Shown here: positions 1-54,512 of the stretch, one piece after another
Numbering within the stretch: position 1 is the stretch's first letter
Layout of the letters: every line of letters starts with the position of its first letter
IMG/VR virus record: IMGVR_UViG_3300021962_000134
Span: 1 to 54,512 of that record
Source: a virus
Taxonomy: Duplodnaviria > Caudoviricetes
DNA: 54,512 nucleotides
Reading direction: 5' to 3' (one strand)
The notes under the pieces: model-generated
Told to the model about the DNA's origin: nothing
Databases searched by the model: none
The model's input: only the letters and a program-made list of their open reading frames with translations
Translations under genes and position numbers: made by a program

Positions 1-288
1 GAATCTAGAACTTCTATGGTTGTCCGTATTAATGAAATGAACATGGATCAGGTGGCGGCAAACTTTGAGACAGTTTATGACGCACAGGCACAGGCGGTAG
101 CAGTGGCTTTAATGACAATGACCGCACCACAATACAAAGATTTAAAACAAATACCAGATGCCAAGTTTTACGACGATGTAACTATTAAAGATAACCGTAA
201 ATTTAAAGACAGGCTCTGGAGTTCTATATACCGAGACGAGAAAGTCTGGGCAGAAATGGTGGATTCGCAATATGAGTACGGAAATTAA
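1..288 (+). CDS. C-terminal fragment of a large exported protein; 5'-truncated, probably the same gene as 53764..54512
   Basis: Frame is open from base 1 (ESRTSMVVRIN...) to TAA at 286-288; overlaps the start of the next gene. Confidence 0.7.
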   Translation, partial: ESRTSMVVRINEMNMDQVAANFETVYDAQAQAVAVALMTMTAPQYKDLKQIPDAKFYDDVTIKDNRKFKDRLWSSIYRDEKVWAEMVDSQYEYGN

Positions 289-1018
289 TATTGGTGGTAT
301 AAAGCTGACTGGTGGCAGGATGTTCGCGGTTTTGACCGCTTTGGGCAGTGCCGCCGGTATTGTTTGGGGAGCTGCACTTTTCTGGGACGACTACGAAGGG
401 TTAAAATCAAAACTTCGTAATCTGGACCCAAAAGCCATTTCCACGCAAGTGGAAACATCTATGATTAAAGTCGAGGAGGCAATTGATTATGCTAGGGCTA
501 TTAAAGAAGATTTACGGGATGATGTTATCGGTGTTGAACAAGCTATGGATGATGTTGAAAATGCTATTCGGGATGTTGAAGGGCGCAATCGTCAAGCTAT
601 ATCAGAAGCTAAAGGGTATTTTGACGAGCGTGTTTCGTTAGTAGATTCCAGAGCGAAAGAAAACGAGATATCTAACCGTAAATATATACAAGAGTTGCAA
701 AAGCAATTTGATGGACGGTTAGATGCTCTTAACACTGCTGCTCGTGGTAATCAAAAAGATGACCAAAAAGCTATGCAAGATTTTAAAACGTGGTTTGAGG
801 GTAGGATAAAAACTGCTGAATCACAGTTTGCAGAGCAGATAAAAGCCGTTAGTGTTCAAATGAAAAACAACGAAGCGGATAATAGGCTGATGGTTGAGAA
901 CGCTCAAAAGTGGGTTGACGGACGGATTGTTTCAATGGATGCTCAGATGAAGGAATTAGAAGAGCGTATGAATAAACGGATTGACCGAGCCTTAACTAAC
1001 ATCTTGGCTGACCAATAA
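272..1018 (+). CDS. Membrane-anchored coiled-coil protein (N-terminal TM, long helical C-terminus)
   Basis: Hydrophobic segment MFAVLTALGSAAGIVWGAALFW followed by ~200 aa of charged heptad-like sequence; directly upstream of the holin. Confidence 0.75.
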   Translation: MSTEINIGGIKLTGGRMFAVLTALGSAAGIVWGAALFWDDYEGLKSKLRNLDPKAISTQVETSMIKVEEAIDYARAIKEDLRDDVIGVEQAMDDVENAIRDVEGRNRQAISEAKGYFDERVSLVDSRAKENEISNRKYIQELQKQFDGRLDALNTAARGNQKDDQKAMQDFKTWFEGRIKTAESQFAEQIKAVSVQMKNNEADNRLMVENAQKWVDGRIVSMDAQMKELEERMNKRIDRALTNILADQ

Positions 1019-1027
1019 GGAGGACAT

Positions 1028-1435
1028 ATGGCAATACCATTTTTAAGTTCATTAATTGAGCCAGTTACAGGGCTTTTAGATAAGGTCATTGAAGATAAAG
1101 ACCAGAAAGCGAAGTTAGCCCATGAAATTGCTACTATGGCTGATCGGCATGCACAAGAGCTGGCATTGGCTCAAGTCGAGGTTAACAAAGCCGAAGCAGC
1201 TAGTAATTCGACTTTTAAAGGCGGTTGGAGACCTTTCGTGGGTTGGGTTTGCGGTACTGCCTTTGCTTATCATTTCGTTATACAGCCTTTGGCTATTTTT
1301 GTTTTGGCTTATTACGGGCTTCAAACTCCTCCTCTACCTGATTTTGACATGGGTCAATTAATGACTGTGCTTATGGGTATGTTAGGTCTTGGCGGTTTGC
1401 GTAGTTTTGAGAAATACAAAGGAGTGACCAAGTAA
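1028..1435 (+). CDS. Holin, 3TM GTA-holin type
   Basis: GGWRPFVGWVCG and LMGMLGLGGLRSFEK motifs with TM segments; AAGGAGG RBS; next to the endolysin. Confidence 0.85.
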   Translation: MAIPFLSSLIEPVTGLLDKVIEDKDQKAKLAHEIATMADRHAQELALAQVEVNKAEAASNSTFKGGWRPFVGWVCGTAFAYHFVIQPLAIFVLAYYGLQTPPLPDFDMGQLMTVLMGMLGLGGLRSFEKYKGVTK

Positions 1436-1578
1436 TGGCCAAAGCATCTTTCAGCGAGAATGCCAGACCTAAAACCGATTTCAAACACAGGACTAGTATT
1501 GGTTACTCATCGAACTCGAGGCCAAGACATAAATACGCCAAAATGAGTTGGAAAAAATACAGAGGGCAAGGCAAATGA
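1435..1578 (+). CDS. Small basic protein, 47 aa, ending KKYRGQGK (not in the ORF track)
   Basis: ATG overlaps the holin stop (TAATG) and TGA overlaps the endolysin ATG; MAKASFSENARPKTDFKHRTSIGYSSNSRPRHKYAKMSWKKYRGQGK. Confidence 0.75.
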   Translation: MAKASFSENARPKTDFKHRTSIGYSSNSRPRHKYAKMSWKKYRGQGK

Positions 1579-2024
1579 GTTTTAAGCTATCCCAGCGCAG
1601 TATCGATAACTTAGACGGGGTCAAAAAAGACCTCGTCGATGTTGTTAAGCGAGCCATTGAAATTACGGAAATAGACTTTGGTGTTACCGAGGGTTTACGA
1701 ACGGTTGAAAAACAGCGAGAATTGTTCGAGAAGGGAGCCAGCCAAACGATGGCAAGTAAGCATATTACAGGTGATGCTGTAGATTTGGTTGCTTATATTG
1801 GACCAAAAGTGTGCTGGGAGCTTAACGTTTATGATGAAATTGCGGATGCGATGCGTCAGTCAGCAGAAGAACTCAATGTGAATTTGCGTTGGGGTGCTGC
1901 TTGGCACAAGAATCTGACTGGTTCCGGAATGACAGGTGAAGACCTAATGAACGAATATATTGATCTGCGTCGTTCGGAAGGGAAAAGACCTTTTATCGAT
2001 GCACCACACTTTGAGTTAGCCTAA
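1575..2024 (+). CDS. Endolysin, M15-family (L-Ala-D-Glu type) peptidase
   Basis: EGLRT..Q, SKH..G.AVD and D.PHFEL zinc-peptidase motifs; start placed at ATG 1575 (MSFKLSQRS) rather than TTG 1548. Confidence 0.88.
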   Translation: MSFKLSQRSIDNLDGVKKDLVDVVKRAIEITEIDFGVTEGLRTVEKQRELFEKGASQTMASKHITGDAVDLVAYIGPKVCWELNVYDEIADAMRQSAEELNVNLRWGAAWHKNLTGSGMTGEDLMNEYIDLRRSEGKRPFIDAPHFELA

Positions 2025-3904
2025 TGCCATTAAAACTATTTAAATTTCAGCCAGGAATTGTTAAAGACATAACTCCGTACAGTGCTGGTAAAAATGGCCC
2101 TTTCTGGACAGACTCTAACAATGTCCGGTTTGTTAACGGTTACCCACAAAAGATTGGTGGCTGGACCGAGGAAGGTATGTACCATTCTTCTGAAGGTTAT
2201 GGGGTTGAAGTAGTCCCATACGGAGTTCCTAGAAATCTTCAATATTGGACTGCTTTTTCTGATGGGTTAGGGTATTTAGGGATAGGAACTCATAACCATC
2301 TTTATATAACTTATCAGCTGTTGCTGTATGACATCACACCAGTTCGAGCAACTCAGGCTGGGCTTTCTGACCCATTCACGACGGTTGACACCAGCTCTGT
2401 GGTGACAGTGGCGGATACAGGTCATGGCGCATCAGACGGAGACTGGGTTGTATTTTCTGGGGCAAGTGCCACAAACGGTATTCCAGCCGAGACAATTAAT
2501 GACGTTTACGGGTATCAATTAACATATGTGGATGCAAACTCTTACACTGTGGATTTTGGGGTTGCTGCAACATCCTCTGGATCTGGCGGTGGAACAGTCA
2601 CAGCTACTTACTTAATTGGGGCTGCTGCTGGGCTTGGTGTCAGAACTTCTCTACCTAATGCTGGTTGGGGCGTGAGCACTTGGGGAACTTCAACATGGGG
2701 AACCCCGAGAACAATATCTGTTAGCTCAGTTGAGAACTCTCAATGGTCATTGGTTAACTGGGGCGAAGATTTAATAGCTTTGGTCAGGAATAATGCTCTT
2801 TATTATTGGGACACAAGCGCAGGTCCAAGTGCTCGAGCAGTTTTAGTATCTGGGCTTGTTGGGGCTTCTGACGTTCCGGCTGCAAGCAAATTTGCTACGG
2901 TTTCTTTCCCAGACAGACATTTGGTCTGTGGCGGATGTACGCCAGTAGGCGGTGGAGCACAAGAGCCAATGCTGGTCAGGTGGTCGGATCAAGAGAATTT
3001 TAAAGATTGGACTCCAACCTCGACCAACACAGCTGGTGATCAACAATTAGAAATTGGCACAAAAATAGTTTCAATGGTTCCAACCAGAGACGAAACATTT
3101 ATCGCTACAGACGAAGCTGTTTACGGTATGAACTTTGTTGGCCCACCATTCACCTTTGCCTTCAGGTTAGTGGGTACTAACTGTGGGGCGGTTGGTAGAA
3201 ATGTCGTGGCTAATGTCGATGGAAGTATTTACTGGATGGGCCGAGACACATTCTTCTTCTACAATGGTGCAATGTCAGAATTGTCTTGTCCGGTTAAATT
3301 CTATGTATTTGATAGGGCGAACTTATATTATGCGGACAAATTCTTTGTGGCTCATAACAAGAAGTTCAATGAGGTTACTTGGTATTACGTCAGCCAAGAT
3401 CAAGTTGCTACAAACCCGCTTGACCCAGAACCAGACTCTTATGTGACTTTTAATTACGAGCTTAATGTTTGGTCGATAGGACAAATGAATCGTACTTGTT
3501 GGAATGATTCGATAGGAACTAGATTATTCCCGTTTGCGTTCACTTATGACGGGTATCAATACAACCATGAAGATGGAACAAATGCTGACGGGGCAGCTCT
3601 TGGGGCTTATATACAAAGTTCCCCGATGGAGATATCTCAGGATGGGGATTTCTTAATGCTGGTAGACAAAGTTATACCAGATGCGACCATGACAGGAGAC
3701 TTAAATCTGACGATAACGTCAGAAAAGTACCCAAATGGCACTGTAACGACCAAAGGACCATTTTCTTTTAACTCAGATTCAAATAAAATAAGTGTTAGAG
3801 TTAAAGGTCGCCAGATGGCTTTAAAGTTCGAGAACACAGGAACTGATGAGTCGTGGGAGCTTGGAGATTTCCGAGCCAACATTAGACAGGATGGTCTCAG
3901 ATGA
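2024..3904 (+). CDS. Tail hub/nozzle-like virion protein (P22 gp10 / tail tubular B-like)
   Basis: 626 aa, beta-rich, VRF..G.P.KIGGW and VRWSDQEN motifs; sits upstream of the ejection-protein genes. Confidence 0.65.
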   Translation: MPLKLFKFQPGIVKDITPYSAGKNGPFWTDSNNVRFVNGYPQKIGGWTEEGMYHSSEGYGVEVVPYGVPRNLQYWTAFSDGLGYLGIGTHNHLYITYQLLLYDITPVRATQAGLSDPFTTVDTSSVVTVADTGHGASDGDWVVFSGASATNGIPAETINDVYGYQLTYVDANSYTVDFGVAATSSGSGGGTVTATYLIGAAAGLGVRTSLPNAGWGVSTWGTSTWGTPRTISVSSVENSQWSLVNWGEDLIALVRNNALYYWDTSAGPSARAVLVSGLVGASDVPAASKFATVSFPDRHLVCGGCTPVGGGAQEPMLVRWSDQENFKDWTPTSTNTAGDQQLEIGTKIVSMVPTRDETFIATDEAVYGMNFVGPPFTFAFRLVGTNCGAVGRNVVANVDGSIYWMGRDTFFFYNGAMSELSCPVKFYVFDRANLYYADKFFVAHNKKFNEVTWYYVSQDQVATNPLDPEPDSYVTFNYELNVWSIGQMNRTCWNDSIGTRLFPFAFTYDGYQYNHEDGTNADGAALGAYIQSSPMEISQDGDFLMLVDKVIPDATMTGDLNLTITSEKYPNGTVTTKGPFSFNSDSNKISVRVKGRQMALKFENTGTDESWELGDFRANIRQDGLR

Positions 3905-4149
3905 GTGTATTGAACATCAGATTGCCAACACCTCCCAAAGAATGGGATGAAAATTGGGGTAGAAGGTTAGTCAGCACTATTGAGCTTCAAATTAAATATT
4001 TAGACTCGACTGCTTCTCCAGAGCCTTATATTGTTTCAAATGTTACTACAGACAGGACTTACGACGCAGATTCCACGACCCTAGCTGAAATTGCAGATGT
4101 TTTGGGCACTTTAATAACAGATTTAAAGAATAAAGGAGTTATAAGCTGA
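3901..4149 (+). CDS. Small putative virion protein
   Basis: Overlap-coupled to both neighbours; LPTPP.EW motif. Confidence 0.6.
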   Translation: MSVLNIRLPTPPKEWDENWGRRLVSTIELQIKYLDSTASPEPYIVSNVTTDRTYDADSTTLAEIADVLGTLITDLKNKGVIS

Positions 4150-5846
4150 TGGCTGTTAATGCATATAATTTATCAGAAACGCCTATAGTAGATCAGCTAG
4201 GCATACAAATGAGACCATTGGAAGGTCTTGAAGGAGTTGGCGCCCTTGGTGAACTTCCTCCTTATAAAGAAGGATATGACCCAAATATACAATTGGACAT
4301 TAAGAGGATGCCTGGACCAGATTACGTTGAGCAACAAGAAACCATACCGATTTATCAAATACAGTCTCAGACTCCAGACCCATATATTAATCTGCAAGAC
4401 GTATATGGAACATCATATATGCCGATGTTCGAGTGGGTTAAAAAGATACAGGTCGGTGAGAAGCTCTACGACCCTTTTTCTCCGGAAGATTCAGAGCTAG
4501 TAGAACAATATAAAGAATTTGTTGATAAATATGGTGTTCCAGAAGGATTGCCAGACCCATACGACTGGAAAGCAATAGGCAAAGAAGTCGGCAAAGCAAC
4601 CCTAGTCGCATCCGCACCATCAATAGCTGGGAACATATTAGGAGCTGCAACAGACCCATACATAACTGGTGGTGCTGGGGAAAGGTTCATGGCAGGAGCA
4701 AAACAATTTTTGCCATTCACAGACCCGTTGCCTTCAGAGATAGTTGGATTGGAAGCTGCAAAAGGCATGGACCTAGTCGGTAAGCTTGGTTCTAACGAAG
4801 TATTCATCCCAGAACTTGCCAACAAAGCAGCAGCAGAGGCTTCTGGTAACCTAAACCTTTATAACGCATTGAATGCTGGTGATGCATCTACCGCCGTTTT
4901 TAATCCAACTGGGATGCAGTTTCAAGCCGGTGCAAGGACTGTTGGTGGGCAACAAGTTTATAACGCAGATATACTGGCAAATAATGGTGTGTTTGCCAAC
5001 GCAGATGGTAGCGTAACTTTAGCAAAAGGCTCTGGTGCCAACATATCCAACATGAGCAAAGCTATCACAGCCAATACACAGCCTGTTGGATATTTGGCAG
5101 GAGTTAAAGATAAATTATATGGTGCTCAAGCTGGACAGACTTGGGGGCAAGCTGGAACTATGGCTCTAGTCAGTTTCGGTTTAAACGTAGCCACAGGCAT
5201 GAAACCAGTGGAAGCTGCAAAATCCGCAGGAGCATCAGCTGTGGCATATGCATTAGGAACTGCACTCTTTGGACCAGTTGGTGGCTGGATTGCTTCCACA
5301 GTTCTAGCCAAGCCTATCCAGAAAGCCGGATCAAAACTTGTTAAAGAAACCAAAGGTGCGCTAGATAGCGTCGGAGATTTCGTTGGTGATATATTCGGTG
5401 GTGCCGCAAGTGGATTTGAAAAAGCAGGTTCAGCAGTTTCTTCAGGACTTGGGAAAGTTGCTGACACTGTTTCGGACGTCGCTAAGAAAGTTACTGGCAG
5501 GGTTATCTGTAACGAACTACGTCGACAAGGATTGCTTGAGACCAAGCACGTTCTGCTCGATTACAAGTTCACCAAAGAACATCTCACTCCACAGCACGTT
5601 GCTGGATACCATTTCTGGGCTGTTAACGTTGTTAAACGTCTCAGAAAAGGCAAAGGTGTTAAGTTTTGGAAACACATCGCCGGACACAGAGCCAATGAGA
5701 TCGCGTATATCTACGGCGAGCGCGACAAGCCGGATTATCTGGGCAAGTTGTACAGGAAGATTTTTGAACCTGTTTGCTGGGGCATCGGGCTATTCTGCAA
5801 AGAAACAGATTGGTCCGTACTTTATGAAGATAAGGAGATTTGCTAA
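4149..5846 (+). CDS. Putative internal virion protein with C-terminal VICNEL/GYHxWA domain
   Basis: 565 aa; Gly/Ala-rich hydrophobic helices, then a discrete basic domain from 5502. Confidence 0.6.
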   Translation: MAVNAYNLSETPIVDQLGIQMRPLEGLEGVGALGELPPYKEGYDPNIQLDIKRMPGPDYVEQQETIPIYQIQSQTPDPYINLQDVYGTSYMPMFEWVKKIQVGEKLYDPFSPEDSELVEQYKEFVDKYGVPEGLPDPYDWKAIGKEVGKATLVASAPSIAGNILGAATDPYITGGAGERFMAGAKQFLPFTDPLPSEIVGLEAAKGMDLVGKLGSNEVFIPELANKAAAEASGNLNLYNALNAGDASTAVFNPTGMQFQAGARTVGGQQVYNADILANNGVFANADGSVTLAKGSGANISNMSKAITANTQPVGYLAGVKDKLYGAQAGQTWGQAGTMALVSFGLNVATGMKPVEAAKSAGASAVAYALGTALFGPVGGWIASTVLAKPIQKAGSKLVKETKGALDSVGDFVGDIFGGAASGFEKAGSAVSSGLGKVADTVSDVAKKVTGRVICNELRRQGLLETKHVLLDYKFTKEHLTPQHVAGYHFWAVNVVKRLRKGKGVKFWKHIAGHRANEIAYIYGERDKPDYLGKLYRKIFEPVCWGIGLFCKETDWSVLYEDKEIC

Positions 5847-6172
5847 TGGCAATGATGGAAGAACAAATGATGATGGAAGGCGCGTCTATGCCTAGAGGTG
5901 AAGGTATGCAGATGCCTAGCATGGAACAGGCTATCCCGCCAGAAGCGATGCAGATGATGATGCAACCGGATGACGCAATAACTTCTGTGCTTTTGGTCAG
6001 ACTTAACAGCATGACGGAACAGGATTTGGCTCTTTTGGATAAAGTTATAACCAAAGAGGCAGCACCAGTTTTAATGAAGTTGTTACCAGAGTTCAAAGAT
6101 ATATTTGAAGCAATCTCAGCCAGAGAAGAACAACCAGAAGGATCAGATATGGGAGCACTGGGCGGTCTTTAA
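5846..6172 (+). CDS. Hypothetical Met-rich acidic protein
   Basis: AAGGAG RBS and TAATG overlap at 5846; ends MGALGGL. Confidence 0.7.
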   Translation: MAMMEEQMMMEGASMPRGEGMQMPSMEQAIPPEAMQMMMQPDDAITSVLLVRLNSMTEQDLALLDKVITKEAAPVLMKLLPEFKDIFEAISAREEQPEGSDMGALGGL

Positions 6173-6612
6173 TGCAAATTAGAAGGGCAAACATTTTAGA
6201 CATTAGCCCGTTGCTCGCTATGTTATACACAATGCATAACGAGACAGAAATTAAAGTTCCGGAGATAAATCCGGCAAAACTCTCGGTAAAGGTCAATGAC
6301 GCTATAAACCGAGGGGCTGTAGTTGTGGCTATGAATGACCAAAATAAGTTGTTAGGATCAATTGGCGGTATCGTAAGTAGCGATTGGTGGTCAGAGGAAA
6401 CATTCCTAGCAGATATGTGGTTTTATGTTTACCCGATGCATCGTAGTAGTTCAGCAGCAATAAAGTTGGTTAAGGAGTTTTTAAAAATAGGGCAAGAGGC
6501 TAAACTTCCAGTAAGATTAGGTCATATCTTCTCGGGAGACTTGGACCGTAAAGACAAGTTATTTGAGCGTCTTGGTTTAATTAAAGCTGGTTGCGTTTTC
6601 GTGGAGAGTTAA
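6172..6612 (+). CDS. GNAT-family acetyltransferase
   Basis: MQIRRA..DI start, FYVYP.HR acyl-CoA motif, LFERLG end. Confidence 0.8.
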   Translation: MQIRRANILDISPLLAMLYTMHNETEIKVPEINPAKLSVKVNDAINRGAVVVAMNDQNKLLGSIGGIVSSDWWSEETFLADMWFYVYPMHRSSSAAIKLVKEFLKIGQEAKLPVRLGHIFSGDLDRKDKLFERLGLIKAGCVFVES

Positions 6613-7599
6613 ATGGGCGGTTTATGTACAACTGGGGTTGAGACCCTACCAGATCCAAGGCTGGTTATTACCGGAACAGAGATACCTGAGTGGGTGTCGG
6701 CTGGCGGTCAAAAACTTTTCCAACAGGCAGCATCACTAGCTGAAAGTCCTTACCCGACTTACACAGGTCCAAGGATCGCGAGCTACGACGGATCGAAGCT
6801 GACCGCCGAGGAACGGCAAGCTGCACAAATGCTGACCGAAGGGGCTACCAGCTACCAACCTTATATTGACGAGTCTTATGCGAGAAGCATGCAGTTAGGT
6901 CAGGGTTATAACCCGATGACTGCTGAACAGCTCATGGGACAGCAATTCAGTATTGAAGAGGCACAGCCTTATATAGATATGTACCAAAGGGCGATGGACC
7001 CTGCGGTTGAAGAGATACAAAGACAGCTGGATCGTAAACTGATCGCTGACCGAGCAAAGGCAGTTGGGTCAGGCGCATTCGGCGGATCTCGGGCATACAT
7101 TGGTGAGATCGAATCAGCTGGTGAGGCAGCACGATCTGCGGCAGCATTAAGAAAACAGGCTGGGGTTGAAGGTTTAGGTTTTGCAGCTCAACAGCGAGAA
7201 CAAGACCGAGCAGCTAGGTTCGGAGCAGAGCAGGCACGACGTGGTGCTTACGAAACCGAAGAATCAGCCAGAATCAGTGCAGCTCAACAGATCGGACAAT
7301 TTGCTCCGGTGATACAAGGCTTACAGCAACAAGCAGCATCTGGACTTTTGAGCGCAGGGGAAGCAAAACGAACGCTCGATCAGATGGCTCTCGACTTGGC
7401 ATATGCAGATTATGTCGAGCAACGTGAGTACCCGTTCCAGATGGTTAACTACGCGCTGGGAGCATTGAAGGGTGTTCCATATGAAACAACCCAGACGAGC
7501 TTGCAACAAGGTCAGCAATACATTCAGACGCCTAGCATTTACGGTCAAACAATTGGTGGGCTTGGAGCTCTCGCTAGTGCTTACTACTTGAACCGATAA
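6613..7599 (+). CDS. DNA pilot/ejection protein
   Basis: MGG start, Ala/Gln-rich helices, GAFGGSR motif and C-terminal GGLGALAS; position among internal virion genes. Confidence 0.65.
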   Translation: MGGLCTTGVETLPDPRLVITGTEIPEWVSAGGQKLFQQAASLAESPYPTYTGPRIASYDGSKLTAEERQAAQMLTEGATSYQPYIDESYARSMQLGQGYNPMTAEQLMGQQFSIEEAQPYIDMYQRAMDPAVEEIQRQLDRKLIADRAKAVGSGAFGGSRAYIGEIESAGEAARSAAALRKQAGVEGLGFAAQQREQDRAARFGAEQARRGAYETEESARISAAQQIGQFAPVIQGLQQQAASGLLSAGEAKRTLDQMALDLAYADYVEQREYPFQMVNYALGALKGVPYETTQTSLQQGQQYIQTPSIYGQTIGGLGALASAYYLNR

Positions 7600-7611
7600 T
7601 AAGGAAACACG

Positions 7612-9696
7612 ATGGCTTCATACGAAGATATCAGGAATAAAAGAGAAACCCTACAGAGAACTGCTAGGGATCTTGATTTCTCATTGAATCAAATAGATCG
7701 AAGGCTTCCTGTTTCTAGAATGGCGATGGGGACTTTTTCTAGCCCAACGCGATCTAAAGAAGCTCGTTATGAAACGATGTTGAGGCAATATGAGATATTG
7801 GAAAATCAATATAAATCTTTGGCACAACGACCAGAAACAAAAGCCCAAGCTGTAGCATTACAGCCACAGATATTAGAGTTGCGCTCAGAAATCGCAAGGC
7901 TCTCGCCAGATATAAATATTGGCGGGTATCCTCAAGGAAAGTTAAAGATTGCTCCAGTTAAAGCACTGGAAGCAAAAACGCTGGGTGCTCCGGCTTTACA
8001 ACCTTTAGAGCGCGAAGGATACGTTTTTAATCCAGAAACAAATCTTCTGGAGCCTACTGAAGAAACAATAAAGAAAGAATTAGGAACAAACACTGGTGCA
8101 GTCTTACAAACAGAACAAGCGGATTATGTTCCAAAATTTTCTGGTCAAATGGTATCTGGATTGCCATTCGCAGACCAATCATTGGAAAAGCCACTCGAAA
8201 ATCCACGTTCAGAAATCGAGGCAAACAGCGCAAGACCAGCAGATGGAGTTCTTTCTGCAGAGAGAATGTTGTTGCCGCAAGAAGAGCCACAACAAGATTT
8301 TGGAGTTTCCGGAACACGGTTCGAGGATTTATCAGAAGGTGCACTCGCGGCACTCGGCGGAGCAAGCAACCTTGGGTACGCTATGGAGATCGCAAAAGCA
8401 CTACAACCAGAATACAAAGGGATTGATCCGGCTTTGTTGGCGTTTCAGTTCTTCACAAATATGGCAGCAGAGGCAAGCAAGCCAGGAGCAACAGCTCTAG
8501 GAGCTGCAAGCACAGCTTCATTGGAGCCAGCCAAGTATCTGATGGAAGATTACAAACGTAAAAGAGATGCTGAAGATGCCTTAACGGCTAATGCCTTAAA
8601 AGTTGCAGAATTTATAAAGCCAGAAAAAGGCACAGGTGTTGGCCAGAATTTCAAAAAAATTGGTCCAGTGACTAATGAAGACGGAACTTTGGTCAGGAAC
8701 ACAGAAGGCGCAGTAATGTTCCGGTATCAAGTAACCGATAATGCTGGCAACCCGATCGGGGTAGTAGATCAGCCAGACCCAGGAACAATTGAAAAGCCAG
8801 ATAGAACTATTAAGACTGTTGGTTCAGGAACTCTGGCAAAATACATGACCCGAGAGGATGCGATTGAGTTCGTTAAAGGTCAAGGGATGTCGGAAGAAAA
8901 TACGAACTTCCAAACAAACGTCGATATGTTAACTGCACCGAACGACGAGATGGTTGGCAAAACTATCACAGACGGTGGTGTTTATTTAGAGATTGTCCCA
9001 CTCGCGAAAGGTGGTGAAGTAATCAATCTTCAGCTAACACCATCAAAAACTGCTGCAGCACCTTATTTCACAACGTATGTAGAAAAGCGTCTGCCGCTGA
9101 TTGCAAAAGCAACAGACACATATAATACAACTGCTCGTGAAGTTCTTCCGAGGGTTGACGAAGCTATGTTGTTGCTGAAATCCGGTAAAGTGCAAACAGG
9201 AAGATTACAGCAAGCATTGTTGCCACTCAAGCAAACATTTAATCAGTTGTTTGGTATAAATGATCCTGAGATTATGGGACTTGAATCATTACAAGCAACC
9301 TCTAATTTCTTGGCTCCAAAAATGCGTCCAGTCGGTTCAGGTTCAACTTCCGACATGGAATTCCGTGCATACCAGCAAGCTGCATTATTTATCGGCAACA
9401 CTCCCGAAGCTAACTACATCTCTCTGTACGCTTTCAAAAAGATGGCAGAAAACGGGGTACGTCTGAATCAGCTCGAGCAAGAATTGCTGACTTCTGGTGA
9501 ATATAACAACATGGCAGCTGTTAACAAACAGCTTAATAATTTCGATTCTGGAATATTTGAAAAATACACAGGCGACCCAGACGATCAAAAAGCTGTACAA
9601 AAGTGGTACGACAGTCTGCCAGACGGAGCTGTTATCATAAACAATGATATATTCGACACAGACGACATTTACATCATTAAAGGTTGGGGTGAATAA
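7612..9696 (+). CDS. Internal virion (ejection) protein
   Basis: 694 aa, helical, GSGSTSD.E motif near the C-terminus; position. Confidence 0.55.
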   Translation: MASYEDIRNKRETLQRTARDLDFSLNQIDRRLPVSRMAMGTFSSPTRSKEARYETMLRQYEILENQYKSLAQRPETKAQAVALQPQILELRSEIARLSPDINIGGYPQGKLKIAPVKALEAKTLGAPALQPLEREGYVFNPETNLLEPTEETIKKELGTNTGAVLQTEQADYVPKFSGQMVSGLPFADQSLEKPLENPRSEIEANSARPADGVLSAERMLLPQEEPQQDFGVSGTRFEDLSEGALAALGGASNLGYAMEIAKALQPEYKGIDPALLAFQFFTNMAAEASKPGATALGAASTASLEPAKYLMEDYKRKRDAEDALTANALKVAEFIKPEKGTGVGQNFKKIGPVTNEDGTLVRNTEGAVMFRYQVTDNAGNPIGVVDQPDPGTIEKPDRTIKTVGSGTLAKYMTREDAIEFVKGQGMSEENTNFQTNVDMLTAPNDEMVGKTITDGGVYLEIVPLAKGGEVINLQLTPSKTAAAPYFTTYVEKRLPLIAKATDTYNTTAREVLPRVDEAMLLLKSGKVQTGRLQQALLPLKQTFNQLFGINDPEIMGLESLQATSNFLAPKMRPVGSGSTSDMEFRAYQQAALFIGNTPEANYISLYAFKKMAENGVRLNQLEQELLTSGEYNNMAAVNKQLNNFDSGIFEKYTGDPDDQKAVQKWYDSLPDGAVIINNDIFDTDDIYIIKGWGE

Positions 9697-11978
9697 TGGC
9701 AATACCATTACCAAAAGGTGCAGTCGGAGCAAGTGCGAGCAAACGCGCTGAATCAGAAAACGAAGAAGATCTGACACTTGACGAGCAGATTGAAGAAGGC
9801 ATTGAAGAATTCACCACAAACTTATCAGAGCTACCAGAGAATCTGCTCACAGTTAGTGATGACGGAGAGCTAGAGTTCCCGAATGTCCCTTCAGCAACCG
9901 AGATAAATTCTGTTGGATTTTTCGAGAGCCTTATACCTAACATTGAAGGTATGTTTGTGAGAGATGATTTCGGCAAAGCTGAAATTATAGAAAAAGCGTT
10001 CAAAGGTGATAAAAGGTTTGGTGGTATTTATAAAGATAAATACGCAAACCCGATGTTGGTCTGGGAAGGTGCTCCGTATTACGTTAATAAGCCAGGATTC
10101 GGGTTGCCAGATTTGGGAACTTTCACCGGAGAGATAATTAAATACCTACCAGCTACTAAATTCGTTGCTGGGGCAAAAAACATAGCACAAACTATCGCTA
10201 GGGGTTTACCGACTTACAGCGCAACAGAAACAGCAGGACAAGCACTTGAGTCTGTACTCACTCCAGAAACCACAAGGGCAAAAAGTAAAACAGCAGGCGA
10301 CATTGCAAAAGAATCAGCAACCGCAGGTGTTGTTGGAACTGGGGTTGACGTTTTGTTGCCACCAGTTGCAAAGCCAATAGTCCAAGGTGTTAAAGCCGTA
10401 ACCAGAGAAGGTGCAAAACAGGCTCGTAAAGTTTTCCCAGATTTTATACCGGAGAAAGTTCTGAGCAAAGCTGTACTTCAAAAATCCAAATACCCATTGA
10501 CACAAGGTCAGCGCACTGCCCCGTTGCCTGAGCGTGGACCAACAGAGAAAGTTACTGCACAACTTGAGCAAGAAGATATTTTACGTCATGCACCTTCAAC
10601 CGATGAAGCAGGTTCGCTAATAATCCGTGGCTTTGACGAGAAACAGCTCGATCAGATTAGAGCAGATGCAACCGAACTACAAGAAGAGTTTGGTTCTGGG
10701 ACTATGTCTGGTTTACGAAGTGTAGAAATTCCACCTGCTGCAGCCGAATCAATACAGAACATAGGCGTTGCACAATCTCAGGCTCTTAAAGAAAGAGCCA
10801 AGTTGGCTTACCAAACTGTTAAAGAAGCAGACATGCAACCTATAATGACGCGGGAAGGCATATTACAGACTTCCAAAAACATTATAGATATGATAACAAA
10901 AGGTGGCGACGAAGGCTTGGGTATAACTGCTCGTGAACTTGCAGACATGCCTTTGTTACGCAGAGAGCTAGAATATCTTAAGAAGATAAGCAAAATCGCC
11001 GGTAACACACGCTTCAAAGGTCAACCGCTCAGAGTTCTTCACGGATACCAGAAATCTCTTAACAGAGCTGCACGTTCCGCACAACAAGGCTCTCCAGAAG
11101 CAATGGCATTGAACCGTATTAAAGGTATGGTGGACAGCGCGATCTTTGATGGAATTGAAAAAGGAATTATGGCTGGGGATGAAGCAATCCTTCAGGAACT
11201 CAAGTCTGCAACAGAGCTTTACAAACAATACATGAATCTGATAGGAAAAGGTGGTGGGAAAGATACGCAGGAAAAAGCAGCAAACAGGATACTACAAATG
11301 ATCACGAATCCTAACTCCACTCCACCCCAGATTGTTAATGCTTTGTTCGGTCATGCAAAGTTTAATCCAAACCAGTCAATGATTCTGGTCATAGACAAAT
11401 TAAAGAACAATCTTCCAGACGGAACTGCGGAAGAAGTTATGGCTTTGCTGAAAGATGGGATACTTGAAAAAGCATTTTCTGGTTCTGGCAAGTCCGGACT
11501 CACAAGAACTAACATTGTTAATAATTATGACGACATTTTTATTAAGAACAGAAAGATTATTGAAGCCATATTCACTCCTCAGGAAATAAAACAAATTCAG
11601 GCTTTCCGCCAGAATGTTCTCCCGACACTTTGGGCCGAGATTAAATTGAACCCTCCTGGGACTGGTTACATTACTCTTTCAGGTATGGCACATAAAGGTT
11701 TGTTGAAATATGCTCAGTTAGTCCCGATAGTTGGCACCGGCACTATTCCTGCTATTCAACAGATAAGATCATCTTCAATTGCTATGGACGCAATCCGGCA
11801 GCAAGTCAACAGGATGAACAGACCTCTGTTCTCTGGCGCGATACAAGCAACGGTGCGTCCAGAAACCGTAGAGACAATGAGCAGACCTTATAATTCCAGA
11901 ACTCTTAAAGATATAGTGAACGATGCGCCACCTTCCTTGCTCAGAAAGCTGGAAGAGAGTGCTACGCTTCTTCCGTAA
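9696..11978 (+). CDS. Large internal virion/DNA transfer protein (P22 gp16-like)
   Basis: 760 aa, YYVNKPGF and PLTQGQRT motifs; last gene of the virion arm. Confidence 0.55.
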   Translation: MAIPLPKGAVGASASKRAESENEEDLTLDEQIEEGIEEFTTNLSELPENLLTVSDDGELEFPNVPSATEINSVGFFESLIPNIEGMFVRDDFGKAEIIEKAFKGDKRFGGIYKDKYANPMLVWEGAPYYVNKPGFGLPDLGTFTGEIIKYLPATKFVAGAKNIAQTIARGLPTYSATETAGQALESVLTPETTRAKSKTAGDIAKESATAGVVGTGVDVLLPPVAKPIVQGVKAVTREGAKQARKVFPDFIPEKVLSKAVLQKSKYPLTQGQRTAPLPERGPTEKVTAQLEQEDILRHAPSTDEAGSLIIRGFDEKQLDQIRADATELQEEFGSGTMSGLRSVEIPPAAAESIQNIGVAQSQALKERAKLAYQTVKEADMQPIMTREGILQTSKNIIDMITKGGDEGLGITARELADMPLLRRELEYLKKISKIAGNTRFKGQPLRVLHGYQKSLNRAARSAQQGSPEAMALNRIKGMVDSAIFDGIEKGIMAGDEAILQELKSATELYKQYMNLIGKGGGKDTQEKAANRILQMITNPNSTPPQIVNALFGHAKFNPNQSMILVIDKLKNNLPDGTAEEVMALLKDGILEKAFSGSGKSGLTRTNIVNNYDDIFIKNRKIIEAIFTPQEIKQIQAFRQNVLPTLWAEIKLNPPGTGYITLSGMAHKGLLKYAQLVPIVGTGTIPAIQQIRSSSIAMDAIRQQVNRMNRPLFSGAIQATVRPETVETMSRPYNSRTLKDIVNDAPPSLLRKLEESATLLP

Positions 11979-12378
11979 TTATATCAGCGAGCTTTGCCCA
12001 GTCGCCTTGGTCCATTCTTCCGAACTTTTTAAACACTAGGCAGTCAAGGAACTCTGGAACGGTGATTTTCTCGTAAACCTTACGAGCATCACTGCCTTTA
12101 ATCATGCCGACAAAGTCTTTGCCGATTCTGATCAATATCCAGCATCTGCCTTTCAGCTCGTCGTATTCGTTTAACCAGAAAGACTGATTCAGCCTTAACC
12201 CGACGCAGATCTTGCTCTTTGGCCAGTCGTCGAGGTATTTAAGTTCTATCCAGCCAGATTTGCCGTTGCGGATATAATGAACATCGGGCATCCCCTCAGA
12301 GACTCGATTCTCGACGCGGTACATTTTAACATCTGGTAAAGAACTCCGTACATAATTCCAAAAGTTACGTTCACTCAT
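11962..12378 (-). CDS. PD-(D/E)XK nuclease (VRR-NUC / resolvase-like)
   Basis: SE..FW, RVEN....GMPD, WIELK, Q..WL motifs; adjacent to the SNF2 helicase. Confidence 0.85.
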   Translation of the reverse strand: MSERNFWNYVRSSLPDVKMYRVENRVSEGMPDVHYIRNGKSGWIELKYLDDWPKSKICVGLRLNQSFWLNEYDELKGRCWILIRIGKDFVGMIKGSDARKVYEKITVPEFLDCLVFKKFGRMDQGDWAKLADIITEEA

Positions 12379-14062
12379 CGTCCATTAAAAACAGGGATAT
12401 CGGGTCTTTGGTGATAACATCGGCTAGGTTCTTTTTGCTACGCAGAGCTTTGATGATTTTCGTGTCTACGGTTTTGGGTGCTTCTAGGTCAATGTAGGTT
12501 ACATTGTTCTTGGTACCGATACGGTGACATCGATCCTCAGACTGAAGCCGAGTCTCTAGGTCAAAGCTGTTAGAGTAATAAACCGCATAATCTGCCGCAG
12601 TCAGCGTTAAACCAATTCCACCAGATTGCGGTTGTCCTACAAAATACCGTATTTTTGGATCGTTCTGAAAACGCTCTACGGCGTCCGCTCTGGCGTCGTT
12701 GGACACTTCTCCATGGTAAGCAACAGCCAAACTCCCTAGCGCATGCTCTATAGCCTTTAAATCGGCTTTAAATCGTGCCCATATAATCACCTTTGAGTCA
12801 ATGTCACTTAAAATCTCCAAAAGAGCGTTTAATCTTGGGTTTTTATCCTCAATTGGTTTTACCTCAGTTTCTGTCGGGAACCACCCGCAGACAATCTGTT
12901 GTAAACGCAAAAGCCGAGTTATTGTCGCAGGAGCATCAATCTGCTCACCCTCGAGTTCTGCAATGTAGGTTTTGCGCATTTGGTCGTAGAGTTTGCGTTG
13001 TTTTTCCGATAACTCCACTGGGTAACGCTGATATATTTTATCTGGCAGGTCTAAGCAGTCTTTTTTAAGAACTCGGAAGGAATGCCCCTCGATGTTCTTG
13101 GTCAGCTCGTCCACATTCTGATAAGCCACAATCTGCTTGTTCTCAAAACCACCCATGATGCAATATCTGGCTTTAAAACTGTAAAAGCTGTCGTAGCCCA
13201 ATATCTGCGGATCCAAAAACTTAAACTGGCTGTAAATGTCCTCTGGTCCTTTTGTGACAGGGGTTCCGGTCATGATCCGGCGGTATTTACATAGGTTAGA
13301 CAACTTGGTGATGACTTTTGTGCGCTGTGCTCCTGGACGTTTAATTCTTGAGCTTTCGTCCACAACGAGCAGAACCTGATTGGCTAGCATTATTTTATTG
13401 ATCAGATTAACAGCATTTTTGCTCACAAACGCTTCAACATTGAAAGTGAACACTTTCATTTTATCGTGTGTGTTCATTACCTCTTCAAAACGCTCGGTGT
13501 CTTTTTTCTTCATCCCTGAGTAATAATACACAGACTCGTACGGACACCAATCCGGCAAGTGCTCCGGTATCTCTTTCCGGATCCAGTTCCGGTGAACCCC
13601 GTTGGGTGCGATTACAACCATGCAATTAATCTTGCCAGCCCCATACAAATATGCGGCATTGTCAATGATCACTTTTGTTTTACCAGTTCCTTGCTCCATC
13701 AACAACGCAAATGTCTCGCTGTCTCGGCTCATGTAAAAGGCTTTACGCTGGTGGTCGAAGGGCTTGGTCTTAAATTTAAAGTCGTCCTTTTCTGGCAAAG
13801 GTGCAGTTTTCCGTTCTCGGATCTCTTCGGTACTTTTTAGCTTTGTAATGTATTCATCCAGTATATGGGAAACAGAAGCATCCCATTTTGCTTCTGGCCA
13901 GAACTTACGGATATGATCTATGTTTGCTCCGGTTGCGGCAAACATTAACTCTCTGCCAACCCATTTTTTGAATCCTGGAAGCGCAGAGAGCCTTTGAACA
14001 GTTTCGGAATTAAGCGGTGTTTTTGCTAAACAATAATTTCTGCTAGCTTTTGTTATGAGCAT
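12371..14062 (-). CDS. SNF2-family SF2 helicase
   Basis: MEQGTGKT, VVDESS, MTGTP, GIGLTL, QSEDRCHRIG. Confidence 0.92.
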   Translation of the reverse strand: MLITKASRNYCLAKTPLNSETVQRLSALPGFKKWVGRELMFAATGANIDHIRKFWPEAKWDASVSHILDEYITKLKSTEEIRERKTAPLPEKDDFKFKTKPFDHQRKAFYMSRDSETFALLMEQGTGKTKVIIDNAAYLYGAGKINCMVVIAPNGVHRNWIRKEIPEHLPDWCPYESVYYYSGMKKKDTERFEEVMNTHDKMKVFTFNVEAFVSKNAVNLINKIMLANQVLLVVDESSRIKRPGAQRTKVITKLSNLCKYRRIMTGTPVTKGPEDIYSQFKFLDPQILGYDSFYSFKARYCIMGGFENKQIVAYQNVDELTKNIEGHSFRVLKKDCLDLPDKIYQRYPVELSEKQRKLYDQMRKTYIAELEGEQIDAPATITRLLRLQQIVCGWFPTETEVKPIEDKNPRLNALLEILSDIDSKVIIWARFKADLKAIEHALGSLAVAYHGEVSNDARADAVERFQNDPKIRYFVGQPQSGGIGLTLTAADYAVYYSNSFDLETRLQSEDRCHRIGTKNNVTYIDLEAPKTVDTKIIKALRSKKNLADVITKDPISLFLMDDE

Positions 14063-14259
14063 TAATGTACCAGTCGTATGTCTTCAAACGAGTGCTCCCA
14101 CTCTTGTGGCTCTTCAAAGCCGGATGTTACTTGGAGTTCCATTTGGTCGGCGATTTCTTTCTCGCTCGGCATATTGTCTGGGTCGCATTCGACCTCGACT
14201 AAAACATCGTAGTAAATCCGCTTGACCACAGTTCCGGTGAACTTATGAAGTTTTTTCAT
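14062..14259 (-). CDS. Hypothetical protein
   Basis: 65 aa, overlap-coupled to both neighbours. Confidence 0.65.
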   Translation of the reverse strand: MKKLHKFTGTVVKRIYYDVLVEVECDPDNMPSEKEIADQMELQVTSGFEEPQEWEHSFEDIRLVH

Positions 14260-15080
14260 GCTGCCTCCTTCATGACTTCAATTAACTTTGGTCTTTTGAG
14301 TATAGTTGATTTTTCTTCGTTGTAAATATCGTGTTTGGCGACAAGACCAGCAATCTTGATCTTGCCACCTTTGATAACATTTTGACGGAAATAAAATCCT
14401 GTTTCGTCTTTAACCTCTTCATCCAACCAGCTTGCATTGGTGAATGTTTTAACAACATTTCCATTTTCGTCAACCATGATCAGCATAGTTGATCCACCAA
14501 ACTTGGTGCTAACGTTCTTGCGCAAAACAACTTTAAGTTCGATCTCGATCTTCTCACCAACTGTGCCGACGAACTCTGAAGTCTTTTTCTCAACAACTGG
14601 CTTTGCAACTTTTTCTGGGATTGAAAGAACACCCTCTTCGCAAAGCTGTTGAACAGCAACCATAGTTAATTTAAAAGTAGGCTGTTTGATTCTGATATTG
14701 ACTTCTTCAGACTTTAACCATTGCATGTACTGAGGGTCTTTCTCGACGATTTCAGAAAAAGTTCTGCCACGATATTTACCGAAGTTAATGATCTGGTGCT
14801 CTTTAATGAAAGCTATAACACGATTGTTGAGTAACTCGTTATTTTTGTGAGCACGAAGATCAAAGTCAGCATACCCAGTCAACAAAGAACCAGTTCGGGA
14901 TGCATATTGTTCAGCCATCTCATCAGCTTTTTTAGGGTCTGTTGAAAGATTCTTAATGTATCTGTCGCTGAACATCCAACCATTATTTGGGTCGGTTGAA
15001 TAAATAACTTTTCTCAATGTGTAGAACCCAGTTAGCTCGCCTGTCCCGATGTAAACTTCACGCTTGATATGGTCTGTCAT
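14256..15080 (-). CDS. Hypothetical protein with an FGKY(R/K)G motif domain and a probable C-terminal OB fold
   Basis: FGKYRGRTFSEIVEKDPQYMQWL, then SEFVGTVGEKIE... beta-rich domain; has its own promoter and RBS. Confidence 0.7.
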   Translation of the reverse strand: MTDHIKREVYIGTGELTGFYTLRKVIYSTDPNNGWMFSDRYIKNLSTDPKKADEMAEQYASRTGSLLTGYADFDLRAHKNNELLNNRVIAFIKEHQIINFGKYRGRTFSEIVEKDPQYMQWLKSEEVNIRIKQPTFKLTMVAVQQLCEEGVLSIPEKVAKPVVEKKTSEFVGTVGEKIEIELKVVLRKNVSTKFGGSTMLIMVDENGNVVKTFTNASWLDEEVKDETGFYFRQNVIKGGKIKIAGLVAKHDIYNEEKSTILKRPKLIEVMKEAA

Positions 15081-15109
15081 TTTGCTTTCCTTTCTCAGTA
15101 TTTATAATA

Positions 15110-15138
15110 ATTATACTGTATTCCGCCACTTATTAAAA
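15110..15138 (-). promoter_or_regulatory. Sigma70-like promoter P1
   Basis: TTTTAA-N17-TATAAT, followed by a TGAGAAAGGA RBS. Confidence 0.6.
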
Positions 15139-15172
15139 CAAATTTCTTCATGTTTTAAAACAAAGGTTTACA

Positions 15173-15205
15173 GGGATATTTCCCCTCTTTTTGAGGGGAT
15201 TTCCC
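15173..15205. terminator. GC-rich hairpin after the 15207 gene
   Basis: TCCCCTC-TTTTT-GAGGGGA with a GGGA/TCCC extension; no clear U-tract on the minus strand. Confidence 0.4.
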
Positions 15206-15206
15206 A

Positions 15207-15653
15207 TCAGAATCTGGGTCTGCTCAGGATCGGGAAGAAGTATTTCACGAACCTGTTCTTGTGCTCAGACTCACTTATGTGTTTCCACTCCCCAGCTGTC
15301 CAGCTGTCGGTTATGCTGTTGTCCCTGCCGTCGACCAATACCCAGTGGTTCCCCACACAAACGATGTACAATTTATTGTCCATGTTCTCGCGCAGGTAGT
15401 GGTAGAGTTTTTTACGTTTTGTTGGGCGTTCGACTTTTCCAGAATCGACCCCGAACTGCTCCAGAACAGCTCGGCACTGCCAGTGTGAAGTTCCGGCAAC
15501 GTGGCGTTTGCCGGTGTGAGTGCGGAAAGCCTGATAAGAGGTCTCGTAGTCAATCTTGGCTACTGCTGCAACTACGTATGGTCCACACCAAGTTCTCCTA
15601 CGTGTTCCGTAACAGTCGAAAACTTCGCGTTTCTGTGGTGCTGGTTTTTCCAT
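15207..15653 (-). CDS. Putative papain-fold (C39-like) cysteine peptidase
   Basis: WCGP...YIVCVGNHWVLVDG...ITDSW gives Cys-His-Asp order; start at MEKPAP after the RBS. Confidence 0.5.
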   Translation of the reverse strand: MEKPAPQKREVFDCYGTRRRTWCGPYVVAAVAKIDYETSYQAFRTHTGKRHVAGTSHWQCRAVLEQFGVDSGKVERPTKRKKLYHYLRENMDNKLYIVCVGNHWVLVDGRDNSITDSWTAGEWKHISESEHKNRFVKYFFPILSRPRF

Positions 15654-15699
15654 CTTTTGTTCCTTTCTCAAAAATCGGGAAACATTTCCCAATACATTA

Positions 15700-15728
15700 A
15701 TTATACTTTTTTCTGCCAGAGAAAGCAA
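15700..15728 (-). promoter_or_regulatory. Sigma70-like promoter P2
   Basis: TTGCTT-N17-TATAAT. Confidence 0.75.
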
Positions 15729-15785
15729 CACTTTGCTTACAGCCCTTACGGTTATTAGGTTTTTAAATTCAATCACTTGTAAAAT

Positions 15786-18599
15786 TTATTCGAGCTTCCT
15801 CCACTTTTCAACATAAATCTTACGGAATCCAGCTCTTAAATTCCCTTTTATCAAGTACCAATCTCCAATGCGTCCATCCTCGACTATTTGTTTACCGATT
15901 TTACTGTACTTGAAACGGTCAATGGTCGCGATGATTGGACCAGTGTCATCCTCAAAAGTCATGTTCAGCCATAGATTGTTCGAATCAACCCGACGACCGC
16001 CACGCTTTGCGAGGTTGACGGTTTCGTTCATGTCTCGTAAGTTTTTCTCTTTCAGCTTACCGAAAAACACAAATGTTCCTGGAGTGTCTGCGTCGAGTTT
16101 TTCAATGTCAGTGATTTGTGTACGGATGTTGTACTTTTCCGGATCACGCTTTATGTGACCGAACTTGCGGTCGCACTCGAAAATATCGTCATATGGGGTT
16201 GTGCCCTCGTTCAGCAGTTTTTCCTGACGTGGTGTCAATGGTTGTTTGAGTTTTCTGCGCTCAACAATGTCCTCTGCCATTTTTGGACCAATGCCTTTAA
16301 TACCGCCCAGCCCACCAATCAGCTCTCCATCCTGCACAGACCAGTTTTGCTTCGACTTGAATTTATCAAACGGTTTATAGCCCAGACCCTCTTTCACCAC
16401 TTCACGTAAGAGACGAACCGCTTGCTCATCATCTTTAACGTTACGCAAACACGCAGCAGCAAACTCAAGAGGAAATCTAGACTTAAGAACACAGCACCAA
16501 TAAGATACAAGCCCATAAGCAATGGCATGAGAGCGATTAAAAGCCCAACTGCCCATAGTGTTGATATTATCCCAAATGCGCTGGGCTTGTTCCTCAGATA
16601 TTCCATTTTCAGCTGCACCAACTTTGAACCTTTCCCAGAATGTGTCAAAATATTCCTTTCCGTAAGATTTGGACATCGCTTTGCGCAAAGTCGAAACATC
16701 CTCCCATGACAACTTGCCAACATCGCGTGCAATCGTCATGACCTGTTCCTGATAAACAACAACCCCGTTGGTGACTTTTGTTATTTTTTCAGTTAATGGG
16801 TGCAAATACTCCACCGGAGCTTCACCAGTGTGACGTTTAATATACTCGGTTGTGCCTCCGGAGTTAAGTGGTCCAGGACGCGCCAAAGCTGTGATTGCGG
16901 CAATGTCCTCAAAGCTATGAACCTTCATTTGGTGAGTGACGGATTGTAGCGCATAGCCCTCGAACTGGAAAATGCCTGCGTACTTGGCAGTGTTTAAAAC
17001 TTCAAATGCAGCTTCATCCTGCAAAGGGTAATTGATCAGCTTGTCTCTGTCCCACCCTACTTGATCAAGCACATCCTGCAAAACAGAAAGTGTGCGCAAT
17101 CCGAGTGCATCAATCTTCAACAGATTAAGTTCTTCAGCATCTTTTTTATCAATCTGTGCTGCACCTGTCTGACCAGAAACAGAACAGTACTCACTCACTG
17201 GGTGCTCAGTTACAATAATCCCTGCGGCATGAACCCCGTTGTGCCGAGCGTGGTTTTCCATATCTGCGGCAACTTTCATCTGTGGGTATTTTTCCAGCAC
17301 AGCCCTGCCAACATCCAATTCATTAAATGTGTCCAGGATACAAAACGCGGCACGTGAATCTCCAGAGCTACGCTCTATAATTGCACCTTTCAAGTCGTTC
17401 ACTTCCCAAGACGGGATGCCGAGCTCTTTGGCAACTTCTGCGATTGTGCTCTTGGCTTTGTAACGGGAAACTGTCCCCAAGTGTGCAACTTTCTCTGCAC
17501 CGTATTTAGCTCGCAAATATTCAAATACCATTTCTCTTCGATCATCCTGAAAATCAATATCAATATCTGGCAAGTCCTCACGAGTGATATCGATGAAACG
17601 CTCAAACAACAAATCATGTTCAATTGGGTCAATGTCGGTTATGTCAATCAAATAACAAACCAGAGACCCAGCTGAAGAACCACGCGCTGGTCCGACCAAC
17701 ATATGTTGCTTTGCGTACTTGATCATATCCGCGATGACGTAAAAATAATCTTCAAAGTTTTTCTGCGCAATCATATCCAGCTCACGCTTGAGCCTTGCGG
17801 CATAAACCTCGTCGTCCAAATTTATATTTTTACGCTTTGCACCTTCCTCACACATTTGTAGCAAAGTCTTCTGGCTGTGGAAGGAAACCATCTGTGCGGT
17901 CGGTAGATTAACATCGCACATCTGTGCAATTTTGTAAGTATTCTCCAGTGCAATCTCAGGTGCCCAAGGGAGTGCATCTCTCCACTCCCATTCATTTAAA
18001 ACGTGCATCGGGGCAGTACGGTCTGTGCGGTTTTTACCAACCAGCACCTCGTACGCTTTTTTGTCTCTCACTGTTGGGTAAAAATTATCTGAAGTCGCCA
18101 CAACCTGAAAACCTTTTTTCTCTGCAAACTCCAGAGCCTTGCGTGAGCTCATTGGGTTCAGCTCTATGAAAAGGTTTTCTTTCTTTGTTAACGGTAACAA
18201 ACCCCAATCCGGTGTTGTTCCGCTCAGCATAATGATGTTTTCACTCACATCGAACAAATCATCGTACCCAAGCCGAGGATAATAATAAAAATGTTCTTTG
18301 TCAGTGCTCTTTGTCACCAGCTTGTAAATTTCTGTCAGCCCAGCATTGTTACGGGCGATGAAAGCCATCTCGTTGGCGGGTTGCTTGGAACGTTCTGTTG
18401 CATCTCCAACAACAGGAATCTCAACCCCGAACAGAGGCTTTTTGCCAGCAGATTTGCAAACCTTGCTAAAGTTTACATGACCCCAAGTGCCAGAATCACA
18501 TATCCCGATTGCATCTCCGCTGACAGATTCTACTATTTTATTAACCGAGCCGAACGCTTTACGGAAACAGTACTCAGTTCTGACTCGGATATTGATCAT
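15786..18599 (-). CDS. dnaE: DNA polymerase III alpha subunit (family C)
   Basis: GPARGSSAGSLV, LLFERF, PDIDIDF, HAAG, KIDALGL, GIFQFEG, YQEQ, FNRSHA; N-terminal PHP domain. Confidence 0.97.
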   Translation of the reverse strand: MINIRVRTEYCFRKAFGSVNKIVESVSGDAIGICDSGTWGHVNFSKVCKSAGKKPLFGVEIPVVGDATERSKQPANEMAFIARNNAGLTEIYKLVTKSTDKEHFYYYPRLGYDDLFDVSENIIMLSGTTPDWGLLPLTKKENLFIELNPMSSRKALEFAEKKGFQVVATSDNFYPTVRDKKAYEVLVGKNRTDRTAPMHVLNEWEWRDALPWAPEIALENTYKIAQMCDVNLPTAQMVSFHSQKTLLQMCEEGAKRKNINLDDEVYAARLKRELDMIAQKNFEDYFYVIADMIKYAKQHMLVGPARGSSAGSLVCYLIDITDIDPIEHDLLFERFIDITREDLPDIDIDFQDDRREMVFEYLRAKYGAEKVAHLGTVSRYKAKSTIAEVAKELGIPSWEVNDLKGAIIERSSGDSRAAFCILDTFNELDVGRAVLEKYPQMKVAADMENHARHNGVHAAGIIVTEHPVSEYCSVSGQTGAAQIDKKDAEELNLLKIDALGLRTLSVLQDVLDQVGWDRDKLINYPLQDEAAFEVLNTAKYAGIFQFEGYALQSVTHQMKVHSFEDIAAITALARPGPLNSGGTTEYIKRHTGEAPVEYLHPLTEKITKVTNGVVVYQEQVMTIARDVGKLSWEDVSTLRKAMSKSYGKEYFDTFWERFKVGAAENGISEEQAQRIWDNINTMGSWAFNRSHAIAYGLVSYWCCVLKSRFPLEFAAACLRNVKDDEQAVRLLREVVKEGLGYKPFDKFKSKQNWSVQDGELIGGLGGIKGIGPKMAEDIVERRKLKQPLTPRQEKLLNEGTTPYDDIFECDRKFGHIKRDPEKYNIRTQITDIEKLDADTPGTFVFFGKLKEKNLRDMNETVNLAKRGGRRVDSNNLWLNMTFEDDTGPIIATIDRFKYSKIGKQIVEDGRIGDWYLIKGNLRAGFRKIYVEKWRKLE

Positions 18600-18655
18600 G
18601 GGAAAAGTATAACCGCAACCAACACAGCTATAAAATTAATAACTATTGGATCCAT
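18596..18655 (-). CDS. 19-aa hydrophobic micro-ORF (MDPIVINFIAVLVAVILFP)
   Basis: TGATG overlap with the dnaQ stop and ATGA overlap with the dnaE start. Confidence 0.5.
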   Translation of the reverse strand: MDPIVINFIAVLVAVILFP

Positions 18656-19188
18656 CAGATGTGCCCTTCCTTTCTGTACCATTTTAAAATTTTCACTGTT
18701 GCTTCAACATCCGCAATCGAACGGTGTGCGCCAGTGTGCTCTTCCCCAGTAACCTCGAAATAAATATCTCCGAGTTTACGGAACTTGCCCCAAACAGACT
18801 TGCTTATTTCCATAGTGCAAATATGATCTGGTGGCCATGGGAACTTTGTAATCTTGTCTATCCTTTCTAGTTCGAACCGCAGTATTCTACGGTCGAAAGA
18901 TAAATTATGCGCCACGAGCTGACTTTCGCCAAGGAAAAAATCACACAATGTTTTGTAATTCCCTATGAAAGGTTTTTCATCCTTCAGCATTTCGTCGGTG
19001 ATGCCTGTGATCTTGGTGATCTGAGGATCTAACTCATGACCAGGATTGCAGAAAAACTCCAACCGAGCAACCTCGTTCAGATCTGCGTCGAGTTTCAATC
19101 CACCAAACTCGATGATCTTCGGTTGTATTTCTAGGTCAGAACCTTCTGCTTTTGGCAAGCCGGTCGTTTCCAAATCATACACTATCAT
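18655..19188 (-). CDS. dnaQ: DnaQ-like DEDDh 3'-5' exonuclease (Pol III epsilon-like)
   Basis: DLETTG, AHN..FD, H.S.AD; start at MIVYD after an AAGGA RBS. Confidence 0.92.
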   Translation of the reverse strand: MIVYDLETTGLPKAEGSDLEIQPKIIEFGGLKLDADLNEVARLEFFCNPGHELDPQITKITGITDEMLKDEKPFIGNYKTLCDFFLGESQLVAHNLSFDRRILRFELERIDKITKFPWPPDHICTMEISKSVWGKFRKLGDIYFEVTGEEHTGAHRSIADVEATVKILKWYRKEGHI

Positions 19189-19348
19189 CAGCAGTTTTCC
19201 TTTTGAAGCCAGATGGCTTTTTCTTGGCCAAACAAACATCACATCGCCAATGTCGTTGCCCGTTCTTCAACAATATTCTTTTGAATGCTGGACGAGTCCT
19301 ACAGCCTTGACAAGTTTTGCTGGTTTCGCCGTTAATTATTAATGTCAT
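19175..19348 (-). CDS. Small zinc-finger protein
   Basis: CQGC...RCDVC in a basic 57-aa ORF. Confidence 0.55.
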   Translation of the reverse strand: MTLIINGETSKTCQGCRTRPAFKRILLKNGQRHWRCDVCLAKKKPSGFKRKTADDSV

Positions 19349-19619
19349 GATCCAAAGACTCCAACATGAACGCATAAACTCCCATATCGTGGACTGAATC
19401 AATATGAGTGTCTGGCCAATTTTGAGCGTACCGCGTCAACTTGGCAACAATCATGTTAACAATCCCGAAACGATTCCACTCCTCCTCAGTACGCAGAGTT
19501 ATACCATCCGGAAACAAAGCTGTCATAACTTTTCCGTGCTGAAGGTAGTTCTGCCCGTAGACTTTGCTCCGCTCTCGGAAAGTTTCCAGAGCTTGTTCCA
19601 TGCATTGTTCAGGAGTCAT
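19332..19619 (-). CDS. All-alpha NTP-pyrophosphatase-like / nucleotide-modification-associated domain protein
   Basis: FRER...YG, KLTRY and DS..D...YA.ML pattern. Confidence 0.55.
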   Translation of the reverse strand: MTPEQCMEQALETFRERSKVYGQNYLQHGKVMTALFPDGITLRTEEEWNRFGIVNMIVAKLTRYAQNWPDTHIDSVHDMGVYAFMLESLDHDINN

Positions 19620-19848
19620 AATGTTCCTTTTCTTTGTTCATTGCTTCAATCAGCCCTTGCCGGTATCCGTCTTGCCAACCTTCAGAGTATGCAGTTTGCC
19701 AACTCATGCCTTCCTCTTCTCGGTCGATGTAAGTTCTCTCGATTGCTTTTTCTAAATTGTAACGCATCGTGCCAACAATGTCGAAAACCCGCGCAACCTT
19801 TTCCCCGTCAAGTTCCAAATCATTTCCGTTCAATTTAAGTTCTGGCAT
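19609..19848 (-). CDS. Hypothetical protein
   Basis: Start MPELK coupled to the upstream stop; AYSEGWQDGYRQG motif. Confidence 0.6.
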   Translation of the reverse strand: MPELKLNGNDLELDGEKVARVFDIVGTMRYNLEKAIERTYIDREEEGMSWQTAYSEGWQDGYRQGLIEAMNKEKEHYDS

Positions 19849-20282
19849 CACATATCTCCTGGAGCAACTTGTAAACAATGAACACCTTCCCCACGCCACA
19901 TGTCCACACAACTGCTTTTGTCCTCAAGCACAAACCAAACATCTTTGTAATTAAAATTGTCCTGAAAGATTTTTTGTTTGCAGTCTGCGTCTGAAAGGTG
20001 ATTGTCGTTTGGTCTCATCAGCAATCTGTCGTAAGGTATATCGTTCAGCTTCAACCAACGCTCGGTCTCTGTCCGGTTGCGCTCAGTTCTCGCAGTCATG
20101 ATAACAACCTCTGTCTCTGGGTCTTTTAACCTACGCAGTATGTTGCAGATGGCTTCAATCGGTCTGTCTTTAATTCCTTCTGCGTTGAATTGTTCATACT
20201 CACGCTTTTTATAGAGCTCAACCCTATGACCATAATCCCCTAACGTACCGTCTAAATCTGAAATAATTACGCGCTTATCCAC
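19848..20282 (-). CDS. HAD-superfamily phosphatase (PNKP phosphatase-like)
   Basis: DLDGTL, TAR, LLMR...D, K, LED motifs. Confidence 0.88.
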   Translation of the reverse strand: MDKRVIISDLDGTLGDYGHRVELYKKREYEQFNAEGIKDRPIEAICNILRRLKDPETEVVIMTARTERNRTETERWLKLNDIPYDRLLMRPNDNHLSDADCKQKIFQDNFNYKDVWFVLEDKSSCVDMWRGEGVHCLQVAPGDM

Positions 20283-20761
20283 GATGGAGCCTCTCTGTTT
20301 GTGTACTTTGTTGCAAAAGAAATTTTTTCACCTACAATGTAATCGCGGTACGCTTGCACTGCGCGGTTGGGGTGTTGTTTGTATTGATCCGGCATACACT
20401 GTGGTGGTTGAGTCCAAGCAACGTCCGGAATGTTTTTGGGTAACTCTTTAAGAGCTTGTAACAGCTTTTGCTCGGTCTTGTGGACTTTGCCGTAACGGTG
20501 AGTGTACTCTTTGCAGAGCGATGCAAAAAGCTCATAAGCCCAACGGTAATGTTTGATTGAAGAACGTACCCAAACTGCTGACGGGTGATTCTTGTGAGTG
20601 GACTTGTACATACCGAGCGCGTCTGCGTTGGTGTCGCCGTCCAACTCTCGGTGTGCGGTGCTGAGCAACTGCGCGGTCTCGAGAATCATCTTAACACAAT
20701 GCTTGTCACAGTGTGCTATTGCTGCAAGAGGCGCGTAATGGTGTAGATAAAATATGTTCAT
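20267..20761 (-). CDS. Pyrimidine-dimer DNA glycosylase-like protein (DenV family)
   Basis: MNIFYL..HCDKH.VKMILE.AQLLS, HKNHP, EY..RYG..H, PQCMP, AYR.Y. Confidence 0.8.
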   Translation of the reverse strand: MNIFYLHHYAPLAAIAHCDKHCVKMILETAQLLSTAHRELDGDTNADALGMYKSTHKNHPSAVWVRSSIKHYRWAYELFASLCKEYTHRYGKVHKTEQKLLQALKELPKNIPDVAWTQPPQCMPDQYKQHPNRAVQAYRDYIVGEKISFATKYTNREAPSWISA

Positions 20762-20775
20762 CTTTTGTTCCTTTC

Positions 20776-20934
20776 TCAGAAAATTTCAATGTCAATATTG
20801 TTTAATGGCGTCTCACCAGATTCATGATCCTTTAACAGCTTTTCAATTTCTTTCAAAACCGAAGCAGAATCATCACAACGTATCGGATATTTGAACCCGA
20901 GCTCATTAGTGAAAAACACTATGAATTTTTCCAT
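20776..20934 (-). CDS. Hypothetical 52-aa protein (not in the ORF track)
   Basis: MEKFIVFFTNELGFKYPIRCDD...; preceded by promoter P3 and TGAGAAAGGA. Confidence 0.65.
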   Translation of the reverse strand: MEKFIVFFTNELGFKYPIRCDDSASVLKEIEKLLKDHESGETPLNNIDIEIF

Positions 20935-20961
20935 ATTTTTCCTTTCTCAGTAAGAACCATT

Positions 20962-20990
20962 ATTATACTCTGTAATTGATCAAAAGAAAA
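20962..20990 (-). promoter_or_regulatory. Sigma70-like promoter P3
   Basis: TTTTCT-N17-TATAAT. Confidence 0.7.
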
Positions 20991-21174
20991 GCCTGAAAAC
21001 CCTTCTCAGGAGCCCAGTTTTCTTGCGTTTACTCAGCAGGTACTGGACTGTCTTTTTGCCCTGCCAGCCCATCTCCTCGGCTATTTGTAGGTAGGTTTTG
21101 CCCTGTTTACGGAGAGCGTGGACCTTATCAACACAAGCCTGATCATATTTGAAACTTTTGTATTTGGACATCAT
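20980..21174 (-). CDS. Small HTH DNA-binding protein
   Basis: LRKQGKTYLQIAEEMG...TVQYLL. Confidence 0.7.
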   Translation of the reverse strand: MMSKYKSFKYDQACVDKVHALRKQGKTYLQIAEEMGWQGKKTVQYLLSKRKKTGLLRRVFRLFF

Positions 21175-21181
21175 TTTCTCC

Positions 21182-21373
21182 TTAAATGCTGTATGGACAC
21201 CAAGAATTAAAAACATACCTCTGAACATATTTGCAATCATAATCCATGCAGTACGTTCCTACATATTTGAACCCTTGCGCAGTGGAAACTCCCTCGCACC
21301 GCAACAGCGTGGCGGACATGGCAGGGATCGCAACCGAACAATACAGAACAGCAATAGCTAACAACTTTTTCAT
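21182..21373 (-). CDS. Small exported Cys-rich protein
   Basis: MKKLLAIAVL...PAMS signal-peptide-like start; four Cys in the mature part; AGGAGG RBS. Confidence 0.65.
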   Translation of the reverse strand: MKKLLAIAVLYCSVAIPAMSATLLRCEGVSTAQGFKYVGTYCMDYDCKYVQRYVFNSWCPYSI

Positions 21374-21381
21374 AAATCCTC

Positions 21382-22026
21382 CTATGGGTTAAGTGCTTTG
21401 TACATGGATGGTGCAGCCCACTCAGTGGGTGTCAAAAACGGTTCAGCCCATGGGTGGACTTTAACAACTTCCCCAACCATCAGCTTGAACACTTCTTGGT
21501 ACTCGCCTTGCGCACGTGGTGAGAGCCGAGACTTGGCCATTTCACTCAGTGTGCGCAGATTGAATTTTGCAACGATGTTTGTATGAATGTTTGTCGGTAA
21601 TACACCGCGAGCATCCTCAGCCGGAACTATCTTGCGTAGTTTTTGGTAGTAGATGTTGATTGTTTTCATACACTCGTCGTAATACGTTTTTGCATCTTCG
21701 TTTTCCTCGATGCGTGGCGGAGTGTAATAACTGAAACCAGTCATATCAACTGTGCGCTGAGACTGCTGTGCGTACGAGCCTTGTCTGGTGCGAACGAACT
21801 GGTGGGTGAATCCTCGGGTCACATCTCTCACATTAAAAGTGTAATCAATGAACTCCCAAGAGGAGCGGATTGTTTTAAGCATATAATCCAACTCCTCTTG
21901 TTTCTGTTCTTCAGTCCAATTGGAAATTTTCTTGTACGCATCGTCGTCGTTCATTAAGCGAGTGTTCTTGGTGAACAACAACAGATTAACTGCATCATCG
22001 GTGTAACTTATCAACTCAACCTTCAT
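21382..22026 (-). CDS. thyX: Flavin-dependent thymidylate synthase-like protein (atypical motif)
   Basis: S.WEF, HQFVRTR..SYAQQSQR, EDARGVLP, NLR, R....AQ.E. Confidence 0.85.
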   Translation of the reverse strand: MKVELISYTDDAVNLLLFTKNTRLMNDDDAYKKISNWTEEQKQEELDYMLKTIRSSWEFIDYTFNVRDVTRGFTHQFVRTRQGSYAQQSQRTVDMTGFSYYTPPRIEENEDAKTYYDECMKTINIYYQKLRKIVPAEDARGVLPTNIHTNIVAKFNLRTLSEMAKSRLSPRAQGEYQEVFKLMVGEVVKVHPWAEPFLTPTEWAAPSMYKALNP

Positions 22027-22027
22027 T

Positions 22028-22966
22028 TTATTTTCCTTTCTGAGAATGCATCCAACGTGAATAGTCAGATTCTTTCGAGACGAACTCGTCTATGATTTTT
22101 AAATCCTCAACAACATCATCCATTAACAGCTGTCGCCAAGTGGCAAACCGCCCAACGGAGTAAATGTTGTGTTTGGTGGTCATTTCAAAAATAAACTGCT
22201 TGCGTAACCGTTCGTCGATTGGTCGGATCTTCCCGAACTCCTGAGAAGATTCTTTTATATCGACGAGCTTGGTTGGCTTTATACCGAAATCATCCATCAG
22301 CGTGATCATTGTGTGCTGTCCAGCGTTCATGTTAGGCTTGCGGATGAATTCAGATATCACCGTATCACCCACGACTGAAACTCGGTAGTGATCTGTGATT
22401 GGGTCAGGGTAGTAAACGGTTTGGTGAACCGCGCACTCCATGTCTATAATGCGTGCAGTCTGTGTGTAGATTTTTTGCTTAGGGAACTCTGGCACATCTG
22501 GCCAACCAACAATCTTCATCAGTATCGGCATCGGTATTGTGGAGATGATTGGGGTGTTGTACTTTTTTGCATCCTCTATCGACTGCATCGTCATTGGATC
22601 ATTGTACAATATGTTGCAGTTTTTAGACATTGCGCTTATGAGTTCCCAAGGAGCAATGTAACGGTCAACCGGATCCAAATTGCTGATCGAACGGCTCAGT
22701 ATCGCACCTGTGACTTTTTGTGAATACAAATTGCTCAAGAAAAGATTCGGCGTTGTCACGAGTTTGCCATCGTACTTGATTGCTTTGTGAACGCGAACTT
22801 TCCTGAACGGTATGTTACAGGCTGTGCCGACTTTGTCAGTTCGGAACCGCAACAGAGCTCCATGGTTGTTTGGCAGAGAACCTTGCGACTCACAAATGGT
22901 AGGATCAAACCTACGCAAAGCGTGTGCCGCCAACAGACCTGCCAATCCTGCTCCATAAATAAACAT
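22028..22966 (-). CDS. FAD-dependent oxidoreductase (Glf/HemY-like Rossmann fold)
   Basis: IYGAGLAGLLAA, IISTIP, YSVGRFATW. Confidence 0.8.
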   Translation of the reverse strand: MFIYGAGLAGLLAAHALRRFDPTICESQGSLPNNHGALLRFRTDKVGTACNIPFRKVRVHKAIKYDGKLVTTPNLFLSNLYSQKVTGAILSRSISNLDPVDRYIAPWELISAMSKNCNILYNDPMTMQSIEDAKKYNTPIISTIPMPILMKIVGWPDVPEFPKQKIYTQTARIIDMECAVHQTVYYPDPITDHYRVSVVGDTVISEFIRKPNMNAGQHTMITLMDDFGIKPTKLVDIKESSQEFGKIRPIDERLRKQFIFEMTTKHNIYSVGRFATWRQLLMDDVVEDLKIIDEFVSKESDYSRWMHSQKGK

Positions 22967-23439
22967 CAATTAACCTCGACATTCCCTTTTTTAATATCCC
23001 AAGCCAAGTCTTGCAACCTTCCACCTTTCGAGACAAACATCTCGTAGCTGATTGGGGAGTTGTCGATAATTATTTGCAAAGATGTGTAACCGTGCGTGTC
23101 TTTGCGACGATTGTTGTCTTGAGTTTTGGCTACGAGGTTTTTCCCTGCGTAACCAGATTTGCGTCCACGTGTGCTTCCGCTTTTGACTTGTTTAACTTTA
23201 ACTTCTACGACTTCCATAGTTTTACCTTTCAGTCTTTGTTTAATGTCGAGCAATTCCTCATGAGCTGATTCCCAACTAAATTGGATATTGCCTGTTTTGT
23301 GAAACTCGTGCCAATCTCTTTTGTATTTCTTTTTGAAAACTTTAAGATCAGCACTGATGTGTACGTAGCCACGAGGCAACTGCTCCACGCTTATTTGCAT
23401 GGAGTCAGCTAGCTTCTGGCAGTTTTGTTTTGCGCTCAT
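22966..23439 (-). CDS. Hypothetical protein, possibly DNA-binding
   Basis: Basic C-terminal half ending GGRLQDLAWDIKKGNV; coupled to the FAD gene by TGATG. Confidence 0.65.
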   Translation of the reverse strand: MSAKQNCQKLADSMQISVEQLPRGYVHISADLKVFKKKYKRDWHEFHKTGNIQFSWESAHEELLDIKQRLKGKTMEVVEVKVKQVKSGSTRGRKSGYAGKNLVAKTQDNNRRKDTHGYTSLQIIIDNSPISYEMFVSKGGRLQDLAWDIKKGNVEVN

Positions 23440-23440
23440 G

Positions 23441-23803
23441 TTAGTCTAATCTTGACTGTGGGTAAGCGTCAATGTTGTTCTTTCTGAGCACCTCGGAGAA
23501 TGCTTGTGCGTAGGCGCGTTTGCGTTCATGGCTTTGATTAAATTCATTAACCCAAATTGTGTACCCAGTCTCAAACTGAGACTTGCGCCCAATGTTGTTG
23601 TCTTTCAGAAACTTCACAAACTTACCGCGTGCTGGGTGGATTTTAATCCAAGCAAATCCACACAACCCATCACTAACAACTTCACGCTGTGGTTGGTTGT
23701 TGCTGTCGGTCCAAGTCACAATCATCGGTTGTGGCGTATGACGTTGTCCGGCGATGATTCCTGCATTGTGCGCTTCTAAATAAATCTCGGCTGCTTTACG
23801 CAT
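23441..23803 (-). CDS. Conserved phage hypothetical protein (CGFAW type)
   Basis: CGFAWI...QS.ERK.AYA.AF...SRLD; start after the TGAGAAAGGA RBS. Confidence 0.75.
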   Translation of the reverse strand: MRKAAEIYLEAHNAGIIAGQRHTPQPMIVTWTDSNNQPQREVVSDGLCGFAWIKIHPARGKFVKFLKDNNIGRKSQFETGYTIWVNEFNQSHERKRAYAQAFSEVLRKNNIDAYPQSRLD

Positions 23804-23850
23804 GTTAAGTTCCTTTCTCAAAAAAGACAGTTAATTCTGTCAGTTTAATA

Positions 23851-23879
23851 ATTATCTCTTAATTCTGTCAAAAAGAAAA
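23851..23879 (-). promoter_or_regulatory. Sigma70-like promoter P4 with a TGACAGAATTAA direct repeat
   Basis: TTTTCT-N17-GATAAT; the 12-mer occurs in the spacer and again downstream of the -10. Confidence 0.7.
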
Positions 23880-23924
23880 CAATTTTAATCAATTTTATTT
23901 TCATTTAAAAACAAAGAGTTATCA

Positions 23925-25385
23925 TTAAATTTCATAGTGCCTCAGACCTCTTGGTCTGATTAACATCAGATTTTGACGAGTTCTGGTCACTGCCACATAC
24001 CAAACTCGGTTCTCCTCATCCTTGTGAGAGTTCTCCCAACTCAGCTTGCCCATGTCGGTGATTAACGCAACGTTGTCTGCCTCGCCACCTTTTGATTGAT
24101 GAATGGTGGATATTGTGATCCTTGGTTTCTCGAAAAACTTCTCCCCATTGCGTAAACATGACCGTAGATACTCACGCTCGTCTGGGGCAATCCCGCGCAA
24201 CATCCGCATCCAATCAAACTCCCGAGCTGCATCCGGAAAACCAAAATCTTTAAAAACGTATGTGTCTTGTTTTTTCAGCCTCGGTTTTTCAATCAGAAAC
24301 TGAATCATGTTTTTATATTCGAACAGTGTGATCTTTCCACCACTGCGTAACCGTTCCCAACTCAATATGGCGCGAGTCTCTTCAGTCTCCAAAGAGTTTT
24401 GTCCGTTGTATAAATATGCGTAGCCTTGCTGTCGAGCAGACAGTCTGAAGCGATTCAGTAGGTACTTGCTCCGGCTCATGCAAAGCCATGTGCCATCTTT
24501 TGCGAAATCGATTTGTTGCTCATCTGCGATGTACTCGACTGAGCCAGCATCTGTGCGTGGTGACCATGGTTTCACATAACGATTTTTAATCCTACTGACA
24601 ATGTTGAGTGCGAGTTTGTGAACCGAACGCGGGATGCGGTAACTTTGCGGGAGTATCTTACGGTCTCCAGATAAATTTAAAAACTTGTTAACATCTGCAC
24701 CAGCCCAACCAAAAATTGCTTGGTCATCGTCGCCGGCAATGTAAACTTCCTTGGCACAGGATGCGGCTTTGATTGCCATTTTGTATTGTAGTGAGCTCAG
24801 GTCTTGTGCTTCGTCAATGATGCAAATGTCGATGTCGAGTTCGGTGTTGTAGGATTCGAGCATGTCGGTGAAATCGAACAGACCTAACTCTTTTTTATAT
24901 GCACGCAAAGATCTGTCGTATTGTCGAGCTGCATGAAGTGTTAAATCGTTCACAGAGGTTATATGGTATTGATCCTCAACAGAACGTAACCCAACACGCG
25001 CCAAACTCTCGATGCGTGAACATTTATCTCCCAGCCCATCACCAGTGTGAATCCCCAAGTCTTCATCGTAGATGCCTCTGAACTCAACCCCGAGTGCTTT
25101 GCCAAGTTTGCGGTAATGGTTATCAGTCATGACCTCGTCGCGCTGTAACCCCAGCTCTCTGAATGCCAACGAGTGCAACGTTCTGAAAAACGGGAAGCGT
25201 GCCTCGTCGAATCCGAACTGTAACATTGCTCGCTCTTGTGCCTCGTATGCAGCTTTGCGGGTGAACGCCAAGTAAGCAATGCGCTCTGGCGGAACACCAC
25301 GTGTTAATGCATCTTCAACAATGCGTAGGAGCGTAGTTGTCTTGCCAGTTCCTGGCGGACCAAGTATTACTTGAACGTGTCTCAT
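23925..25385 (-). CDS. UvrD/Rep-like SF1 helicase
   Basis: GPPGTGKT, TLHS, DEAQD, GDDDQAI, QSYR, TIHQSKGGE, YVAVTR. Confidence 0.93.
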   Translation of the reverse strand: MRHVQVILGPPGTGKTTTLLRIVEDALTRGVPPERIAYLAFTRKAAYEAQERAMLQFGFDEARFPFFRTLHSLAFRELGLQRDEVMTDNHYRKLGKALGVEFRGIYDEDLGIHTGDGLGDKCSRIESLARVGLRSVEDQYHITSVNDLTLHAARQYDRSLRAYKKELGLFDFTDMLESYNTELDIDICIIDEAQDLSSLQYKMAIKAASCAKEVYIAGDDDQAIFGWAGADVNKFLNLSGDRKILPQSYRIPRSVHKLALNIVSRIKNRYVKPWSPRTDAGSVEYIADEQQIDFAKDGTWLCMSRSKYLLNRFRLSARQQGYAYLYNGQNSLETEETRAILSWERLRSGGKITLFEYKNMIQFLIEKPRLKKQDTYVFKDFGFPDAAREFDWMRMLRGIAPDEREYLRSCLRNGEKFFEKPRITISTIHQSKGGEADNVALITDMGKLSWENSHKDEENRVWYVAVTRTRQNLMLIRPRGLRHYEI

Positions 25386-25645
25386 TCTTTGTCAGCGTGA
25401 TAAGAATTATTTTTAATCCAACGCATGAAAGAAAGAAACTTCATCATTGACTCTTTAACATCTTTTTCCATTGGCCAGAGTTTTACAAAATCTTCGTCGA
25501 GATATTGTGCGACAGATTTCATGTGTCCGACTATCTCGGAAACTTGCCTTGGTGATAAACTAGTCCATAGTTCGTGGTAAGTTCTCATGGTGTTAATCTC
25601 CCAAATCATTTTTTCGATCTTGGATCGGTCTCTTGGGTCCATCAT
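25382..25645 (-). CDS. Hypothetical protein
   Basis: 87 aa, overlap-coupled to both neighbours. Confidence 0.65.
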   Translation of the reverse strand: MMDPRDRSKIEKMIWEINTMRTYHELWTSLSPRQVSEIVGHMKSVAQYLDEDFVKLWPMEKDVKESMMKFLSFMRWIKNNSYHADKE

Positions 25646-27183
25646 CAGAACTGCTCCTGTACGGCAGTTGGTATTTCTAAATCATCCTCGTCGTCGTAGA
25701 ACTCTGGTGCTGGAACCGACCATACTTTAACTGGTTTGGACTTAATTCGAAAAGTCTTCCGGTCTCCACCAGATGAGCGCAACCAACTCCACACCTGATG
25801 CTGAGAGGGGTATCTGAAACGTCTTCCTTCGAGATATATAAATAAGTCCTCGGAGCGGAAGTAGACTTTGCCCTCGTCTGGGTCATGCCATGGCTTGGCG
25901 TTCATAATTTCGTCGCGATGTCTTGCTTGAACTTTTCCAGTTAAGAACGAGTCCAACATTTTCTCAAACTGACCTTGTGGCGATGCGTCGTCTGGGTCTT
26001 GTATGACTTCAACAGTGTTAAGCAATTCGTTAATGCGTTGCTCCCAACGTTGTGCAGGCATTTTTGCTGGGCACTTGTTCAGTTTCTCAACGCATATTTT
26101 TTGCAACTGGCTTTGGTCGAGGAGTTGTTGGGTTGTGACCTCGATGCGCTCGCCTTGTATCTCTAAGTACCAGCGCACAGAACTGCGGTTCTCGGTTTCG
26201 TACTTTGTGATTGCGTCGATCTCAATCGCCAACCCACCACCAACACCACCAATCCCGAACTCACGCTTCATGCACTTGGACTTCTCACAATAGTTACAGA
26301 TTGGTGCTTGCTTACAGGTGTATGCGTAATCTTTTTTGCTCACGGATTTTATTAACCCATTGACCTCACCAGATGGCAGGGGTGCTGGCATGCTTTCATA
26401 ATTAAACCGCATCAAGTCCTCTTGCCAGTCGTCAGGGTTCTTTTTCCGGAAGTACACCCCAACGTTAAACAACGAGATGTTGCGACCACCTTCTGGGAAG
26501 CCCATCGTCATGATATGTTGAAGGCATGGCGGACCATCGTCGAAGTGAGATGTTAAGTCTGGTTCGAACGTTTGTAGCTTTTCCCATGTGGTTGTTTTCT
26601 TTTCTGCAAACTCTACAAAACTTTCCAATGAAAGTTTTTTGCCTTTGTGAATTGCGAAACGCTCAGTGTTGTCTCCATCCCAATAACACAAGTTAATCCA
26701 GTTGCCTCGGTCTCGGTCGTTGGCTCGGCTGATTTGCTTGGGGAATATTTCCGCACCACCATAACCCAACGTTGCGGCAAACTCGTTAAGTTTGGCCACC
26801 ATGTCGATTGCAGCAATAGCCGGTTCACAAAATAAGTACAAGTGTGCACCACCACTCTTCGATCTACAAAGCACAAGTGGGGTGTCTCTAATTTTTTTCT
26901 CCAACTGTTCCAAAGATTCGTTCAGCTTAACTTCGCCACGGATATCGATGTCGATCACACCAAAGTTGCACGAGTTATCATCACGCAACATGATCACACC
27001 GAGTATGAACTCGCCACCTTTTAAATGAGATTCGTAGTGTTGCAGAGTTGCCGGTTCGGAAACGGTTACGGCTCTGCCCGACATTTTGCCGTCGGCTTCG
27101 CGCTTGGAAACGCGGTATTCCCCGTGGGCTTGCGAGTAGCCACGAAACAATTTCATGAAGCGTTTAATTAACGGTGCTTCCAT
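25645..27183 (-). CDS. Archaeo-eukaryotic-type primase with PriCT and a Cys-rich region
   Basis: IDID, RSKSGGAHLYLF, EIFPKQ, PPCL, EGGRN, C...C..C....C. Confidence 0.85.
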   Translation of the reverse strand: MEAPLIKRFMKLFRGYSQAHGEYRVSKREADGKMSGRAVTVSEPATLQHYESHLKGGEFILGVIMLRDDNSCNFGVIDIDIRGEVKLNESLEQLEKKIRDTPLVLCRSKSGGAHLYLFCEPAIAAIDMVAKLNEFAATLGYGGAEIFPKQISRANDRDRGNWINLCYWDGDNTERFAIHKGKKLSLESFVEFAEKKTTTWEKLQTFEPDLTSHFDDGPPCLQHIMTMGFPEGGRNISLFNVGVYFRKKNPDDWQEDLMRFNYESMPAPLPSGEVNGLIKSVSKKDYAYTCKQAPICNYCEKSKCMKREFGIGGVGGGLAIEIDAITKYETENRSSVRWYLEIQGERIEVTTQQLLDQSQLQKICVEKLNKCPAKMPAQRWEQRINELLNTVEVIQDPDDASPQGQFEKMLDSFLTGKVQARHRDEIMNAKPWHDPDEGKVYFRSEDLFIYLEGRRFRYPSQHQVWSWLRSSGGDRKTFRIKSKPVKVWSVPAPEFYDDEDDLEIPTAVQEQF

Positions 27184-27201
27184 CAGGATCATTCCTTTCT
27201 G

Positions 27202-27228
27202 AAAAAGAGAGGGGGCTCAGCCCCTCTC
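27202..27228 (-). terminator. Rho-independent terminator between SSB and primase
   Basis: GAGAGGGG/CCCCTCTC stem followed by TTTTT on the minus strand. Confidence 0.7.
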
Positions 27229-27235
27229 GTCAGTT

Positions 27236-28027
27236 TTACATTACGTCGGTTTCGTCGACTTCTTGTGCTACTTTGACTTCGCCTGATGTTGCGGATTGTC
27301 GGAATGATCTTGCGGCAAGATACAAATCTTTGCCATTTGGGAGTTGCTCGATGATGCCACCGCTTTGTGCATCGTACAACATTTTAATGGACCAACCAAA
27401 CCATGAACCCTGATCGTTTTCCTCGGGCACAGTCGTGAGTTGGTACGCGGTCCAAAATGAAGCGGCAGGTATGCTTTGACCGTTCACATTGATTGTGAGA
27501 CGTTGCATCATTGCGTTCCACTGTCGAGCTTTTTTGCTTTGGCTCTTGGACATGCTGATTGAAGCAGGAATGTAAGAACCATCCTCGTTCACCACAAGCA
27601 CAATGAACTCAGAGGTGGGAACAACTTCGTTTCCGTCGGGAGTTAAATACTCCCCACGTGAACCTCTGGTCAGTGTTGTGAGACAAGAACTGTCTGGTCC
27701 ATGATCCGCGACAAATCCACCTCTGTCCGCTTTCCACTCAAGATGTGCTTTGCGGAAGTGGACCGGAATCACTGTGAGACCTTTTGCTCCGTCGTACACA
27801 GCTTGCGCAACGTTGTCGTAGATCGAGCCTTGCTCTGCGCCTTCGATGTATGCTCCGTCGCGTTTGTTAACTTGTGGACTTAACGCTTGCAGAATACTCA
27901 GGCGTGGAATCATTATATCGTCACGTGTGACGTTTTCCAGCCCTGCTCCTGCGTCTTCTAAAAGTATTGATGAGTCAAATGCGACCACATCGGTGTTTTG
28001 CTTTTTTGCTACTTCTGCTTTTGCCAT
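27236..28027 (-). CDS. Putative ssDNA-binding/annealing protein
   Basis: IPRLSILQALSPQV motif, N.QG.WFGW, acidic tail; lies in the replication module. Confidence 0.6.
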   Translation of the reverse strand: MAKAEVAKKQNTDVVAFDSSILLEDAGAGLENVTRDDIMIPRLSILQALSPQVNKRDGAYIEGAEQGSIYDNVAQAVYDGAKGLTVIPVHFRKAHLEWKADRGGFVADHGPDSSCLTTLTRGSRGEYLTPDGNEVVPTSEFIVLVVNEDGSYIPASISMSKSQSKKARQWNAMMQRLTINVNGQSIPAASFWTAYQLTTVPEENDQGSWFGWSIKMLYDAQSGGIIEQLPNGKDLYLAARSFRQSATSGEVKVAQEVDETDVM

Positions 28028-28032
28028 AATGA

Positions 28033-28626
28033 TTATCTCCTAATGTTGGCACGACGACCAGTGTAAACTCTGAACAACTCCATGGGCACATCACGACCCT
28101 CCGTCAAACGCTCTTTCATAAAACTGTTAAGTGTCTGGGGGTGGACGCTGGTTGCCCGTTTGTAATTTAGATGTTGGTCACGCAAAGCTGCAGTGAATGC
28201 GTTTGCTGCCTCGTCCTCATCACGTCCAAATTGAACCTCAACTGCGCTCTTGATCAGATCCCCGCCACCATTGGCGCGTAACCAATCAAAGCACTGCTGT
28301 TGGAGTAACAACAACTCTGCCCGCACAGATTCCTCTTTGGCGCGGTCGATTGCACCTTGCGAGGGAATGCTTGCTTGGATCACATCCTTCACGTCGATCT
28401 TCGAACCATCGTTCAGTTCAAAGCTACGGATGTTGAGCTCTTGCATCAGATCTGGTAGATCGTTCTCCGCCAACACTTTGAGATCCTGCTTCTTTTGCTT
28501 CAACAGCTCTTCCATGCGTTCAATCTCAGCTTCGAGATTGACCATGCGTTGAGCCATGTCTGCGACTGCACCAAGTTCTGTGGACGCTGGTGCCACGTCC
28601 ATGAGCAGATCAATGTCGGTTGACAT
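28033..28626 (-). CDS. Conserved replication-module protein (coiled coil plus VHPQTL motif)
   Basis: LPDLM.E...F.L.DG, WLR.NG.GD, VHPQTL; start at MSTDID after the RBS. Confidence 0.7.
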   Translation of the reverse strand: MSTDIDLLMDVAPASTELGAVADMAQRMVNLEAEIERMEELLKQKKQDLKVLAENDLPDLMQELNIRSFELNDGSKIDVKDVIQASIPSQGAIDRAKEESVRAELLLLQQQCFDWLRANGGGDLIKSAVEVQFGRDEDEAANAFTAALRDQHLNYKRATSVHPQTLNSFMKERLTEGRDVPMELFRVYTGRRANIRR

Positions 28627-28630
28627 ACGT

Positions 28631-28996
28631 TTAGTCTTCCTTTCTAAACTCGAGCGCAACGGGCATGTACCAACCTTTCCGCCTGTCGCGTTCGCCTTCT
28701 TCGAGATTGCGCTCCCAACGGAGCACTCGTACTGTGTTGGCCTTTTCACGTGCGATCATCGTAACAATCATCACCGCAATCGGGTCACCACCTCCTGGCC
28801 AAAGAATATAATCTTCTGCCGAGAAGTCTTTCATGATGCGACGAGCTTTTTGTATGCTCGGCACCGGCAAGAACTGCGGACGGTCGTTTTCCTCGAAAAC
28901 GATCTCGAGTGTACCGTAACGCGCAGCATCACTTAAATCTGGAGTCCACCCGAACTTGTTACGAGTTGGGCGGTTGACTACGTAAACTTTTGGCAC
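28631..28996 (-). CDS. Conserved hypothetical protein, first gene of the leftward arm
   Basis: GTG start after GAGAAAGGA; KVYVV, A.RYG and DYIL...GDP motifs. Confidence 0.75.
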   Translation of the reverse strand: MPKVYVVNRPTRNKFGWTPDLSDAARYGTLEIVFEENDRPQFLPVPSIQKARRIMKDFSAEDYILWPGGGDPIAVMIVTMIAREKANTVRVLRWERNLEEGERDRRKGWYMPVALEFRKED

Positions 28997-29025
28997 TTTC
29001 TGTCCTTTCTCATCGTTGAAGATTA

Positions 29026-29054
29026 ATTATCGTTGTTTTCGGTGCTGAAGAAAA
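29026..29054 (-). promoter_or_regulatory. Leftward promoter P5
   Basis: TTTTCT-N17-GATAAT. Confidence 0.7.
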
Positions 29055-29059
29055 GAAAA

Positions 29060-29360
29060 ATTTTGCGTTTCCGGTTGTTTCCTTATTTTTCAACAACGAA
29101 ACCGCCGAACCCAGACTTTTGGATCGAGTTGTTTTGGACCCCGTCCTTGGAAATTGGTCGGCTTATTATAAAGGAGGATTTTGTGTGTTGTTGTGTGTGT
29201 GAAATTTCAGAGAATCTGTGGTTTCTGGTTTCGGTCTGCTGTTTTATTGAGCAAAAACAAAAGGTTACGGACGAAACCGAAAAACATTATTAGCGGAAAC
29301 GTAACCCAGAGTCTGGGAACTTTTTTTAATATTTTTTGTAAGTCTTTGTTTTAAAACAGA
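29060..29360. repeat. Non-coding repeat region at the strand switch; candidate origin or genome-end region
   Basis: Clustered GAAAC/GTTTC repeats in both orientations (~29066, 29098, 29220, 29273, 29296), T-rich tracts and two oppositely oriented GTAAnnnTTGTTTT boxes. Confidence 0.5.
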
Positions 29361-29379
29361 AACAAAAGTGATAAAAATG

Positions 29380-29408
29380 TTGCTCTGTTCCCCGAAAAGA
29401 GAGATAAT
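29380..29408 (+). promoter_or_regulatory. Rightward promoter P6
   Basis: TTGCTC-N17-GATAAT, then a CGGGA/TCCCG hairpin and TGAGAAAGGA. Confidence 0.75.
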
Positions 29409-29453
29409 TACTTCATCGGGAAATAAATCCCGCCAACTGAGAAAGGAAATAAA

Positions 29454-29792
29454 ATGTCTACATTGGTTTGTGTTTGGCAACAAGACTGGAACAACAACAA
29501 CGAACTCCGCATGGTGGCTGTTGTGGATGCTCCAACCGACAATAACACTCTTGCACTCAGCGATGCTTATGCAATGACGCAAACGGTTGATGATTACTGG
29601 TGGAACAACGGTGCTGTTCAAAAATGTTTCACTGGCAAGGGTTGTGCTTCGACTTCGGTTGGTGATGTGTTGCACACTTCACAAGGTTGGTTCCGAGTTG
29701 AGCCAGTTGGGTTTAAGCGCGTTGACTTAGAAGATTTGAATTTTGGTAAAGAAATTGTTGAGACCAAAAGCGTTGAGGAAATTGATTTATAA
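29454..29792 (+). CDS. Hypothetical early protein (STSVGD motif)
   Basis: STSVGDV...F.VEPVGF; strong RBS. Confidence 0.75.
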   Translation: MSTLVCVWQQDWNNNNELRMVAVVDAPTDNNTLALSDAYAMTQTVDDYWWNNGAVQKCFTGKGCASTSVGDVLHTSQGWFRVEPVGFKRVDLEDLNFGKEIVETKSVEEIDL

Positions 29793-29799
29793 TTTACAC

Positions 29800-29825
29800 G
29801 AGGGGGGCTTATCCCCCTCATTTTT
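29800..29825 (+). terminator. Rho-independent terminator
   Basis: GAGGGGG/CCCCCTC stem, then ATTTTT. Confidence 0.65.
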
Positions 29826-29842
29826 GAGAAAGGAAACAAGTT

Positions 29843-30166
29843 ATGAAAAAGTTTTGCAACCAACACCTCTACAGCGACATTGAGCCTTACGAAGTTGTCC
29901 GAGTGATCTCAGAGAAAACAATTGAGATTCGTCAGATGAAAGCAGTCGAAACAAATTGGGGCAGGGAGTTTATCCCAGGAGGATTTTTTGGACACACCCC
30001 AAATCAGGATCAGCAAAAGTGGTTGATTACGTCGGACGAAACAAAACCAATCATCCGCGCTCGGTTCAATAAACCAAAGGGCTACAAGCACGGGTTCTGG
30101 AGAAGCAAGCATGGTCGGCACTACCTAGCCGATGAGCCAATTAAATTCTACGATTACAACTTTTGA
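29843..30166 (+). CDS. Conserved hypothetical early protein
   Basis: YSD..PYEVV...FIPGGF.GH...FYDYNF; TGAGAAAGGA RBS. Confidence 0.75.
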   Translation: MKKFCNQHLYSDIEPYEVVRVISEKTIEIRQMKAVETNWGREFIPGGFFGHTPNQDQQKWLITSDETKPIIRARFNKPKGYKHGFWRSKHGRHYLADEPIKFYDYNF

Positions 30167-30176
30167 GGAGAAGTGT

Positions 30177-30392
30177 GTGGGACTTGTTAAAAGCAGAATG
30201 ATTTTGGAGAACTCCCGAGAGGAGTTCTTCACCTTAAAATTTAACAGAGAAGAACTGCGGTATTTGCTGGATGCGGTTCAGCTTTACTTTCCGGTGGTGG
30301 AAGAAAAATACGACCGACAACAAGAGTTCGAACATAATCTGGCGGTTTTGGGTCACATTGAAAAGAAAATTGAACAACATTTGAGGAGTTGA
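30177..30392 (+). CDS. Hypothetical protein
   Basis: GAGGAG RBS before GTG 30177. Confidence 0.6.
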   Translation: MGLVKSRMILENSREEFFTLKFNREELRYLLDAVQLYFPVVEEKYDRQQEFEHNLAVLGHIEKKIEQHLRS

Positions 30393-30394
30393 AC

Positions 30395-30559
30395 ATGGGT
30401 GATAAAAGCAATTGGACATTACGTTATAACAGAACTGCTCGGGATATTTACGGCAAGAGCCTAATCAGATCAGACTTCGTTGAGCAGAAAGACGAGCGCG
30501 TTGTGGAGTTGTTTATCTGGTGTATGATTGGTTTGGTGCTTGGGGCTTTAATTTTTTAA
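30395..30559 (+). CDS. 54-aa protein with C-terminal TM (not in the ORF track)
   Basis: GAGGAG RBS; ends VVELFIWCMIGLVLGALIF. Confidence 0.6.
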   Translation: MGDKSNWTLRYNRTARDIYGKSLIRSDFVEQKDERVVELFIWCMIGLVLGALIF

Positions 30560-30621
30560 AAAAGGGGAGCATAATTCGGGGTGAGAATTTCACATTCTCT
30601 CCTCCCCTAAGGTAAGTCTTT

Positions 30622-30652
30622 GGGCTACTGAAACTGGTAGCCCTTTTCTTTT
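30622..30652 (+). terminator. Rho-independent terminator closing the rightward early genes
   Basis: GGGCTAC/GTAGCCC stem, then TTTTCTTTT. Confidence 0.75.
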
Positions 30653-30672
30653 GCCGTAAAATCAGCGATACT
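30644..30672 (+). promoter_or_regulatory. Promoter P7 upstream of the terminase operon
   Basis: TTTTCT-N17-GATACT, matching P3-P5. Confidence 0.55.
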
Positions 30673-30720
30673 TGTTGACAGTTAGTTGAACTGTTGACCA
30701 CAGAAATAAAGGTTTTGACC

Positions 30721-31296
30721 ATGGAAAATGGTAAATCAGAGAATAAAAAACGTGTTGGACGTCCTCCAAAAGAAAGAGGAGAGGAAATAATTGTCCAAAG
30801 ACCAGTTAAAGATGGTCCTCCCGTTCAGCCAGAGACTTGGGACGGCAAATTTAAATCAGTTGAGCCGATGAAGTACCAAAAGCCTGCACGCAAAAGCCGG
30901 TACAAGTGGAATCACCACGCAACAATCAATTGGATCATGGGTCAAGCAGACCCTGTCGGGTTTTTGTCGCTTGTGATGCAGGGCAAAGAGATATTCCCAG
31001 TTTACACAAAAGACTCACAAGGCAACGCAACACAATCTGGCAAAATTGCAGCCGATCCCGAACTCAGAGTTCTGGCGGCAAAGACTTTGCTCGGTAAATG
31101 CGTTCCCGATTTAAAAGCAGTGGAAGTAAAAGCACAAGTTGAACAAACACGAGTTTTGGACATAAACAGACTAACAGATAATGACCTCACAACAATTGAA
31201 CGAGTTCTTGAGCACGCTGTCATTGACGGAAGTGAGAGCGGAGAAGATGAGGAGATCACTGAAGGAGTTTACCAAGAGGTCTTGGCAGACGATTGA
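30721..31296 (+). CDS. Terminase small subunit (putative)
   Basis: GRPPK motif, R..AAK.LL.K..PDLKAVE; immediately upstream of TerL. Confidence 0.7.
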   Translation: MENGKSENKKRVGRPPKERGEEIIVQRPVKDGPPVQPETWDGKFKSVEPMKYQKPARKSRYKWNHHATINWIMGQADPVGFLSLVMQGKEIFPVYTKDSQGNATQSGKIAADPELRVLAAKTLLGKCVPDLKAVEVKAQVEQTRVLDINRLTDNDLTTIERVLEHAVIDGSESGEDEEITEGVYQEVLADD

Positions 31297-32692
31297 GCCA
31301 GGACGTGATTTTCACGACAACTGGCACATAGACGCAATCAGCGAACATCTGCAAGCGGTCGTTGAAGGTAAAATCCGGCGGTTGATCATTAACATACCGC
31401 CTCGTCACATGAAGTCTATTTCTGTGGCTGTGGCTTTACCGGCTTGGACTTGGACCATCCAGCCACAAAAGCGTTTTTTGTTTGCTTCGTACGCATCTTC
31501 GCTTTCCATCAGGGATTCAGTTAAGTGTAGGCGGTTGATTGATTCGCCTTGGTATCAACAACACTTCGGGCAAACTTTCCACTTGACCGGAGACCAAAAC
31601 CAGAAACAACGTTTTGAGAACAGCCAAACCGGATACCGCATAGCGACTTCGGTGGATGGTGCGTTGACGGGTGAAGGTGGTGATATTATTGTGATTGATG
31701 ACCCGCACAACGTTCGGGAAGCTGAAAGTTCCGCAGTCAGGGAAGGTGTTCTCGAATGGTGGGATCAGGCGATGCAATCCCGACTCAATGACCCGAAAAC
31801 AGGTGCATTCATTATTATTATGCAGCGAGTGCACGAAAAAGACCTGACCGGACACATTCTGGCGAATGAACTTGGGCAAGAGTGGGATCACCTTTGTCTG
31901 CCGGCAAGGTACGAGATCGGACATCCGACACCGACTTTTTCTTCACTCGGTTTCACTGACCCGAGGACTGAGGAAGGCGAACTGTTGTGGCCAGACCGCA
32001 TCGACGAACCAACGCTTCGGAATCTTGAGCGGTCTTTGGGCAGTTATGCGTCTGCTGGCCAGTTACAGCAAAGACCAATGCCGAAAGGTGGTGGAATTCT
32101 GAGAGCTGAGTGGTGGGTTCCTTGGGATAAACCAGATCTGCCAGATATTGAGTACGTTATCCAATCTTGGGATACGGCTTTCAGCACAAAAGAGAAAACC
32201 TCGTATTCTGCCAGAACCACTTGGGGAGTTTTCAAAAGCCGAGGACAGACCAATGCGATTGTTTTAGATATGTGGTATGACCGCGTGACATATCCGGAGT
32301 TGAGGAGAATAGCTCAAGAAGCGTATAATTCCTACGAACCAGACGCAGTGCTTATTGAAAAGAAGGCATCTGGCCAGAGTTTGATTCAAGATTTACGGGT
32401 TGCAGGAGTTCCAGTGATTGAATACATGCCAGACCGCGATAAAGAAGCACGCGCACATGCAAGTTCTGCATTGCTCGAAGACGGAAGAATTTACTTTCCA
32501 TCAGACAAAAAATGGGCTAAAAACTTAATTGACATCTGTGCAGCCTTTCCAGCCACGGAAAATGACGATATAGTTGACACTTGTACACAGGCTTGGTTGA
32601 GATTACGAAAAGGATGGTTTGTGACTCACTCGCAAGACTACGACGATGACGATTCTGAACTGCCCAAACAGAGGGTAACAATGTATGGCTGA
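31181..32692 (+). CDS. terL: Terminase large subunit
   Basis: INIPPRHMKS, IVIDDP, IMQR.H..D, QQRP, SWDTA, IEKKASG, DDIVD. Confidence 0.95.
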   Translation: MTSQQLNEFLSTLSLTEVRAEKMRRSLKEFTKRSWQTIEPGRDFHDNWHIDAISEHLQAVVEGKIRRLIINIPPRHMKSISVAVALPAWTWTIQPQKRFLFASYASSLSIRDSVKCRRLIDSPWYQQHFGQTFHLTGDQNQKQRFENSQTGYRIATSVDGALTGEGGDIIVIDDPHNVREAESSAVREGVLEWWDQAMQSRLNDPKTGAFIIIMQRVHEKDLTGHILANELGQEWDHLCLPARYEIGHPTPTFSSLGFTDPRTEEGELLWPDRIDEPTLRNLERSLGSYASAGQLQQRPMPKGGGILRAEWWVPWDKPDLPDIEYVIQSWDTAFSTKEKTSYSARTTWGVFKSRGQTNAIVLDMWYDRVTYPELRRIAQEAYNSYEPDAVLIEKKASGQSLIQDLRVAGVPVIEYMPDRDKEARAHASSALLEDGRIYFPSDKKWAKNLIDICAAFPATENDDIVDTCTQAWLRLRKGWFVTHSQDYDDDDSELPKQRVTMYG

Positions 32693-35147
32693 TCCGCTAG
32701 AAGATAACGTGATCCCGTTTGCCGAGGGATCTCCCGCAGATGATTTACAGGTTGAAGCGTTCGGTGAGGATGTTTTAATCGGAGACCCAACACTAGATTT
32801 AATGGACCAAGAGCCAGAGGTTGCGTTCGATGCGAACTTGGCAGAGGTGATTGATGAAAGGACACTTGGTCGGAAGGCTTCAGACCTTATTCATTATTTC
32901 GAGTCCGATAAATCAGCCCGAGCTGAATGGGAGATGCGTTATAAGGAAGGGTTGAAAACGCTGGACCCAGACGGTGGTTTAATGGAGTCTGAGGAAGAGC
33001 GAGCCAGCCGAGGATTGAGCACAGTCGTTCATCCGCTGATCGCTGAAGCTGCGACCCAGTTCAATGCTCGAGCCATAGCCGAGCTTTACCCATCTGGTGG
33101 TCCAGTCAAAACAATCATCGTAGGAAATCCTGACGAAGAGACTGAAGACCAAGCACGACGTGTCAGAGAATTCATGAATTACCAGATCACCGAGCAAATG
33201 CCGGAATACTTCCCAGATCTGGATCAAATGTTGTTTCAGTTACCGCTTGTCGGACAGACATTTAAAAAGGTTTGGTGGGATGCGAACTTGGATCGTCAGT
33301 GCTCACAGTTCGTGAACGCTGAAGACTTTGTTGTTGCTCCGGAAAGCAAAGACCTTTACACATCGCCCAGATACACCCAGTTGATCAGGCTTCCGCGCAA
33401 CGACTTTAATAAGTACGTTCAGGCTGGTTGGTACTTGCCAGTTGAGTATTCTGGTGACGGTATTGACCCATCTGGTAGCACGACTGATGACATCGAGGGT
33501 GTAAATCCATACGCTGATGACCAGCAAGACGAGGTCATGAACCTTTTGGAGATGCACGTTTACGATACTTTTGATGGCATCGATGGGATATCCAAAGAAG
33601 ATGAAAACGACACCAATACTAATATGGTGGCGTTCCCTTATGTGGTAACGATTGACTATGACTCGCAGAAAATCGTTTCAGTTCGACGCAACTGGTACGA
33701 AGGCGACGAAAACAAAAAGCGCAGAGATTGGTTCGTGAGCTATAAGTTCTTGCCAGGAGTTGGATTCTATGGTTTTGGACTTTATCACATTATTGGTGGA
33801 TTGGGCAAAGCTGCAACCGGCGCATTGCGCGCACTTTTGGACTCTGCTGCGTTTGCAAACATGCAAGGTGGCTTTAAACTGAAGGGTCGAGTGAGTGGTG
33901 GCGAGATTGACGTTAATCCAGGAGAGTTTATAGATTTAGACTCGACTGTTGACGATGTGAACAAGGCTATCATGCCGTTACCGTTCAAAGAGCCATCGAG
34001 CACCTTGTTCCAGTTGCTTGGCTTTATTGTTGACGCTGGTCGGAGGTTTGCAAGCACTGCAGACTTGAACGTTGGGGATGTGAACCCGAACGCACCAGTT
34101 GGTTCTACGGTTGCGCTGATTGAGCAAGGTTCAAAGTCGTTCTCAGCGATTCATAAGCGGTTGCACTACTCGCAGGGTCAAGAGTTCAAGATGCTCGCAA
34201 AACTCAACTCTCTCTATCTACCAGAGGAGTTCAGATTCGCAGTTTCTGGCCAGACCGAAGTAATTTTTGCAGCTGATTTTAATGATCGTGTTGACGTGAT
34301 CCCAGTAAGCGACCCAAATATCTTCAGCACCGCACAACGCATCGCTCAAGCACAAGCCATTCTTCAAATGGCACAAACCGCTCCACAGCTTCACGATATG
34401 TACGAAGCCTACAAGCGAATGTACGAGGCGATCCGCATCCCGAACATTGACGAGATTTTGAAAAAGCCAGAAGAGGCTCCAAGGCTCGACCCAATCGACG
34501 AGAACATGTCGGTGCTTTACGGCAAACCGATCCGAGCATTCCCAGAACAAGATCACGACGCACACATTGCGGTTCATATGCAGTTTATGCAAGACCCATC
34601 GTTGGCAGGCAATCCTGGAGCGAAAGCATTGCAACCAGTGCTGATTGCTCACATTGCGGAACACGTGGCGTTGCTTTACCGAACCAGAATGGAGGCAAGC
34701 ATCGGAGTTCCGTTGCCAGCTCTGCCAGATTTGGGAGATAAAAGGTTCGAGTTCGAGGATGTTGATCCGAGGATGGACATGTTGATCAGTCAGCGTGCCG
34801 CACAAGTCGTTCAGCAAGCACCACAGATGCAAGCCATACGTTCACTTCAGCAAGGACAACAACAAGGACAAGGTGGCGAGTTGCAGTACGCTCAACAGCT
34901 GGCACAGCTCGAGGCTCAAGCACTTCAGGCTCGCACCCAAGCACAGATTCAAGCCGACCAAGCTCGGGCACAGTCTGATATCCAGATCGATCAAGCAAAA
35001 GCACAGCAATCTTTGGAGATTCAAAAAGCCAAAACACAAGCTGACCTTGAAGCGAAGATCGCCAAACTACAAGCCGAGCTTCAATTGGAACGAGAAAAGA
35101 ACATGATGAAAATGCAAATGGAGGCACAACGTGGCATCAATCGATGA
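32685..35147 (+). CDS. Portal protein (P22-like, with Gln-rich C-terminal barrel helix)
   Basis: HPLIAEA..QF.A, GFYG.G, APVG.T.AL.E, DH.AHI..H; follows TerL. Confidence 0.9.
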   Translation: MADPLEDNVIPFAEGSPADDLQVEAFGEDVLIGDPTLDLMDQEPEVAFDANLAEVIDERTLGRKASDLIHYFESDKSARAEWEMRYKEGLKTLDPDGGLMESEEERASRGLSTVVHPLIAEAATQFNARAIAELYPSGGPVKTIIVGNPDEETEDQARRVREFMNYQITEQMPEYFPDLDQMLFQLPLVGQTFKKVWWDANLDRQCSQFVNAEDFVVAPESKDLYTSPRYTQLIRLPRNDFNKYVQAGWYLPVEYSGDGIDPSGSTTDDIEGVNPYADDQQDEVMNLLEMHVYDTFDGIDGISKEDENDTNTNMVAFPYVVTIDYDSQKIVSVRRNWYEGDENKKRRDWFVSYKFLPGVGFYGFGLYHIIGGLGKAATGALRALLDSAAFANMQGGFKLKGRVSGGEIDVNPGEFIDLDSTVDDVNKAIMPLPFKEPSSTLFQLLGFIVDAGRRFASTADLNVGDVNPNAPVGSTVALIEQGSKSFSAIHKRLHYSQGQEFKMLAKLNSLYLPEEFRFAVSGQTEVIFAADFNDRVDVIPVSDPNIFSTAQRIAQAQAILQMAQTAPQLHDMYEAYKRMYEAIRIPNIDEILKKPEEAPRLDPIDENMSVLYGKPIRAFPEQDHDAHIAVHMQFMQDPSLAGNPGAKALQPVLIAHIAEHVALLYRTRMEASIGVPLPALPDLGDKRFEFEDVDPRMDMLISQRAAQVVQQAPQMQAIRSLQQGQQQGQGGELQYAQQLAQLEAQALQARTQAQIQADQARAQSDIQIDQAKAQQSLEIQKAKTQADLEAKIAKLQAELQLEREKNMMKMQMEAQRGINR

Positions 35148-35439
35148 GCTCGCGCAAAGATTTCAAATTCAACAAGGAGCTATGCAGCCTGTTAACCCTG
35201 CCGCTTTCAGTGGTCAAACAGACCAACGAGCTCCTGGACCACAACCGCAAGCTGGCCAAAGCCTTAATCCGAGCTCGCAAGAGAGTATGCAAGAATACCT
35301 TATTAATAAAGTGATGGAGCTGAAGCAAAGACTCGGGAGAGGTAACGTTGGTGCGCTGGAAGGATTTTTGGGTGGTATGCGTAATGTGAAACCACAACAA
35401 CCCGAACCACAACCCGAGCAATCTGCTCGTACAATTTAA
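35131..35439 (+). CDS. Hypothetical Gln/Pro-rich protein
   Basis: GGAGG RBS with GTG start, overlapping the portal end. Confidence 0.65.
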   Translation: MASIDELAQRFQIQQGAMQPVNPAAFSGQTDQRAPGPQPQAGQSLNPSSQESMQEYLINKVMELKQRLGRGNVGALEGFLGGMRNVKPQQPEPQPEQSARTI

Positions 35440-35450
35440 GGAGAGCAGAG

Positions 35451-35771
35451 ATGCCAGGATATGCAGACACAGGTGCTTTATCAGGACTTGGTCAAGTTTC
35501 AGACCGAGAAATGCAATCGTTTAACCAAGCAACACCGAGTGAGGGGATTAACCCTTACACATATGAAAATTTAATGCGTTTGCCTGTTGCTGATCAGGTT
35601 ATTCAGTACATGGCGGACAGCACTGGTTTGGCTGTTGAAGACATTGTTGGTCAGATGCAAAGCGGTAAAATACCGCCAGAGGGCATGAAGATGCTTTTCG
35701 ATGAGGCATTTAATATTATGTCAGCACCCAAAGGCGGTTCAGCAATGGATCGTTATAACCAGAGAAGATAA
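35451..35771 (+). CDS. Hypothetical protein
   Basis: AAGGAG RBS. Confidence 0.7.
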   Translation: MPGYADTGALSGLGQVSDREMQSFNQATPSEGINPYTYENLMRLPVADQVIQYMADSTGLAVEDIVGQMQSGKIPPEGMKMLFDEAFNIMSAPKGGSAMDRYNQRR

Positions 35772-35784
35772 TCAGGAGAGCAAA

Positions 35785-36117
35785 ATGGCTGAAGTCAATG
35801 TAGCGAATATTGAAGAGCAAAGAGAGATGTTCGAGATGCAGATGGGTTTCCCAGCTGATTCAGAAGGTCTCGATCTGACCGATGAGCAAGTTGTCAACTT
35901 CATGTTGCTTTGTCACAAAGAGATGGTAGCCCCAGAAGAAATGGAAGAAGATGAAGGCTACGAGGAAGAAGAAGGTCCAGAGCATGAAATGATGGAAGAG
36001 ATGATGCCGGAAGAAGGTGAAATGAAAGTTAAAGTCATCAAGCTCGGAGCTGGCGACATTCAGAATGTGATGGACGACATACTCGGTGCTGGTGGTCCAA
36101 AGATCGAAGGCTATTAA
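35785..36117 (+). CDS. Hypothetical acidic Glu/Met-rich protein
   Basis: AGGAG RBS before ATG 35785. Confidence 0.7.
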   Translation: MAEVNVANIEEQREMFEMQMGFPADSEGLDLTDEQVVNFMLLCHKEMVAPEEMEEDEGYEEEEGPEHEMMEEMMPEEGEMKVKVIKLGAGDIQNVMDDILGAGGPKIEGY

Positions 36118-36120
36118 CCA

Positions 36121-36270
36121 ATGCCAGTCCGGAAAGTCGAAGGTGGTTACAGATGGGGTAAAAGCGGTAAAGTTTACCCAACCAAAGAGCAAGCTGAACG
36201 CCAAGCTCGTGCCATTTACGCTTCCGGATACACAGGTAATAAAAAGGTGAAGAAACGTGGCAAGTCGTAA
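36121..36270 (+). CDS. 49-aa basic protein (not in the ORF track)
   Basis: MPVRKVEGGYRWGKSGKVYPTKEQAERQARAIYASGY... Confidence 0.75.
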   Translation: MPVRKVEGGYRWGKSGKVYPTKEQAERQARAIYASGYTGNKKVKKRGKS

Positions 36271-36493
36271 ATTCAAACCTCAGCCAAAAACCAAAGGCGG
36301 TGTTAATGTAAGTTATGTTCGTGGGGCAAAAAACCCAAAGGCTCAAGAGGCAGAGATTAAAAGCACTGCAAAAAAGTACCGAGAAGGAACTCTTACTAAA
36401 TCAGAAATGGAACGCATAGCCAAAAAAAGGTCAGCCAATGTCACAAAAAGCTACAAAAAAGCCAGCGAAAAAAGAAGCAAAAAGCTCTCCTAA
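36257..36493 (+). CDS. Small basic protein
   Basis: Lys/Arg-rich 78 aa in the tightly packed cluster. Confidence 0.65.
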   Translation: MASRKFKPQPKTKGGVNVSYVRGAKNPKAQEAEIKSTAKKYREGTLTKSEMERIAKKRSANVTKSYKKASEKRSKKLS

Positions 36494-36731
36494 AGGTGGA
36501 AGCTCTCTGAATGCTGCTATTGATAAATACAGCAAGTCGTCTGGTATCTCCAAAGACAAACTCCGCAAAGTGGCAAAGCGTGGCATGGGAGCTTATTATT
36601 CTTCAGGTTCAAAACCAGGACAAACTCCAACGTCTTGGGCGATTGGTCGGGTGAGGTCTTTTGCTACTGGCAAAGGTGGTGCACGTAAAGCTGATGCAGA
36701 TTTGTTAAAAGGTAAAAAGAAAAATGGCTAA
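36438..36731 (+). CDS. Small basic protein, DUF5824-like
   Basis: SGI....L.KV..RG.GAY.SSGS.PGQTP.SWA.GRV.SF (family recalled, not searched). Confidence 0.65.
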   Translation: MSQKATKKPAKKEAKSSPKGGSSLNAAIDKYSKSSGISKDKLRKVAKRGMGAYYSSGSKPGQTPTSWAIGRVRSFATGKGGARKADADLLKGKKKNG

Positions 36732-36897
36732 AGGTGTGAAACATTTTTTTAAAGACGGCACTGAGTATAAAGGTGCTACTCATAAAGACGCAAAAGGCAA
36801 AATAATGTCTGGTGCTCGTCACACTCCCAACAGCAAGTATCTGTATCACATTGGAGATCTTTCAGACCGTGCCAAAACAAAAGCGAGGAAATCTTAA
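36724..36897 (+). CDS. 57-aa basic His-containing protein (not in the ORF track)
   Basis: MAKGVKHFFKDGTEYKGATHK...MSGARHT..SK.LYH; TAATG coupling to the next gene. Confidence 0.75.
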   Translation: MAKGVKHFFKDGTEYKGATHKDAKGKIMSGARHTPNSKYLYHIGDLSDRAKTKARKS

Positions 36898-37154
36898 TGG
36901 CGACGTACAAAGGAAAAAAAGTTACCTTGAACAAGCCACGCAGGATTGGAAAAGGCGAAACCAGTTACGGGAAAAAGAAGTCTGTCGTTTATGTTCAGGA
37001 TGGCGACCGAGTGAAGCGGGTAACTTTCGGCGACCCAAACATGACGATTAAAAAGAATCAACCAGGACGCAGATCTAATTTCCGATCTCGTCACAATTGC
37101 GATAATCCAGGACCAAAGACAAAAGCTCGGTACTGGTCATGTAAGGCTTGGTGA
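36897..37154 (+). CDS. Small basic protein with RHxC...YWSC motif
   Basis: V.FGDPNM.IK...RR..FR.RH.CD...ARYWSC..W. Confidence 0.8.
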   Translation: MATYKGKKVTLNKPRRIGKGETSYGKKKSVVYVQDGDRVKRVTFGDPNMTIKKNQPGRRSNFRSRHNCDNPGPKTKARYWSCKAW

Positions 37155-37155
37155 T

Positions 37156-37350
37156 ATGGCAGAAAAGACCGCTATTAAAAAAGTTGCTGCAGCTGAGATC
37201 CGTGCAGCGAAAAGTTTCCTCGAACGTCGAGGCATCACAACCGAAGAAGTGAGTCCGAAGAAATTTGCCAAAGCTGCAAAAGAACTCGACAAAGGTTTTA
37301 AGGAAACTCTGGAAATTCTAGTGCGCGAGCTGTCAGGAGGCCAGGTCTGA
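37156..37350 (+). CDS. Hypothetical protein
   Basis: 64 aa, helical, coupled to the next gene. Confidence 0.7.
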   Translation: MAEKTAIKKVAAAEIRAAKSFLERRGITTEEVSPKKFAKAAKELDKGFKETLEILVRELSGGQV

Positions 37351-37811
37351 TGGAGATGCGCGAGTTTTTAATGTCGTTGAGTGATAAAGTTGCTGCAGCT
37401 CGTGAAGGCAGAGATATGATTGACGAGCGTGCTATGCGCGAGATGCCAGAAGTTCGCCCAATCGACTTGGGTGCTTTTTCTTTTATCCCAGACATCAGCA
37501 TTAGTGGTGGTCGAACCACGAGCATGGGTGGTGAAGAAGGAAACACCAGATTTGTAGAAAATGAAGGTGGTGGCAGGATTGGTGGCAATGTTATTTTGCC
37601 AAGCGGAACCAGCTTTGGTGGTGGGGTGTCAGGTAATTATTACCGAGGCAAGGAAAGCAGTCCGTACCACACCGCTAAGTACGGTCCAGGGGGATCTGTC
37701 GAGGAATACGATGCTTATATGAATTTGCCAAGCGGATTGGGAGCCAACGCGACATACAACCCTAACACAGACGATTATTCAATAATGGCTAGGTACACGA
37801 AAGAATTTTAA
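37350..37811 (+). CDS. Hypothetical protein with amphipathic beta strands and terminal Phe
   Basis: AGGAGG RBS; ends YSIMARYTKEF. Confidence 0.7.
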   Translation: MEMREFLMSLSDKVAAAREGRDMIDERAMREMPEVRPIDLGAFSFIPDISISGGRTTSMGGEEGNTRFVENEGGGRIGGNVILPSGTSFGGGVSGNYYRGKESSPYHTAKYGPGGSVEEYDAYMNLPSGLGANATYNPNTDDYSIMARYTKEF

Positions 37812-38219
37812 ATGGCTGAGAGGGCAAAAGTTCCATCCATAGATAGTTACGGGGAAATGAAAAGTTTCGACCCGACTTACAGGATGAAAACAAGAGATGT
37901 TATCAGTGATTATTTACAAAGCCTTGGTCTGGCTTCGACGCCACAAACAGCTAGAGACATGGCTGAGGGGTTTACCGGATCACCCAATCCTGCCACCAGT
38001 TATGTTGATTCTCTTGGGGTGCTTGATTTTACTCCTGTGGGTTTGGGCTTCGGAGCTGAAGAGGTGAAGCGCGAGTTGAAATCAGCAGAAACACCTGTTG
38101 ATTATGCAGTTGCAGGTGCTGGTGCTATTTTAACAGGTCTAGAGGCTTATCCATTAACCAAAACGATTGCCAGACCTGTGAAGAAATTTTTAAGTAGCCT
38201 CAATGATAAAATTAAATAA
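37812..38219 (+). CDS. Hypothetical protein
   Basis: G.LDFTP.G motif; 135 aa. Confidence 0.7.
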   Translation: MAERAKVPSIDSYGEMKSFDPTYRMKTRDVISDYLQSLGLASTPQTARDMAEGFTGSPNPATSYVDSLGVLDFTPVGLGFGAEEVKRELKSAETPVDYAVAGAGAILTGLEAYPLTKTIARPVKKFLSSLNDKIK

Positions 38220-38246
38220 CTCCGGTCATTAAAGAGGGATAATCAT

Positions 38247-39149
38247 ATGGCAGGTGGCGCAAAATTAGCAAAGGCAGTCGTAGATAAAATCTCTGATCTG
38301 CTGACGATGTCTAACAGAAACTTTAAGAAAAAGCAAGCAGCTGCGAGACCAGACGAACGTATTGATACGTCTCCTATGGGAAACAGACCTGATAAAGAAA
38401 CTTTGGATGAAGAGTCGAGAGAGATTGGGGCTCAGATAAATGCATTGCTCAAAGAACCTGTTTGGGAGTCTGACCGCAGTTTCAGAACGTTTGATCCAGA
38501 CACAATCATGAGCTCAGCAAGAAGAGCTCAAAAACCAGAAGATCATCCATACCAGAACATTCAAGACATGCAATGGGTTTTGTCCACTCCGGAGACTCAC
38601 CGCAAATTAAATCCACCTCTTTATTCAGACAATCCAGACTACGAGATTAATGTTCTAGGGACAGACCCGTTTGAAGTTTCAAGCGACAAAGCTAAAGTAG
38701 ACTATTATCGTCGAGCTTATAAAGAACGACTTCCAGAAGATTATCGATTTAACAGAACAACAAAAGATGTTTACACCGGATGGAAACAAATACCAATGAT
38801 GGTTGCGAGGTACGACCCAGATCAAGGTGCAATATTCATCAAAGGTCATGAAGGTCGTCATTTCAGCAGAGCTCTCGAGGCGGAAGGTCAAGGTAGATCG
38901 AATTACCTCACAGAAATATATAAAATGGATCCGGAGAATTTTCCAGATTTGAAAACTCTAGACCCAAACACACCTATTTACAGCGACAGAGGCAGACTTA
39001 CGAGAGACGAGAGTGGTAATTTAAAATTCGGTGAACCAGAAAAAGTTGGAACACTCGGAGAGTTATGGAAAGTTATTTACGGAGTCGGTGGTGTTGGAGC
39101 TCTACAGAATCTTGGTTCATATGAAGAAACAGTTCAGGTGATGCCATGA
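38247..39149 (+). CDS. Protein with a ParB/Srx-like motif
   Basis: IPMM...I.GHEGRHFSRAL resembles the GxHR motif of ParB-N folds. Confidence 0.45.
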   Translation: MAGGAKLAKAVVDKISDLLTMSNRNFKKKQAAARPDERIDTSPMGNRPDKETLDEESREIGAQINALLKEPVWESDRSFRTFDPDTIMSSARRAQKPEDHPYQNIQDMQWVLSTPETHRKLNPPLYSDNPDYEINVLGTDPFEVSSDKAKVDYYRRAYKERLPEDYRFNRTTKDVYTGWKQIPMMVARYDPDQGAIFIKGHEGRHFSRALEAEGQGRSNYLTEIYKMDPENFPDLKTLDPNTPIYSDRGRLTRDESGNLKFGEPEKVGTLGELWKVIYGVGGVGALQNLGSYEETVQVMP

Positions 39150-39193
39150 TTAACAGAAGTGCAGTCTCATCTTTAATTTCTAAAGGAGGTCTT

Positions 39194-39334
39194 ATGAAAA
39201 AGCAAAAGTACAAGGACAAGAAAGACGAGTCCATGGGTATGAAGAATGGCAAAGAAAGCACCAAGAAAGCCAGCATGAAAACCAGACGCAAGCAAAGCTA
39301 CGGCATGAAACGAGCCATGGGCAAAAAAAGCTAA
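39194..39334 (+). CDS. 46-aa highly basic protein
   Basis: AAGGAGG RBS; MKKQKYKDKKDESMGMK... Confidence 0.7.
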   Translation: MKKQKYKDKKDESMGMKNGKESTKKASMKTRRKQSYGMKRAMGKKS

Positions 39335-39412
39335 TGTCTGAGGAAGAACAAAACGTCGTAAATGTTTTTGTAACAGGGGTTTCGATGAAAGGAAAGTCGA
39401 AGCTGAATAAAG

Positions 39413-39610
39413 ATGACAGTGACAGACCTACTGAAGAAAATCAAAAGCAACCTGAAGAACGAAAAGACGGCGATAGCGAATGATATGGTTGAAGGTCGCA
39501 TGAGCGACTTTCAATCGTATTCTCGAAACGTTGGTTATGCAGAAGGGCTTGAAAAAGCCTGTGAGCTGATCGACGAAACTTTAAAACAACTAGACGAAGA
39601 GGATGATTAA
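39413..39610 (+). CDS. Hypothetical protein preceding groES
   Basis: G...DF..Y...VG...GL pattern. Confidence 0.7.
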   Translation: MTVTDLLKKIKSNLKNEKTAIANDMVEGRMSDFQSYSRNVGYAEGLEKACELIDETLKQLDEEDD

Positions 39611-39613
39611 CAC

Positions 39614-39991
39614 ATGTCTCATCAGCATGAAGAAACGCAGTTGGAAGCAACTGAATATCCCAAACCAATGGGATGGAAAGTTCTAGTCAAACCAAACGAA
39701 GTCAAGAAAACGACCAAGGGTGGCATTATTCTTTCAAACACCAGTCAGGAGAATGAAGAATATTTGACCGCCCATGGGCATATTCTGGCGATGGGAGATT
39801 TGGCTTATCGAGACCGAGATTCTGGTCAGTCATGGAAAGGCTCATGGCCCAGTGTCGGTAACCGAGTTACCTACGGCAAATACGCCGGACAGAAGCTCGT
39901 AATTAACGGGGTTAAACTCTTGCTACTGAATGACGACGAAGTGACGTCGATTCTGCCAGATGGTGCGAGCATAACTTCATATGTCGAATAG
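39614..39991 (+). CDS. groES: Co-chaperonin GroES
   Basis: P.GWKVLV, TKGGIIL, G..V..GKYAG, LLNDDEV. Confidence 0.9.
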   Translation: MSHQHEETQLEATEYPKPMGWKVLVKPNEVKKTTKGGIILSNTSQENEEYLTAHGHILAMGDLAYRDRDSGQSWKGSWPSVGNRVTYGKYAGQKLVINGVKLLLLNDDEVTSILPDGASITSYVE

Positions 39992-40017
39992 GCGACGAAC
40001 CATGGAGGACGCCAACC

Positions 40018-40959
40018 ATGTCACAAGATGATATTTTAGCAGAAATAGAAGCAGAAATCGGCAGGACCAAGCAGAAATCTGGTGTTGATTCCGACGAGCC
40101 TCTGGAAATAGAGATCGAGGACGAACCAGAAGAGCAAAAAGCTAAACTCAAAGCTGATAAACAACCAAAAGTCGACAAAGAAGAAGATTCCGACGACGAT
40201 GAAGAGGAAGTTTACAGCAAAAAGGTTCAAAACAGGATTAAAAAGCTCGTTGATCAGCGACGACAAGCCGAGTTGCAAACTCGTCAATATCAAGAGCAAA
40301 TGTCTCAGCTTCAGGCAAGATTAGATCGTCTGGAGAAAGGGAACACGAGTCGAGCCGAGCAAGACTTCCAGACCCGTTACAACCAGACCCGCATGGCTTT
40401 AACAAAGGCTGTTGAGGAAGGTGACACCGAAGCACAGGTCAGTTTTCAAGAGCAACTGGCAGATATGCGTGCAGCAATGCGTATCGCCGAGATGCAAAAG
40501 CAACAGCAGCAAAGTCAGGCAATTTCACCAACGGTTGGTCGGGCACAACAAGCTGCAAAAGCACCACCACCACGTTTAGCGATGCAATGGTGGGAGCGTA
40601 ACAATTGGTTTAACAGCAAGGGTTTTGAGCGAGAAACCAACGCGGCAAGAGCCATAGATGTTCAATTGGACATTGAAGGCTTTGATAAAGAATCTGATGA
40701 ATATTATAAAACATTAGATAGACGTTTACGAAAAATGTTTCCGGAGTTAAACTCATCGGAAGAATTTGAAGAACCAAGTAAACCGAAGGAAAAAAGCAGA
40801 GCACCAGTCGCCCCAACTGCTGGCGGTTCGACGGCTTACAAAGGAAATCGAGTTCGGATGTCTCAGGATCAGTTAAGGATGGCGAGGGAACTTGGTATTC
40901 GTGATGAAAAAAGTCTGAAGCTATATGCGGATGAAATACGAAAACAGAACAGGAGCTAA
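40018..40959 (+). CDS. Capsid scaffolding protein
   Basis: Acidic N-terminus, YS.KVQ.RI.KL coiled coil, W..RN.WF, A..LG....YA end; upstream of the capsid genes. Confidence 0.75.
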   Translation: MSQDDILAEIEAEIGRTKQKSGVDSDEPLEIEIEDEPEEQKAKLKADKQPKVDKEEDSDDDEEEVYSKKVQNRIKKLVDQRRQAELQTRQYQEQMSQLQARLDRLEKGNTSRAEQDFQTRYNQTRMALTKAVEEGDTEAQVSFQEQLADMRAAMRIAEMQKQQQQSQAISPTVGRAQQAAKAPPPRLAMQWWERNNWFNSKGFERETNAARAIDVQLDIEGFDKESDEYYKTLDRRLRKMFPELNSSEEFEEPSKPKEKSRAPVAPTAGGSTAYKGNRVRMSQDQLRMARELGIRDEKSLKLYADEIRKQNRS

Positions 40960-40961
40960 TC

Positions 40962-41447
40962 ATGGCTGATAATAGAAATGTAAGAGCAAACGAAACTCGA
41001 TCAGGCAAACGTGCTGAAGAGGCTAGGCCAGAAACAGCATGGAAACCACCATCAGTGTTGGACGCACCCGAACCCAGACCTGGGATGGTTCAACGCTGGA
41101 TAGCTACCTCGATTCAGGGTAGGGATAATCCAGACAACGTGTACAAACGTATGCGAGCTGGCTGGAACCCTCGCCCTGCTGACACAGTGAAAGATAAGAG
41201 ATACCCAACTATCAATCATGGGCAGTGGGCAGGTTCAATAGGAATAGAAGGTATGTTGCTTTGCGAGATGCCGGAAGACAAGTACAACGCGATGAAAGAC
41301 TACTACCGTGGTCGTAACGTCGAGCAGAACGAGTCGATTCCAGGAGAACTTGATGCGATGGCAAGATCTGGGGGCATTCCTATTCAACAAGATAGGAAAT
41401 CAACAAGTAGTCGTGGTCGGGATTTAACCGTCATGACTGATGATTAA
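40962..41447 (+). CDS. Conserved head-module protein
   Basis: WKPPS.LDAP.P.PG...RW, GW.P, G.LLC.MP. Confidence 0.7.
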   Translation: MADNRNVRANETRSGKRAEEARPETAWKPPSVLDAPEPRPGMVQRWIATSIQGRDNPDNVYKRMRAGWNPRPADTVKDKRYPTINHGQWAGSIGIEGMLLCEMPEDKYNAMKDYYRGRNVEQNESIPGELDAMARSGGIPIQQDRKSTSSRGRDLTVMTDD

Positions 41448-41470
41448 CTGCTTTAAAGGAGTAGCGAAAA

Positions 41471-42022
41471 ATGGCTAATGCAGATGCAGCCTTTGGGTTC
41501 GTCCCAGTTCGCCACATGAGCGGTAATGCACCTCGTGCTAATAAATACACCATTACTTCAGGTTTAGCTGAAAACATTTTCACTGGTGATGCGGTCATTT
41601 TGACTTCAGACGGTGTTCTTAATGTTGCAGCTGCAACTGAAACAAATATTGTTGGTGTATTCGCAGGAGTTTCATACACTGCAAGTGATGGCTCTTATGT
41701 TTATAGTCAATACTGGCCAAGCGGCACTACTGCTACAGATATCGTGGCTTATGTTTACGATGATCCGTACACAGTGTTCAAAGTTCAATCAGCTGGCTCT
41801 CCAGCCCAAACCAATATCGGCAACTGTGCTGATATCGTAGTTGGGTCTGGTTCAACCAATACTGGTCAATCAGGTATGGAAATTTCCGGTACCATGGCAG
41901 CGACCGCAGCACAAACAAAGATTCTGGCTCTTTATGATGCACCAGAAAATGCGTTTGGCGCGAATGCAGTTATGGAAGTGCTCATCAATGAGCATATCTG
42001 GAAAGATTCAGCTGGTATTTAA
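41471..42022 (+). CDS. Capsid decoration/minor head protein
   Basis: MAN.DA.FG..P, IF.GD.V, GVF.G, V.DDP; directly before the MCP. Confidence 0.65.
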   Translation: MANADAAFGFVPVRHMSGNAPRANKYTITSGLAENIFTGDAVILTSDGVLNVAAATETNIVGVFAGVSYTASDGSYVYSQYWPSGTTATDIVAYVYDDPYTVFKVQSAGSPAQTNIGNCADIVVGSGSTNTGQSGMEISGTMAATAAQTKILALYDAPENAFGANAVMEVLINEHIWKDSAGI

Positions 42023-42035
42023 GGAGGATTGAAAA

Positions 42036-42944
42036 ATGGCAATGAATAGAGCGCAATTTGCGAAAATGCTCGAGCCAGGACTCAACACCCTCTTTGGCTT
42101 AGAGTACGACCAATACCCACCTGAGTGGTCTCCAGTTTTCTCAACAAGTTCTTCTCAAAAAGCATTTGAAGAAGACGTATTGTTGGAAGGCTTCGGAAAT
42201 GCTCCGGTAAAAGCAGAAGGTGCTGCGATCTCTTACGATTCAGCATCACAGCAATGGACAGCTCGCTACCAGCACGAGACCATCGCTTTGGCATTCAGTA
42301 TCACTGAAGAAGCCGAGGAAGATGGACTTTATGGCTCGATAGCAGCTCGTTACACCAAAGCACTAGCTCGCTCAATGGCTTCCACTAAGGAAATCAAAGC
42401 AGCAAACGTATTGAACAATGCGTTCAGTGGTTCAGGTGTAACTGGTGGTGATGGAGTTACCTTGTGTAACACCGCTCACCCAACCAGAGCTGGCAACCAG
42501 TCGAACACACTTTCGACTGCTGCTGACCTTTCTGAGACTTCGCTTGAGCAAATTCTCATCAACATCGCTGATATGAAAGATGATCGCGGTCTGAGAATTG
42601 CAGCACAGGGCAAGATGTTGGTTATCCCAACTGCTTATACCTTTGTTGCAGAGCGTTTGCTTGAGTCACAGTTGAGAGTTGGAACAGCTGACAACGACAT
42701 CAACGCGATTCGCGCTGGCGGTTACTTGCCACAGGGCTATCACGTTATGCGTCGTCTGACCGATTCAGATGCATGGTTCGTTATGACCGATGTGCCTGAT
42801 GGTCTGAAGCACTTCCAGCGTTCACCGCTCAAGAAGGGCATGGAAGGCGATTTTGAAACTGGCAACGTCCGCTACAAAGTACGCGAGCGATATTCGTTCG
42901 GGTTTACTGACTGGCGCGGTGTGTTTGGTTCCGAAGGAGCTTAA
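42036..42944 (+). CDS. Major capsid protein (HK97 fold, Mu gpT-like)
   Basis: LEPGLN.LFG.EY, HETIAL.F.ITEEA.ED, RYTKALARSM, GDFETGN.RYK.RERYSFG. Confidence 0.92.
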   Translation: MAMNRAQFAKMLEPGLNTLFGLEYDQYPPEWSPVFSTSSSQKAFEEDVLLEGFGNAPVKAEGAAISYDSASQQWTARYQHETIALAFSITEEAEEDGLYGSIAARYTKALARSMASTKEIKAANVLNNAFSGSGVTGGDGVTLCNTAHPTRAGNQSNTLSTAADLSETSLEQILINIADMKDDRGLRIAAQGKMLVIPTAYTFVAERLLESQLRVGTADNDINAIRAGGYLPQGYHVMRRLTDSDAWFVMTDVPDGLKHFQRSPLKKGMEGDFETGNVRYKVRERYSFGFTDWRGVFGSEGA

Positions 42945-42957
42945 CCAAAAGCGAATG

Positions 42958-42983
42958 GGGGAGGGCTTGCTCTCCCCTTTCTT
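42958..42983 (+). terminator. Rho-independent terminator after the MCP gene
   Basis: GGGGAGGG-CTTG-CTCTCCCC, then TTTCTT. Confidence 0.75.
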
Positions 42984-43029
42984 GAATCCTGACTGCTTCG
43001 GCAGACATTAGCCACGACAGGAGAACATT

Positions 43030-43485
43030 ATGGCTACTACTACTTTTTCCGGACCAATTAAGGCTGGAACCATTAAAGATACCACTGGTACTACGCTTGG
43101 CACTAACGTTGCTAACGTAGGTTATGTTGTGATGGCGCAATCTGCTGCGATTACTCAAAGCACAACTGCTGCTGGCACAGGAATTATTATTCCAGCAAAC
43201 TCACAGATTCTCGAGATAACAGTTTTTGTAACGACTGCATTCGACAACTCTGCGACTCTCAGCATCGGAACAACATCATCTTCAAACGAGTTGGCAACAG
43301 GTGTTGCAGTTTCAACAGGTAACACAATCAAGCTCGCATCTCAGGCTACAATCCCTGACGCAGATGCTTGGGAAGATGTTGGAACAACAGACGTAGAGAT
43401 TTATGTTGACTCAAGTGCTACTACCGCAGACGCAGGGGTTGCTACTCTGACTGTTACTTACATTCAAAACAATAACCTCGCATAA
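43030..43485 (+). CDS. Virion structural protein
   Basis: MATTTFSGPIKAG start; Thr-rich; IPANSQI; ends VTY.Q. Confidence 0.7.
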   Translation: MATTTFSGPIKAGTIKDTTGTTLGTNVANVGYVVMAQSAAITQSTTAAGTGIIIPANSQILEITVFVTTAFDNSATLSIGTTSSSNELATGVAVSTGNTIKLASQATIPDADAWEDVGTTDVEIYVDSSATTADAGVATLTVTYIQNNNLA

Positions 43486-43499
43486 TAGGAGGGTGAATT

Positions 43500-43913
43500 A
43501 TGGCTGATATCGTTAATTCAACAACGATAGCCGATAACCCTCGTGAGGCTGTGTTTTCTTTTCAATACCAGTATGTAGATACGGGTAACGAAAGTGCGGT
43601 CACTAAGATCGATGTGTCTTCGTTAGTACCTAGTTCTAACGGGGACACATGCACAGGTGTCAGAATACTTGAGTGTTGGTGGATTATTGAGGGTTTGACG
43701 GTTGAGGTGTTGGCAGATGCCACCACTGACGTAATCATCATGCACCTTGCTGAAAGCCAACAGGGTTACCACAATTTTGAGAAGTTCGGTGGTCTTCCTT
43801 CAAGTTCCTCTTACGGCACAAGCCCAACTGGTGACATTAAATTCACCACGACAGGTTCAACTGCTGCTGGAGACGCTTATCAAGTAGTTCTGAGGGTGGC
43901 TAAAGAGTATTAA
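43500..43913 (+). CDS. Virion structural protein
   Basis: GNES.V.KIDVS.L, FGG, TGDI.FTT. Confidence 0.7.
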   Translation: MADIVNSTTIADNPREAVFSFQYQYVDTGNESAVTKIDVSSLVPSSNGDTCTGVRILECWWIIEGLTVEVLADATTDVIIMHLAESQQGYHNFEKFGGLPSSSSYGTSPTGDIKFTTTGSTAAGDAYQVVLRVAKEY

Positions 43914-43928
43914 CAAGGAGAAAATCAA

Positions 43929-44723
43929 ATGGCTCAAGTTTCTTCCATAAGTCGCGTCGGGACAACGGAGCCATTTGAACTCCAAATATCTCGCGGTCAA
44001 ATACCTTTTCATAAAACTGTTTTTAAGTTTGGTTACAACGCTGTTGTTGGATCCACTAAGGAAACTATTTGGGAACAAGGTGGTTTATACGCTTATCCCG
44101 CATCAGCCACAGTAATGACTGTATCAAGCAGTTCAACTGACGACACTGCCGCAGGAACTGGTGCGAGAACAGTAGAAGTTTTTGGTCTAGACGCCGATTA
44201 CAACGAAATAAACGAAGTTGTCATATTAAACGGACAAACGGCTGTTAATACGACAAAGTCTTACTTGCGTATAAATCGCGGCATTGTTCGCAGTGCAGGT
44301 AGTGGTGGCGCAAACGCTGGAACAATTTACGCAGGAACAGGCACAGTGACCGCTGGAGTTCCAGCTAATATTTACTTGAGCATAAATGGTGATGGCGACA
44401 ACCAAACATTGATGGCTCTTTGGACAGTTCCCGCAGGATATACAGCGTTCCTTACAAAGATGTCTTTGTCCACAGGCACATCTACCAACACCAAAGCTCT
44501 TTTAAATGCTAGTCTTGTTGCTAGGCCATATGGGGAAGTGTTTCAAATAAAAGAAAGATTTACTCTTACAGATGGCGCACACGAACAGTTTTATACTTTT
44601 CCATTAAGGTTCACAGAAAAAACAGACTTGGAAATGAGAGCATTTTCTTCTTCAGGCTCAGTTGACTTCAATGTCTCCGCATCAATGGAGTTTGTTTACA
44701 TAAAAAATGATGGAGTGACATAA
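43929..44723 (+). CDS. Virion structural protein
   Basis: KFGYN, ETIW, D...GTGARTV...GLD, YLRINR, TVPAG, EKTD. Confidence 0.7.
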   Translation: MAQVSSISRVGTTEPFELQISRGQIPFHKTVFKFGYNAVVGSTKETIWEQGGLYAYPASATVMTVSSSSTDDTAAGTGARTVEVFGLDADYNEINEVVILNGQTAVNTTKSYLRINRGIVRSAGSGGANAGTIYAGTGTVTAGVPANIYLSINGDGDNQTLMALWTVPAGYTAFLTKMSLSTGTSTNTKALLNASLVARPYGEVFQIKERFTLTDGAHEQFYTFPLRFTEKTDLEMRAFSSSGSVDFNVSASMEFVYIKNDGVT

Positions 44724-45403
44724 TGGCTACTTCAGGAACAGTTGCGTTTCGACCAGATATTGAAGAGATCATCGCCGAAGCGTTTGAACGCTGTGGTATG
44801 GATTCTCAGGTATTGACCGGATACCAAGCTCTTGCAGCTCGCAGGAGTCTTAACCTTTTGTTCAGTGAATGGGCAAACAGGGGCATAAATTACTGGGCGG
44901 TGCAAAATAACACATTGCCTTTGGTTAATGGGACGACAACTTACACATTACCAGCAGGAACAATCGATTTAATTGACGTAGTTGTGCGCCAAACCACCGG
45001 AGCGACTACGACTGATACTGTTGTTGAGCGGATCAGCATTGAGGAATACAACCAGTTGCCAGATAAAAGCTCTTCTGGGCTTCCGACGCAATATATGCTC
45101 AATAAACAGTACACACCAGTCATGTATTTGTGGCAAGTGCCTGATAGTAGCAGTTACAGCCTCATTTATTGGTCGATTAACCAGCTCGAAGACGTAACCG
45201 CAAGTAATCAGGACGCAGATATACCTTATAGATGGTCAGATTGCATTTGTGCAGGGTTGGCAAGCAAGCTGGCCTTAAAATATCAGCCTGAAAGGTTCGC
45301 CGTACTGAATCAAGTGTACGAAAAAGCGTTTGAGTACGCTGCCGACACTGATAATGATGGCGTAACCATGAGGATCAGACCAACAGGGTTAAACTTGTAC
45401 TGA
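44723..45403 (+). CDS. Head-tail adaptor / tail tubular A-like protein
   Basis: EAFERCG, ARRSLNLLF.EWANRG.N.W, G.P.QY, D.P.R. Confidence 0.7.
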   Translation: MATSGTVAFRPDIEEIIAEAFERCGMDSQVLTGYQALAARRSLNLLFSEWANRGINYWAVQNNTLPLVNGTTTYTLPAGTIDLIDVVVRQTTGATTTDTVVERISIEEYNQLPDKSSSGLPTQYMLNKQYTPVMYLWQVPDSSSYSLIYWSINQLEDVTASNQDADIPYRWSDCICAGLASKLALKYQPERFAVLNQVYEKAFEYAADTDNDGVTMRIRPTGLNLY

Positions 45404-45404
45404 G

Positions 45405-46811
45405 ATGGCTTCTGCTCGCAAAGCTAAAGGGAAAAAGTCAGTCGCTATAAGCGACATATCTGGCTTTAAAGTCCCATATAAAGAACTCAAGACTACTTGG
45501 GAAGGCTTTCGAGTAGAGCCAGAGGAGTACGATCCTAAGCAACCCCAGCTAACCCCACCCCGAAATGTTATCGACGCAACCGCGCTGTTTAAACCGCGTC
45601 CTGACACAGATCCTGAGAACGTAGAGATTTACATCGGTTATACATTTGACCCGTTCATCCCTATTCAACAAAGACCAGGAGTTGGAATTGGTTCTTTGGG
45701 TAGTGTTGGTTATGCTGGCAATGTCAGATATGACTACGTTTTCAATGTAACTGGGGTTTCGTCCACTGGCGCGATTGGAACTGTAACCATATCTGATAAC
45801 GAAGATGTGGTGACTACAGGGGTGGCTGCAACCGGAGCAGTTGAAGGGTTTGGAATTACCGGAAACGGTAATGTGATGATCATCGCAACTGGAATCTCTG
45901 GTGTTGGCGCAGTTGGAACAACAGGTGTTGAAACTCCGGGAACTGACGCAGTAGTCACAGGAGTGGCATCGACAGGTGCAATTGGAACAGTATCGCTTTA
46001 CATATCTCTGGATGCATATGTAACTGGAGTCTCTTCTACAGGAGCAACAGGAACTGAAGTTCTTGAAGGTGAGATTACCGAGACTGGGGTTGCCGGAACT
46101 GGTGCAATCGGAACTGAAGTCCCAGAGTCAGAGATAACTGAAACAGGCGTAGCTGCAACTGGAGCAATCGGAACTGAGAGCATTAGCGCAGGGGTGACAA
46201 TCACCGAGACTGGGGTTTCCGCGACTGGTGCAACTGGAACTGTATCACCAGAGTCTGAAATAACCGAGACTGGGGTTGCTGCAACTGGTGCGATAGGAAT
46301 TGAAATACCAGAATCAGAGATATCCGAGACTGGGGTAGCAACAACAGGTCAAGTTGAAGGCTTTGGAATATCAGGTAACGGTAACATCCAGATCATTGCA
46401 ACTGGTATCTCAGGAACTGGCGCAACTGGTAATGTCGGTCTTGAGGAAGCAACCGCTATCATTAATGAATCTAACAATACTGGCTGGGGCGAGCAGGATT
46501 GGGGCGAAGACATATGGGGCGGGCAACCTGAAATTGTTGCTTATGGCGATATTGGAACTGTTTCAATTGATGTGTTCATCGGTCCAAACGTAACAGGTGT
46601 TGCTGGAACTGGAAATGTAGGCTCAGAAACTCCAGAGGCTGAAATAACTGAAACAGGCGTGGCTGCAACAGGTAACATTGGAACAATCAGCAACGAAACT
46701 GAAGAGAGCATCACTGGACTAAGCTCAACCGGAGCAATAGGAACAGCACAAGCATACGTCGATCCGGGATGGGGCGAGGGTACTTGGAGTGAAGGAGATT
46801 GGGGTGAATAA
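45405..46811 (+). CDS. Virion protein: globular N-terminal domain plus acidic TGV.ATGA.G repeats
   Basis: SDISGF..PY.EL...W.G..V...EYDPKQPQL, then tandem ~20-aa repeats and WG motifs. Confidence 0.7.
   Translation: MASARKAKGKKSVAISDISGFKVPYKELKTTWEGFRVEPEEYDPKQPQLTPPRNVIDATALFKPRPDTDPENVEIYIGYTFDPFIPIQQRPGVGIGSLGSVGYAGNVRYDYVFNVTGVSSTGAIGTVTISDNEDVVTTGVAATGAVEGFGITGNGNVMIIATGISGVGAVGTTGVETPGTDAVVTGVASTGAIGTVSLYISLDAYVTGVSSTGATGTEVLEGEITETGVAGTGAIGTEVPESEITETGVAATGAIGTESISAGVTITETGVSATGATGTVSPESEITETGVAATGAIGIEIPESEISETGVATTGQVEGFGISGNGNIQIIATGISGTGATGNVGLEEATAIINESNNTGWGEQDWGEDIWGGQPEIVAYGDIGTVSIDVFIGPNVTGVAGTGNVGSETPEAEITETGVAATGNIGTISNETEESITGLSSTGAIGTAQAYVDPGWGEGTWSEGDWGE
46020..46350 (+). 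repeat. Tandem ~60-nt coding repeats (EITETGVAATGAIGTE.PES)
   Basis: ACCGAGACTGGGGT recurs at about 46077, 46203, 46263 and, with one change, 46323; related units flank them. Confidence 0.8.
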
Positions 46812-47435
46812 ATGAATTACACGACTTTGGTAGCCAACATACAAAACTTCGTGGAAGATGATTCCACAGAGCTCGAGGCATCGATCCCTCAGATCATTGC
46901 TCAAGCCGAGGAGATGATTTTCCAAAGATTGCCTAATTTGCCTTGTTTCCGTAAGACCTCGACTGCTTCGATGGTGGCTGGGACAGCAGATTACACATTG
47001 GCATCGGCTAGGATGATCAGACAATTCTCCATAACCAATTCAGGCAATGTGAGCTACTTGGATCATAGGATCGACTCATATTTAAGGGATTATTGGCCTA
47101 ATTCTTCAACACAAGGCACACCGATAATGTACAGCACCAAGACTGCCAGTACTTCTGGTATAACGGTTACGGTGGCTCCAACGCCAGACAGCACATATTC
47201 GTACACAATTGATTATATAGCACCAGAAACGGGACTTTCTTCAGGAAACCCGAACACTTGGATCAGCGATAATGCTGAAGTTGTGTTGCTTTCTGCAAGT
47301 TTATATGAAACTTCTGCTTTTCTTAAAGCCGCAGAAACATTAAACTTGTACAAGGCACAGTTCGATGAGGCTATTCAATTGTTCCAGCAGGAAATGAGTC
47401 GAAACTACAACGCAGAATACAACGGAGGTATTTAA
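46812..47435 (+). CDS. Adaptor/connector-like virion protein
   Basis: I.QAE..I, G.P..Y, APTPD, TW.S.NA...LL..SL.E...FLK. Confidence 0.65.
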   Translation: MNYTTLVANIQNFVEDDSTELEASIPQIIAQAEEMIFQRLPNLPCFRKTSTASMVAGTADYTLASARMIRQFSITNSGNVSYLDHRIDSYLRDYWPNSSTQGTPIMYSTKTASTSGITVTVAPTPDSTYSYTIDYIAPETGLSSGNPNTWISDNAEVVLLSASLYETSAFLKAAETLNLYKAQFDEAIQLFQQEMSRNYNAEYNGGI

Positions 47436-47437
47436 TC

Positions 47438-47854
47438 ATGGCTATCACTCAAGCAATGTGTACCAGCTTCAAAGAAGATTTACTTCAAAAAGAGCAGGAT
47501 TTAGACACAGATACTATTAAAATTGCGCTTTACACTTCTTCAGCCACGCTCGATGCAAGCACAACCGCATATACCGCAAGTAATGAGGTCAGCGGAACGG
47601 GCTATACGGCTGGTGGCGTAACACTCACAGGTGCAACAATCGGCACAAGCAGCACAACTGCTTATGTGGATTTTGACGATCCAGAGTGGACAAGTGCATC
47701 TTTCACAGCTCGCGGAGCTTTAATTTATAACAGCACAGCTTCAAACCAATCAATTGCGGTTCTGGATTTTGGCGGTGACTTCACTGTTTCTTCCGGTACT
47801 TTTAGAATTGTGTTTCCAGCAGCTGGTGCAACCGCTATCATTAGATTAGATTAA
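47438..47854 (+). CDS. Virion structural protein
   Basis: MAITQAMCTSFK, KIALYTS.A, NEVSGTGYTAGG, TARGALIYN, VLDFGGD. Confidence 0.75.
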   Translation: MAITQAMCTSFKEDLLQKEQDLDTDTIKIALYTSSATLDASTTAYTASNEVSGTGYTAGGVTLTGATIGTSSTTAYVDFDDPEWTSASFTARGALIYNSTASNQSIAVLDFGGDFTVSSGTFRIVFPAAGATAIIRLD

Positions 47855-47865
47855 GGGGTAATTAA

Positions 47866-49152
47866 ATGCCTAGTACATACGTTAATAATCTCCGATTGGA
47901 GGAGATGGCCACCGGAGAAAAGTCCGGGACTTGGGGGACCATAACCAACACCAATCTTGAGCTGATTGGCGAAGCACTGGGCTATGGTACTGAGGCTATG
48001 GCTTCAGATGCGGACACAACCATCACGATGCAGGATGCAACAGCTGATGGAGTCCGCGCTCTTTATCTTAAAATCACTTCTGGTGTAAGTCTGACAACAA
48101 CCAGAACGGTTACACTCGCCCCAAATACAGTAAGCAAGGTTTGGATTATTGAAAACGCCACCACTGGTAGCCAATCAATATCCATAGCTCAAGGCAGTGG
48201 CGGAACGGTAACAATCCCGAATGGGGCAGTTAAAGTTGTTTACTCTGACGGGGCTGGTGCTGGCGCAGCTGTGACCGATGCATTGGTTGATCTTGATCTT
48301 GCGTCTTTCAGCATTGCCGGAACTGCGGTAACTTCCACAGCAGCAGAACTTAACATCCTAGATGGCGTAACTGCTTCAACCGCAGAACTTAACTACAACG
48401 ACATCACCACGCTCGGAACTGTCGAGGCATCCAAGACTGTAACTGCTGACGCAAACGGAGATGTTAAATGGGGCGATGGTGACAAAGCTATATTTGGCAC
48501 TGATTCTGATCTAAGAATTGAGCATGATGGAAGTAACGCTTATATAGATAACGTCACAGGCGGAACTTTTATTAGAACTAATAACACAGAGAACTCAATA
48601 GTAGCTTTGGCAAATGATGGTGTGACTCTTTACTACGACAACGCAGCCAAACTCGCCACAGCAACAGGCGGAGTAACCGTTACTGGTACTGTGACTGCTA
48701 TAAATGCAGCAACGCAAGACGCAATGATTGTCTCTGGTCGAGCTGGTGGATCAAGCTCTTACACAGTTACGCTTCAGCCAGCCACTCTGTCAGCAAGTCG
48801 TTCAGTAACTTTCCCAGACGGTGGCGGTAACTACAGTGTTGGTTATCAAAACTTACCGGCTGTTGGAACAAAAACAGGTTCTTACACTTTAGCAGTTGCG
48901 GACATTGGAAAATATGTTCAAGTTGGATCTGGTGGCTCGATCACCATCCCAGACGCAACATTTGCTGAAGGCGATGCAATTTCTATATTTAATAACACCA
49001 CTGGTGACATAACAATCACTTGTTCAATCACAACTGCTTATATAGCAGGGACTGATTCAGATGTTGCCACAGCAACATTGGCTACTAGGGGTGTTGCTAC
49101 TATTTTATTTATCTCTTCCACCGTCTGTGTGATCGCAGGGAATGTGAGCTAA
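47866..49152 (+). CDS. Tail fibre protein
   Basis: L.LE.M.TGE.SGTWG..TNTNL N-terminal anchor, TAAELNILDGVT, FG.DSDL.I.HDG, V.LYYDN..KL.T. Confidence 0.8.
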   Translation: MPSTYVNNLRLEEMATGEKSGTWGTITNTNLELIGEALGYGTEAMASDADTTITMQDATADGVRALYLKITSGVSLTTTRTVTLAPNTVSKVWIIENATTGSQSISIAQGSGGTVTIPNGAVKVVYSDGAGAGAAVTDALVDLDLASFSIAGTAVTSTAAELNILDGVTASTAELNYNDITTLGTVEASKTVTADANGDVKWGDGDKAIFGTDSDLRIEHDGSNAYIDNVTGGTFIRTNNTENSIVALANDGVTLYYDNAAKLATATGGVTVTGTVTAINAATQDAMIVSGRAGGSSSYTVTLQPATLSASRSVTFPDGGGNYSVGYQNLPAVGTKTGSYTLAVADIGKYVQVGSGGSITIPDATFAEGDAISIFNNTTGDITITCSITTAYIAGTDSDVATATLATRGVATILFISSTVCVIAGNVS

Positions 49153-49155
49153 TAA

Positions 49156-51576
49156 ATGACCGGAATACTCCAGATTGTCCTAAGTGCTTTCCAAAGCGGA
49201 ACCCCATTAGATATTGATTATCTAGTTATTGCCGGAGGTGGTGGTGGCGGCGGAGGCAATGTCAACAATGGTGGCGGAGGAGGAGCTGGTGGATACAGAA
49301 CCTCTGCTGGTACTTCTGGAGGCGGTGGATCTGCCGAAACTACTTTTAAAGCGTCAGTTGGACAAGCATACACAATTACTGTAGGAGCGGGTGGATCTGG
49401 TGGACAAGCCTCTGATGATGCTTCTGGAGTTGGTAATAATGGTTCAAACTCTGTTTTAGGATCAATTACTTCACTTGGTGGTGGAGGTGGAGGTGCTTTC
49501 CAAAACAACGGATCTAGCGGTGGTTCTGGTGGTGGAGGTGGTGGTTCTGCCTCTGCTGGAGCTGGAACTGCTAACCAAGGATACGCAGGAGGAAATGGAA
49601 TTGGTGGCGGAGGAGGAGCTGGTGCTGTCGGTGGTAATGGTAATCCAAATCCCGGAGGTACAGGTGTCTCTTCTTCAATAACTGGAAGTGCTGTCACTAG
49701 AGGTGGCGGTGGCGGTGGATCAGCTTTTGGTTCTGCTGGTGGATCAGGTGGCGGTGGAACGGGTGGTAACTATAATCCGGGATCTGATTCAAGTGCAGGC
49801 ACTGCCAATACAGGCGGTGGTGGCGGTGGTAATGGATACCATGTACCCGGAGTTGGAGGAACAGGCTCAACAGGCGGTTCTGGAGTTGTAATTCTAAAAG
49901 TTCCAACAACCCATAGCGCATTTTTCTCTAGTGGTGTTACTTATTCTGTTAGCACTTCAGTTTCCGGTTACAACATTTATACAGTAACCGCTACATCGAC
50001 CACATCGGAGACCGTTACATTCTCTGAGGGTGTTTCTGCTGACTATTTAGTTGTTGGATCTGGTGGTGGTGGAAAAAACTATCAGGGTGGAGGTGGTGGT
50101 GAGGTTAGTTCGTACAATAATCAAAGTTTTTTACTTGAAACAGCTTATACAGTTACAGTAGGTGCTGGTGGCGCGATAAATACTGACGGTAATGATTCTG
50201 TCTTTATAAACACAGCAAGTAAAGGATTTCGCGGAAGTCAGGTAAATAGTTTTGCTGTTGCTGGTACGAGCGGAAGTGGTAATGCTGGAGGTGTTGGAGC
50301 TAACCTTGGCAACCCGTTTTTAGGTGGTGGCGGTGGTGGTGATTCTGCCGTTGGTGGAAATTCTTCCGGATCAACATCGGGATCAGGCGGTGCAGGAACT
50401 GCTAATTCAATCACAGGATCAAGTGTTACAAGAGGTGGCGGTGGCGGAGCTGGTGTAGAAGGCAGTGGATCTCGCGGCACTGGTGGTGCAGGCGGTGGTG
50501 GTAATGGCTCTGGCCCTAATTCTAATAATGGTTCAGCAGGAAGCGCAAACACAGGCGGTGGTGGCGGTGGTGGAGATGGTGGGAACACAAATAGTGGATA
50601 TGCCGGAGGTTCTGGTGTTGTAATTATTAAAGTTCCAAATAACGTAGCAGCAGTTTTCTCTGGTGGTGTAACTTCATCACTTTCAACCGCTGTGTCGGGT
50701 TACAGAGTTTATTCTGTAACTGCAACAAGCACCACAAGCGAAACAGTTACTTTTGTTCAAGACTTCCCTGCTAATATCCTTGCTCAAGCAGGTGGTGGAG
50801 GTAGTGGTAATGGTACTGTTCCCGGATCTCCCGGAACAGGTGGTGGAGGTGGAGCTGGCGGCTTAGTCTATGCTGAGAATTATTATCTTGCTGTAGGAAC
50901 ATCTTATACTGTTACAGTAGGTGGCGGAGGAGGTGCTCAATCTAACGGTAGCAACTCTGTATTTGGTCCTGCAACTGCAAACGGTGGCGGTGCTGGTCAA
51001 CAAACTGGAACAGGATCAACAGGTGGTTGTGGTGGCGGAGCTGGAACAAATCCGTTTGGTACAGCATACCCTGCAGCACCAAGTAATCAATCGTCAACTC
51101 CAGCTACAGGCTTTACTGGGTATGGTAATGCTGGTGGATATCGTGTTATTTATGGCGGGTCTGGCGGTGGTGGAGGTACTGGTGCTGCTGGTCAAGGTGA
51201 AGGTTCTAGGGCAGGTGGAGTTGGTAGAGATTACTCTTCAGTATTTGGTTCAAGCGTTGGAGACTCTGGGTACTTTGGTGGTGGCGGTGGAGGAGCTGCT
51301 GGAGGACCGGGAGGTACTGGTGGTGGCGGTAATGGCATCACAAATGGACAAGGAATTTTTGGAACAGCTAATACCGGAGGAGGTGGTGGGGGTACTCACA
51401 ATTATTCGCCGGGATCGTCAGGTGGTTCTGGAGTAGTTTTGATTAAAGTACCAGACACAAGAACTGCTAACTTCTCAGGTGGTGTAACTTATTCTACTGA
51501 TACATCTATGACTGGATATAAGATATATGAGGTAACCGCAACTTCAACTACATCTGAAACAGTATATTTCACATAA
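49156..51576 (+). CDS. Glycine-rich tail fibre/adhesin with three repeated modules
   Basis: Three units of YLV.AGGG ... ANTGGGGGG ... GGSGVVI.KVP ... VTATSTTSETV.F. Confidence 0.8.
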   Translation: MTGILQIVLSAFQSGTPLDIDYLVIAGGGGGGGGNVNNGGGGGAGGYRTSAGTSGGGGSAETTFKASVGQAYTITVGAGGSGGQASDDASGVGNNGSNSVLGSITSLGGGGGGAFQNNGSSGGSGGGGGGSASAGAGTANQGYAGGNGIGGGGGAGAVGGNGNPNPGGTGVSSSITGSAVTRGGGGGGSAFGSAGGSGGGGTGGNYNPGSDSSAGTANTGGGGGGNGYHVPGVGGTGSTGGSGVVILKVPTTHSAFFSSGVTYSVSTSVSGYNIYTVTATSTTSETVTFSEGVSADYLVVGSGGGGKNYQGGGGGEVSSYNNQSFLLETAYTVTVGAGGAINTDGNDSVFINTASKGFRGSQVNSFAVAGTSGSGNAGGVGANLGNPFLGGGGGGDSAVGGNSSGSTSGSGGAGTANSITGSSVTRGGGGGAGVEGSGSRGTGGAGGGGNGSGPNSNNGSAGSANTGGGGGGGDGGNTNSGYAGGSGVVIIKVPNNVAAVFSGGVTSSLSTAVSGYRVYSVTATSTTSETVTFVQDFPANILAQAGGGGSGNGTVPGSPGTGGGGGAGGLVYAENYYLAVGTSYTVTVGGGGGAQSNGSNSVFGPATANGGGAGQQTGTGSTGGCGGGAGTNPFGTAYPAAPSNQSSTPATGFTGYGNAGGYRVIYGGSGGGGGTGAAGQGEGSRAGGVGRDYSSVFGSSVGDSGYFGGGGGGAAGGPGGTGGGGNGITNGQGIFGTANTGGGGGGTHNYSPGSSGGSGVVLIKVPDTRTANFSGGVTYSTDTSMTGYKIYEVTATSTTSETVYFT

Positions 51577-51585
51577 GGACATAAC

Positions 51586-51981
51586 ATGGCGCATTTTGCA
51601 AAATTAGATGAAAACAATATCGTGGTCTATGTCACAGTTGGTCGTGATGAAGATAACGGCAAAGAAGATGAGCTGACTGCTCGAACTGGGGATGTGTATA
51701 AACAAACGTCTTATAATACAAAAGGCGGTGTTCATTACGACCCAGAAACAAATGAGCCAAGCGCAGATCAATCCAAAGCGTTCAGAAAAAATTATGCTGG
51801 ACTAGGTTATACCTACGATGCTGGCAGGGATGCTTTTATTCCACCAAAGCCGTTTGCTTCTTGGGTGCTTAATGAGACAACGTGCTTATGGGATGCGCCA
51901 ATTCCTCTTCCATCAGATAGCGATACTGTTGAATACATTTGGGACGAAGACACTACGTCTTGGGTAGTTTACAATCCATGA
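51586..51981 (+). CDS. Conserved protein accompanying Gly-rich fibres (assembly chaperone-like)
   Basis: MAHFAKLD, QTSYN, FRKNYAG.G..YD...DAFIPPKP..SW.L....C.W.AP...YIWDE. Confidence 0.75.
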   Translation: MAHFAKLDENNIVVYVTVGRDEDNGKEDELTARTGDVYKQTSYNTKGGVHYDPETNEPSADQSKAFRKNYAGLGYTYDAGRDAFIPPKPFASWVLNETTCLWDAPIPLPSDSDTVEYIWDEDTTSWVVYNP

Positions 51982-52580
51982 TATTCGGACTTTTTGCTAC
52001 ACCAATTGGACGACATGATATTGAAAGAGAATTAACAGAAAAGGAAATTTCTTTTGTTAAAAATCTGGAAACAACAAAAAATGAAGGCAATGTTAATAGT
52101 GTAAATACTTACATTTTAAATGAGCCAGAGTTAAAAGATATAAATGAATTTTTAGAGACAAAGGTTAAAGAATATTTTTTAGAAACATATATACCTAAAG
52201 ATGATTTTGATTTAGCAATAACACAATCTTGGTCAAATGTTACTAAAAAAGATGAATATCACCACAAACATAGTCATGCAAATTCACTTATATCTGGAGT
52301 TTTTTATGTTCAAGCGGATGAAAACAAAGACAAAATACATTTTTTTAAAGAACAGATTAATACGTTAGATGTATATTCTGAAAATTTTAATGAGTGGAAT
52401 GCGCAAAGTTGGTGGTTTCCAGTTAAAACAGGACAACTTTTTTTGTTTCCCTCAAGATTACATCACATGGTAGAACGTTTAGATCATGATCAAGAAAGAA
52501 TTAGCATAGCGTTTAATACATTCCCATACGGTTTGTTAGGTAGGAAAGAAAGTTTAACTCAACTCAAAGTTAACAGGTGA
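51978..52580 (+). CDS. Putative 2OG-Fe(II) oxygenase (TIGR02466-like)
   Basis: SW.N, H.H.NS..SGVFY, LFPS.L.H.V, RISIAFN; start ATG 51978 overlaps the upstream stop. Confidence 0.85.
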   Translation: MIFGLFATPIGRHDIERELTEKEISFVKNLETTKNEGNVNSVNTYILNEPELKDINEFLETKVKEYFLETYIPKDDFDLAITQSWSNVTKKDEYHHKHSHANSLISGVFYVQADENKDKIHFFKEQINTLDVYSENFNEWNAQSWWFPVKTGQLFLFPSRLHHMVERLDHDQERISIAFNTFPYGLLGRKESLTQLKVNR

Positions 52581-52583
52581 TTA

Positions 52584-52781
52584 ATGAAACTTATTAAAGT
52601 TACAAATGCAACAAAAGGAAGGATAGGGGAAGGTCTAATAATTAACACTGACCTTATTGTTTCTTTTTTTGAGCACACTCAAGAAGATGGTGAAAAGGTG
52701 ACTGTTGCTTTCGGGATGAATAATAATACTTGGGAAATTAAAGAAACCATAGACGAAATAAACGCTTTGATACAAGAATGA
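52584..52781 (+). CDS. Small protein, FlbD-like pattern
   Basis: MKLIKVT...IN.D.I....E...T...KETIDEI. Confidence 0.55.
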   Translation: MKLIKVTNATKGRIGEGLIINTDLIVSFFEHTQEDGEKVTVAFGMNNNTWEIKETIDEINALIQE

Positions 52782-52990
52782 ACGAACAGAACATCAGCCC
52801 TAAAGAATTTGGCGCATTACAAGCAGACGTTAAGAACCTTGCACGAGAGATCAGTTTGCTACGCAAAGATATGGCGCAAGTGAACGCGGTGATCAATCAA
52901 AGCAGAGGTGGGATTTATGTTGTGATGTTTGTCGCAGGATTAATCGGTTCTGCGATCACATTAGGTATTAAAAAGTTGCTGGGGCTGTGA
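52778..52990 (+). CDS. Coiled coil plus C-terminal TM protein
   Basis: FG.L.A.V..L...GGIYVVMFVAGLIGSAITL. Confidence 0.7.
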   Translation: MNEQNISPKEFGALQADVKNLAREISLLRKDMAQVNAVINQSRGGIYVVMFVAGLIGSAITLGIKKLLGL

Positions 52991-53211
52991 TGACAGCCGA
53001 AGCGTTTTTAAAATTAAAAATACTGCCCCGATTAATGATGGCGATCATGACCGTTATGAGTTGGCGAGTGGTGGAATGGTTCATGACTTTGCCAGACCCA
53101 AGTCCTAGTCAAGCTGGGTTGGTATCGGTGGTGACAGGAGCGATGACTGGTGCTTTTGCGATTTGGATGAACCATGAAAAAGAATCCTCGAGACCCGCTA
53201 GTCAGCCTTAA
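52987..53211 (+). CDS. Two-TM membrane protein (holin-like)
   Basis: ILPRLMM...WFM.LPDP...QAGLVSVVTGAMTGAFAIWM. Confidence 0.7.
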   Translation: MMTAEAFLKLKILPRLMMAIMTVMSWRVVEWFMTLPDPSPSQAGLVSVVTGAMTGAFAIWMNHEKESSRPASQP

Positions 53212-53785
53212 AAATTTAATAAGCATTGGATCTTTTTTATTAATTGTTCCAACCAATGCTTTTGCCGTAGATACTGTAACCAGCAGCACTGTCTCGAGCA
53301 CTGTCTCGAGTTCCTCTAACACCGTCGGGACTACAACCGTAGACCGCACCCCATCAACCGCCAGCTCACCGAGCATCAGTGTGATTAACTCTGATATCTG
53401 TACAACGGGGGTTTCTGGTGCAGTGCAAACACAGATATTTGGTATCTCTGGTGGAACAACCATTCGAGATGTGAACTGCGAAAACTTAAAATTATCCAGA
53501 CAGCTTTACGCTATGGGTATGAAGGTTGCAGCTGTGGCTTTGCTTTGTGAAGCGGATTACAGAGTGTTTCAGGCAATGTGGGATGCTGGGACTTATTGTC
53601 CTATTGACGGGCTGATTGGTAAAAAAGCTAAAACCCAATGGCTGGCGAACCTAGATCGAGTTCCAGATGGTGCATTGGTTAACGAAAAACAAAAGGTTGC
53701 AATGCTTTACGAAGAAGGTCTGAAGAAAGATCGTGAAGCTCGTTCAGATAAAGCTAAACAGCAATGGCCTCACTACGCCCGTTAA
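53174..53785 (+). CDS. Exported Cys-containing protein
   Basis: Signal-like LLIVPTNAFA, Ser/Thr linker, C..G.SGAVQTQ..G.S.G....D.NCE.LKLSR.LY.MGMKVAAVALLC...AGT.CP. Confidence 0.75.
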   Translation: MKKNPRDPLVSLKNLISIGSFLLIVPTNAFAVDTVTSSTVSSTVSSSSNTVGTTTVDRTPSTASSPSISVINSDICTTGVSGAVQTQIFGISGGTTIRDVNCENLKLSRQLYAMGMKVAAVALLCEADYRVFQAMWDAGTYCPIDGLIGKKAKTQWLANLDRVPDGALVNEKQKVAMLYEEGLKKDREARSDKAKQQWPHYAR

Positions 53786-54512
53786 TATTCCTGCTAGTCC
53801 CCAGCATTGGTTTTTGCCAAGAGACCACAGAGAATCTTATTGATGATACTCAATGGGAGATCGACGGAGATGTGGACTTTTGGCAATATGATAATGATAG
53901 CGTTGTATGGGTATATACCAACACTGAAGCCACAGTTTCTCAAAGCATAGATTTAAGTGCTTATGATTACATCGGGGATATTCGTTATGGGATGTCGTCT
54001 TACGGATGTAACAACACTCCTAGTGGAGCATGGTGCGATCAAACCACTGACACTAGTTACTACGACACAATCACTGTGAAGGTCGAGTACGGTGGTGAGA
54101 CTTATACAGATATCGTAACGCTGAATTACAATAATTACTTCGTGGACTATTCTTTCTCGTTCACAGCTACAGCCGACTACGACACAGCCACGATCAGCTT
54201 CACAGCACAAGACGTTGGGGGCTGGAGCGGTTACTATGCCAGCGCGACCAAAGATGTGTTTTTTGAGCTTGACTACAATACTTACACTGATCTGATACTT
54301 ATAGATCCGACCATAACCAATCCTGATCCAGTGGACATTGCGTTTGTTGATCCAGTTGATGTGGCTGATTCAATCGGGGATGTTTCGATTATGGATGTTC
54401 CAGTTGTAGACATCCCAGATATCACGATGGATATGCCAGTCGAGCCAATTGCAACCGATATGAGCGCAGACATGGGGGCAATAGACATCCCAGATATGCA
54501 GATCGAAGAGAT
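53764..54512 (+). CDS. Large exported acidic protein, 3'-truncated (not in the ORF track)
   Basis: MASLRPLIFLLVPSIGFCQETTENLID... stays open to the window end; beta-rich domain followed by an Asp/Pro/Ile low-complexity linker. Confidence 0.8.
   Translation, partial: MASLRPLIFLLVPSIGFCQETTENLIDDTQWEIDGDVDFWQYDNDSVVWVYTNTEATVSQSIDLSAYDYIGDIRYGMSSYGCNNTPSGAWCDQTTDTSYYDTITVKVEYGGETYTDIVTLNYNNYFVDYSFSFTATADYDTATISFTAQDVGGWSGYYASATKDVFFELDYNTYTDLILIDPTITNPDPVDIAFVDPVDVADSIGDVSIMDVPVVDIPDITMDMPVEPIATDMSADMGAIDIPDMQIEE

Follow-up and report, generated by a model that had tools for sequence, protein, structure and literature searches.

A Conserved Flavoprotein, ThyX and HAD/DUF6378 Cassette in a Marine Tailed Phage, With a Putative Role on the Deoxyuridylate/Thymidylate Branch

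The Gene Run and Its Products

The window, i.e., the whole stretch of 54,512 nucleotides analyzed here, is the complete virus record of a 54.5-kb marine tailed phage. In its ORF listing, every gene from a flavoprotein to DnaE lies on the minus strand, which confirms the co-oriented run reported in the first-pass annotation; the interval given there, 18655-22966, covers the flavoprotein to DnaQ, but DnaE (15786-18599) falls outside it. Four small ORFs had been missed (21182-21373, 20980-21240, 20776-20934 and 19609-19848). The run may well constitute the nucleotide-metabolism part of the phage's replication operon. Upstream of it, a 157-aa protein with no assigned function (22966..23439, minus strand), whose stop overlaps the flavoprotein start, matched neither a Pfam nor a PHROG family; 62 of 80 related viral contigs encode a homologue, at 30-51% identity once the near-identical contigs L005 and L006 (98-99%) are excluded.

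The flavoprotein gene (22028..22969, minus strand) encodes a phage-specific product of 312-313 aa, the ATG at 22966 being its likely start, with a GxGxxG Rossmann motif at the N-terminus. It matches phrog_4828 (2.1e-68), to which no function is assigned, and no Pfam family at E<=0.01, Amino_oxidase and GLF being likewise unmatched; of its 1140 homologues at E<=1e-5, the 120 listed all lack a Pfam domain. Its AlphaFold2 model (pLDDT 85.8) has the amine-oxidase/PPO/UGM fold. Structurally, the model comes closest to UDP-galactopyranose mutase (UGM; Z 19.5, 301 residues, rmsd 3.9), followed by protoporphyrinogen oxidase (PPO; Z 18.9) and monoamine oxidase (MAO; Z 16.7), so that the earlier designation as an FAD oxidoreductase holds at the level of the fold. 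Since less than one Z unit separates UGM from PPO, the substrate class is not readable from the model. The two-domain FAD fold is shared with UGM, PPO and flavin amine oxidases over 288-301 aligned residues, near the full protein, but sequence identity is only 8-15%, the phage protein is shorter (313 aa versus 390-510) and, unlike theirs, its family is viral only: the clusters that contain it in the Atlas are exclusively viral, and the cellular families nearest to them are Amino_oxidase/NAD_binding_8.

One base past the flavoprotein stop codon starts a ThyX gene (21382..22026, minus strand), whose product matches Pfam Thy1 over its full length (3.2e-38) and NCBIfam TIGR02170. Its residues were mapped onto the numbering of Thermotoga maritima ThyX (TM0449). 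As in that enzyme, the dUMP-binding set (Gln75, Arg78, Arg80, Ser88, Arg90, Arg147 and Arg174) is intact, and Ser83, Asn163 and Arg165 are retained as well; the nucleotide-binding residues are invariant in 58/58 distinct sequences of the clade, position 88 being Ser or Thr. In contrast to TM0449, the clade lacks His53 and carries Phe for His59, Thr for His79, Gln for Glu86, Thr/Val/Ala/Ile for Tyr91, Glu for Asn169 and Arg for His178. The label "atypical" that the protein had received is therefore apt: RTR replaces RHR, Thr replaces Tyr91 and His53 is missing. Tyr occupies the Tyr91 position in 6, and RHR is found in 28, of 150 sequences that represent the nearest clusters at 50% identity. The protein belongs to a large subfamily that retains the dUMP-binding arginines and is without Tyr91 and the signature histidines.

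Three poorly conserved small ORFs are found at 20776..21373 (minus strand): one of 63 aa whose N-terminus resembles a signal peptide, one for an HTH protein of 86 aa (phrog_3855, 4.7e-07) and one of 52 aa. They have homologues in just 3 to 5 of the 80 related contigs. A remote DenV-like protein of the Pyr_excise superfamily is encoded at 20267..20761 (minus strand). The proposed relationship to DenV glycosylase stands as a distant one: the protein matches Pyr_excise at 3.4e-4 and 21.3 bits, under the 23-bit cut-off, 20 of 22 relatives match this family at E<=0.01, and phrog_624 is matched at 6e-56. Its membership in the module did not hold, as the gene occurs in 614 phage records, mainly T4-like cyanophages and Vibrio and Acinetobacter phages, and in only 60 of the 80 related contigs; it is an independent repair accessory, outside the cassette.

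The stand-alone HAD phosphatase (19848..20282, minus strand) is of the PNKP type, with a DLDGT motif and without a kinase domain. Its identity is well founded (HAD_PNKP, 1.6e-24, 87.1 bits; Pnkp1 phosphatase domain, 3.3e-12; T4 PNK, 1.1e-4), but a role in depleting a competing nucleotide is not supported, the type being that of polynucleotide 3'-phosphatases and of no known dNMP-depleting enzyme. Its stop overlaps the start of the next gene, a small acidic ORF (19609..19848, minus strand; 79 aa from an internal ATG) that separates it from the DUF6378 gene, has a homologue in 71 of the 80 relatives and gave no family in Pfam and PHROG searches. The DUF6378-like protein (19332..19619, minus strand) matches positions 244-325 of phrog_4889 (5.8e-18); its own DUF6378 match is weak (0.035), and 22 of 29 relatives match the profile at E<=1, the best at 1.1e-5. 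It had been described as an all-alpha pyrophosphatase-like protein, of which the first half agrees with a model of four helices (pLDDT 85.3) and the second does not, no MazG or pyrophosphatase match having been found. In Pbunavirus, HAD and DUF6378 form a single polypeptide through an acidic low-complexity linker at the position of the 79-aa ORF, whereas in the window they are separate genes. They are fused in a Rhizobium phage too, RHph_TM61, in which a "dehalogenase-like" ORF of 240 aa is matched at its C-terminus by the DUF6378 profile (9.6e-36).

The two remaining assignments were correct. A DnaQ-type 3'-5' proofreading exonuclease is encoded at 18655..19242 (minus strand; RNase_T 3.4e-28, phrog_192 5.9e-40), although its true start may be further in, and DnaE, the DNA polymerase III alpha subunit, at 15786..18599 (minus strand; DNA_pol3_alpha 3.3e-70, finger domain 1.4e-40, PHP 6.1e-12, phrog_405 4.6e-252).

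Conservation and Portability of the Cassette

The conserved unit is the flavoprotein, ThyX and HAD/DUF6378. In the 80 related viral contigs fetched by the flavoprotein, ThyX was found in 80, HAD in 77 and DUF6378 in 74, and the three contigs without HAD terminate shortly after ThyX. Since the 80 contigs are closely related to one another (59-99% identity), part of the shared synteny is inherited. As regards isolated phages, 362 records match the flavoprotein and 564 match ThyX. Compared by genus tally rather than by a record-by-record join, the flavoprotein/ThyX counts are 292/292 for Pseudomonas, 27/27 for Escherichia, 9/9 for Serratia and 8/10 for Rhizobium, and every one of the best 40 ThyX matches listed belongs to a genus in the flavoprotein tally or its listed rows. 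The cassette is also present in Pbunavirus, Wifcevirus, Ss1-like podophages and the 203-kb Rhizobium phage RHph_TM61, the same trio being seen in PB1/F8, Carpasina, Aeromonas phage Gekk3-15 and RHph_TM61. The association of flavoprotein and ThyX exceeds chance: ThyX was present in 80/80 contigs with the flavoprotein, and the two genes are found together again in phages of unrelated types.

The idea of a portable module that PB1-like phages also carry is sustained, and the co-occurrence proposed for its enzymes holds for the flavoprotein, ThyX and HAD/DUF6378, which travel together, but not for the DenV-like gene and DnaE. The latter had been counted as a required partner; a search of RHph_TM61, which has the cassette, gave no DnaE match, and DnaE is therefore not an obligate one.

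In other phages, differing enzymes occupy the slot that separates ThyX from DnaQ: Gekk3-15 has a short-chain dehydrogenase (SDR; adh_short 4.9e-36) and a protein annotated as glyoxalase/dioxygenase-like, VA-RY-3 a sulfotransferase-like protein and Ss1 an HNH endonuclease.

A Possible Role in Thymidylate Metabolism

The original interpretation, a pyrimidine modification pathway feeding the phage DnaE, is partly supported. We consider it quite plausible that the cassette acts on the deoxyuridylate/thymidylate branch. The functional core would comprise the phage-only PPO/UGM-fold flavoprotein, the divergent ThyX and the PNKP-type HAD phosphatase with its DUF6378 helper. ThyX would bind dUMP and place a one-carbon unit on C5; the flavoprotein would supply or complete a redox or one-carbon step that is beyond a ThyX devoid of Tyr91 and His53 alone; the phosphatase would take a phosphate off a nucleotide or DNA-end intermediate; and the product would go to the phage DnaQ/DnaE replicase.

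The most likely output for the phage, held with moderate confidence, is a plain or assisted supply of dTMP. Canonical ThyX works without a partner flavoprotein, so that a helper role for the latter has no precedent. Furthermore, Tyr91 has been described as strictly conserved, and in T. maritima ThyX the Y91A change makes methylene transfer >100-fold slower (PMC8316439); its loss counts against ordinary dTMP synthesis by the window enzyme.

It is improbable, in our judgment, that there is no functional unit at all, and that independent early/middle genes (a dTMP synthase, an unrelated oxidoreductase, UV repair, nucleic-acid end healing) adjoin only through the compactness of phage replication operons. 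The independent behavior of the DenV-like gene, the resemblance of the HAD domain to the polynucleotide 3'-phosphatases of end-healing enzymes, the DNA ligase encoded in the same module of Pbunavirus, Ss1 and VA-RY-3, and the five or six small genes that part flavoprotein from ThyX in PB1 and the Rhizobium phage would all agree with such a picture. However, the trio is kept across myophages, podophages, the 203-kb Rhizobium phage and the window phage while its neighbors change, the flavoprotein tally follows one ThyX clade and not the ThyX of Gordonia, Mycobacterium or Bacillus phages, and the F8 ligase is unmatched in the window.

Comparison With Known Systems

By identity, the closest isolates are the Ss1-like podophages (Cronobacter vB_CsaP_Ss1, Vibrio VA-RY-3 and PVA7, Ralstonia PY059YO380), with 41-43% for DnaE (43% for Ss1 and VA-RY-3), 51-54% for ThyX and 37-40% for the flavoprotein. 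They share with the window the order helicase, flavoprotein, ThyX, HAD-like, DnaQ, DnaE, and carry a ligase after DnaE; the Ss1 gene after ThyX combines a weak HAD_PNKP match with DUF3310, where the window has DUF6378.

The likeness to PB1-like phages noted in the first-pass annotation is confirmed by nine homologous genes: PB1 gp53-gp59, gp61 and gp68, and exactly ORF51-57, 59 and 65 of F8. Identities to PB1 are 41% for DnaE, 36% for DnaQ (gp58), 39% for ThyX, 35% for the flavoprotein, 34% for the SNF2 helicase, 21% for HAD, 35% for DUF6378, and 29 and 30% for the Pam3 gp33-like and gp34-like proteins. ThyX, HAD/DUF6378, DnaQ and DnaE follow in the same order, but in Pbunavirus six small genes stand between ThyX and the flavoprotein upstream of it, which adjoin in the window, PB1 ThyX is longer (305 versus 214 aa) and the DenV-like gene is an addition of the window. 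The structural genes, ligase, MazG-like gene and ORF69-71 of F8 gave no BLAST match in the window.

In version 1 of a 2025 preprint, the virion DNA of the Pbunavirus phages F8 and 14-1 is reported to contain a hypermodified, sugar-type thymidine at TG; F8 DNA resists five enzymes with TG in their sites, and by LC-MS about a quarter of T is replaced by new nucleosides, of 362 mass units in F8 and 390 in 14-1, with a tetrose sugar-alcohol derivative and a cyclised aldopentose derivative as the authors' tentative structures (PMC12191111). According to the same authors, Pbunavirus lacks genes previously tied to modification, and a term search of the preprint found no biosynthetic gene named (PMC12191111). 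The only recognisable nucleotide-metabolism enzymes in the RefSeq records of PB1, F8 and 14-1 are ThyX, HAD-DUF6378, a MazG-like protein and the flavoprotein, listed as hypothetical, and by elimination only, the cassette is a candidate for these modification genes.

The report of hypermodified thymidine in phages with the same cassette favors, over dTMP supply, the main alternative, which we hold tentatively: a ThyX-based route, with the cassette at its core, in which a 5-substituted dU ends as modified thymine. ThyX and/or the PPO-like flavoprotein would make a C5-activated deoxyuridine (exocyclic 5-methylene or 5-hydroxymethyl), either as a nucleotide or within DNA; this would receive a sugar or sugar phosphate, and HAD/DUF6378 would strip the leftover phosphate. 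The loss of the general acid Tyr91 and the varied enzymes of the ThyX-DnaQ slot are consistent with this route, as are Wifcevirus, which has the cassette and resists RM systems by a mechanism that is not known, and our arithmetic: 258 (5-hmdU) + 122 - 18 = 362, and 258 + 150 - 18 = 390. On the other hand, a modification specific to TG calls for an enzyme that reads sequence at the DNA level, and the cassette has no evident one; F8 and 14-1 share 97% identity in the flavoprotein and 94% in ThyX despite their different adducts; ORF70, the gene that diverges most between them (56% identity), is without a homologue in the window; and ThyX scores 100.6 bits against TIGR02170, clearing the equivalog cut-off of 87.9. 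Searches of the whole genome for ThyA, GT1, GT2 and dUTPase families gave no match, in agreement with the earlier remark that no glycosyltransferase was seen. If the modification route were true, this marine phage and many metagenomic relatives would carry non-canonical T, as Pbunavirus does.

The known hypermodification phages M6, ViI, PaMx11 and PhiW-14 make C5-methyl-substituted thymidines by 5-hmdU pathways that employ a ThyA-family dUMP hydroxymethylase, a P-loop 5-hmdU DNA kinase and aGPT-Pplase transferases (PMC8989533). The ThyA family they use is absent from the window genome. A flavoenzyme that works on hypermodified T within DNA has a precedent in PaMx11 gp47 (PMC8989533), but the window flavoprotein shares with it just a 26-column N-terminal dinucleotide-binding Rossmann motif (probability 8%). 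What these pathways and the window have in common is the arrangement itself, in which a phage-encoded thymidylate-synthase homologue has a flavoenzyme and the phage polymerase as neighbors (PMC8989533).

The Conserved Unit and Its Distribution

When the flavoprotein (22028-22969, minus strand; 313 residues, with a likely ATG start at 22966) was used as bait against viral contigs, 269 of the 285 matched stretches proved to encode a relative, and the best 80, at 59-99% identity, were kept for comparison. ThyX is encoded in all 80 of them, the HAD phosphatase in 77 (the three misses being contigs that end soon after ThyX) and the DUF6378 protein in 74. The DenV-like gene is found in 60, DnaQ in 61 and DnaE in 50, the last two counts being affected by the many contigs that are cut. 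Isolated phages give a similar picture, with 362 records matched by the flavoprotein and 564 by ThyX; as a tally by genus, rather than a record-by-record join, the respective numbers are 292 and 292 for Pseudomonas, 27 and 27 for Escherichia, 9 and 9 for Serratia, and 8 and 10 for Rhizobium, and the surplus ThyX records belong to Gordonia, Mycobacterium, Bacillus and other phages with a more distant ThyX. That the genes are unrelated neighbours is an improbable explanation for this phage.

The trio of flavoprotein, ThyX and HAD/DUF6378 is present in the Pbunavirus members PB1, F8 and 14-1, in Carpasina, in the Aeromonas phage Gekk3-15 and in the 203-kb Rhizobium phage RHph_TM61. In the latter, about 1.9 kb separate ThyX from the flavoprotein upstream, the C-terminus of a 240-residue hydrolase-like ORF is matched by the DUF6378 profile (9.6e-36), and no DnaE match was found anywhere in the record. 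The podophages Ss1 and VA-RY-3 also have the trio, with a weak HAD match in the gene after ThyX, accompanied in Ss1 by DUF3310, and Wifcevirus encodes the flavoprotein and a ThyX of the same clade.

Contig counts, phage tallies, the range of carriers and the lack of a DnaE match in RHph_TM61 therefore define, at the level of gene content, a conserved unit made of flavoprotein, ThyX and HAD/DUF6378, from which DnaE and the DenV-like gene are excluded; DnaQ and DnaE are frequent but not obligate neighbours. The first-pass annotation had described a co-oriented run of FAD oxidoreductase, atypical ThyX, DenV-like glycosylase, HAD phosphatase, pyrophosphatase-like protein, DnaQ and DnaE. This description largely holds for the FAD oxidoreductase fold, the atypical ThyX, the HAD phosphatase, DnaQ and DnaE, and the suggestion of a portable module common to PB1-like phages is borne out by the trio in PB1, F8, 14-1 and other phage types; DnaE and the DenV-like gene drop out of the unit, and the pyrophosphatase label is dealt with below.

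The DenV-like protein (20267-20761, minus strand) is a probable remote relative of the Pyr_excise family (21.3 bits against a cut-off of 23; 20 of 22 relatives at E<=0.01, best 7.4e-7), and its profile retrieved no endonuclease V and nothing credible among solved structures. The gene is absent from several loci with full flanks (e.g., L015, L018 and L081 among the viral contigs compared), and its range is unlike that of the cassette, comprising 614 records mostly from T4-like cyanophages, Vibrio phages and Acinetobacter phages. It is an independent accessory outside the conserved unit.

Different enzymes occupy the slot between the HAD-type gene and DnaQ in different phages. In VA-RY-3 (L002:6683-7438) it holds a sulfotransferase-like protein (5.8e-7); in Carpasina (L087:11814-13030) and Gekk3-15 (L086:12133-13346), DnaQ is preceded by an inserted short-chain dehydrogenase and then a second protein, whose annotation in Gekk3-15 is glyoxalase/dioxygenase-like.

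Genomic Context

The virus record, of 54,512 bases, is complete (CheckV completeness 100%), and a single minus-strand block spans 11,962 to about 29,700. In the order of transcription, it starts with Pam3 gp33-like and gp34-like genes, an AEP primase, a UvrD-type helicase and two unknown proteins, and continues with the cassette-region genes, DnaE, two further unknown proteins, and an SNF2 helicase with a small partner. Of ten structural-side ORFs on the plus strand that were compared with PHROGs, those for terminase, portal and one virion protein alone could be recognised. The region had no megablast match among isolated phages.

The cassette is tightly packed: the stop of the upstream gene overlaps the flavoprotein start, ThyX starts 1 base past the end of the flavoprotein gene, and the HAD gene likewise runs with its stop into the start of the next one. 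Four small ORFs were missing from the original gene list; one of them, at 19609-19848, is kept in 71 of the 80 relatives, and the other three lie between ThyX and the DenV-like gene. DnaE carries the domains of a replicase (DNA_pol3_alpha 3.3e-70, finger domain 1.4e-40, PHP 6.1e-12), and DnaQ those of a DEDDh exonuclease (RNase_T 3.4e-28). Promoter-like sites (27) are not above shuffled sequences (27.0 +/- 4.4); terminator-like sites number 29 against 18.0 +/- 4.2, a scan from which no operon boundary is claimed.

Several elements of the block deserve mention on their own. The pair of genes at 27236-28749 (minus strand), matching Pam3_Gp34 (1.1e-58) and DUF7307/Pam3 gp33-like (5.5e-29), is homologous to Pbunavirus ORF51 and ORF52 and always lies within the replication module. 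Between the gp34-like gene and the primase gene, at 27207-27228, sits a strong GC-rich hairpin of 8 pairs, 6 of them G-C, with a terminator score on both strands. The primase itself (25645-27192, minus strand; 515 residues; phrog_21866, 5.1e-96) has an N-terminal AEP domain, for which Pfam gives the TOTE conflict system AEP as the top match (1.1e-08). At 14256-15080 (minus strand), a 274-residue protein bears a short ExoX-like C-terminal motif (6.9e-11, residues 98-123); only 5 of the 80 related contigs showed a homologue, but many of the 80 end before reaching this point.

A Distinct ThyX Subfamily

The ThyX protein (21382-22026, minus strand) matches Pfam Thy1 over its full length (3.2e-38; 131.8 bits where the cut-off is 24.8; model positions 1-191 of 191) and exceeds the NCBI thyX equivalog cut-off (TIGR02170, 100.6 bits against 87.9). 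Enzymes of this family convert dUMP to dTMP using CH2-THF, FAD and NADPH. The signature of the family is worded RHRxxS...SxRY, and the window protein reads RTR...SQRT, that is, His79 and Tyr91 are both replaced by Thr. Ser88, Arg90 and Tyr91 are presented as conserved and catalytic, and Tyr91 and Ser88 are termed strictly conserved (PMC8316439). Residues were mapped by HMMER alignment to Thermotoga maritima ThyX after subtracting a 12-residue tag, an offset that reproduces the names Ser88, Arg90, Tyr91 and Arg174 as they appear in that source (PMC8316439). On this numbering, Gln75, Arg78, Arg80, Ser83, Ser88, Arg90, Arg147, Asn163, Arg165 and Arg174 are retained; besides the two signature changes, His53 is absent, His59 is replaced by Phe, Glu86 by Gln, Asn169 by Glu and His178 by Arg.

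The same pattern extends to the clade, represented by 58 distinct ThyX proteins that include those of PB1, 14-1, Ss1, VA-RY-3, Carpasina, Gekk3-15 and RHph_TM61. The residues binding the phosphate and base of dUMP (Gln75, Arg78, Arg80, Arg90, Arg147 and Arg174) are aligned and invariant in 58/58. The position of His79 is occupied by Thr in 54, Asn in 3 and His in 1; that of Tyr91 by Thr, Ala, Val or Ile in all 58, and by Tyr in none. Among 1.84 billion cluster representatives, 3315 ThyX relatives were retrieved at E<=0.001 and 105 at E<=1e-30; in the best 150 of the 3315, 90 carry RTR, 28 carry RHR and 6 have a Tyr aligned with Tyr91, and the canonical set (GH.S, His59, RHR, SxRY) returns only near the bottom of these 150. 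By its sequence, then, the window ThyX is a member of a distinct subfamily. With its dUMP-binding residues intact, it would bind dUMP and add a one-carbon unit at C5.

Fusions with the flavoprotein were sought in 14 long members of the subfamily, in which BLAST detected no flavoprotein part; Pfam searches of 10 of these 14 returned only Thy1, a weak sub-threshold Pam3_gp59 match (in the subfamily protein P0128) and one intein, and hhalign of the flavoprotein profile against another member, P0160, was negative. In two members, P0206 and P0179, an insertion interrupts the protein just before the RTR motif, behind the residue that aligns with position 74 of the window ThyX; in P0206 (637 residues) the insert matches Intein_splicing at 1.6e-12.

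The Flavoprotein Partner

The partner of this ThyX belongs to PHROG 4828 (function unknown) and is recognised by its fold. It carries the N-terminal dinucleotide-binding GxGxxG motif and, further on, an acidic residue where strand 2 ends; in 43 sequences, Glu27 never varies, and Gly6, Gly8 and Gly11 of this Rossmann motif vary little or not at all. At the level of sequence models, no Pfam family was found at E<=0.01, Amino_oxidase, GLF and NAD_binding_8 included; the sole NCBIfam match reaches 11.5 bits over residues 2-30 only, and searches of solved structures by sequence gave nothing credible. Homologues at E<=1e-5 amount to 1140 among 3198 candidates, and none of the 120 listed has a precomputed Pfam domain.

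The structural model, built on the same 43 sequences (pLDDT 85.8), shows whole-protein similarity to the superfamily of flavin amine oxidases, protoporphyrinogen oxidase (PPO) and UDP-galactopyranose mutase (UGM). Foldseek places UGM, renalase and PPO at the top, from E 1.7e-9, and a second-look aligner gives Z 19.5 for UGM (4dsh_B, 301 residues aligned, rmsd 3.9), 18.9 for PPO (2ivd_B) and 16.7 for monoamine oxidase; UGM and PPO are to be considered tied, because they lie within one Z unit. In the ESM Atlas, the flavoprotein clusters are viral-only, and their nearest cellular look-alikes are Amino_oxidase/NAD_binding_8 proteins.

The flavoprotein would carry out a redox or one-carbon step tied to ThyX. 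No fusion was found among longer homologues (549-2000 residues), which is weak evidence, and a complex prediction with two ThyX chains and the flavoprotein, run without controls, scored 0.00 against a mark of 0.32 and is neutral on binding.

The Phosphatase, the DUF6378 Protein and a Small-ORF Islet

The third component begins with a HAD phosphatase of PNKP type (19848-20282, minus strand; 144 residues), which exceeds the HAD_PNKP cut-off (87.1 bits against 27.6), bears the DLDGT form of the DxDxT nucleophile motif and matches the Pnkp1 phosphatase domain at 3.3e-12; it would trim a phosphate. A bifunctional polynucleotide kinase-phosphatase was considered and discarded: there is no P-loop 5'-kinase domain, and the phosphatase model covers all 144 residues. 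The Pbunavirus homologue unites HAD and DUF6378 in one protein, its extra parts being only DUF6378 and the acidic low-complexity linker between the two.

In the window, the corresponding all-helical protein (19332-19619, minus strand; 95 residues; four-helix model, pLDDT 85.3) matches DUF6378 weakly (0.035), with 22 of 29 relatives at E<=1 and a best value of 1.1e-5. It had initially been called an all-alpha pyrophosphatase-like protein, a label for which we found no support in Pfam (no MazG match), in Foldseek (nothing at E<=0.001, best E 1.6, with a cyanophage MazG-like chain at E 5.8) or in a wide structural search (best Z 7.4, to unrelated or generic helical proteins). Compared by hhalign with two other proteins, the DUF3310 protein of Ss1 and the MazG-like protein of F8, the DUF6378 profile reached a probability of 0.2% in each case, and sequence searches of solved structures yielded nothing credible for DUF6378.

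Between ThyX and the DenV-like gene, at 20776-21373 (minus strand), lies an islet of three small ORFs, encoding a 63-residue protein with a signal-peptide-like N-terminus, an 86-residue HTH protein and a 52-residue protein. They are found in only 3 to 5 of the 80 related contigs, and the islet looks like a recent insertion.

Thymidylate Supply or Thymidine Modification

Pbunaviruses belong to the phages that Pseudomonas therapy uses most, and the only enzyme set that they have in common with a distant marine phage is the trio, whose ThyX lacks a residue held essential. As reported in a version-1 preprint, F8 virion DNA is cut by EcoRI, HindIII, XbaI, DraI and BsaI and resists five enzymes with TG in their sites; new nucleosides of 362 (F8) and 390 (14-1) mass units replace about one quarter of thymidine, and are read by the authors as a tetrose sugar-alcohol derivative and a cyclised aldopentose derivative, respectively (PMC12191111). 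The preprint states that Pbunavirus lacks the genes previously tied to modification, and a term search of it turned up no named biosynthetic gene (PMC12191111). Our search for later literature on these adducts found nothing besides this preprint.

It is possible, and we hold it tentatively, that the trio is a ThyX-based, rather than ThyA-based, route to a C5-activated deoxyuridine and to thymidine modification. The sugar-type hypermodification of thymidine reported for Pbunavirus would then have the trio as its missing biosynthetic core, and the marine phage, Wifcevirus, the Ss1-like phages and the metagenomic relatives (the 1140 flavoprotein homologues) would all carry non-canonical thymine. 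The reported masses agree with 5-hmdU joined, with loss of water, to a tetritol (258+122-18 = 362) or to a pentose (258+150-18 = 390). RefSeq annotation of PB1, F8 and 14-1 offers no recognisable nucleotide-metabolism enzyme besides ThyX, HAD-DUF6378 and a MazG-like protein, and lists the flavoprotein as hypothetical; the homologues shared by the window and F8 according to BLAST are exactly ORF51-57, 59 and 65, and nothing else. The cassette is in this way a candidate source of the adduct by elimination.

In chemical terms, ThyX ends its reaction by passing a hydride to an intermediate with an exocyclic 5-methylene group. Two enzymes that together stalled or reversed this step would expose an electrophile, which a sugar hydroxyl could trap; were the donor a sugar phosphate, a phosphatase would be needed.

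Other data weigh against a modifying role. The adducts of F8 and 14-1 differ although their flavoproteins are 97% and their ThyX proteins 94% identical; ORF57 (HAD-DUF6378) is 80% identical, differing mainly in the linker. The TG specificity, in turn, calls for a DNA-reading enzyme, and no obvious one exists in the cassette. The outlier between the two phages is ORF70 (350-434 residues; L089:4894-6090 in F8, L091:4997-6301 in 14-1), with 56% identity where its neighbours exceed 90%, and 33% to PB1. Neither a Pfam family nor a BLAST homologue in the window was found for it, and Pfam searches of F8 ORF69, 70, 71, 66 and 50 and of 14-1 ORF70 returned no informative family; ORF70 is a candidate for whatever makes the two adducts differ, or for an anti-defence gene.

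There is about an even chance that the output of the cassette in this phage is plain or assisted dTMP supply. The product would feed DnaE. The initial proposal of a pyrimidine substitution or modification pathway thus keeps its portable, PB1-shared module, loses DnaE, the DenV-like gene and the pyrophosphatase from it, and survives as a candidate for modification in this phage. If the adduct is a product of the trio, a ThyX fold would for the first time be seen to open a route to DNA hypermodification; the trio could also account for the restriction resistance of Wifcevirus, which lacks an explanation, and modified DNA could be recognised in metagenomes by a simple genomic marker. Should it not be such a product, an unstudied ThyX subfamily (the 105 clusters at the stricter threshold) with an obligate-looking flavoprotein partner would bear on how flavin-dependent thymidylate synthesis works.

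Comparison With Known Systems

Hypermodification systems based on 5-hmdU use a ThyA-family dUMP hydroxymethylase, a 5-hmdU DNA kinase and aGPT-Pplase transferases; a six-frame search of the whole window genome with PF00303 gave no ThyA match, 10 control genomes being matched by the same search. The GT1, GT2 and dUTPase families had no match in the window genome either, and a Tet_JBP search carried no information, since its control genomes gave no match. Compared with the flavin lyase of PaMx11 (gp47), the flavoprotein aligns by hhalign over 26 N-terminal columns with a probability of 8%, and shows no detectable kinship to it beyond the Rossmann motif. The flavoprotein family and the ThyX subfamily are uncharacterised, and the cassette to which they belong is of a known kind, that of the phage modules devoted to the thymidylate branch or to DNA modification.

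Follow-up and report, generated by a model that had tools for sequence, protein, structure and literature searches.

How phages that lack spanins breach the outer membrane of their hosts is an open question, and the accessible part of one source puts such phages at about 15% of those infecting Gram-negative hosts (10.1101/515445). The question is raised again by a cassette of exported and membrane proteins joined to the lysis genes in the window, which is the whole stretch of 54,512 nucleotides analysed here (IMG/VR record IMGVR_UViG_3300021962_000134). The window is the circularly permuted genome of an HMO-2011-type marine podophage. Related loci were found via D, one of the exported proteins of the cassette; they comprise 80 IMG/VR loci, 53 of them with at least 3 kb of downstream sequence. 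It is now apparent that three genes of the cassette, D, E and F, form a mobile module that is conserved in the lysis cassettes of many marine phages.

Operon layout across the window ends

Eight genes, all on the plus strand, form one tight operon that runs over the window ends in the order B-C-D-E-F-holin-H-endolysin, with D-E-F inserted between B and C on one side and the holin, H and endolysin genes on the other. The initial annotation had described these eight ORFs as overlapping or tightly spaced, and all of them are present where it had put them. From B to the endolysin, neighbouring genes overlap by 4, 38, 22 and 17 nt, are parted once by 9 nt, and overlap again by 1 and 4 nt.

A hydrophobic 17-mer occurs in 12 of the 82 greedy ORFs of the window. 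Five of the 12 (B, C, D, F and the holin) are contiguous over the junction, broken only by E, which was unscored in this count, and their adjacency indicates that the clustering of membrane and export genes over the junction is not due to chance. Two further ORFs of the 12 are antisense ORFs within E. That unrelated small genes or spurious ORFs merely happen to lie together here has a negligible probability in our judgement: the lack of functional annotation is all that favours this view, and against it the homologues hold their frame, order and features at 42–98% identity over dozens of loci.

The cassette had been read across the window ends. One E gene does span them, but the ends do not join in frame. 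In the relative L003, at 93–94% nucleotide identity, 201 nt separate the counterparts of the last and the third base of the window, and thus 199 nt inside E are absent from the window. A gap of this length restores the frame exactly and yields a single 411-aa E gene, and contigs from four DNA runs span the missing stretch without indels. The initial annotation had allowed for a normal spanin pair hidden in the missing segment; such a pair is excluded, as the segment measures 199 nt and lies within E.

Proteins D, E and F

D (53174..53785) has 203 aa and consists of a signal peptide, a Ser/Thr-rich linker, a conserved 4-Cys domain of about 105 aa and a charged helical tail. Its N-terminal hydrophobic stretch ends in AFA followed by V, signal-peptide cleavage sites having been assigned by eye according to the −3/−1 rule, and the protein contains 4 Cys, two of which (C76 and C102) are invariant in the family. 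D matches phrog_20531, of unknown function, at 1.6e-10 and has no Pfam match. The family is large, with 2864 database clusters (90% identity) at E ≤ 0.001, none of them named, and the Atlas search with D gave unnamed viral clusters only. The D model has a pLDDT of 67.6, with a helical core at about residues 100–200 (pLDDT 82–93). No match to D was found among PDB sequences or by Foldseek at E ≤ 0.001, and the best VIA-align hit of the model (Z 3.6) is confined to one long helix.

A signal peptide or lipobox is present in 176 of 179 unique D sequences, and in 142 of the 179 it is a plain signal peptide only. A lipobox as a general feature of D was rejected, since a lipobox-like signal occurs in just 7 of the 179. 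A unimolecular spanin of the T1 gp11 type carries an N-terminal lipobox and a C-terminal membrane helix in one protein. Three of the 7 lipobox-bearing homologues (L023, L028 and L040) are like it in pairing such a signal with a C-terminal helix. The window D is unlike it, with neither a lipobox Cys nor a C-terminal hydrophobic segment, and therefore does not qualify as a unimolecular spanin; moreover, D is accompanied by both E and F in 49 of 53 loci. This spanin type is the one named in the accessible part of 10.1101/515445.

The E gene is cut by the window end. Its 5' part (53764..54512; net charge −42) encodes a signal peptide, a beta jelly roll and the start of an acidic Pro/Asp/Val-rich linker, and its 3' part (1..288) the conserved C-terminal region of about 70 aa ending ...MVDSQYEYGN. 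An intact 411-aa homologue is encoded in L003 (7591-8826), and residues 18–175 of its model, at pLDDT of about 90, fold as a beta jelly roll. The best fold match of this N-domain is the Fbs1 sugar-binding domain (2e33_A, Z 14.2, rmsd 2.7, 137 residues aligned), followed by CBM61 (2xom_A, Z 13.4) and CBM16 (2zew_A, Z 12.6), with Foldseek E-values of 5e-7 to 5e-6. The modelled N-domain shares the beta-sandwich fold of solved sugar-binding modules, and no Pfam CBM matches E. As judged from the model, the N-domain is a confident beta jelly roll with a sugar-binding-like fold. It also resembles distal domains of phage tailspikes and fibres (CBA120 TSP4, Z 11.4; Kp7 fibre, Z 11.0).

An N-terminal hydrophobic stretch is found in 47 of 48 E sequences, and every E has some 100-aa stretch with at least 61% D/E/K/P/T/S/Q. 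The C-terminal part can be aligned with the end of the protein encoded by the gene that follows D in 39 sequences, Q31 and Q90 being the same in all of them, and its profile retrieves 263 longer proteins, none of which has a Pfam domain. When E was used as a single query sequence against 1.84 billion representatives, only 19 relatives emerged. One source labels three proteins of the E family 'outer membrane biosynthesis protein TonB', a label that rests on low-complexity sequence.

F (272..1018) is a type-II-like protein of 248 aa, with an N-terminal membrane helix (hydrophobic segment 18–36), a coiled-coil stalk and a conserved C-terminus, ...ALxN(P/I)L; the part beyond the helix is charged and helical-repeat-like. 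The initial annotation had noted the topology of an i-spanin in this ORF, and the comparison bears this out: all 42 unique homologues, 139–292 aa long, have the N-terminal hydrophobic segment, and both ends are conserved with a stalk of varying length between them. The periplasmic coiled coil is deduced from composition and from weak matches to coiled-coil models (Spectrin_7, 0.0057; ZorA tail, 3.7e-5). No Pfam or PHROG function was found for F. Two other hits were set aside. The PADLOC matches to ZorA (3.7e-5 and 0.0025) cover the coiled-coil tail only and were taken as compositional, and the best named Atlas cluster (score 0.87; viral, with Tup_N in 16% of members) was regarded as coiled-coil noise.

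The most conserved region of F comprises the short cytoplasmic N-terminus, the membrane helix and the juxtamembrane stretch. This suggests a specific membrane partner, for example a holin. In one alternative reading D-E-F would control when lysis starts, as a sensor in the periplasm or an antiholin system that couples the state of the wall or envelope to the holin via the membrane helix of F. The logic would be comparable to that of T4 RI/RIII. A 3TM holin lies near the module in 26 of the 80 loci, and the same operon holds other small membrane proteins, B and C. We nevertheless regard such a regulator as distinctly unlikely, for there is no similarity to known antiholins, the module stands away from a recognised holin in HTVC115P and HTVC202P, and timing alone would hardly call for three genes with a variable sugar-binding-like domain of 350–740 aa.

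Small membrane proteins B and C

B (52778..52990; 70 aa) has a coiled-coil-like N-terminal part and a C-terminal membrane helix (hydrophobic segment 46–64), and is thus of the tail-anchored type. B-like ORFs occur in 9 of the 80 loci, mostly following F, and by reading the same layout is shared by HMO-2011 gp60 and by Mosig 4318-4746. An NCBIfam match of B to MakA was disregarded, as it scores 18.6 bits against a cut-off of 320. C (52987..53211; 74 aa) has a strong hydrophobic segment at 43–61 and a weaker one at the N-terminus. It matches phrog_10198, a PHROG of unknown function, at 3.6e-13, is 72% identical to the ORF immediately upstream of the HMO-2011 lysozyme gene (L001, 5968-6168) and is present in 6 of the 80 loci. 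C is possibly holin- or antiholin-like.

Holin, peptide H and endolysin

The holin (1028..1435) exceeds the Pfam gathering threshold for GTA_holin_3TM (PF11351, 83 bits against a cut-off of 24.8) and matches phrog_3427 at 1.1e-33. The endolysin (1575..2024, ATG at 1575) is of the M15 peptidase type, with a match to phrog_465 at 8e-59; its PF13539 score of 24.5 bits lies just below the cut-off of 25, and it was counted as an endolysin of the M15 model. It has no hydrophobic segment and no signal or SAR sequence.

Between the two lies H (1435..1578), a cationic peptide of 47 aa with a net charge of +11. Homologues in 21 loci, among them HTVC115P gp50 (L002), have 44–47 aa and net charges of +11 to +15, and share the motif (K/R)TSIG...S(W/F)KKY(R/N)(G/R)QG. 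H shares with a disruptin its small size, its strong positive charge and its place among the lysis genes of a phage in which no lipoprotein gene was found. The disruptin phiKT gp28, as described in the accessible part of 10.1101/515445, has 56 aa and a charge of +7, is encoded between endolysin and holin, is amphipathic-helical and has no homologues; phiKT has no counterpart of D-E-F.

An alternative is that H carries out the outer-membrane step in the manner of a disruptin, and that D-E-F is a late-expressed surface, receptor-masking or exclusion device, in which E would bind the receptor glycan so that progeny are not lost on debris or superinfection is blocked. The placement, small size and strong charge of H speak for it, as does its conservation; so does the fact that the variable part of E is the N-domain, whose fold is that of sugar-binding modules, tailspike and fibre distal domains among them. 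On the other side, H has few hydrophobic residues by reading, two prolines and a strict motif, unlike an amphipathic antimicrobial helix. It directly follows F in most loci and thus travels with the module. No sequence similarity links the E N-domain with the tail-fibre proteins encoded in the window, D and E match no PADLOC defence model, and no route over the outer membrane is evident for E. We consider this alternative unlikely. The initial annotation had also offered surface remodelling or exclusion as an option of its own, and the results speak neither for nor against that option.

Occurrence of D-E-F in other phages

That D, E and F co-occur elsewhere, on which the initial annotation had made its proposal depend, is now established. 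Among the 53 loci with enough flank, an E-type C-terminus was found in 52, F in 50 and both in 49, as a triad of fixed order. An independent genome collection shows the same order from D to F in 20 of 36 loci; many of the others are short contigs. No relative of D, E or F was found in Pfam, in PDB or among named PHROGs.

The reported association with lysis genes also extends beyond the window. A holin or lysin lies in the flank of 40 of the 80 loci, and of 25 of the 36 loci with at least 6 kb downstream. The flanking endolysins are of the M15 (8 of the 80 loci), GH24 (26) and GH19 (3) types, and the presence of three unrelated endolysin families beside D-E-F indicates a link with lysis whatever the enzyme. 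Gene order is shuffled, for example to holin-H-D-E-F-M15 in L006-L009, and among isolates to D-E-51aa-F-M15 in HTVC023P and holin-D-E-F-B in Mosig. The genes annotated as lysozyme or M15 in HTVC115P and HTVC202P are far from D-E-F, which counts against the reading preferred below.

In the window and in HTVC115P the module is flanked by tail-fibre genes on one side and, on the other, by genes encoding a virion structural protein, an acyltransferase and a DNA ejection protein. Such a setting would suit D, E and F as podophage virion or DNA-ejection proteins whose hydrophobic N-termini insert in the membrane during infection. The module crosses virion types, however, and this argues against a structural role: besides these podophages it is found in the siphophage HTVC202P (which has a tape-measure gene), where it precedes the terminase gene, and in the T4-like myophage Mosig, where it lies beside primase and RNR genes. 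The signal peptides of D and E are of the classical cleavable type, the conserved Cys pairs of D are typical of exported proteins, and endolysins and holins are the neighbours in most loci. A virion role is thus very improbable.

The 36 hits in the genome collection are without exception contigs of MAGs or single cells, and labels such as Actinomycetota or Methanobacteriota are probably binning errors; host taxa from this collection were consequently left unused. That none of the 36 is an isolate prophage is a poor fit to a lysogenic exclusion gene. By reading, the 335-kb contig behind L113 bears phage-type auxiliary genes.

Lipoproteins and spanins

The initial annotation had found no clear lipobox lipoprotein, and three scans of both strands of the window agree, yielding no credible lipobox ORF and only antisense or embedded hits. 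Two of the scans recovered both lambda Rz1 and Bor as controls; the relaxed scan recovered Bor and missed Rz1. No credible lipoprotein gene was found in HTVC202P or in the first 50 of the 54.8 kb of HTVC115P either. D, E and F had no match among spanin PHROGs and Pfam, and the profile of F gave hhalign probabilities of 0.1 against lambda Rz and 0.3 against the i-spanin of L073. Many spanin families exist, and a missing membership in the Rz/Rz1 sequence family does not bear on function.

It had been suggested that the cassette is a spanin substitute. The lysis-gene setting and the absence of an o-spanin from the genome support a spanin-like role, but strict replacement of spanins by D-E-F is weakened. 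In L073 the genes directly upstream of D-E-F encode a GH19 endolysin and an Rz-like spanin pair, of which the i-spanin matches phrog_8821 (5e-5) and the o-spanin lipoprotein phrog_456 (1.3e-6); the module can thus not be regarded simply as a stand-in for spanins. Some lipobox ORF occurs in the flank of 13 of the 80 loci; the credible small lipoproteins among these have 79 aa (L010, L011, L015, L016 and L017), 60 aa (L050 and L051) and 59 aa (L053, immediately after F). HMO-2011 has B-like, cationic, holin, C and lysozyme genes, but neither D-E-F nor a credible lipoprotein, and hence the module is presumably dispensable for lysis in at least one phage of this group. The presence of canonical spanins beside D-E-F and its absence from HMO-2011 both favour the alternative in which H acts on the outer membrane, and H itself, as a rival for that step, weakens strict replacement further.

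Proposed function

The reading we prefer, tentatively and at slightly less than an even chance, is that D-E-F forms a glycan-binding assembly, anchored in the inner membrane and spanning the periplasm, which works at a late stage of lysis, spanin-like or beside a spanin. F would be held in the inner membrane, its N-terminus on the cytoplasmic side, and extend a coiled-coil stalk into the periplasm, tipped by the conserved NPL-type motif. E, exported by Sec, may bind an envelope glycan (peptidoglycan or an outer-membrane-linked polysaccharide) through its variable jelly-roll N-domain, its low-complexity linker of about 150 residues would span the periplasm, and its conserved 70 or so C-terminal residues could dock onto phage partners. 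D would be an exported, disulfide-stabilised adaptor, with a C-terminal membrane anchor of its own in some phages. The assembly would act after holin and endolysin, clearing outer envelope layers without a lipoprotein. By itself or jointly with H, it may account for the outer-membrane step in the window phage, which encodes no lipoprotein. Complex formation by D, E and F, glycan binding by E, the timing and the role at the outer membrane are what we infer from the features above. Co-folding of F, D (residues 55–203) and the E C-terminus scored 0.00 against a mark of 0.32; as a single job without controls, it carries no weight either way. It counts against this preferred reading that a sugar-binding-like domain delivered to the periplasm by Sec would have no evident way of reaching the outer leaflet of the outer membrane.

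A stronger proposal is that D-E-F is a third outer-membrane-disruption machine beside spanins and disruptins, a lipoprotein-free trans-envelope complex of three components in which a Sec-exported protein with a sugar-binding-like domain replaces the lipid anchor of the o-spanin. We hold this to be rather unlikely.

Comparison with known systems

The module shares with spanins of the lambda Rz/Rz1 type the lysis-cassette setting and the tightly linked or overlapping partner genes, and F has the corresponding layout of N-terminal membrane helix, periplasmic coiled coil and conserved distal end. It differs in that the window genome has no lipoprotein partner, that the partners of F would be two Sec-exported non-lipoproteins (203 and 411 aa) encoded upstream and not downstream, that F has no PHROG or Pfam spanin match and no profile similarity to lambda Rz, and that in L073 the module lies next to a true Rz/Rz1-like pair.

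Proteins of the TonB/TolA type are periplasm-spanning and membrane-anchored, with a long, charged, proline-rich low-complexity spacer. D-E-F likewise has a membrane-anchored component and a long charged proline-rich spacer; unlike TonB and TolA, it has no TonB or TolA Pfam domain, and its anchor and spacer are divided between two proteins, F and E. LysZ of corynephages and mycobacteriophages is, according to the accessible part of its description, a lysis-cassette membrane factor directed against an envelope glycopolymer barrier (10.1101/2025.06.24.661397). It is a precedent for an extra lysis factor that deals with a glycopolymer and not with the wall or the outer membrane itself, and this fits a sugar-binding-like E. 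It differs in that the host envelope is of another type and LysZ is a single membrane protein.

In the literature on pelagiphage spanins, spaninless phages and lysis cassettes we found no mention of D-E-F. The accessible part of a survey of HMO-2011-type phages (PMC9038755) nowhere uses the terms holin, endolysin, spanin, signal peptide or transmembrane; its supplementary tables of orthologous groups might list D, E and F.

In summary, the module is abundant and is found in cultured SAR11 phages and in HMO-2011-type phages. Phages of the HMO-2011 type belong to the most common viruses of the sea. Whichever reading proves right, the three families, all of them large in marine viromes, would gain a context as exported and linked to the lysis cassette. 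If D-E-F does prove to be a third machine, it would explain how abundant 'spaninless' ocean phages, including SAR11 phages, finish lysis.

Organization of the lysis-linked cassette

The window is the sole contig of its assembly (G+C 44.9%, zero N), and the named phages closest to it are Puniceispirillum phage HMO-2011 and the HMO-2011-type Pelagibacter phages. A single long late operon on the plus strand begins near 30.7 kb, continues past the window end and stops near 12 kb, so the cassette must be read across the window ends. The initial annotation had described exported and membrane-protein genes joined to the lysis genes, and this arrangement was confirmed for eight plus-strand genes that overlap by 1–38 nt or lie 9 nt apart: B (52778–52990; 70 aa, hydrophobic C-terminal segment), C (52987–53211; 74 aa, two hydrophobic segments, phrog_10198), D (53174–53785; 203 aa), E (53764 to the window end plus 1–288, interrupted by it), F (272–1018; 248 aa), holin (1028–1435; PF11351, 83 bits), the cationic peptide H (1435–1578; 47 aa, net +11) and endolysin (1575–2024; phrog_465, 8e-59; without signal or SAR sequence). 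A strongly hydrophobic segment is present in 12 ORFs of the genome, five of which (B, C, D, F and holin) are contiguous in the cassette save for E, which was left unscored in this count.

Tail-fibre-like genes and a 2OG-Fe(II) oxygenase precede the cassette. An 806-aa protein (49156–51576), mostly glycine runs and with a module, present in three copies, that ends ...GSGVV(I/L)(I/L)KVP...(V/I)TATSTTSETV(T/Y)F, is presumably a tail fibre or appendage. Between the fibre genes and the cassette stand a widespread small phage protein (51586–51981; phrog_7759, 5.7e-39) and the oxygenase (51939–52580; phrog_81, 1.8e-43). The latter spot is variable, since the close IMG/VR relative L003 has two different oxygenase-like genes there. 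Downstream of the cassette are a virion structural protein, an acetyl/acyltransferase (6172–6612; phrog_1249, 2.6e-15), directly followed by a DNA ejection protein (6613–7599; phrog_4287), and two large unknown proteins. The acyltransferase counterpart in the Pelagibacter phage HTVC115P is gp46, annotated "toxin-activating lysine-acyltransferase". This suggests that lipid acylation prepares an internal or ejection protein for membrane insertion.

When the window ends are joined directly, the 3'-open ORF from 53764 and the 5'-open ORF to 288 are out of frame. L003, which has 93–94% nucleotide identity to the window and is colinear with both ends, has 201 nt between the counterparts of the window's last base and third base, and assuming a 199-nt gap in the window restores the E frame exactly. 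The earlier reading of one gene across the ends thus holds insofar as E is a single 411-aa ORF in L003. The junction stretch of L003 is bridged, without insertions or deletions, by contigs of four public DNA runs (records 5, 13, 21 and 28), one of which might come from the same sample as the window. The absent segment falls entirely within E, so the normal spanin pair that it had been thought possibly to contain cannot be hidden there. E is split into two ORFs in two other loci, L034 (3089–4596; 404 + 83 aa) and L080 (2072–3327; 69 + 371 aa), by frameshift or assembly error within a low-complexity region; the window's own assembly breaks in a like region.

D, E and F as a conserved triad

An IMG/VR scan with D gave 165 confirmed relatives, from which 80 loci were kept; D identity across the sample is 42–98%. 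Profile HMMs were used to count the triad in the 53 loci having at least 3 kb downstream of D. An ORF with an E-type C-terminus directly follows D in 52, F is present in 50 and both occur in 49, the exceptions being L059, L064, L067 and L068. The expectation that the three genes co-occur elsewhere was therefore borne out, and a chance cluster is hardly credible. In an independent set from species-representative genomes, consisting throughout of MAG or single-cell contigs, D and then F were found in 20 of 36 loci; most others are short contigs.

In D, the signal peptide is followed by a linker rich in Ser/Thr(/Asn) and then by an approximately 105-aa domain that has invariant cysteines. Among 179 unique sequences, the signal peptide is plain in 142, accompanied by a C-terminal membrane helix in 27 and lipobox-like in 7. 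The D model (mean pLDDT 67.6) has a helical core at about residues 100–200 (82–93) and is without match in the PDB by sequence or by fold. E (351–739 aa; N-terminal hydrophobic stretch in 47/48) comprises variable N-terminal two thirds, a low-complexity charged linker and a conserved last 70 or so residues ending ...(M/L)(V/I)DxQ(Y/W). The model of the L003 protein has a confident beta sandwich at residues 18–175, the remainder being predicted disordered or of low confidence. F (139–292 aa) has an N-terminal membrane helix in 42/42 sequences; its N-terminus, helix, juxtamembrane part and C-terminal ALxNPL motif are conserved, and its coiled-coil stalk varies in length. None of the three has a Pfam or NCBIfam family, and D and E have no PADLOC match; the PADLOC match of F to ZorA was taken as coiled-coil noise.

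The beta sandwich of E resembles the Fbs1 sugar-binding domain (Z 14.2), CBM61 (13.4), CBM16 (12.6) and more carbohydrate-binding modules. The modeled domain may accordingly be called sugar-binding-like, although sharing this fold is no proof that it binds sugar. Distal domains of CBA120 tailspike 4 (Z 11.4) and of a tail fibre from a Klebsiella phage (11.0) match it too. The triad also occurs in cultured Pelagibacter phages with virions of other types: the siphophage HTVC202P (just 5' of the large terminase gene), HTVC023P, and the T4-like myophage Mosig (beside primase and RNR genes). A structural role is therefore unlikely, and we regard it as very improbable that D, E and F are virion or ejection proteins.

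Sampled words of window positions 52778–54512 were found, at fractions of 0.37–0.92, in runs X9 and X13–X18 with freshwater, estuary, marine and oyster labels; close relatives of the phage thus appear across salinities.

Lysis-gene neighbourhood

Within the fetched flanks, a 3TM holin was found in 26 of the 80 loci and an endolysin in 37, the enzymes belonging to three unrelated families (M15 in 8, GH24 in 26, GH19 in 3); these are lower bounds, because only four endolysin seeds were used. Among the 36 loci that extend 6 kb or more downstream, 25 have a holin or a lysin. The order is B-C-D-E-F-holin-H-M15 in the window and L003, holin-H-D-E-F-M15 in L006–L009, D-E-F-H-(B)-...-GH24-holin in many pelagiphage-like loci and D-E-F-holin-like-GH24 in L070 and L076–L081. 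D-E-F is distant from the annotated lysozyme or M15 genes of HTVC115P and HTVC202P, which counts against strict spanin replacement. We regard a role of D-E-F as a lysis-timing sensor as quite improbable. HMO-2011 has the arrangement B-like gene, cationic protein, holin, C and lysozyme but no D-E-F, so the module seems to have been inserted into a lysis cassette that these phages share. In the HMO-2011 record only the 37-aa gp57 is annotated 5' of the lysozyme (L001 5968–6168; record 46023–46223 region); read from a GTG start, the ORF is 66 aa long and 72% identical to C, so the deposited gp57 is probably truncated at its 5' end.

H has homologues in 21 loci (gp50 of HTVC115P is one), usually directly 3' of F; they are 44–47 aa long with net charge +11 to +15 and share the motif RTSIG...SWKKY.RQG. 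Further very basic ORFs of 38–51 aa, unrelated to H in sequence, lie beside D-E-F or endolysin in L015 (6765–6890, 9660–9809, 10580–10833) and L085 (7877–8032, 8867–9007), and small cationic peptides seem to recur across cassettes of this kind. With H as the disruptor, D-E-F could be a receptor-masking or exclusion device, which we think unlikely.

Relation to spanins

The window holds no credible lipoprotein ORF: three lipobox scans of both strands gave antisense or embedded short ORFs only, in agreement with the reported lack of a canonical o-spanin. As controls, lambda Rz1 and Bor were recovered in one of these scans and in that of HTVC202P, and Bor alone in the relaxed one. Likewise, no credible lipoprotein was found in HTVC115P (first 50 of 54.8 kb), HTVC202P (complete genome) or HMO-2011. 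The proposal that the module substitutes for a spanin agrees with this, but strict replacement is weakened by the key counter-example L073, a 111-kb viral contig with a canonical lysis trio (5437–6733) directly upstream of D-E-F. It comprises a 138-aa Rz-like i-spanin (phrog_8821, 5e-5), an overlapping 88-aa lipoprotein, the o-spanin (phrog_456, 1.3e-6), and a GH19 endolysin. A lipobox ORF on the module's strand occurs in 13 of the 80 loci; the credible small proteins (79 aa in L010, L011, L015, L016 and L017; 60 aa in L050 and L051; 59 aa in L053) have no PHROG spanin match. The Cys-rich L053 protein (9671–9850) starts 18 nt past the F stop and may serve that lineage as an o-spanin-like partner for F. 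Also against strict replacement, the F profile has no similarity to lambda Rz or the L073 i-spanin.

We found no description of a D-E-F module in the published literature, and the main text of a survey of HMO-2011-type phages (PMC9038755) is without the words holin, endolysin, spanin, signal peptide and transmembrane. A non-spanin outer-membrane disruptor has a described precedent in phiKT gp28 (10.1101/515445), and LysZ of corynephages is a recent precedent for a further, fourth function in lysis, directed at a glycopolymer of the envelope (10.1101/2025.06.24.661397).

The evidence best supports D-E-F as a mobile module of three proteins, exported or membrane-anchored, that belongs to phage lysis cassettes. 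We rate it as a putative envelope-disruption component of the cassette; that it represents an altogether new kind of outer-membrane disruptor is a tentative idea. From its anatomy we infer complex formation, glycan binding and a role in lysis. F would be the inner-membrane anchor, onto which the conserved E C-terminus and D dock; the E linker would span the periplasm and its variable jelly-roll domain would hold a host envelope glycan. The assembly would act after holin and endolysin in stripping the envelope's outer layers, either as a spanin does or alongside a spanin. In the present phage, where no lipoprotein was found, D-E-F may supply the outer-membrane step, possibly with H.
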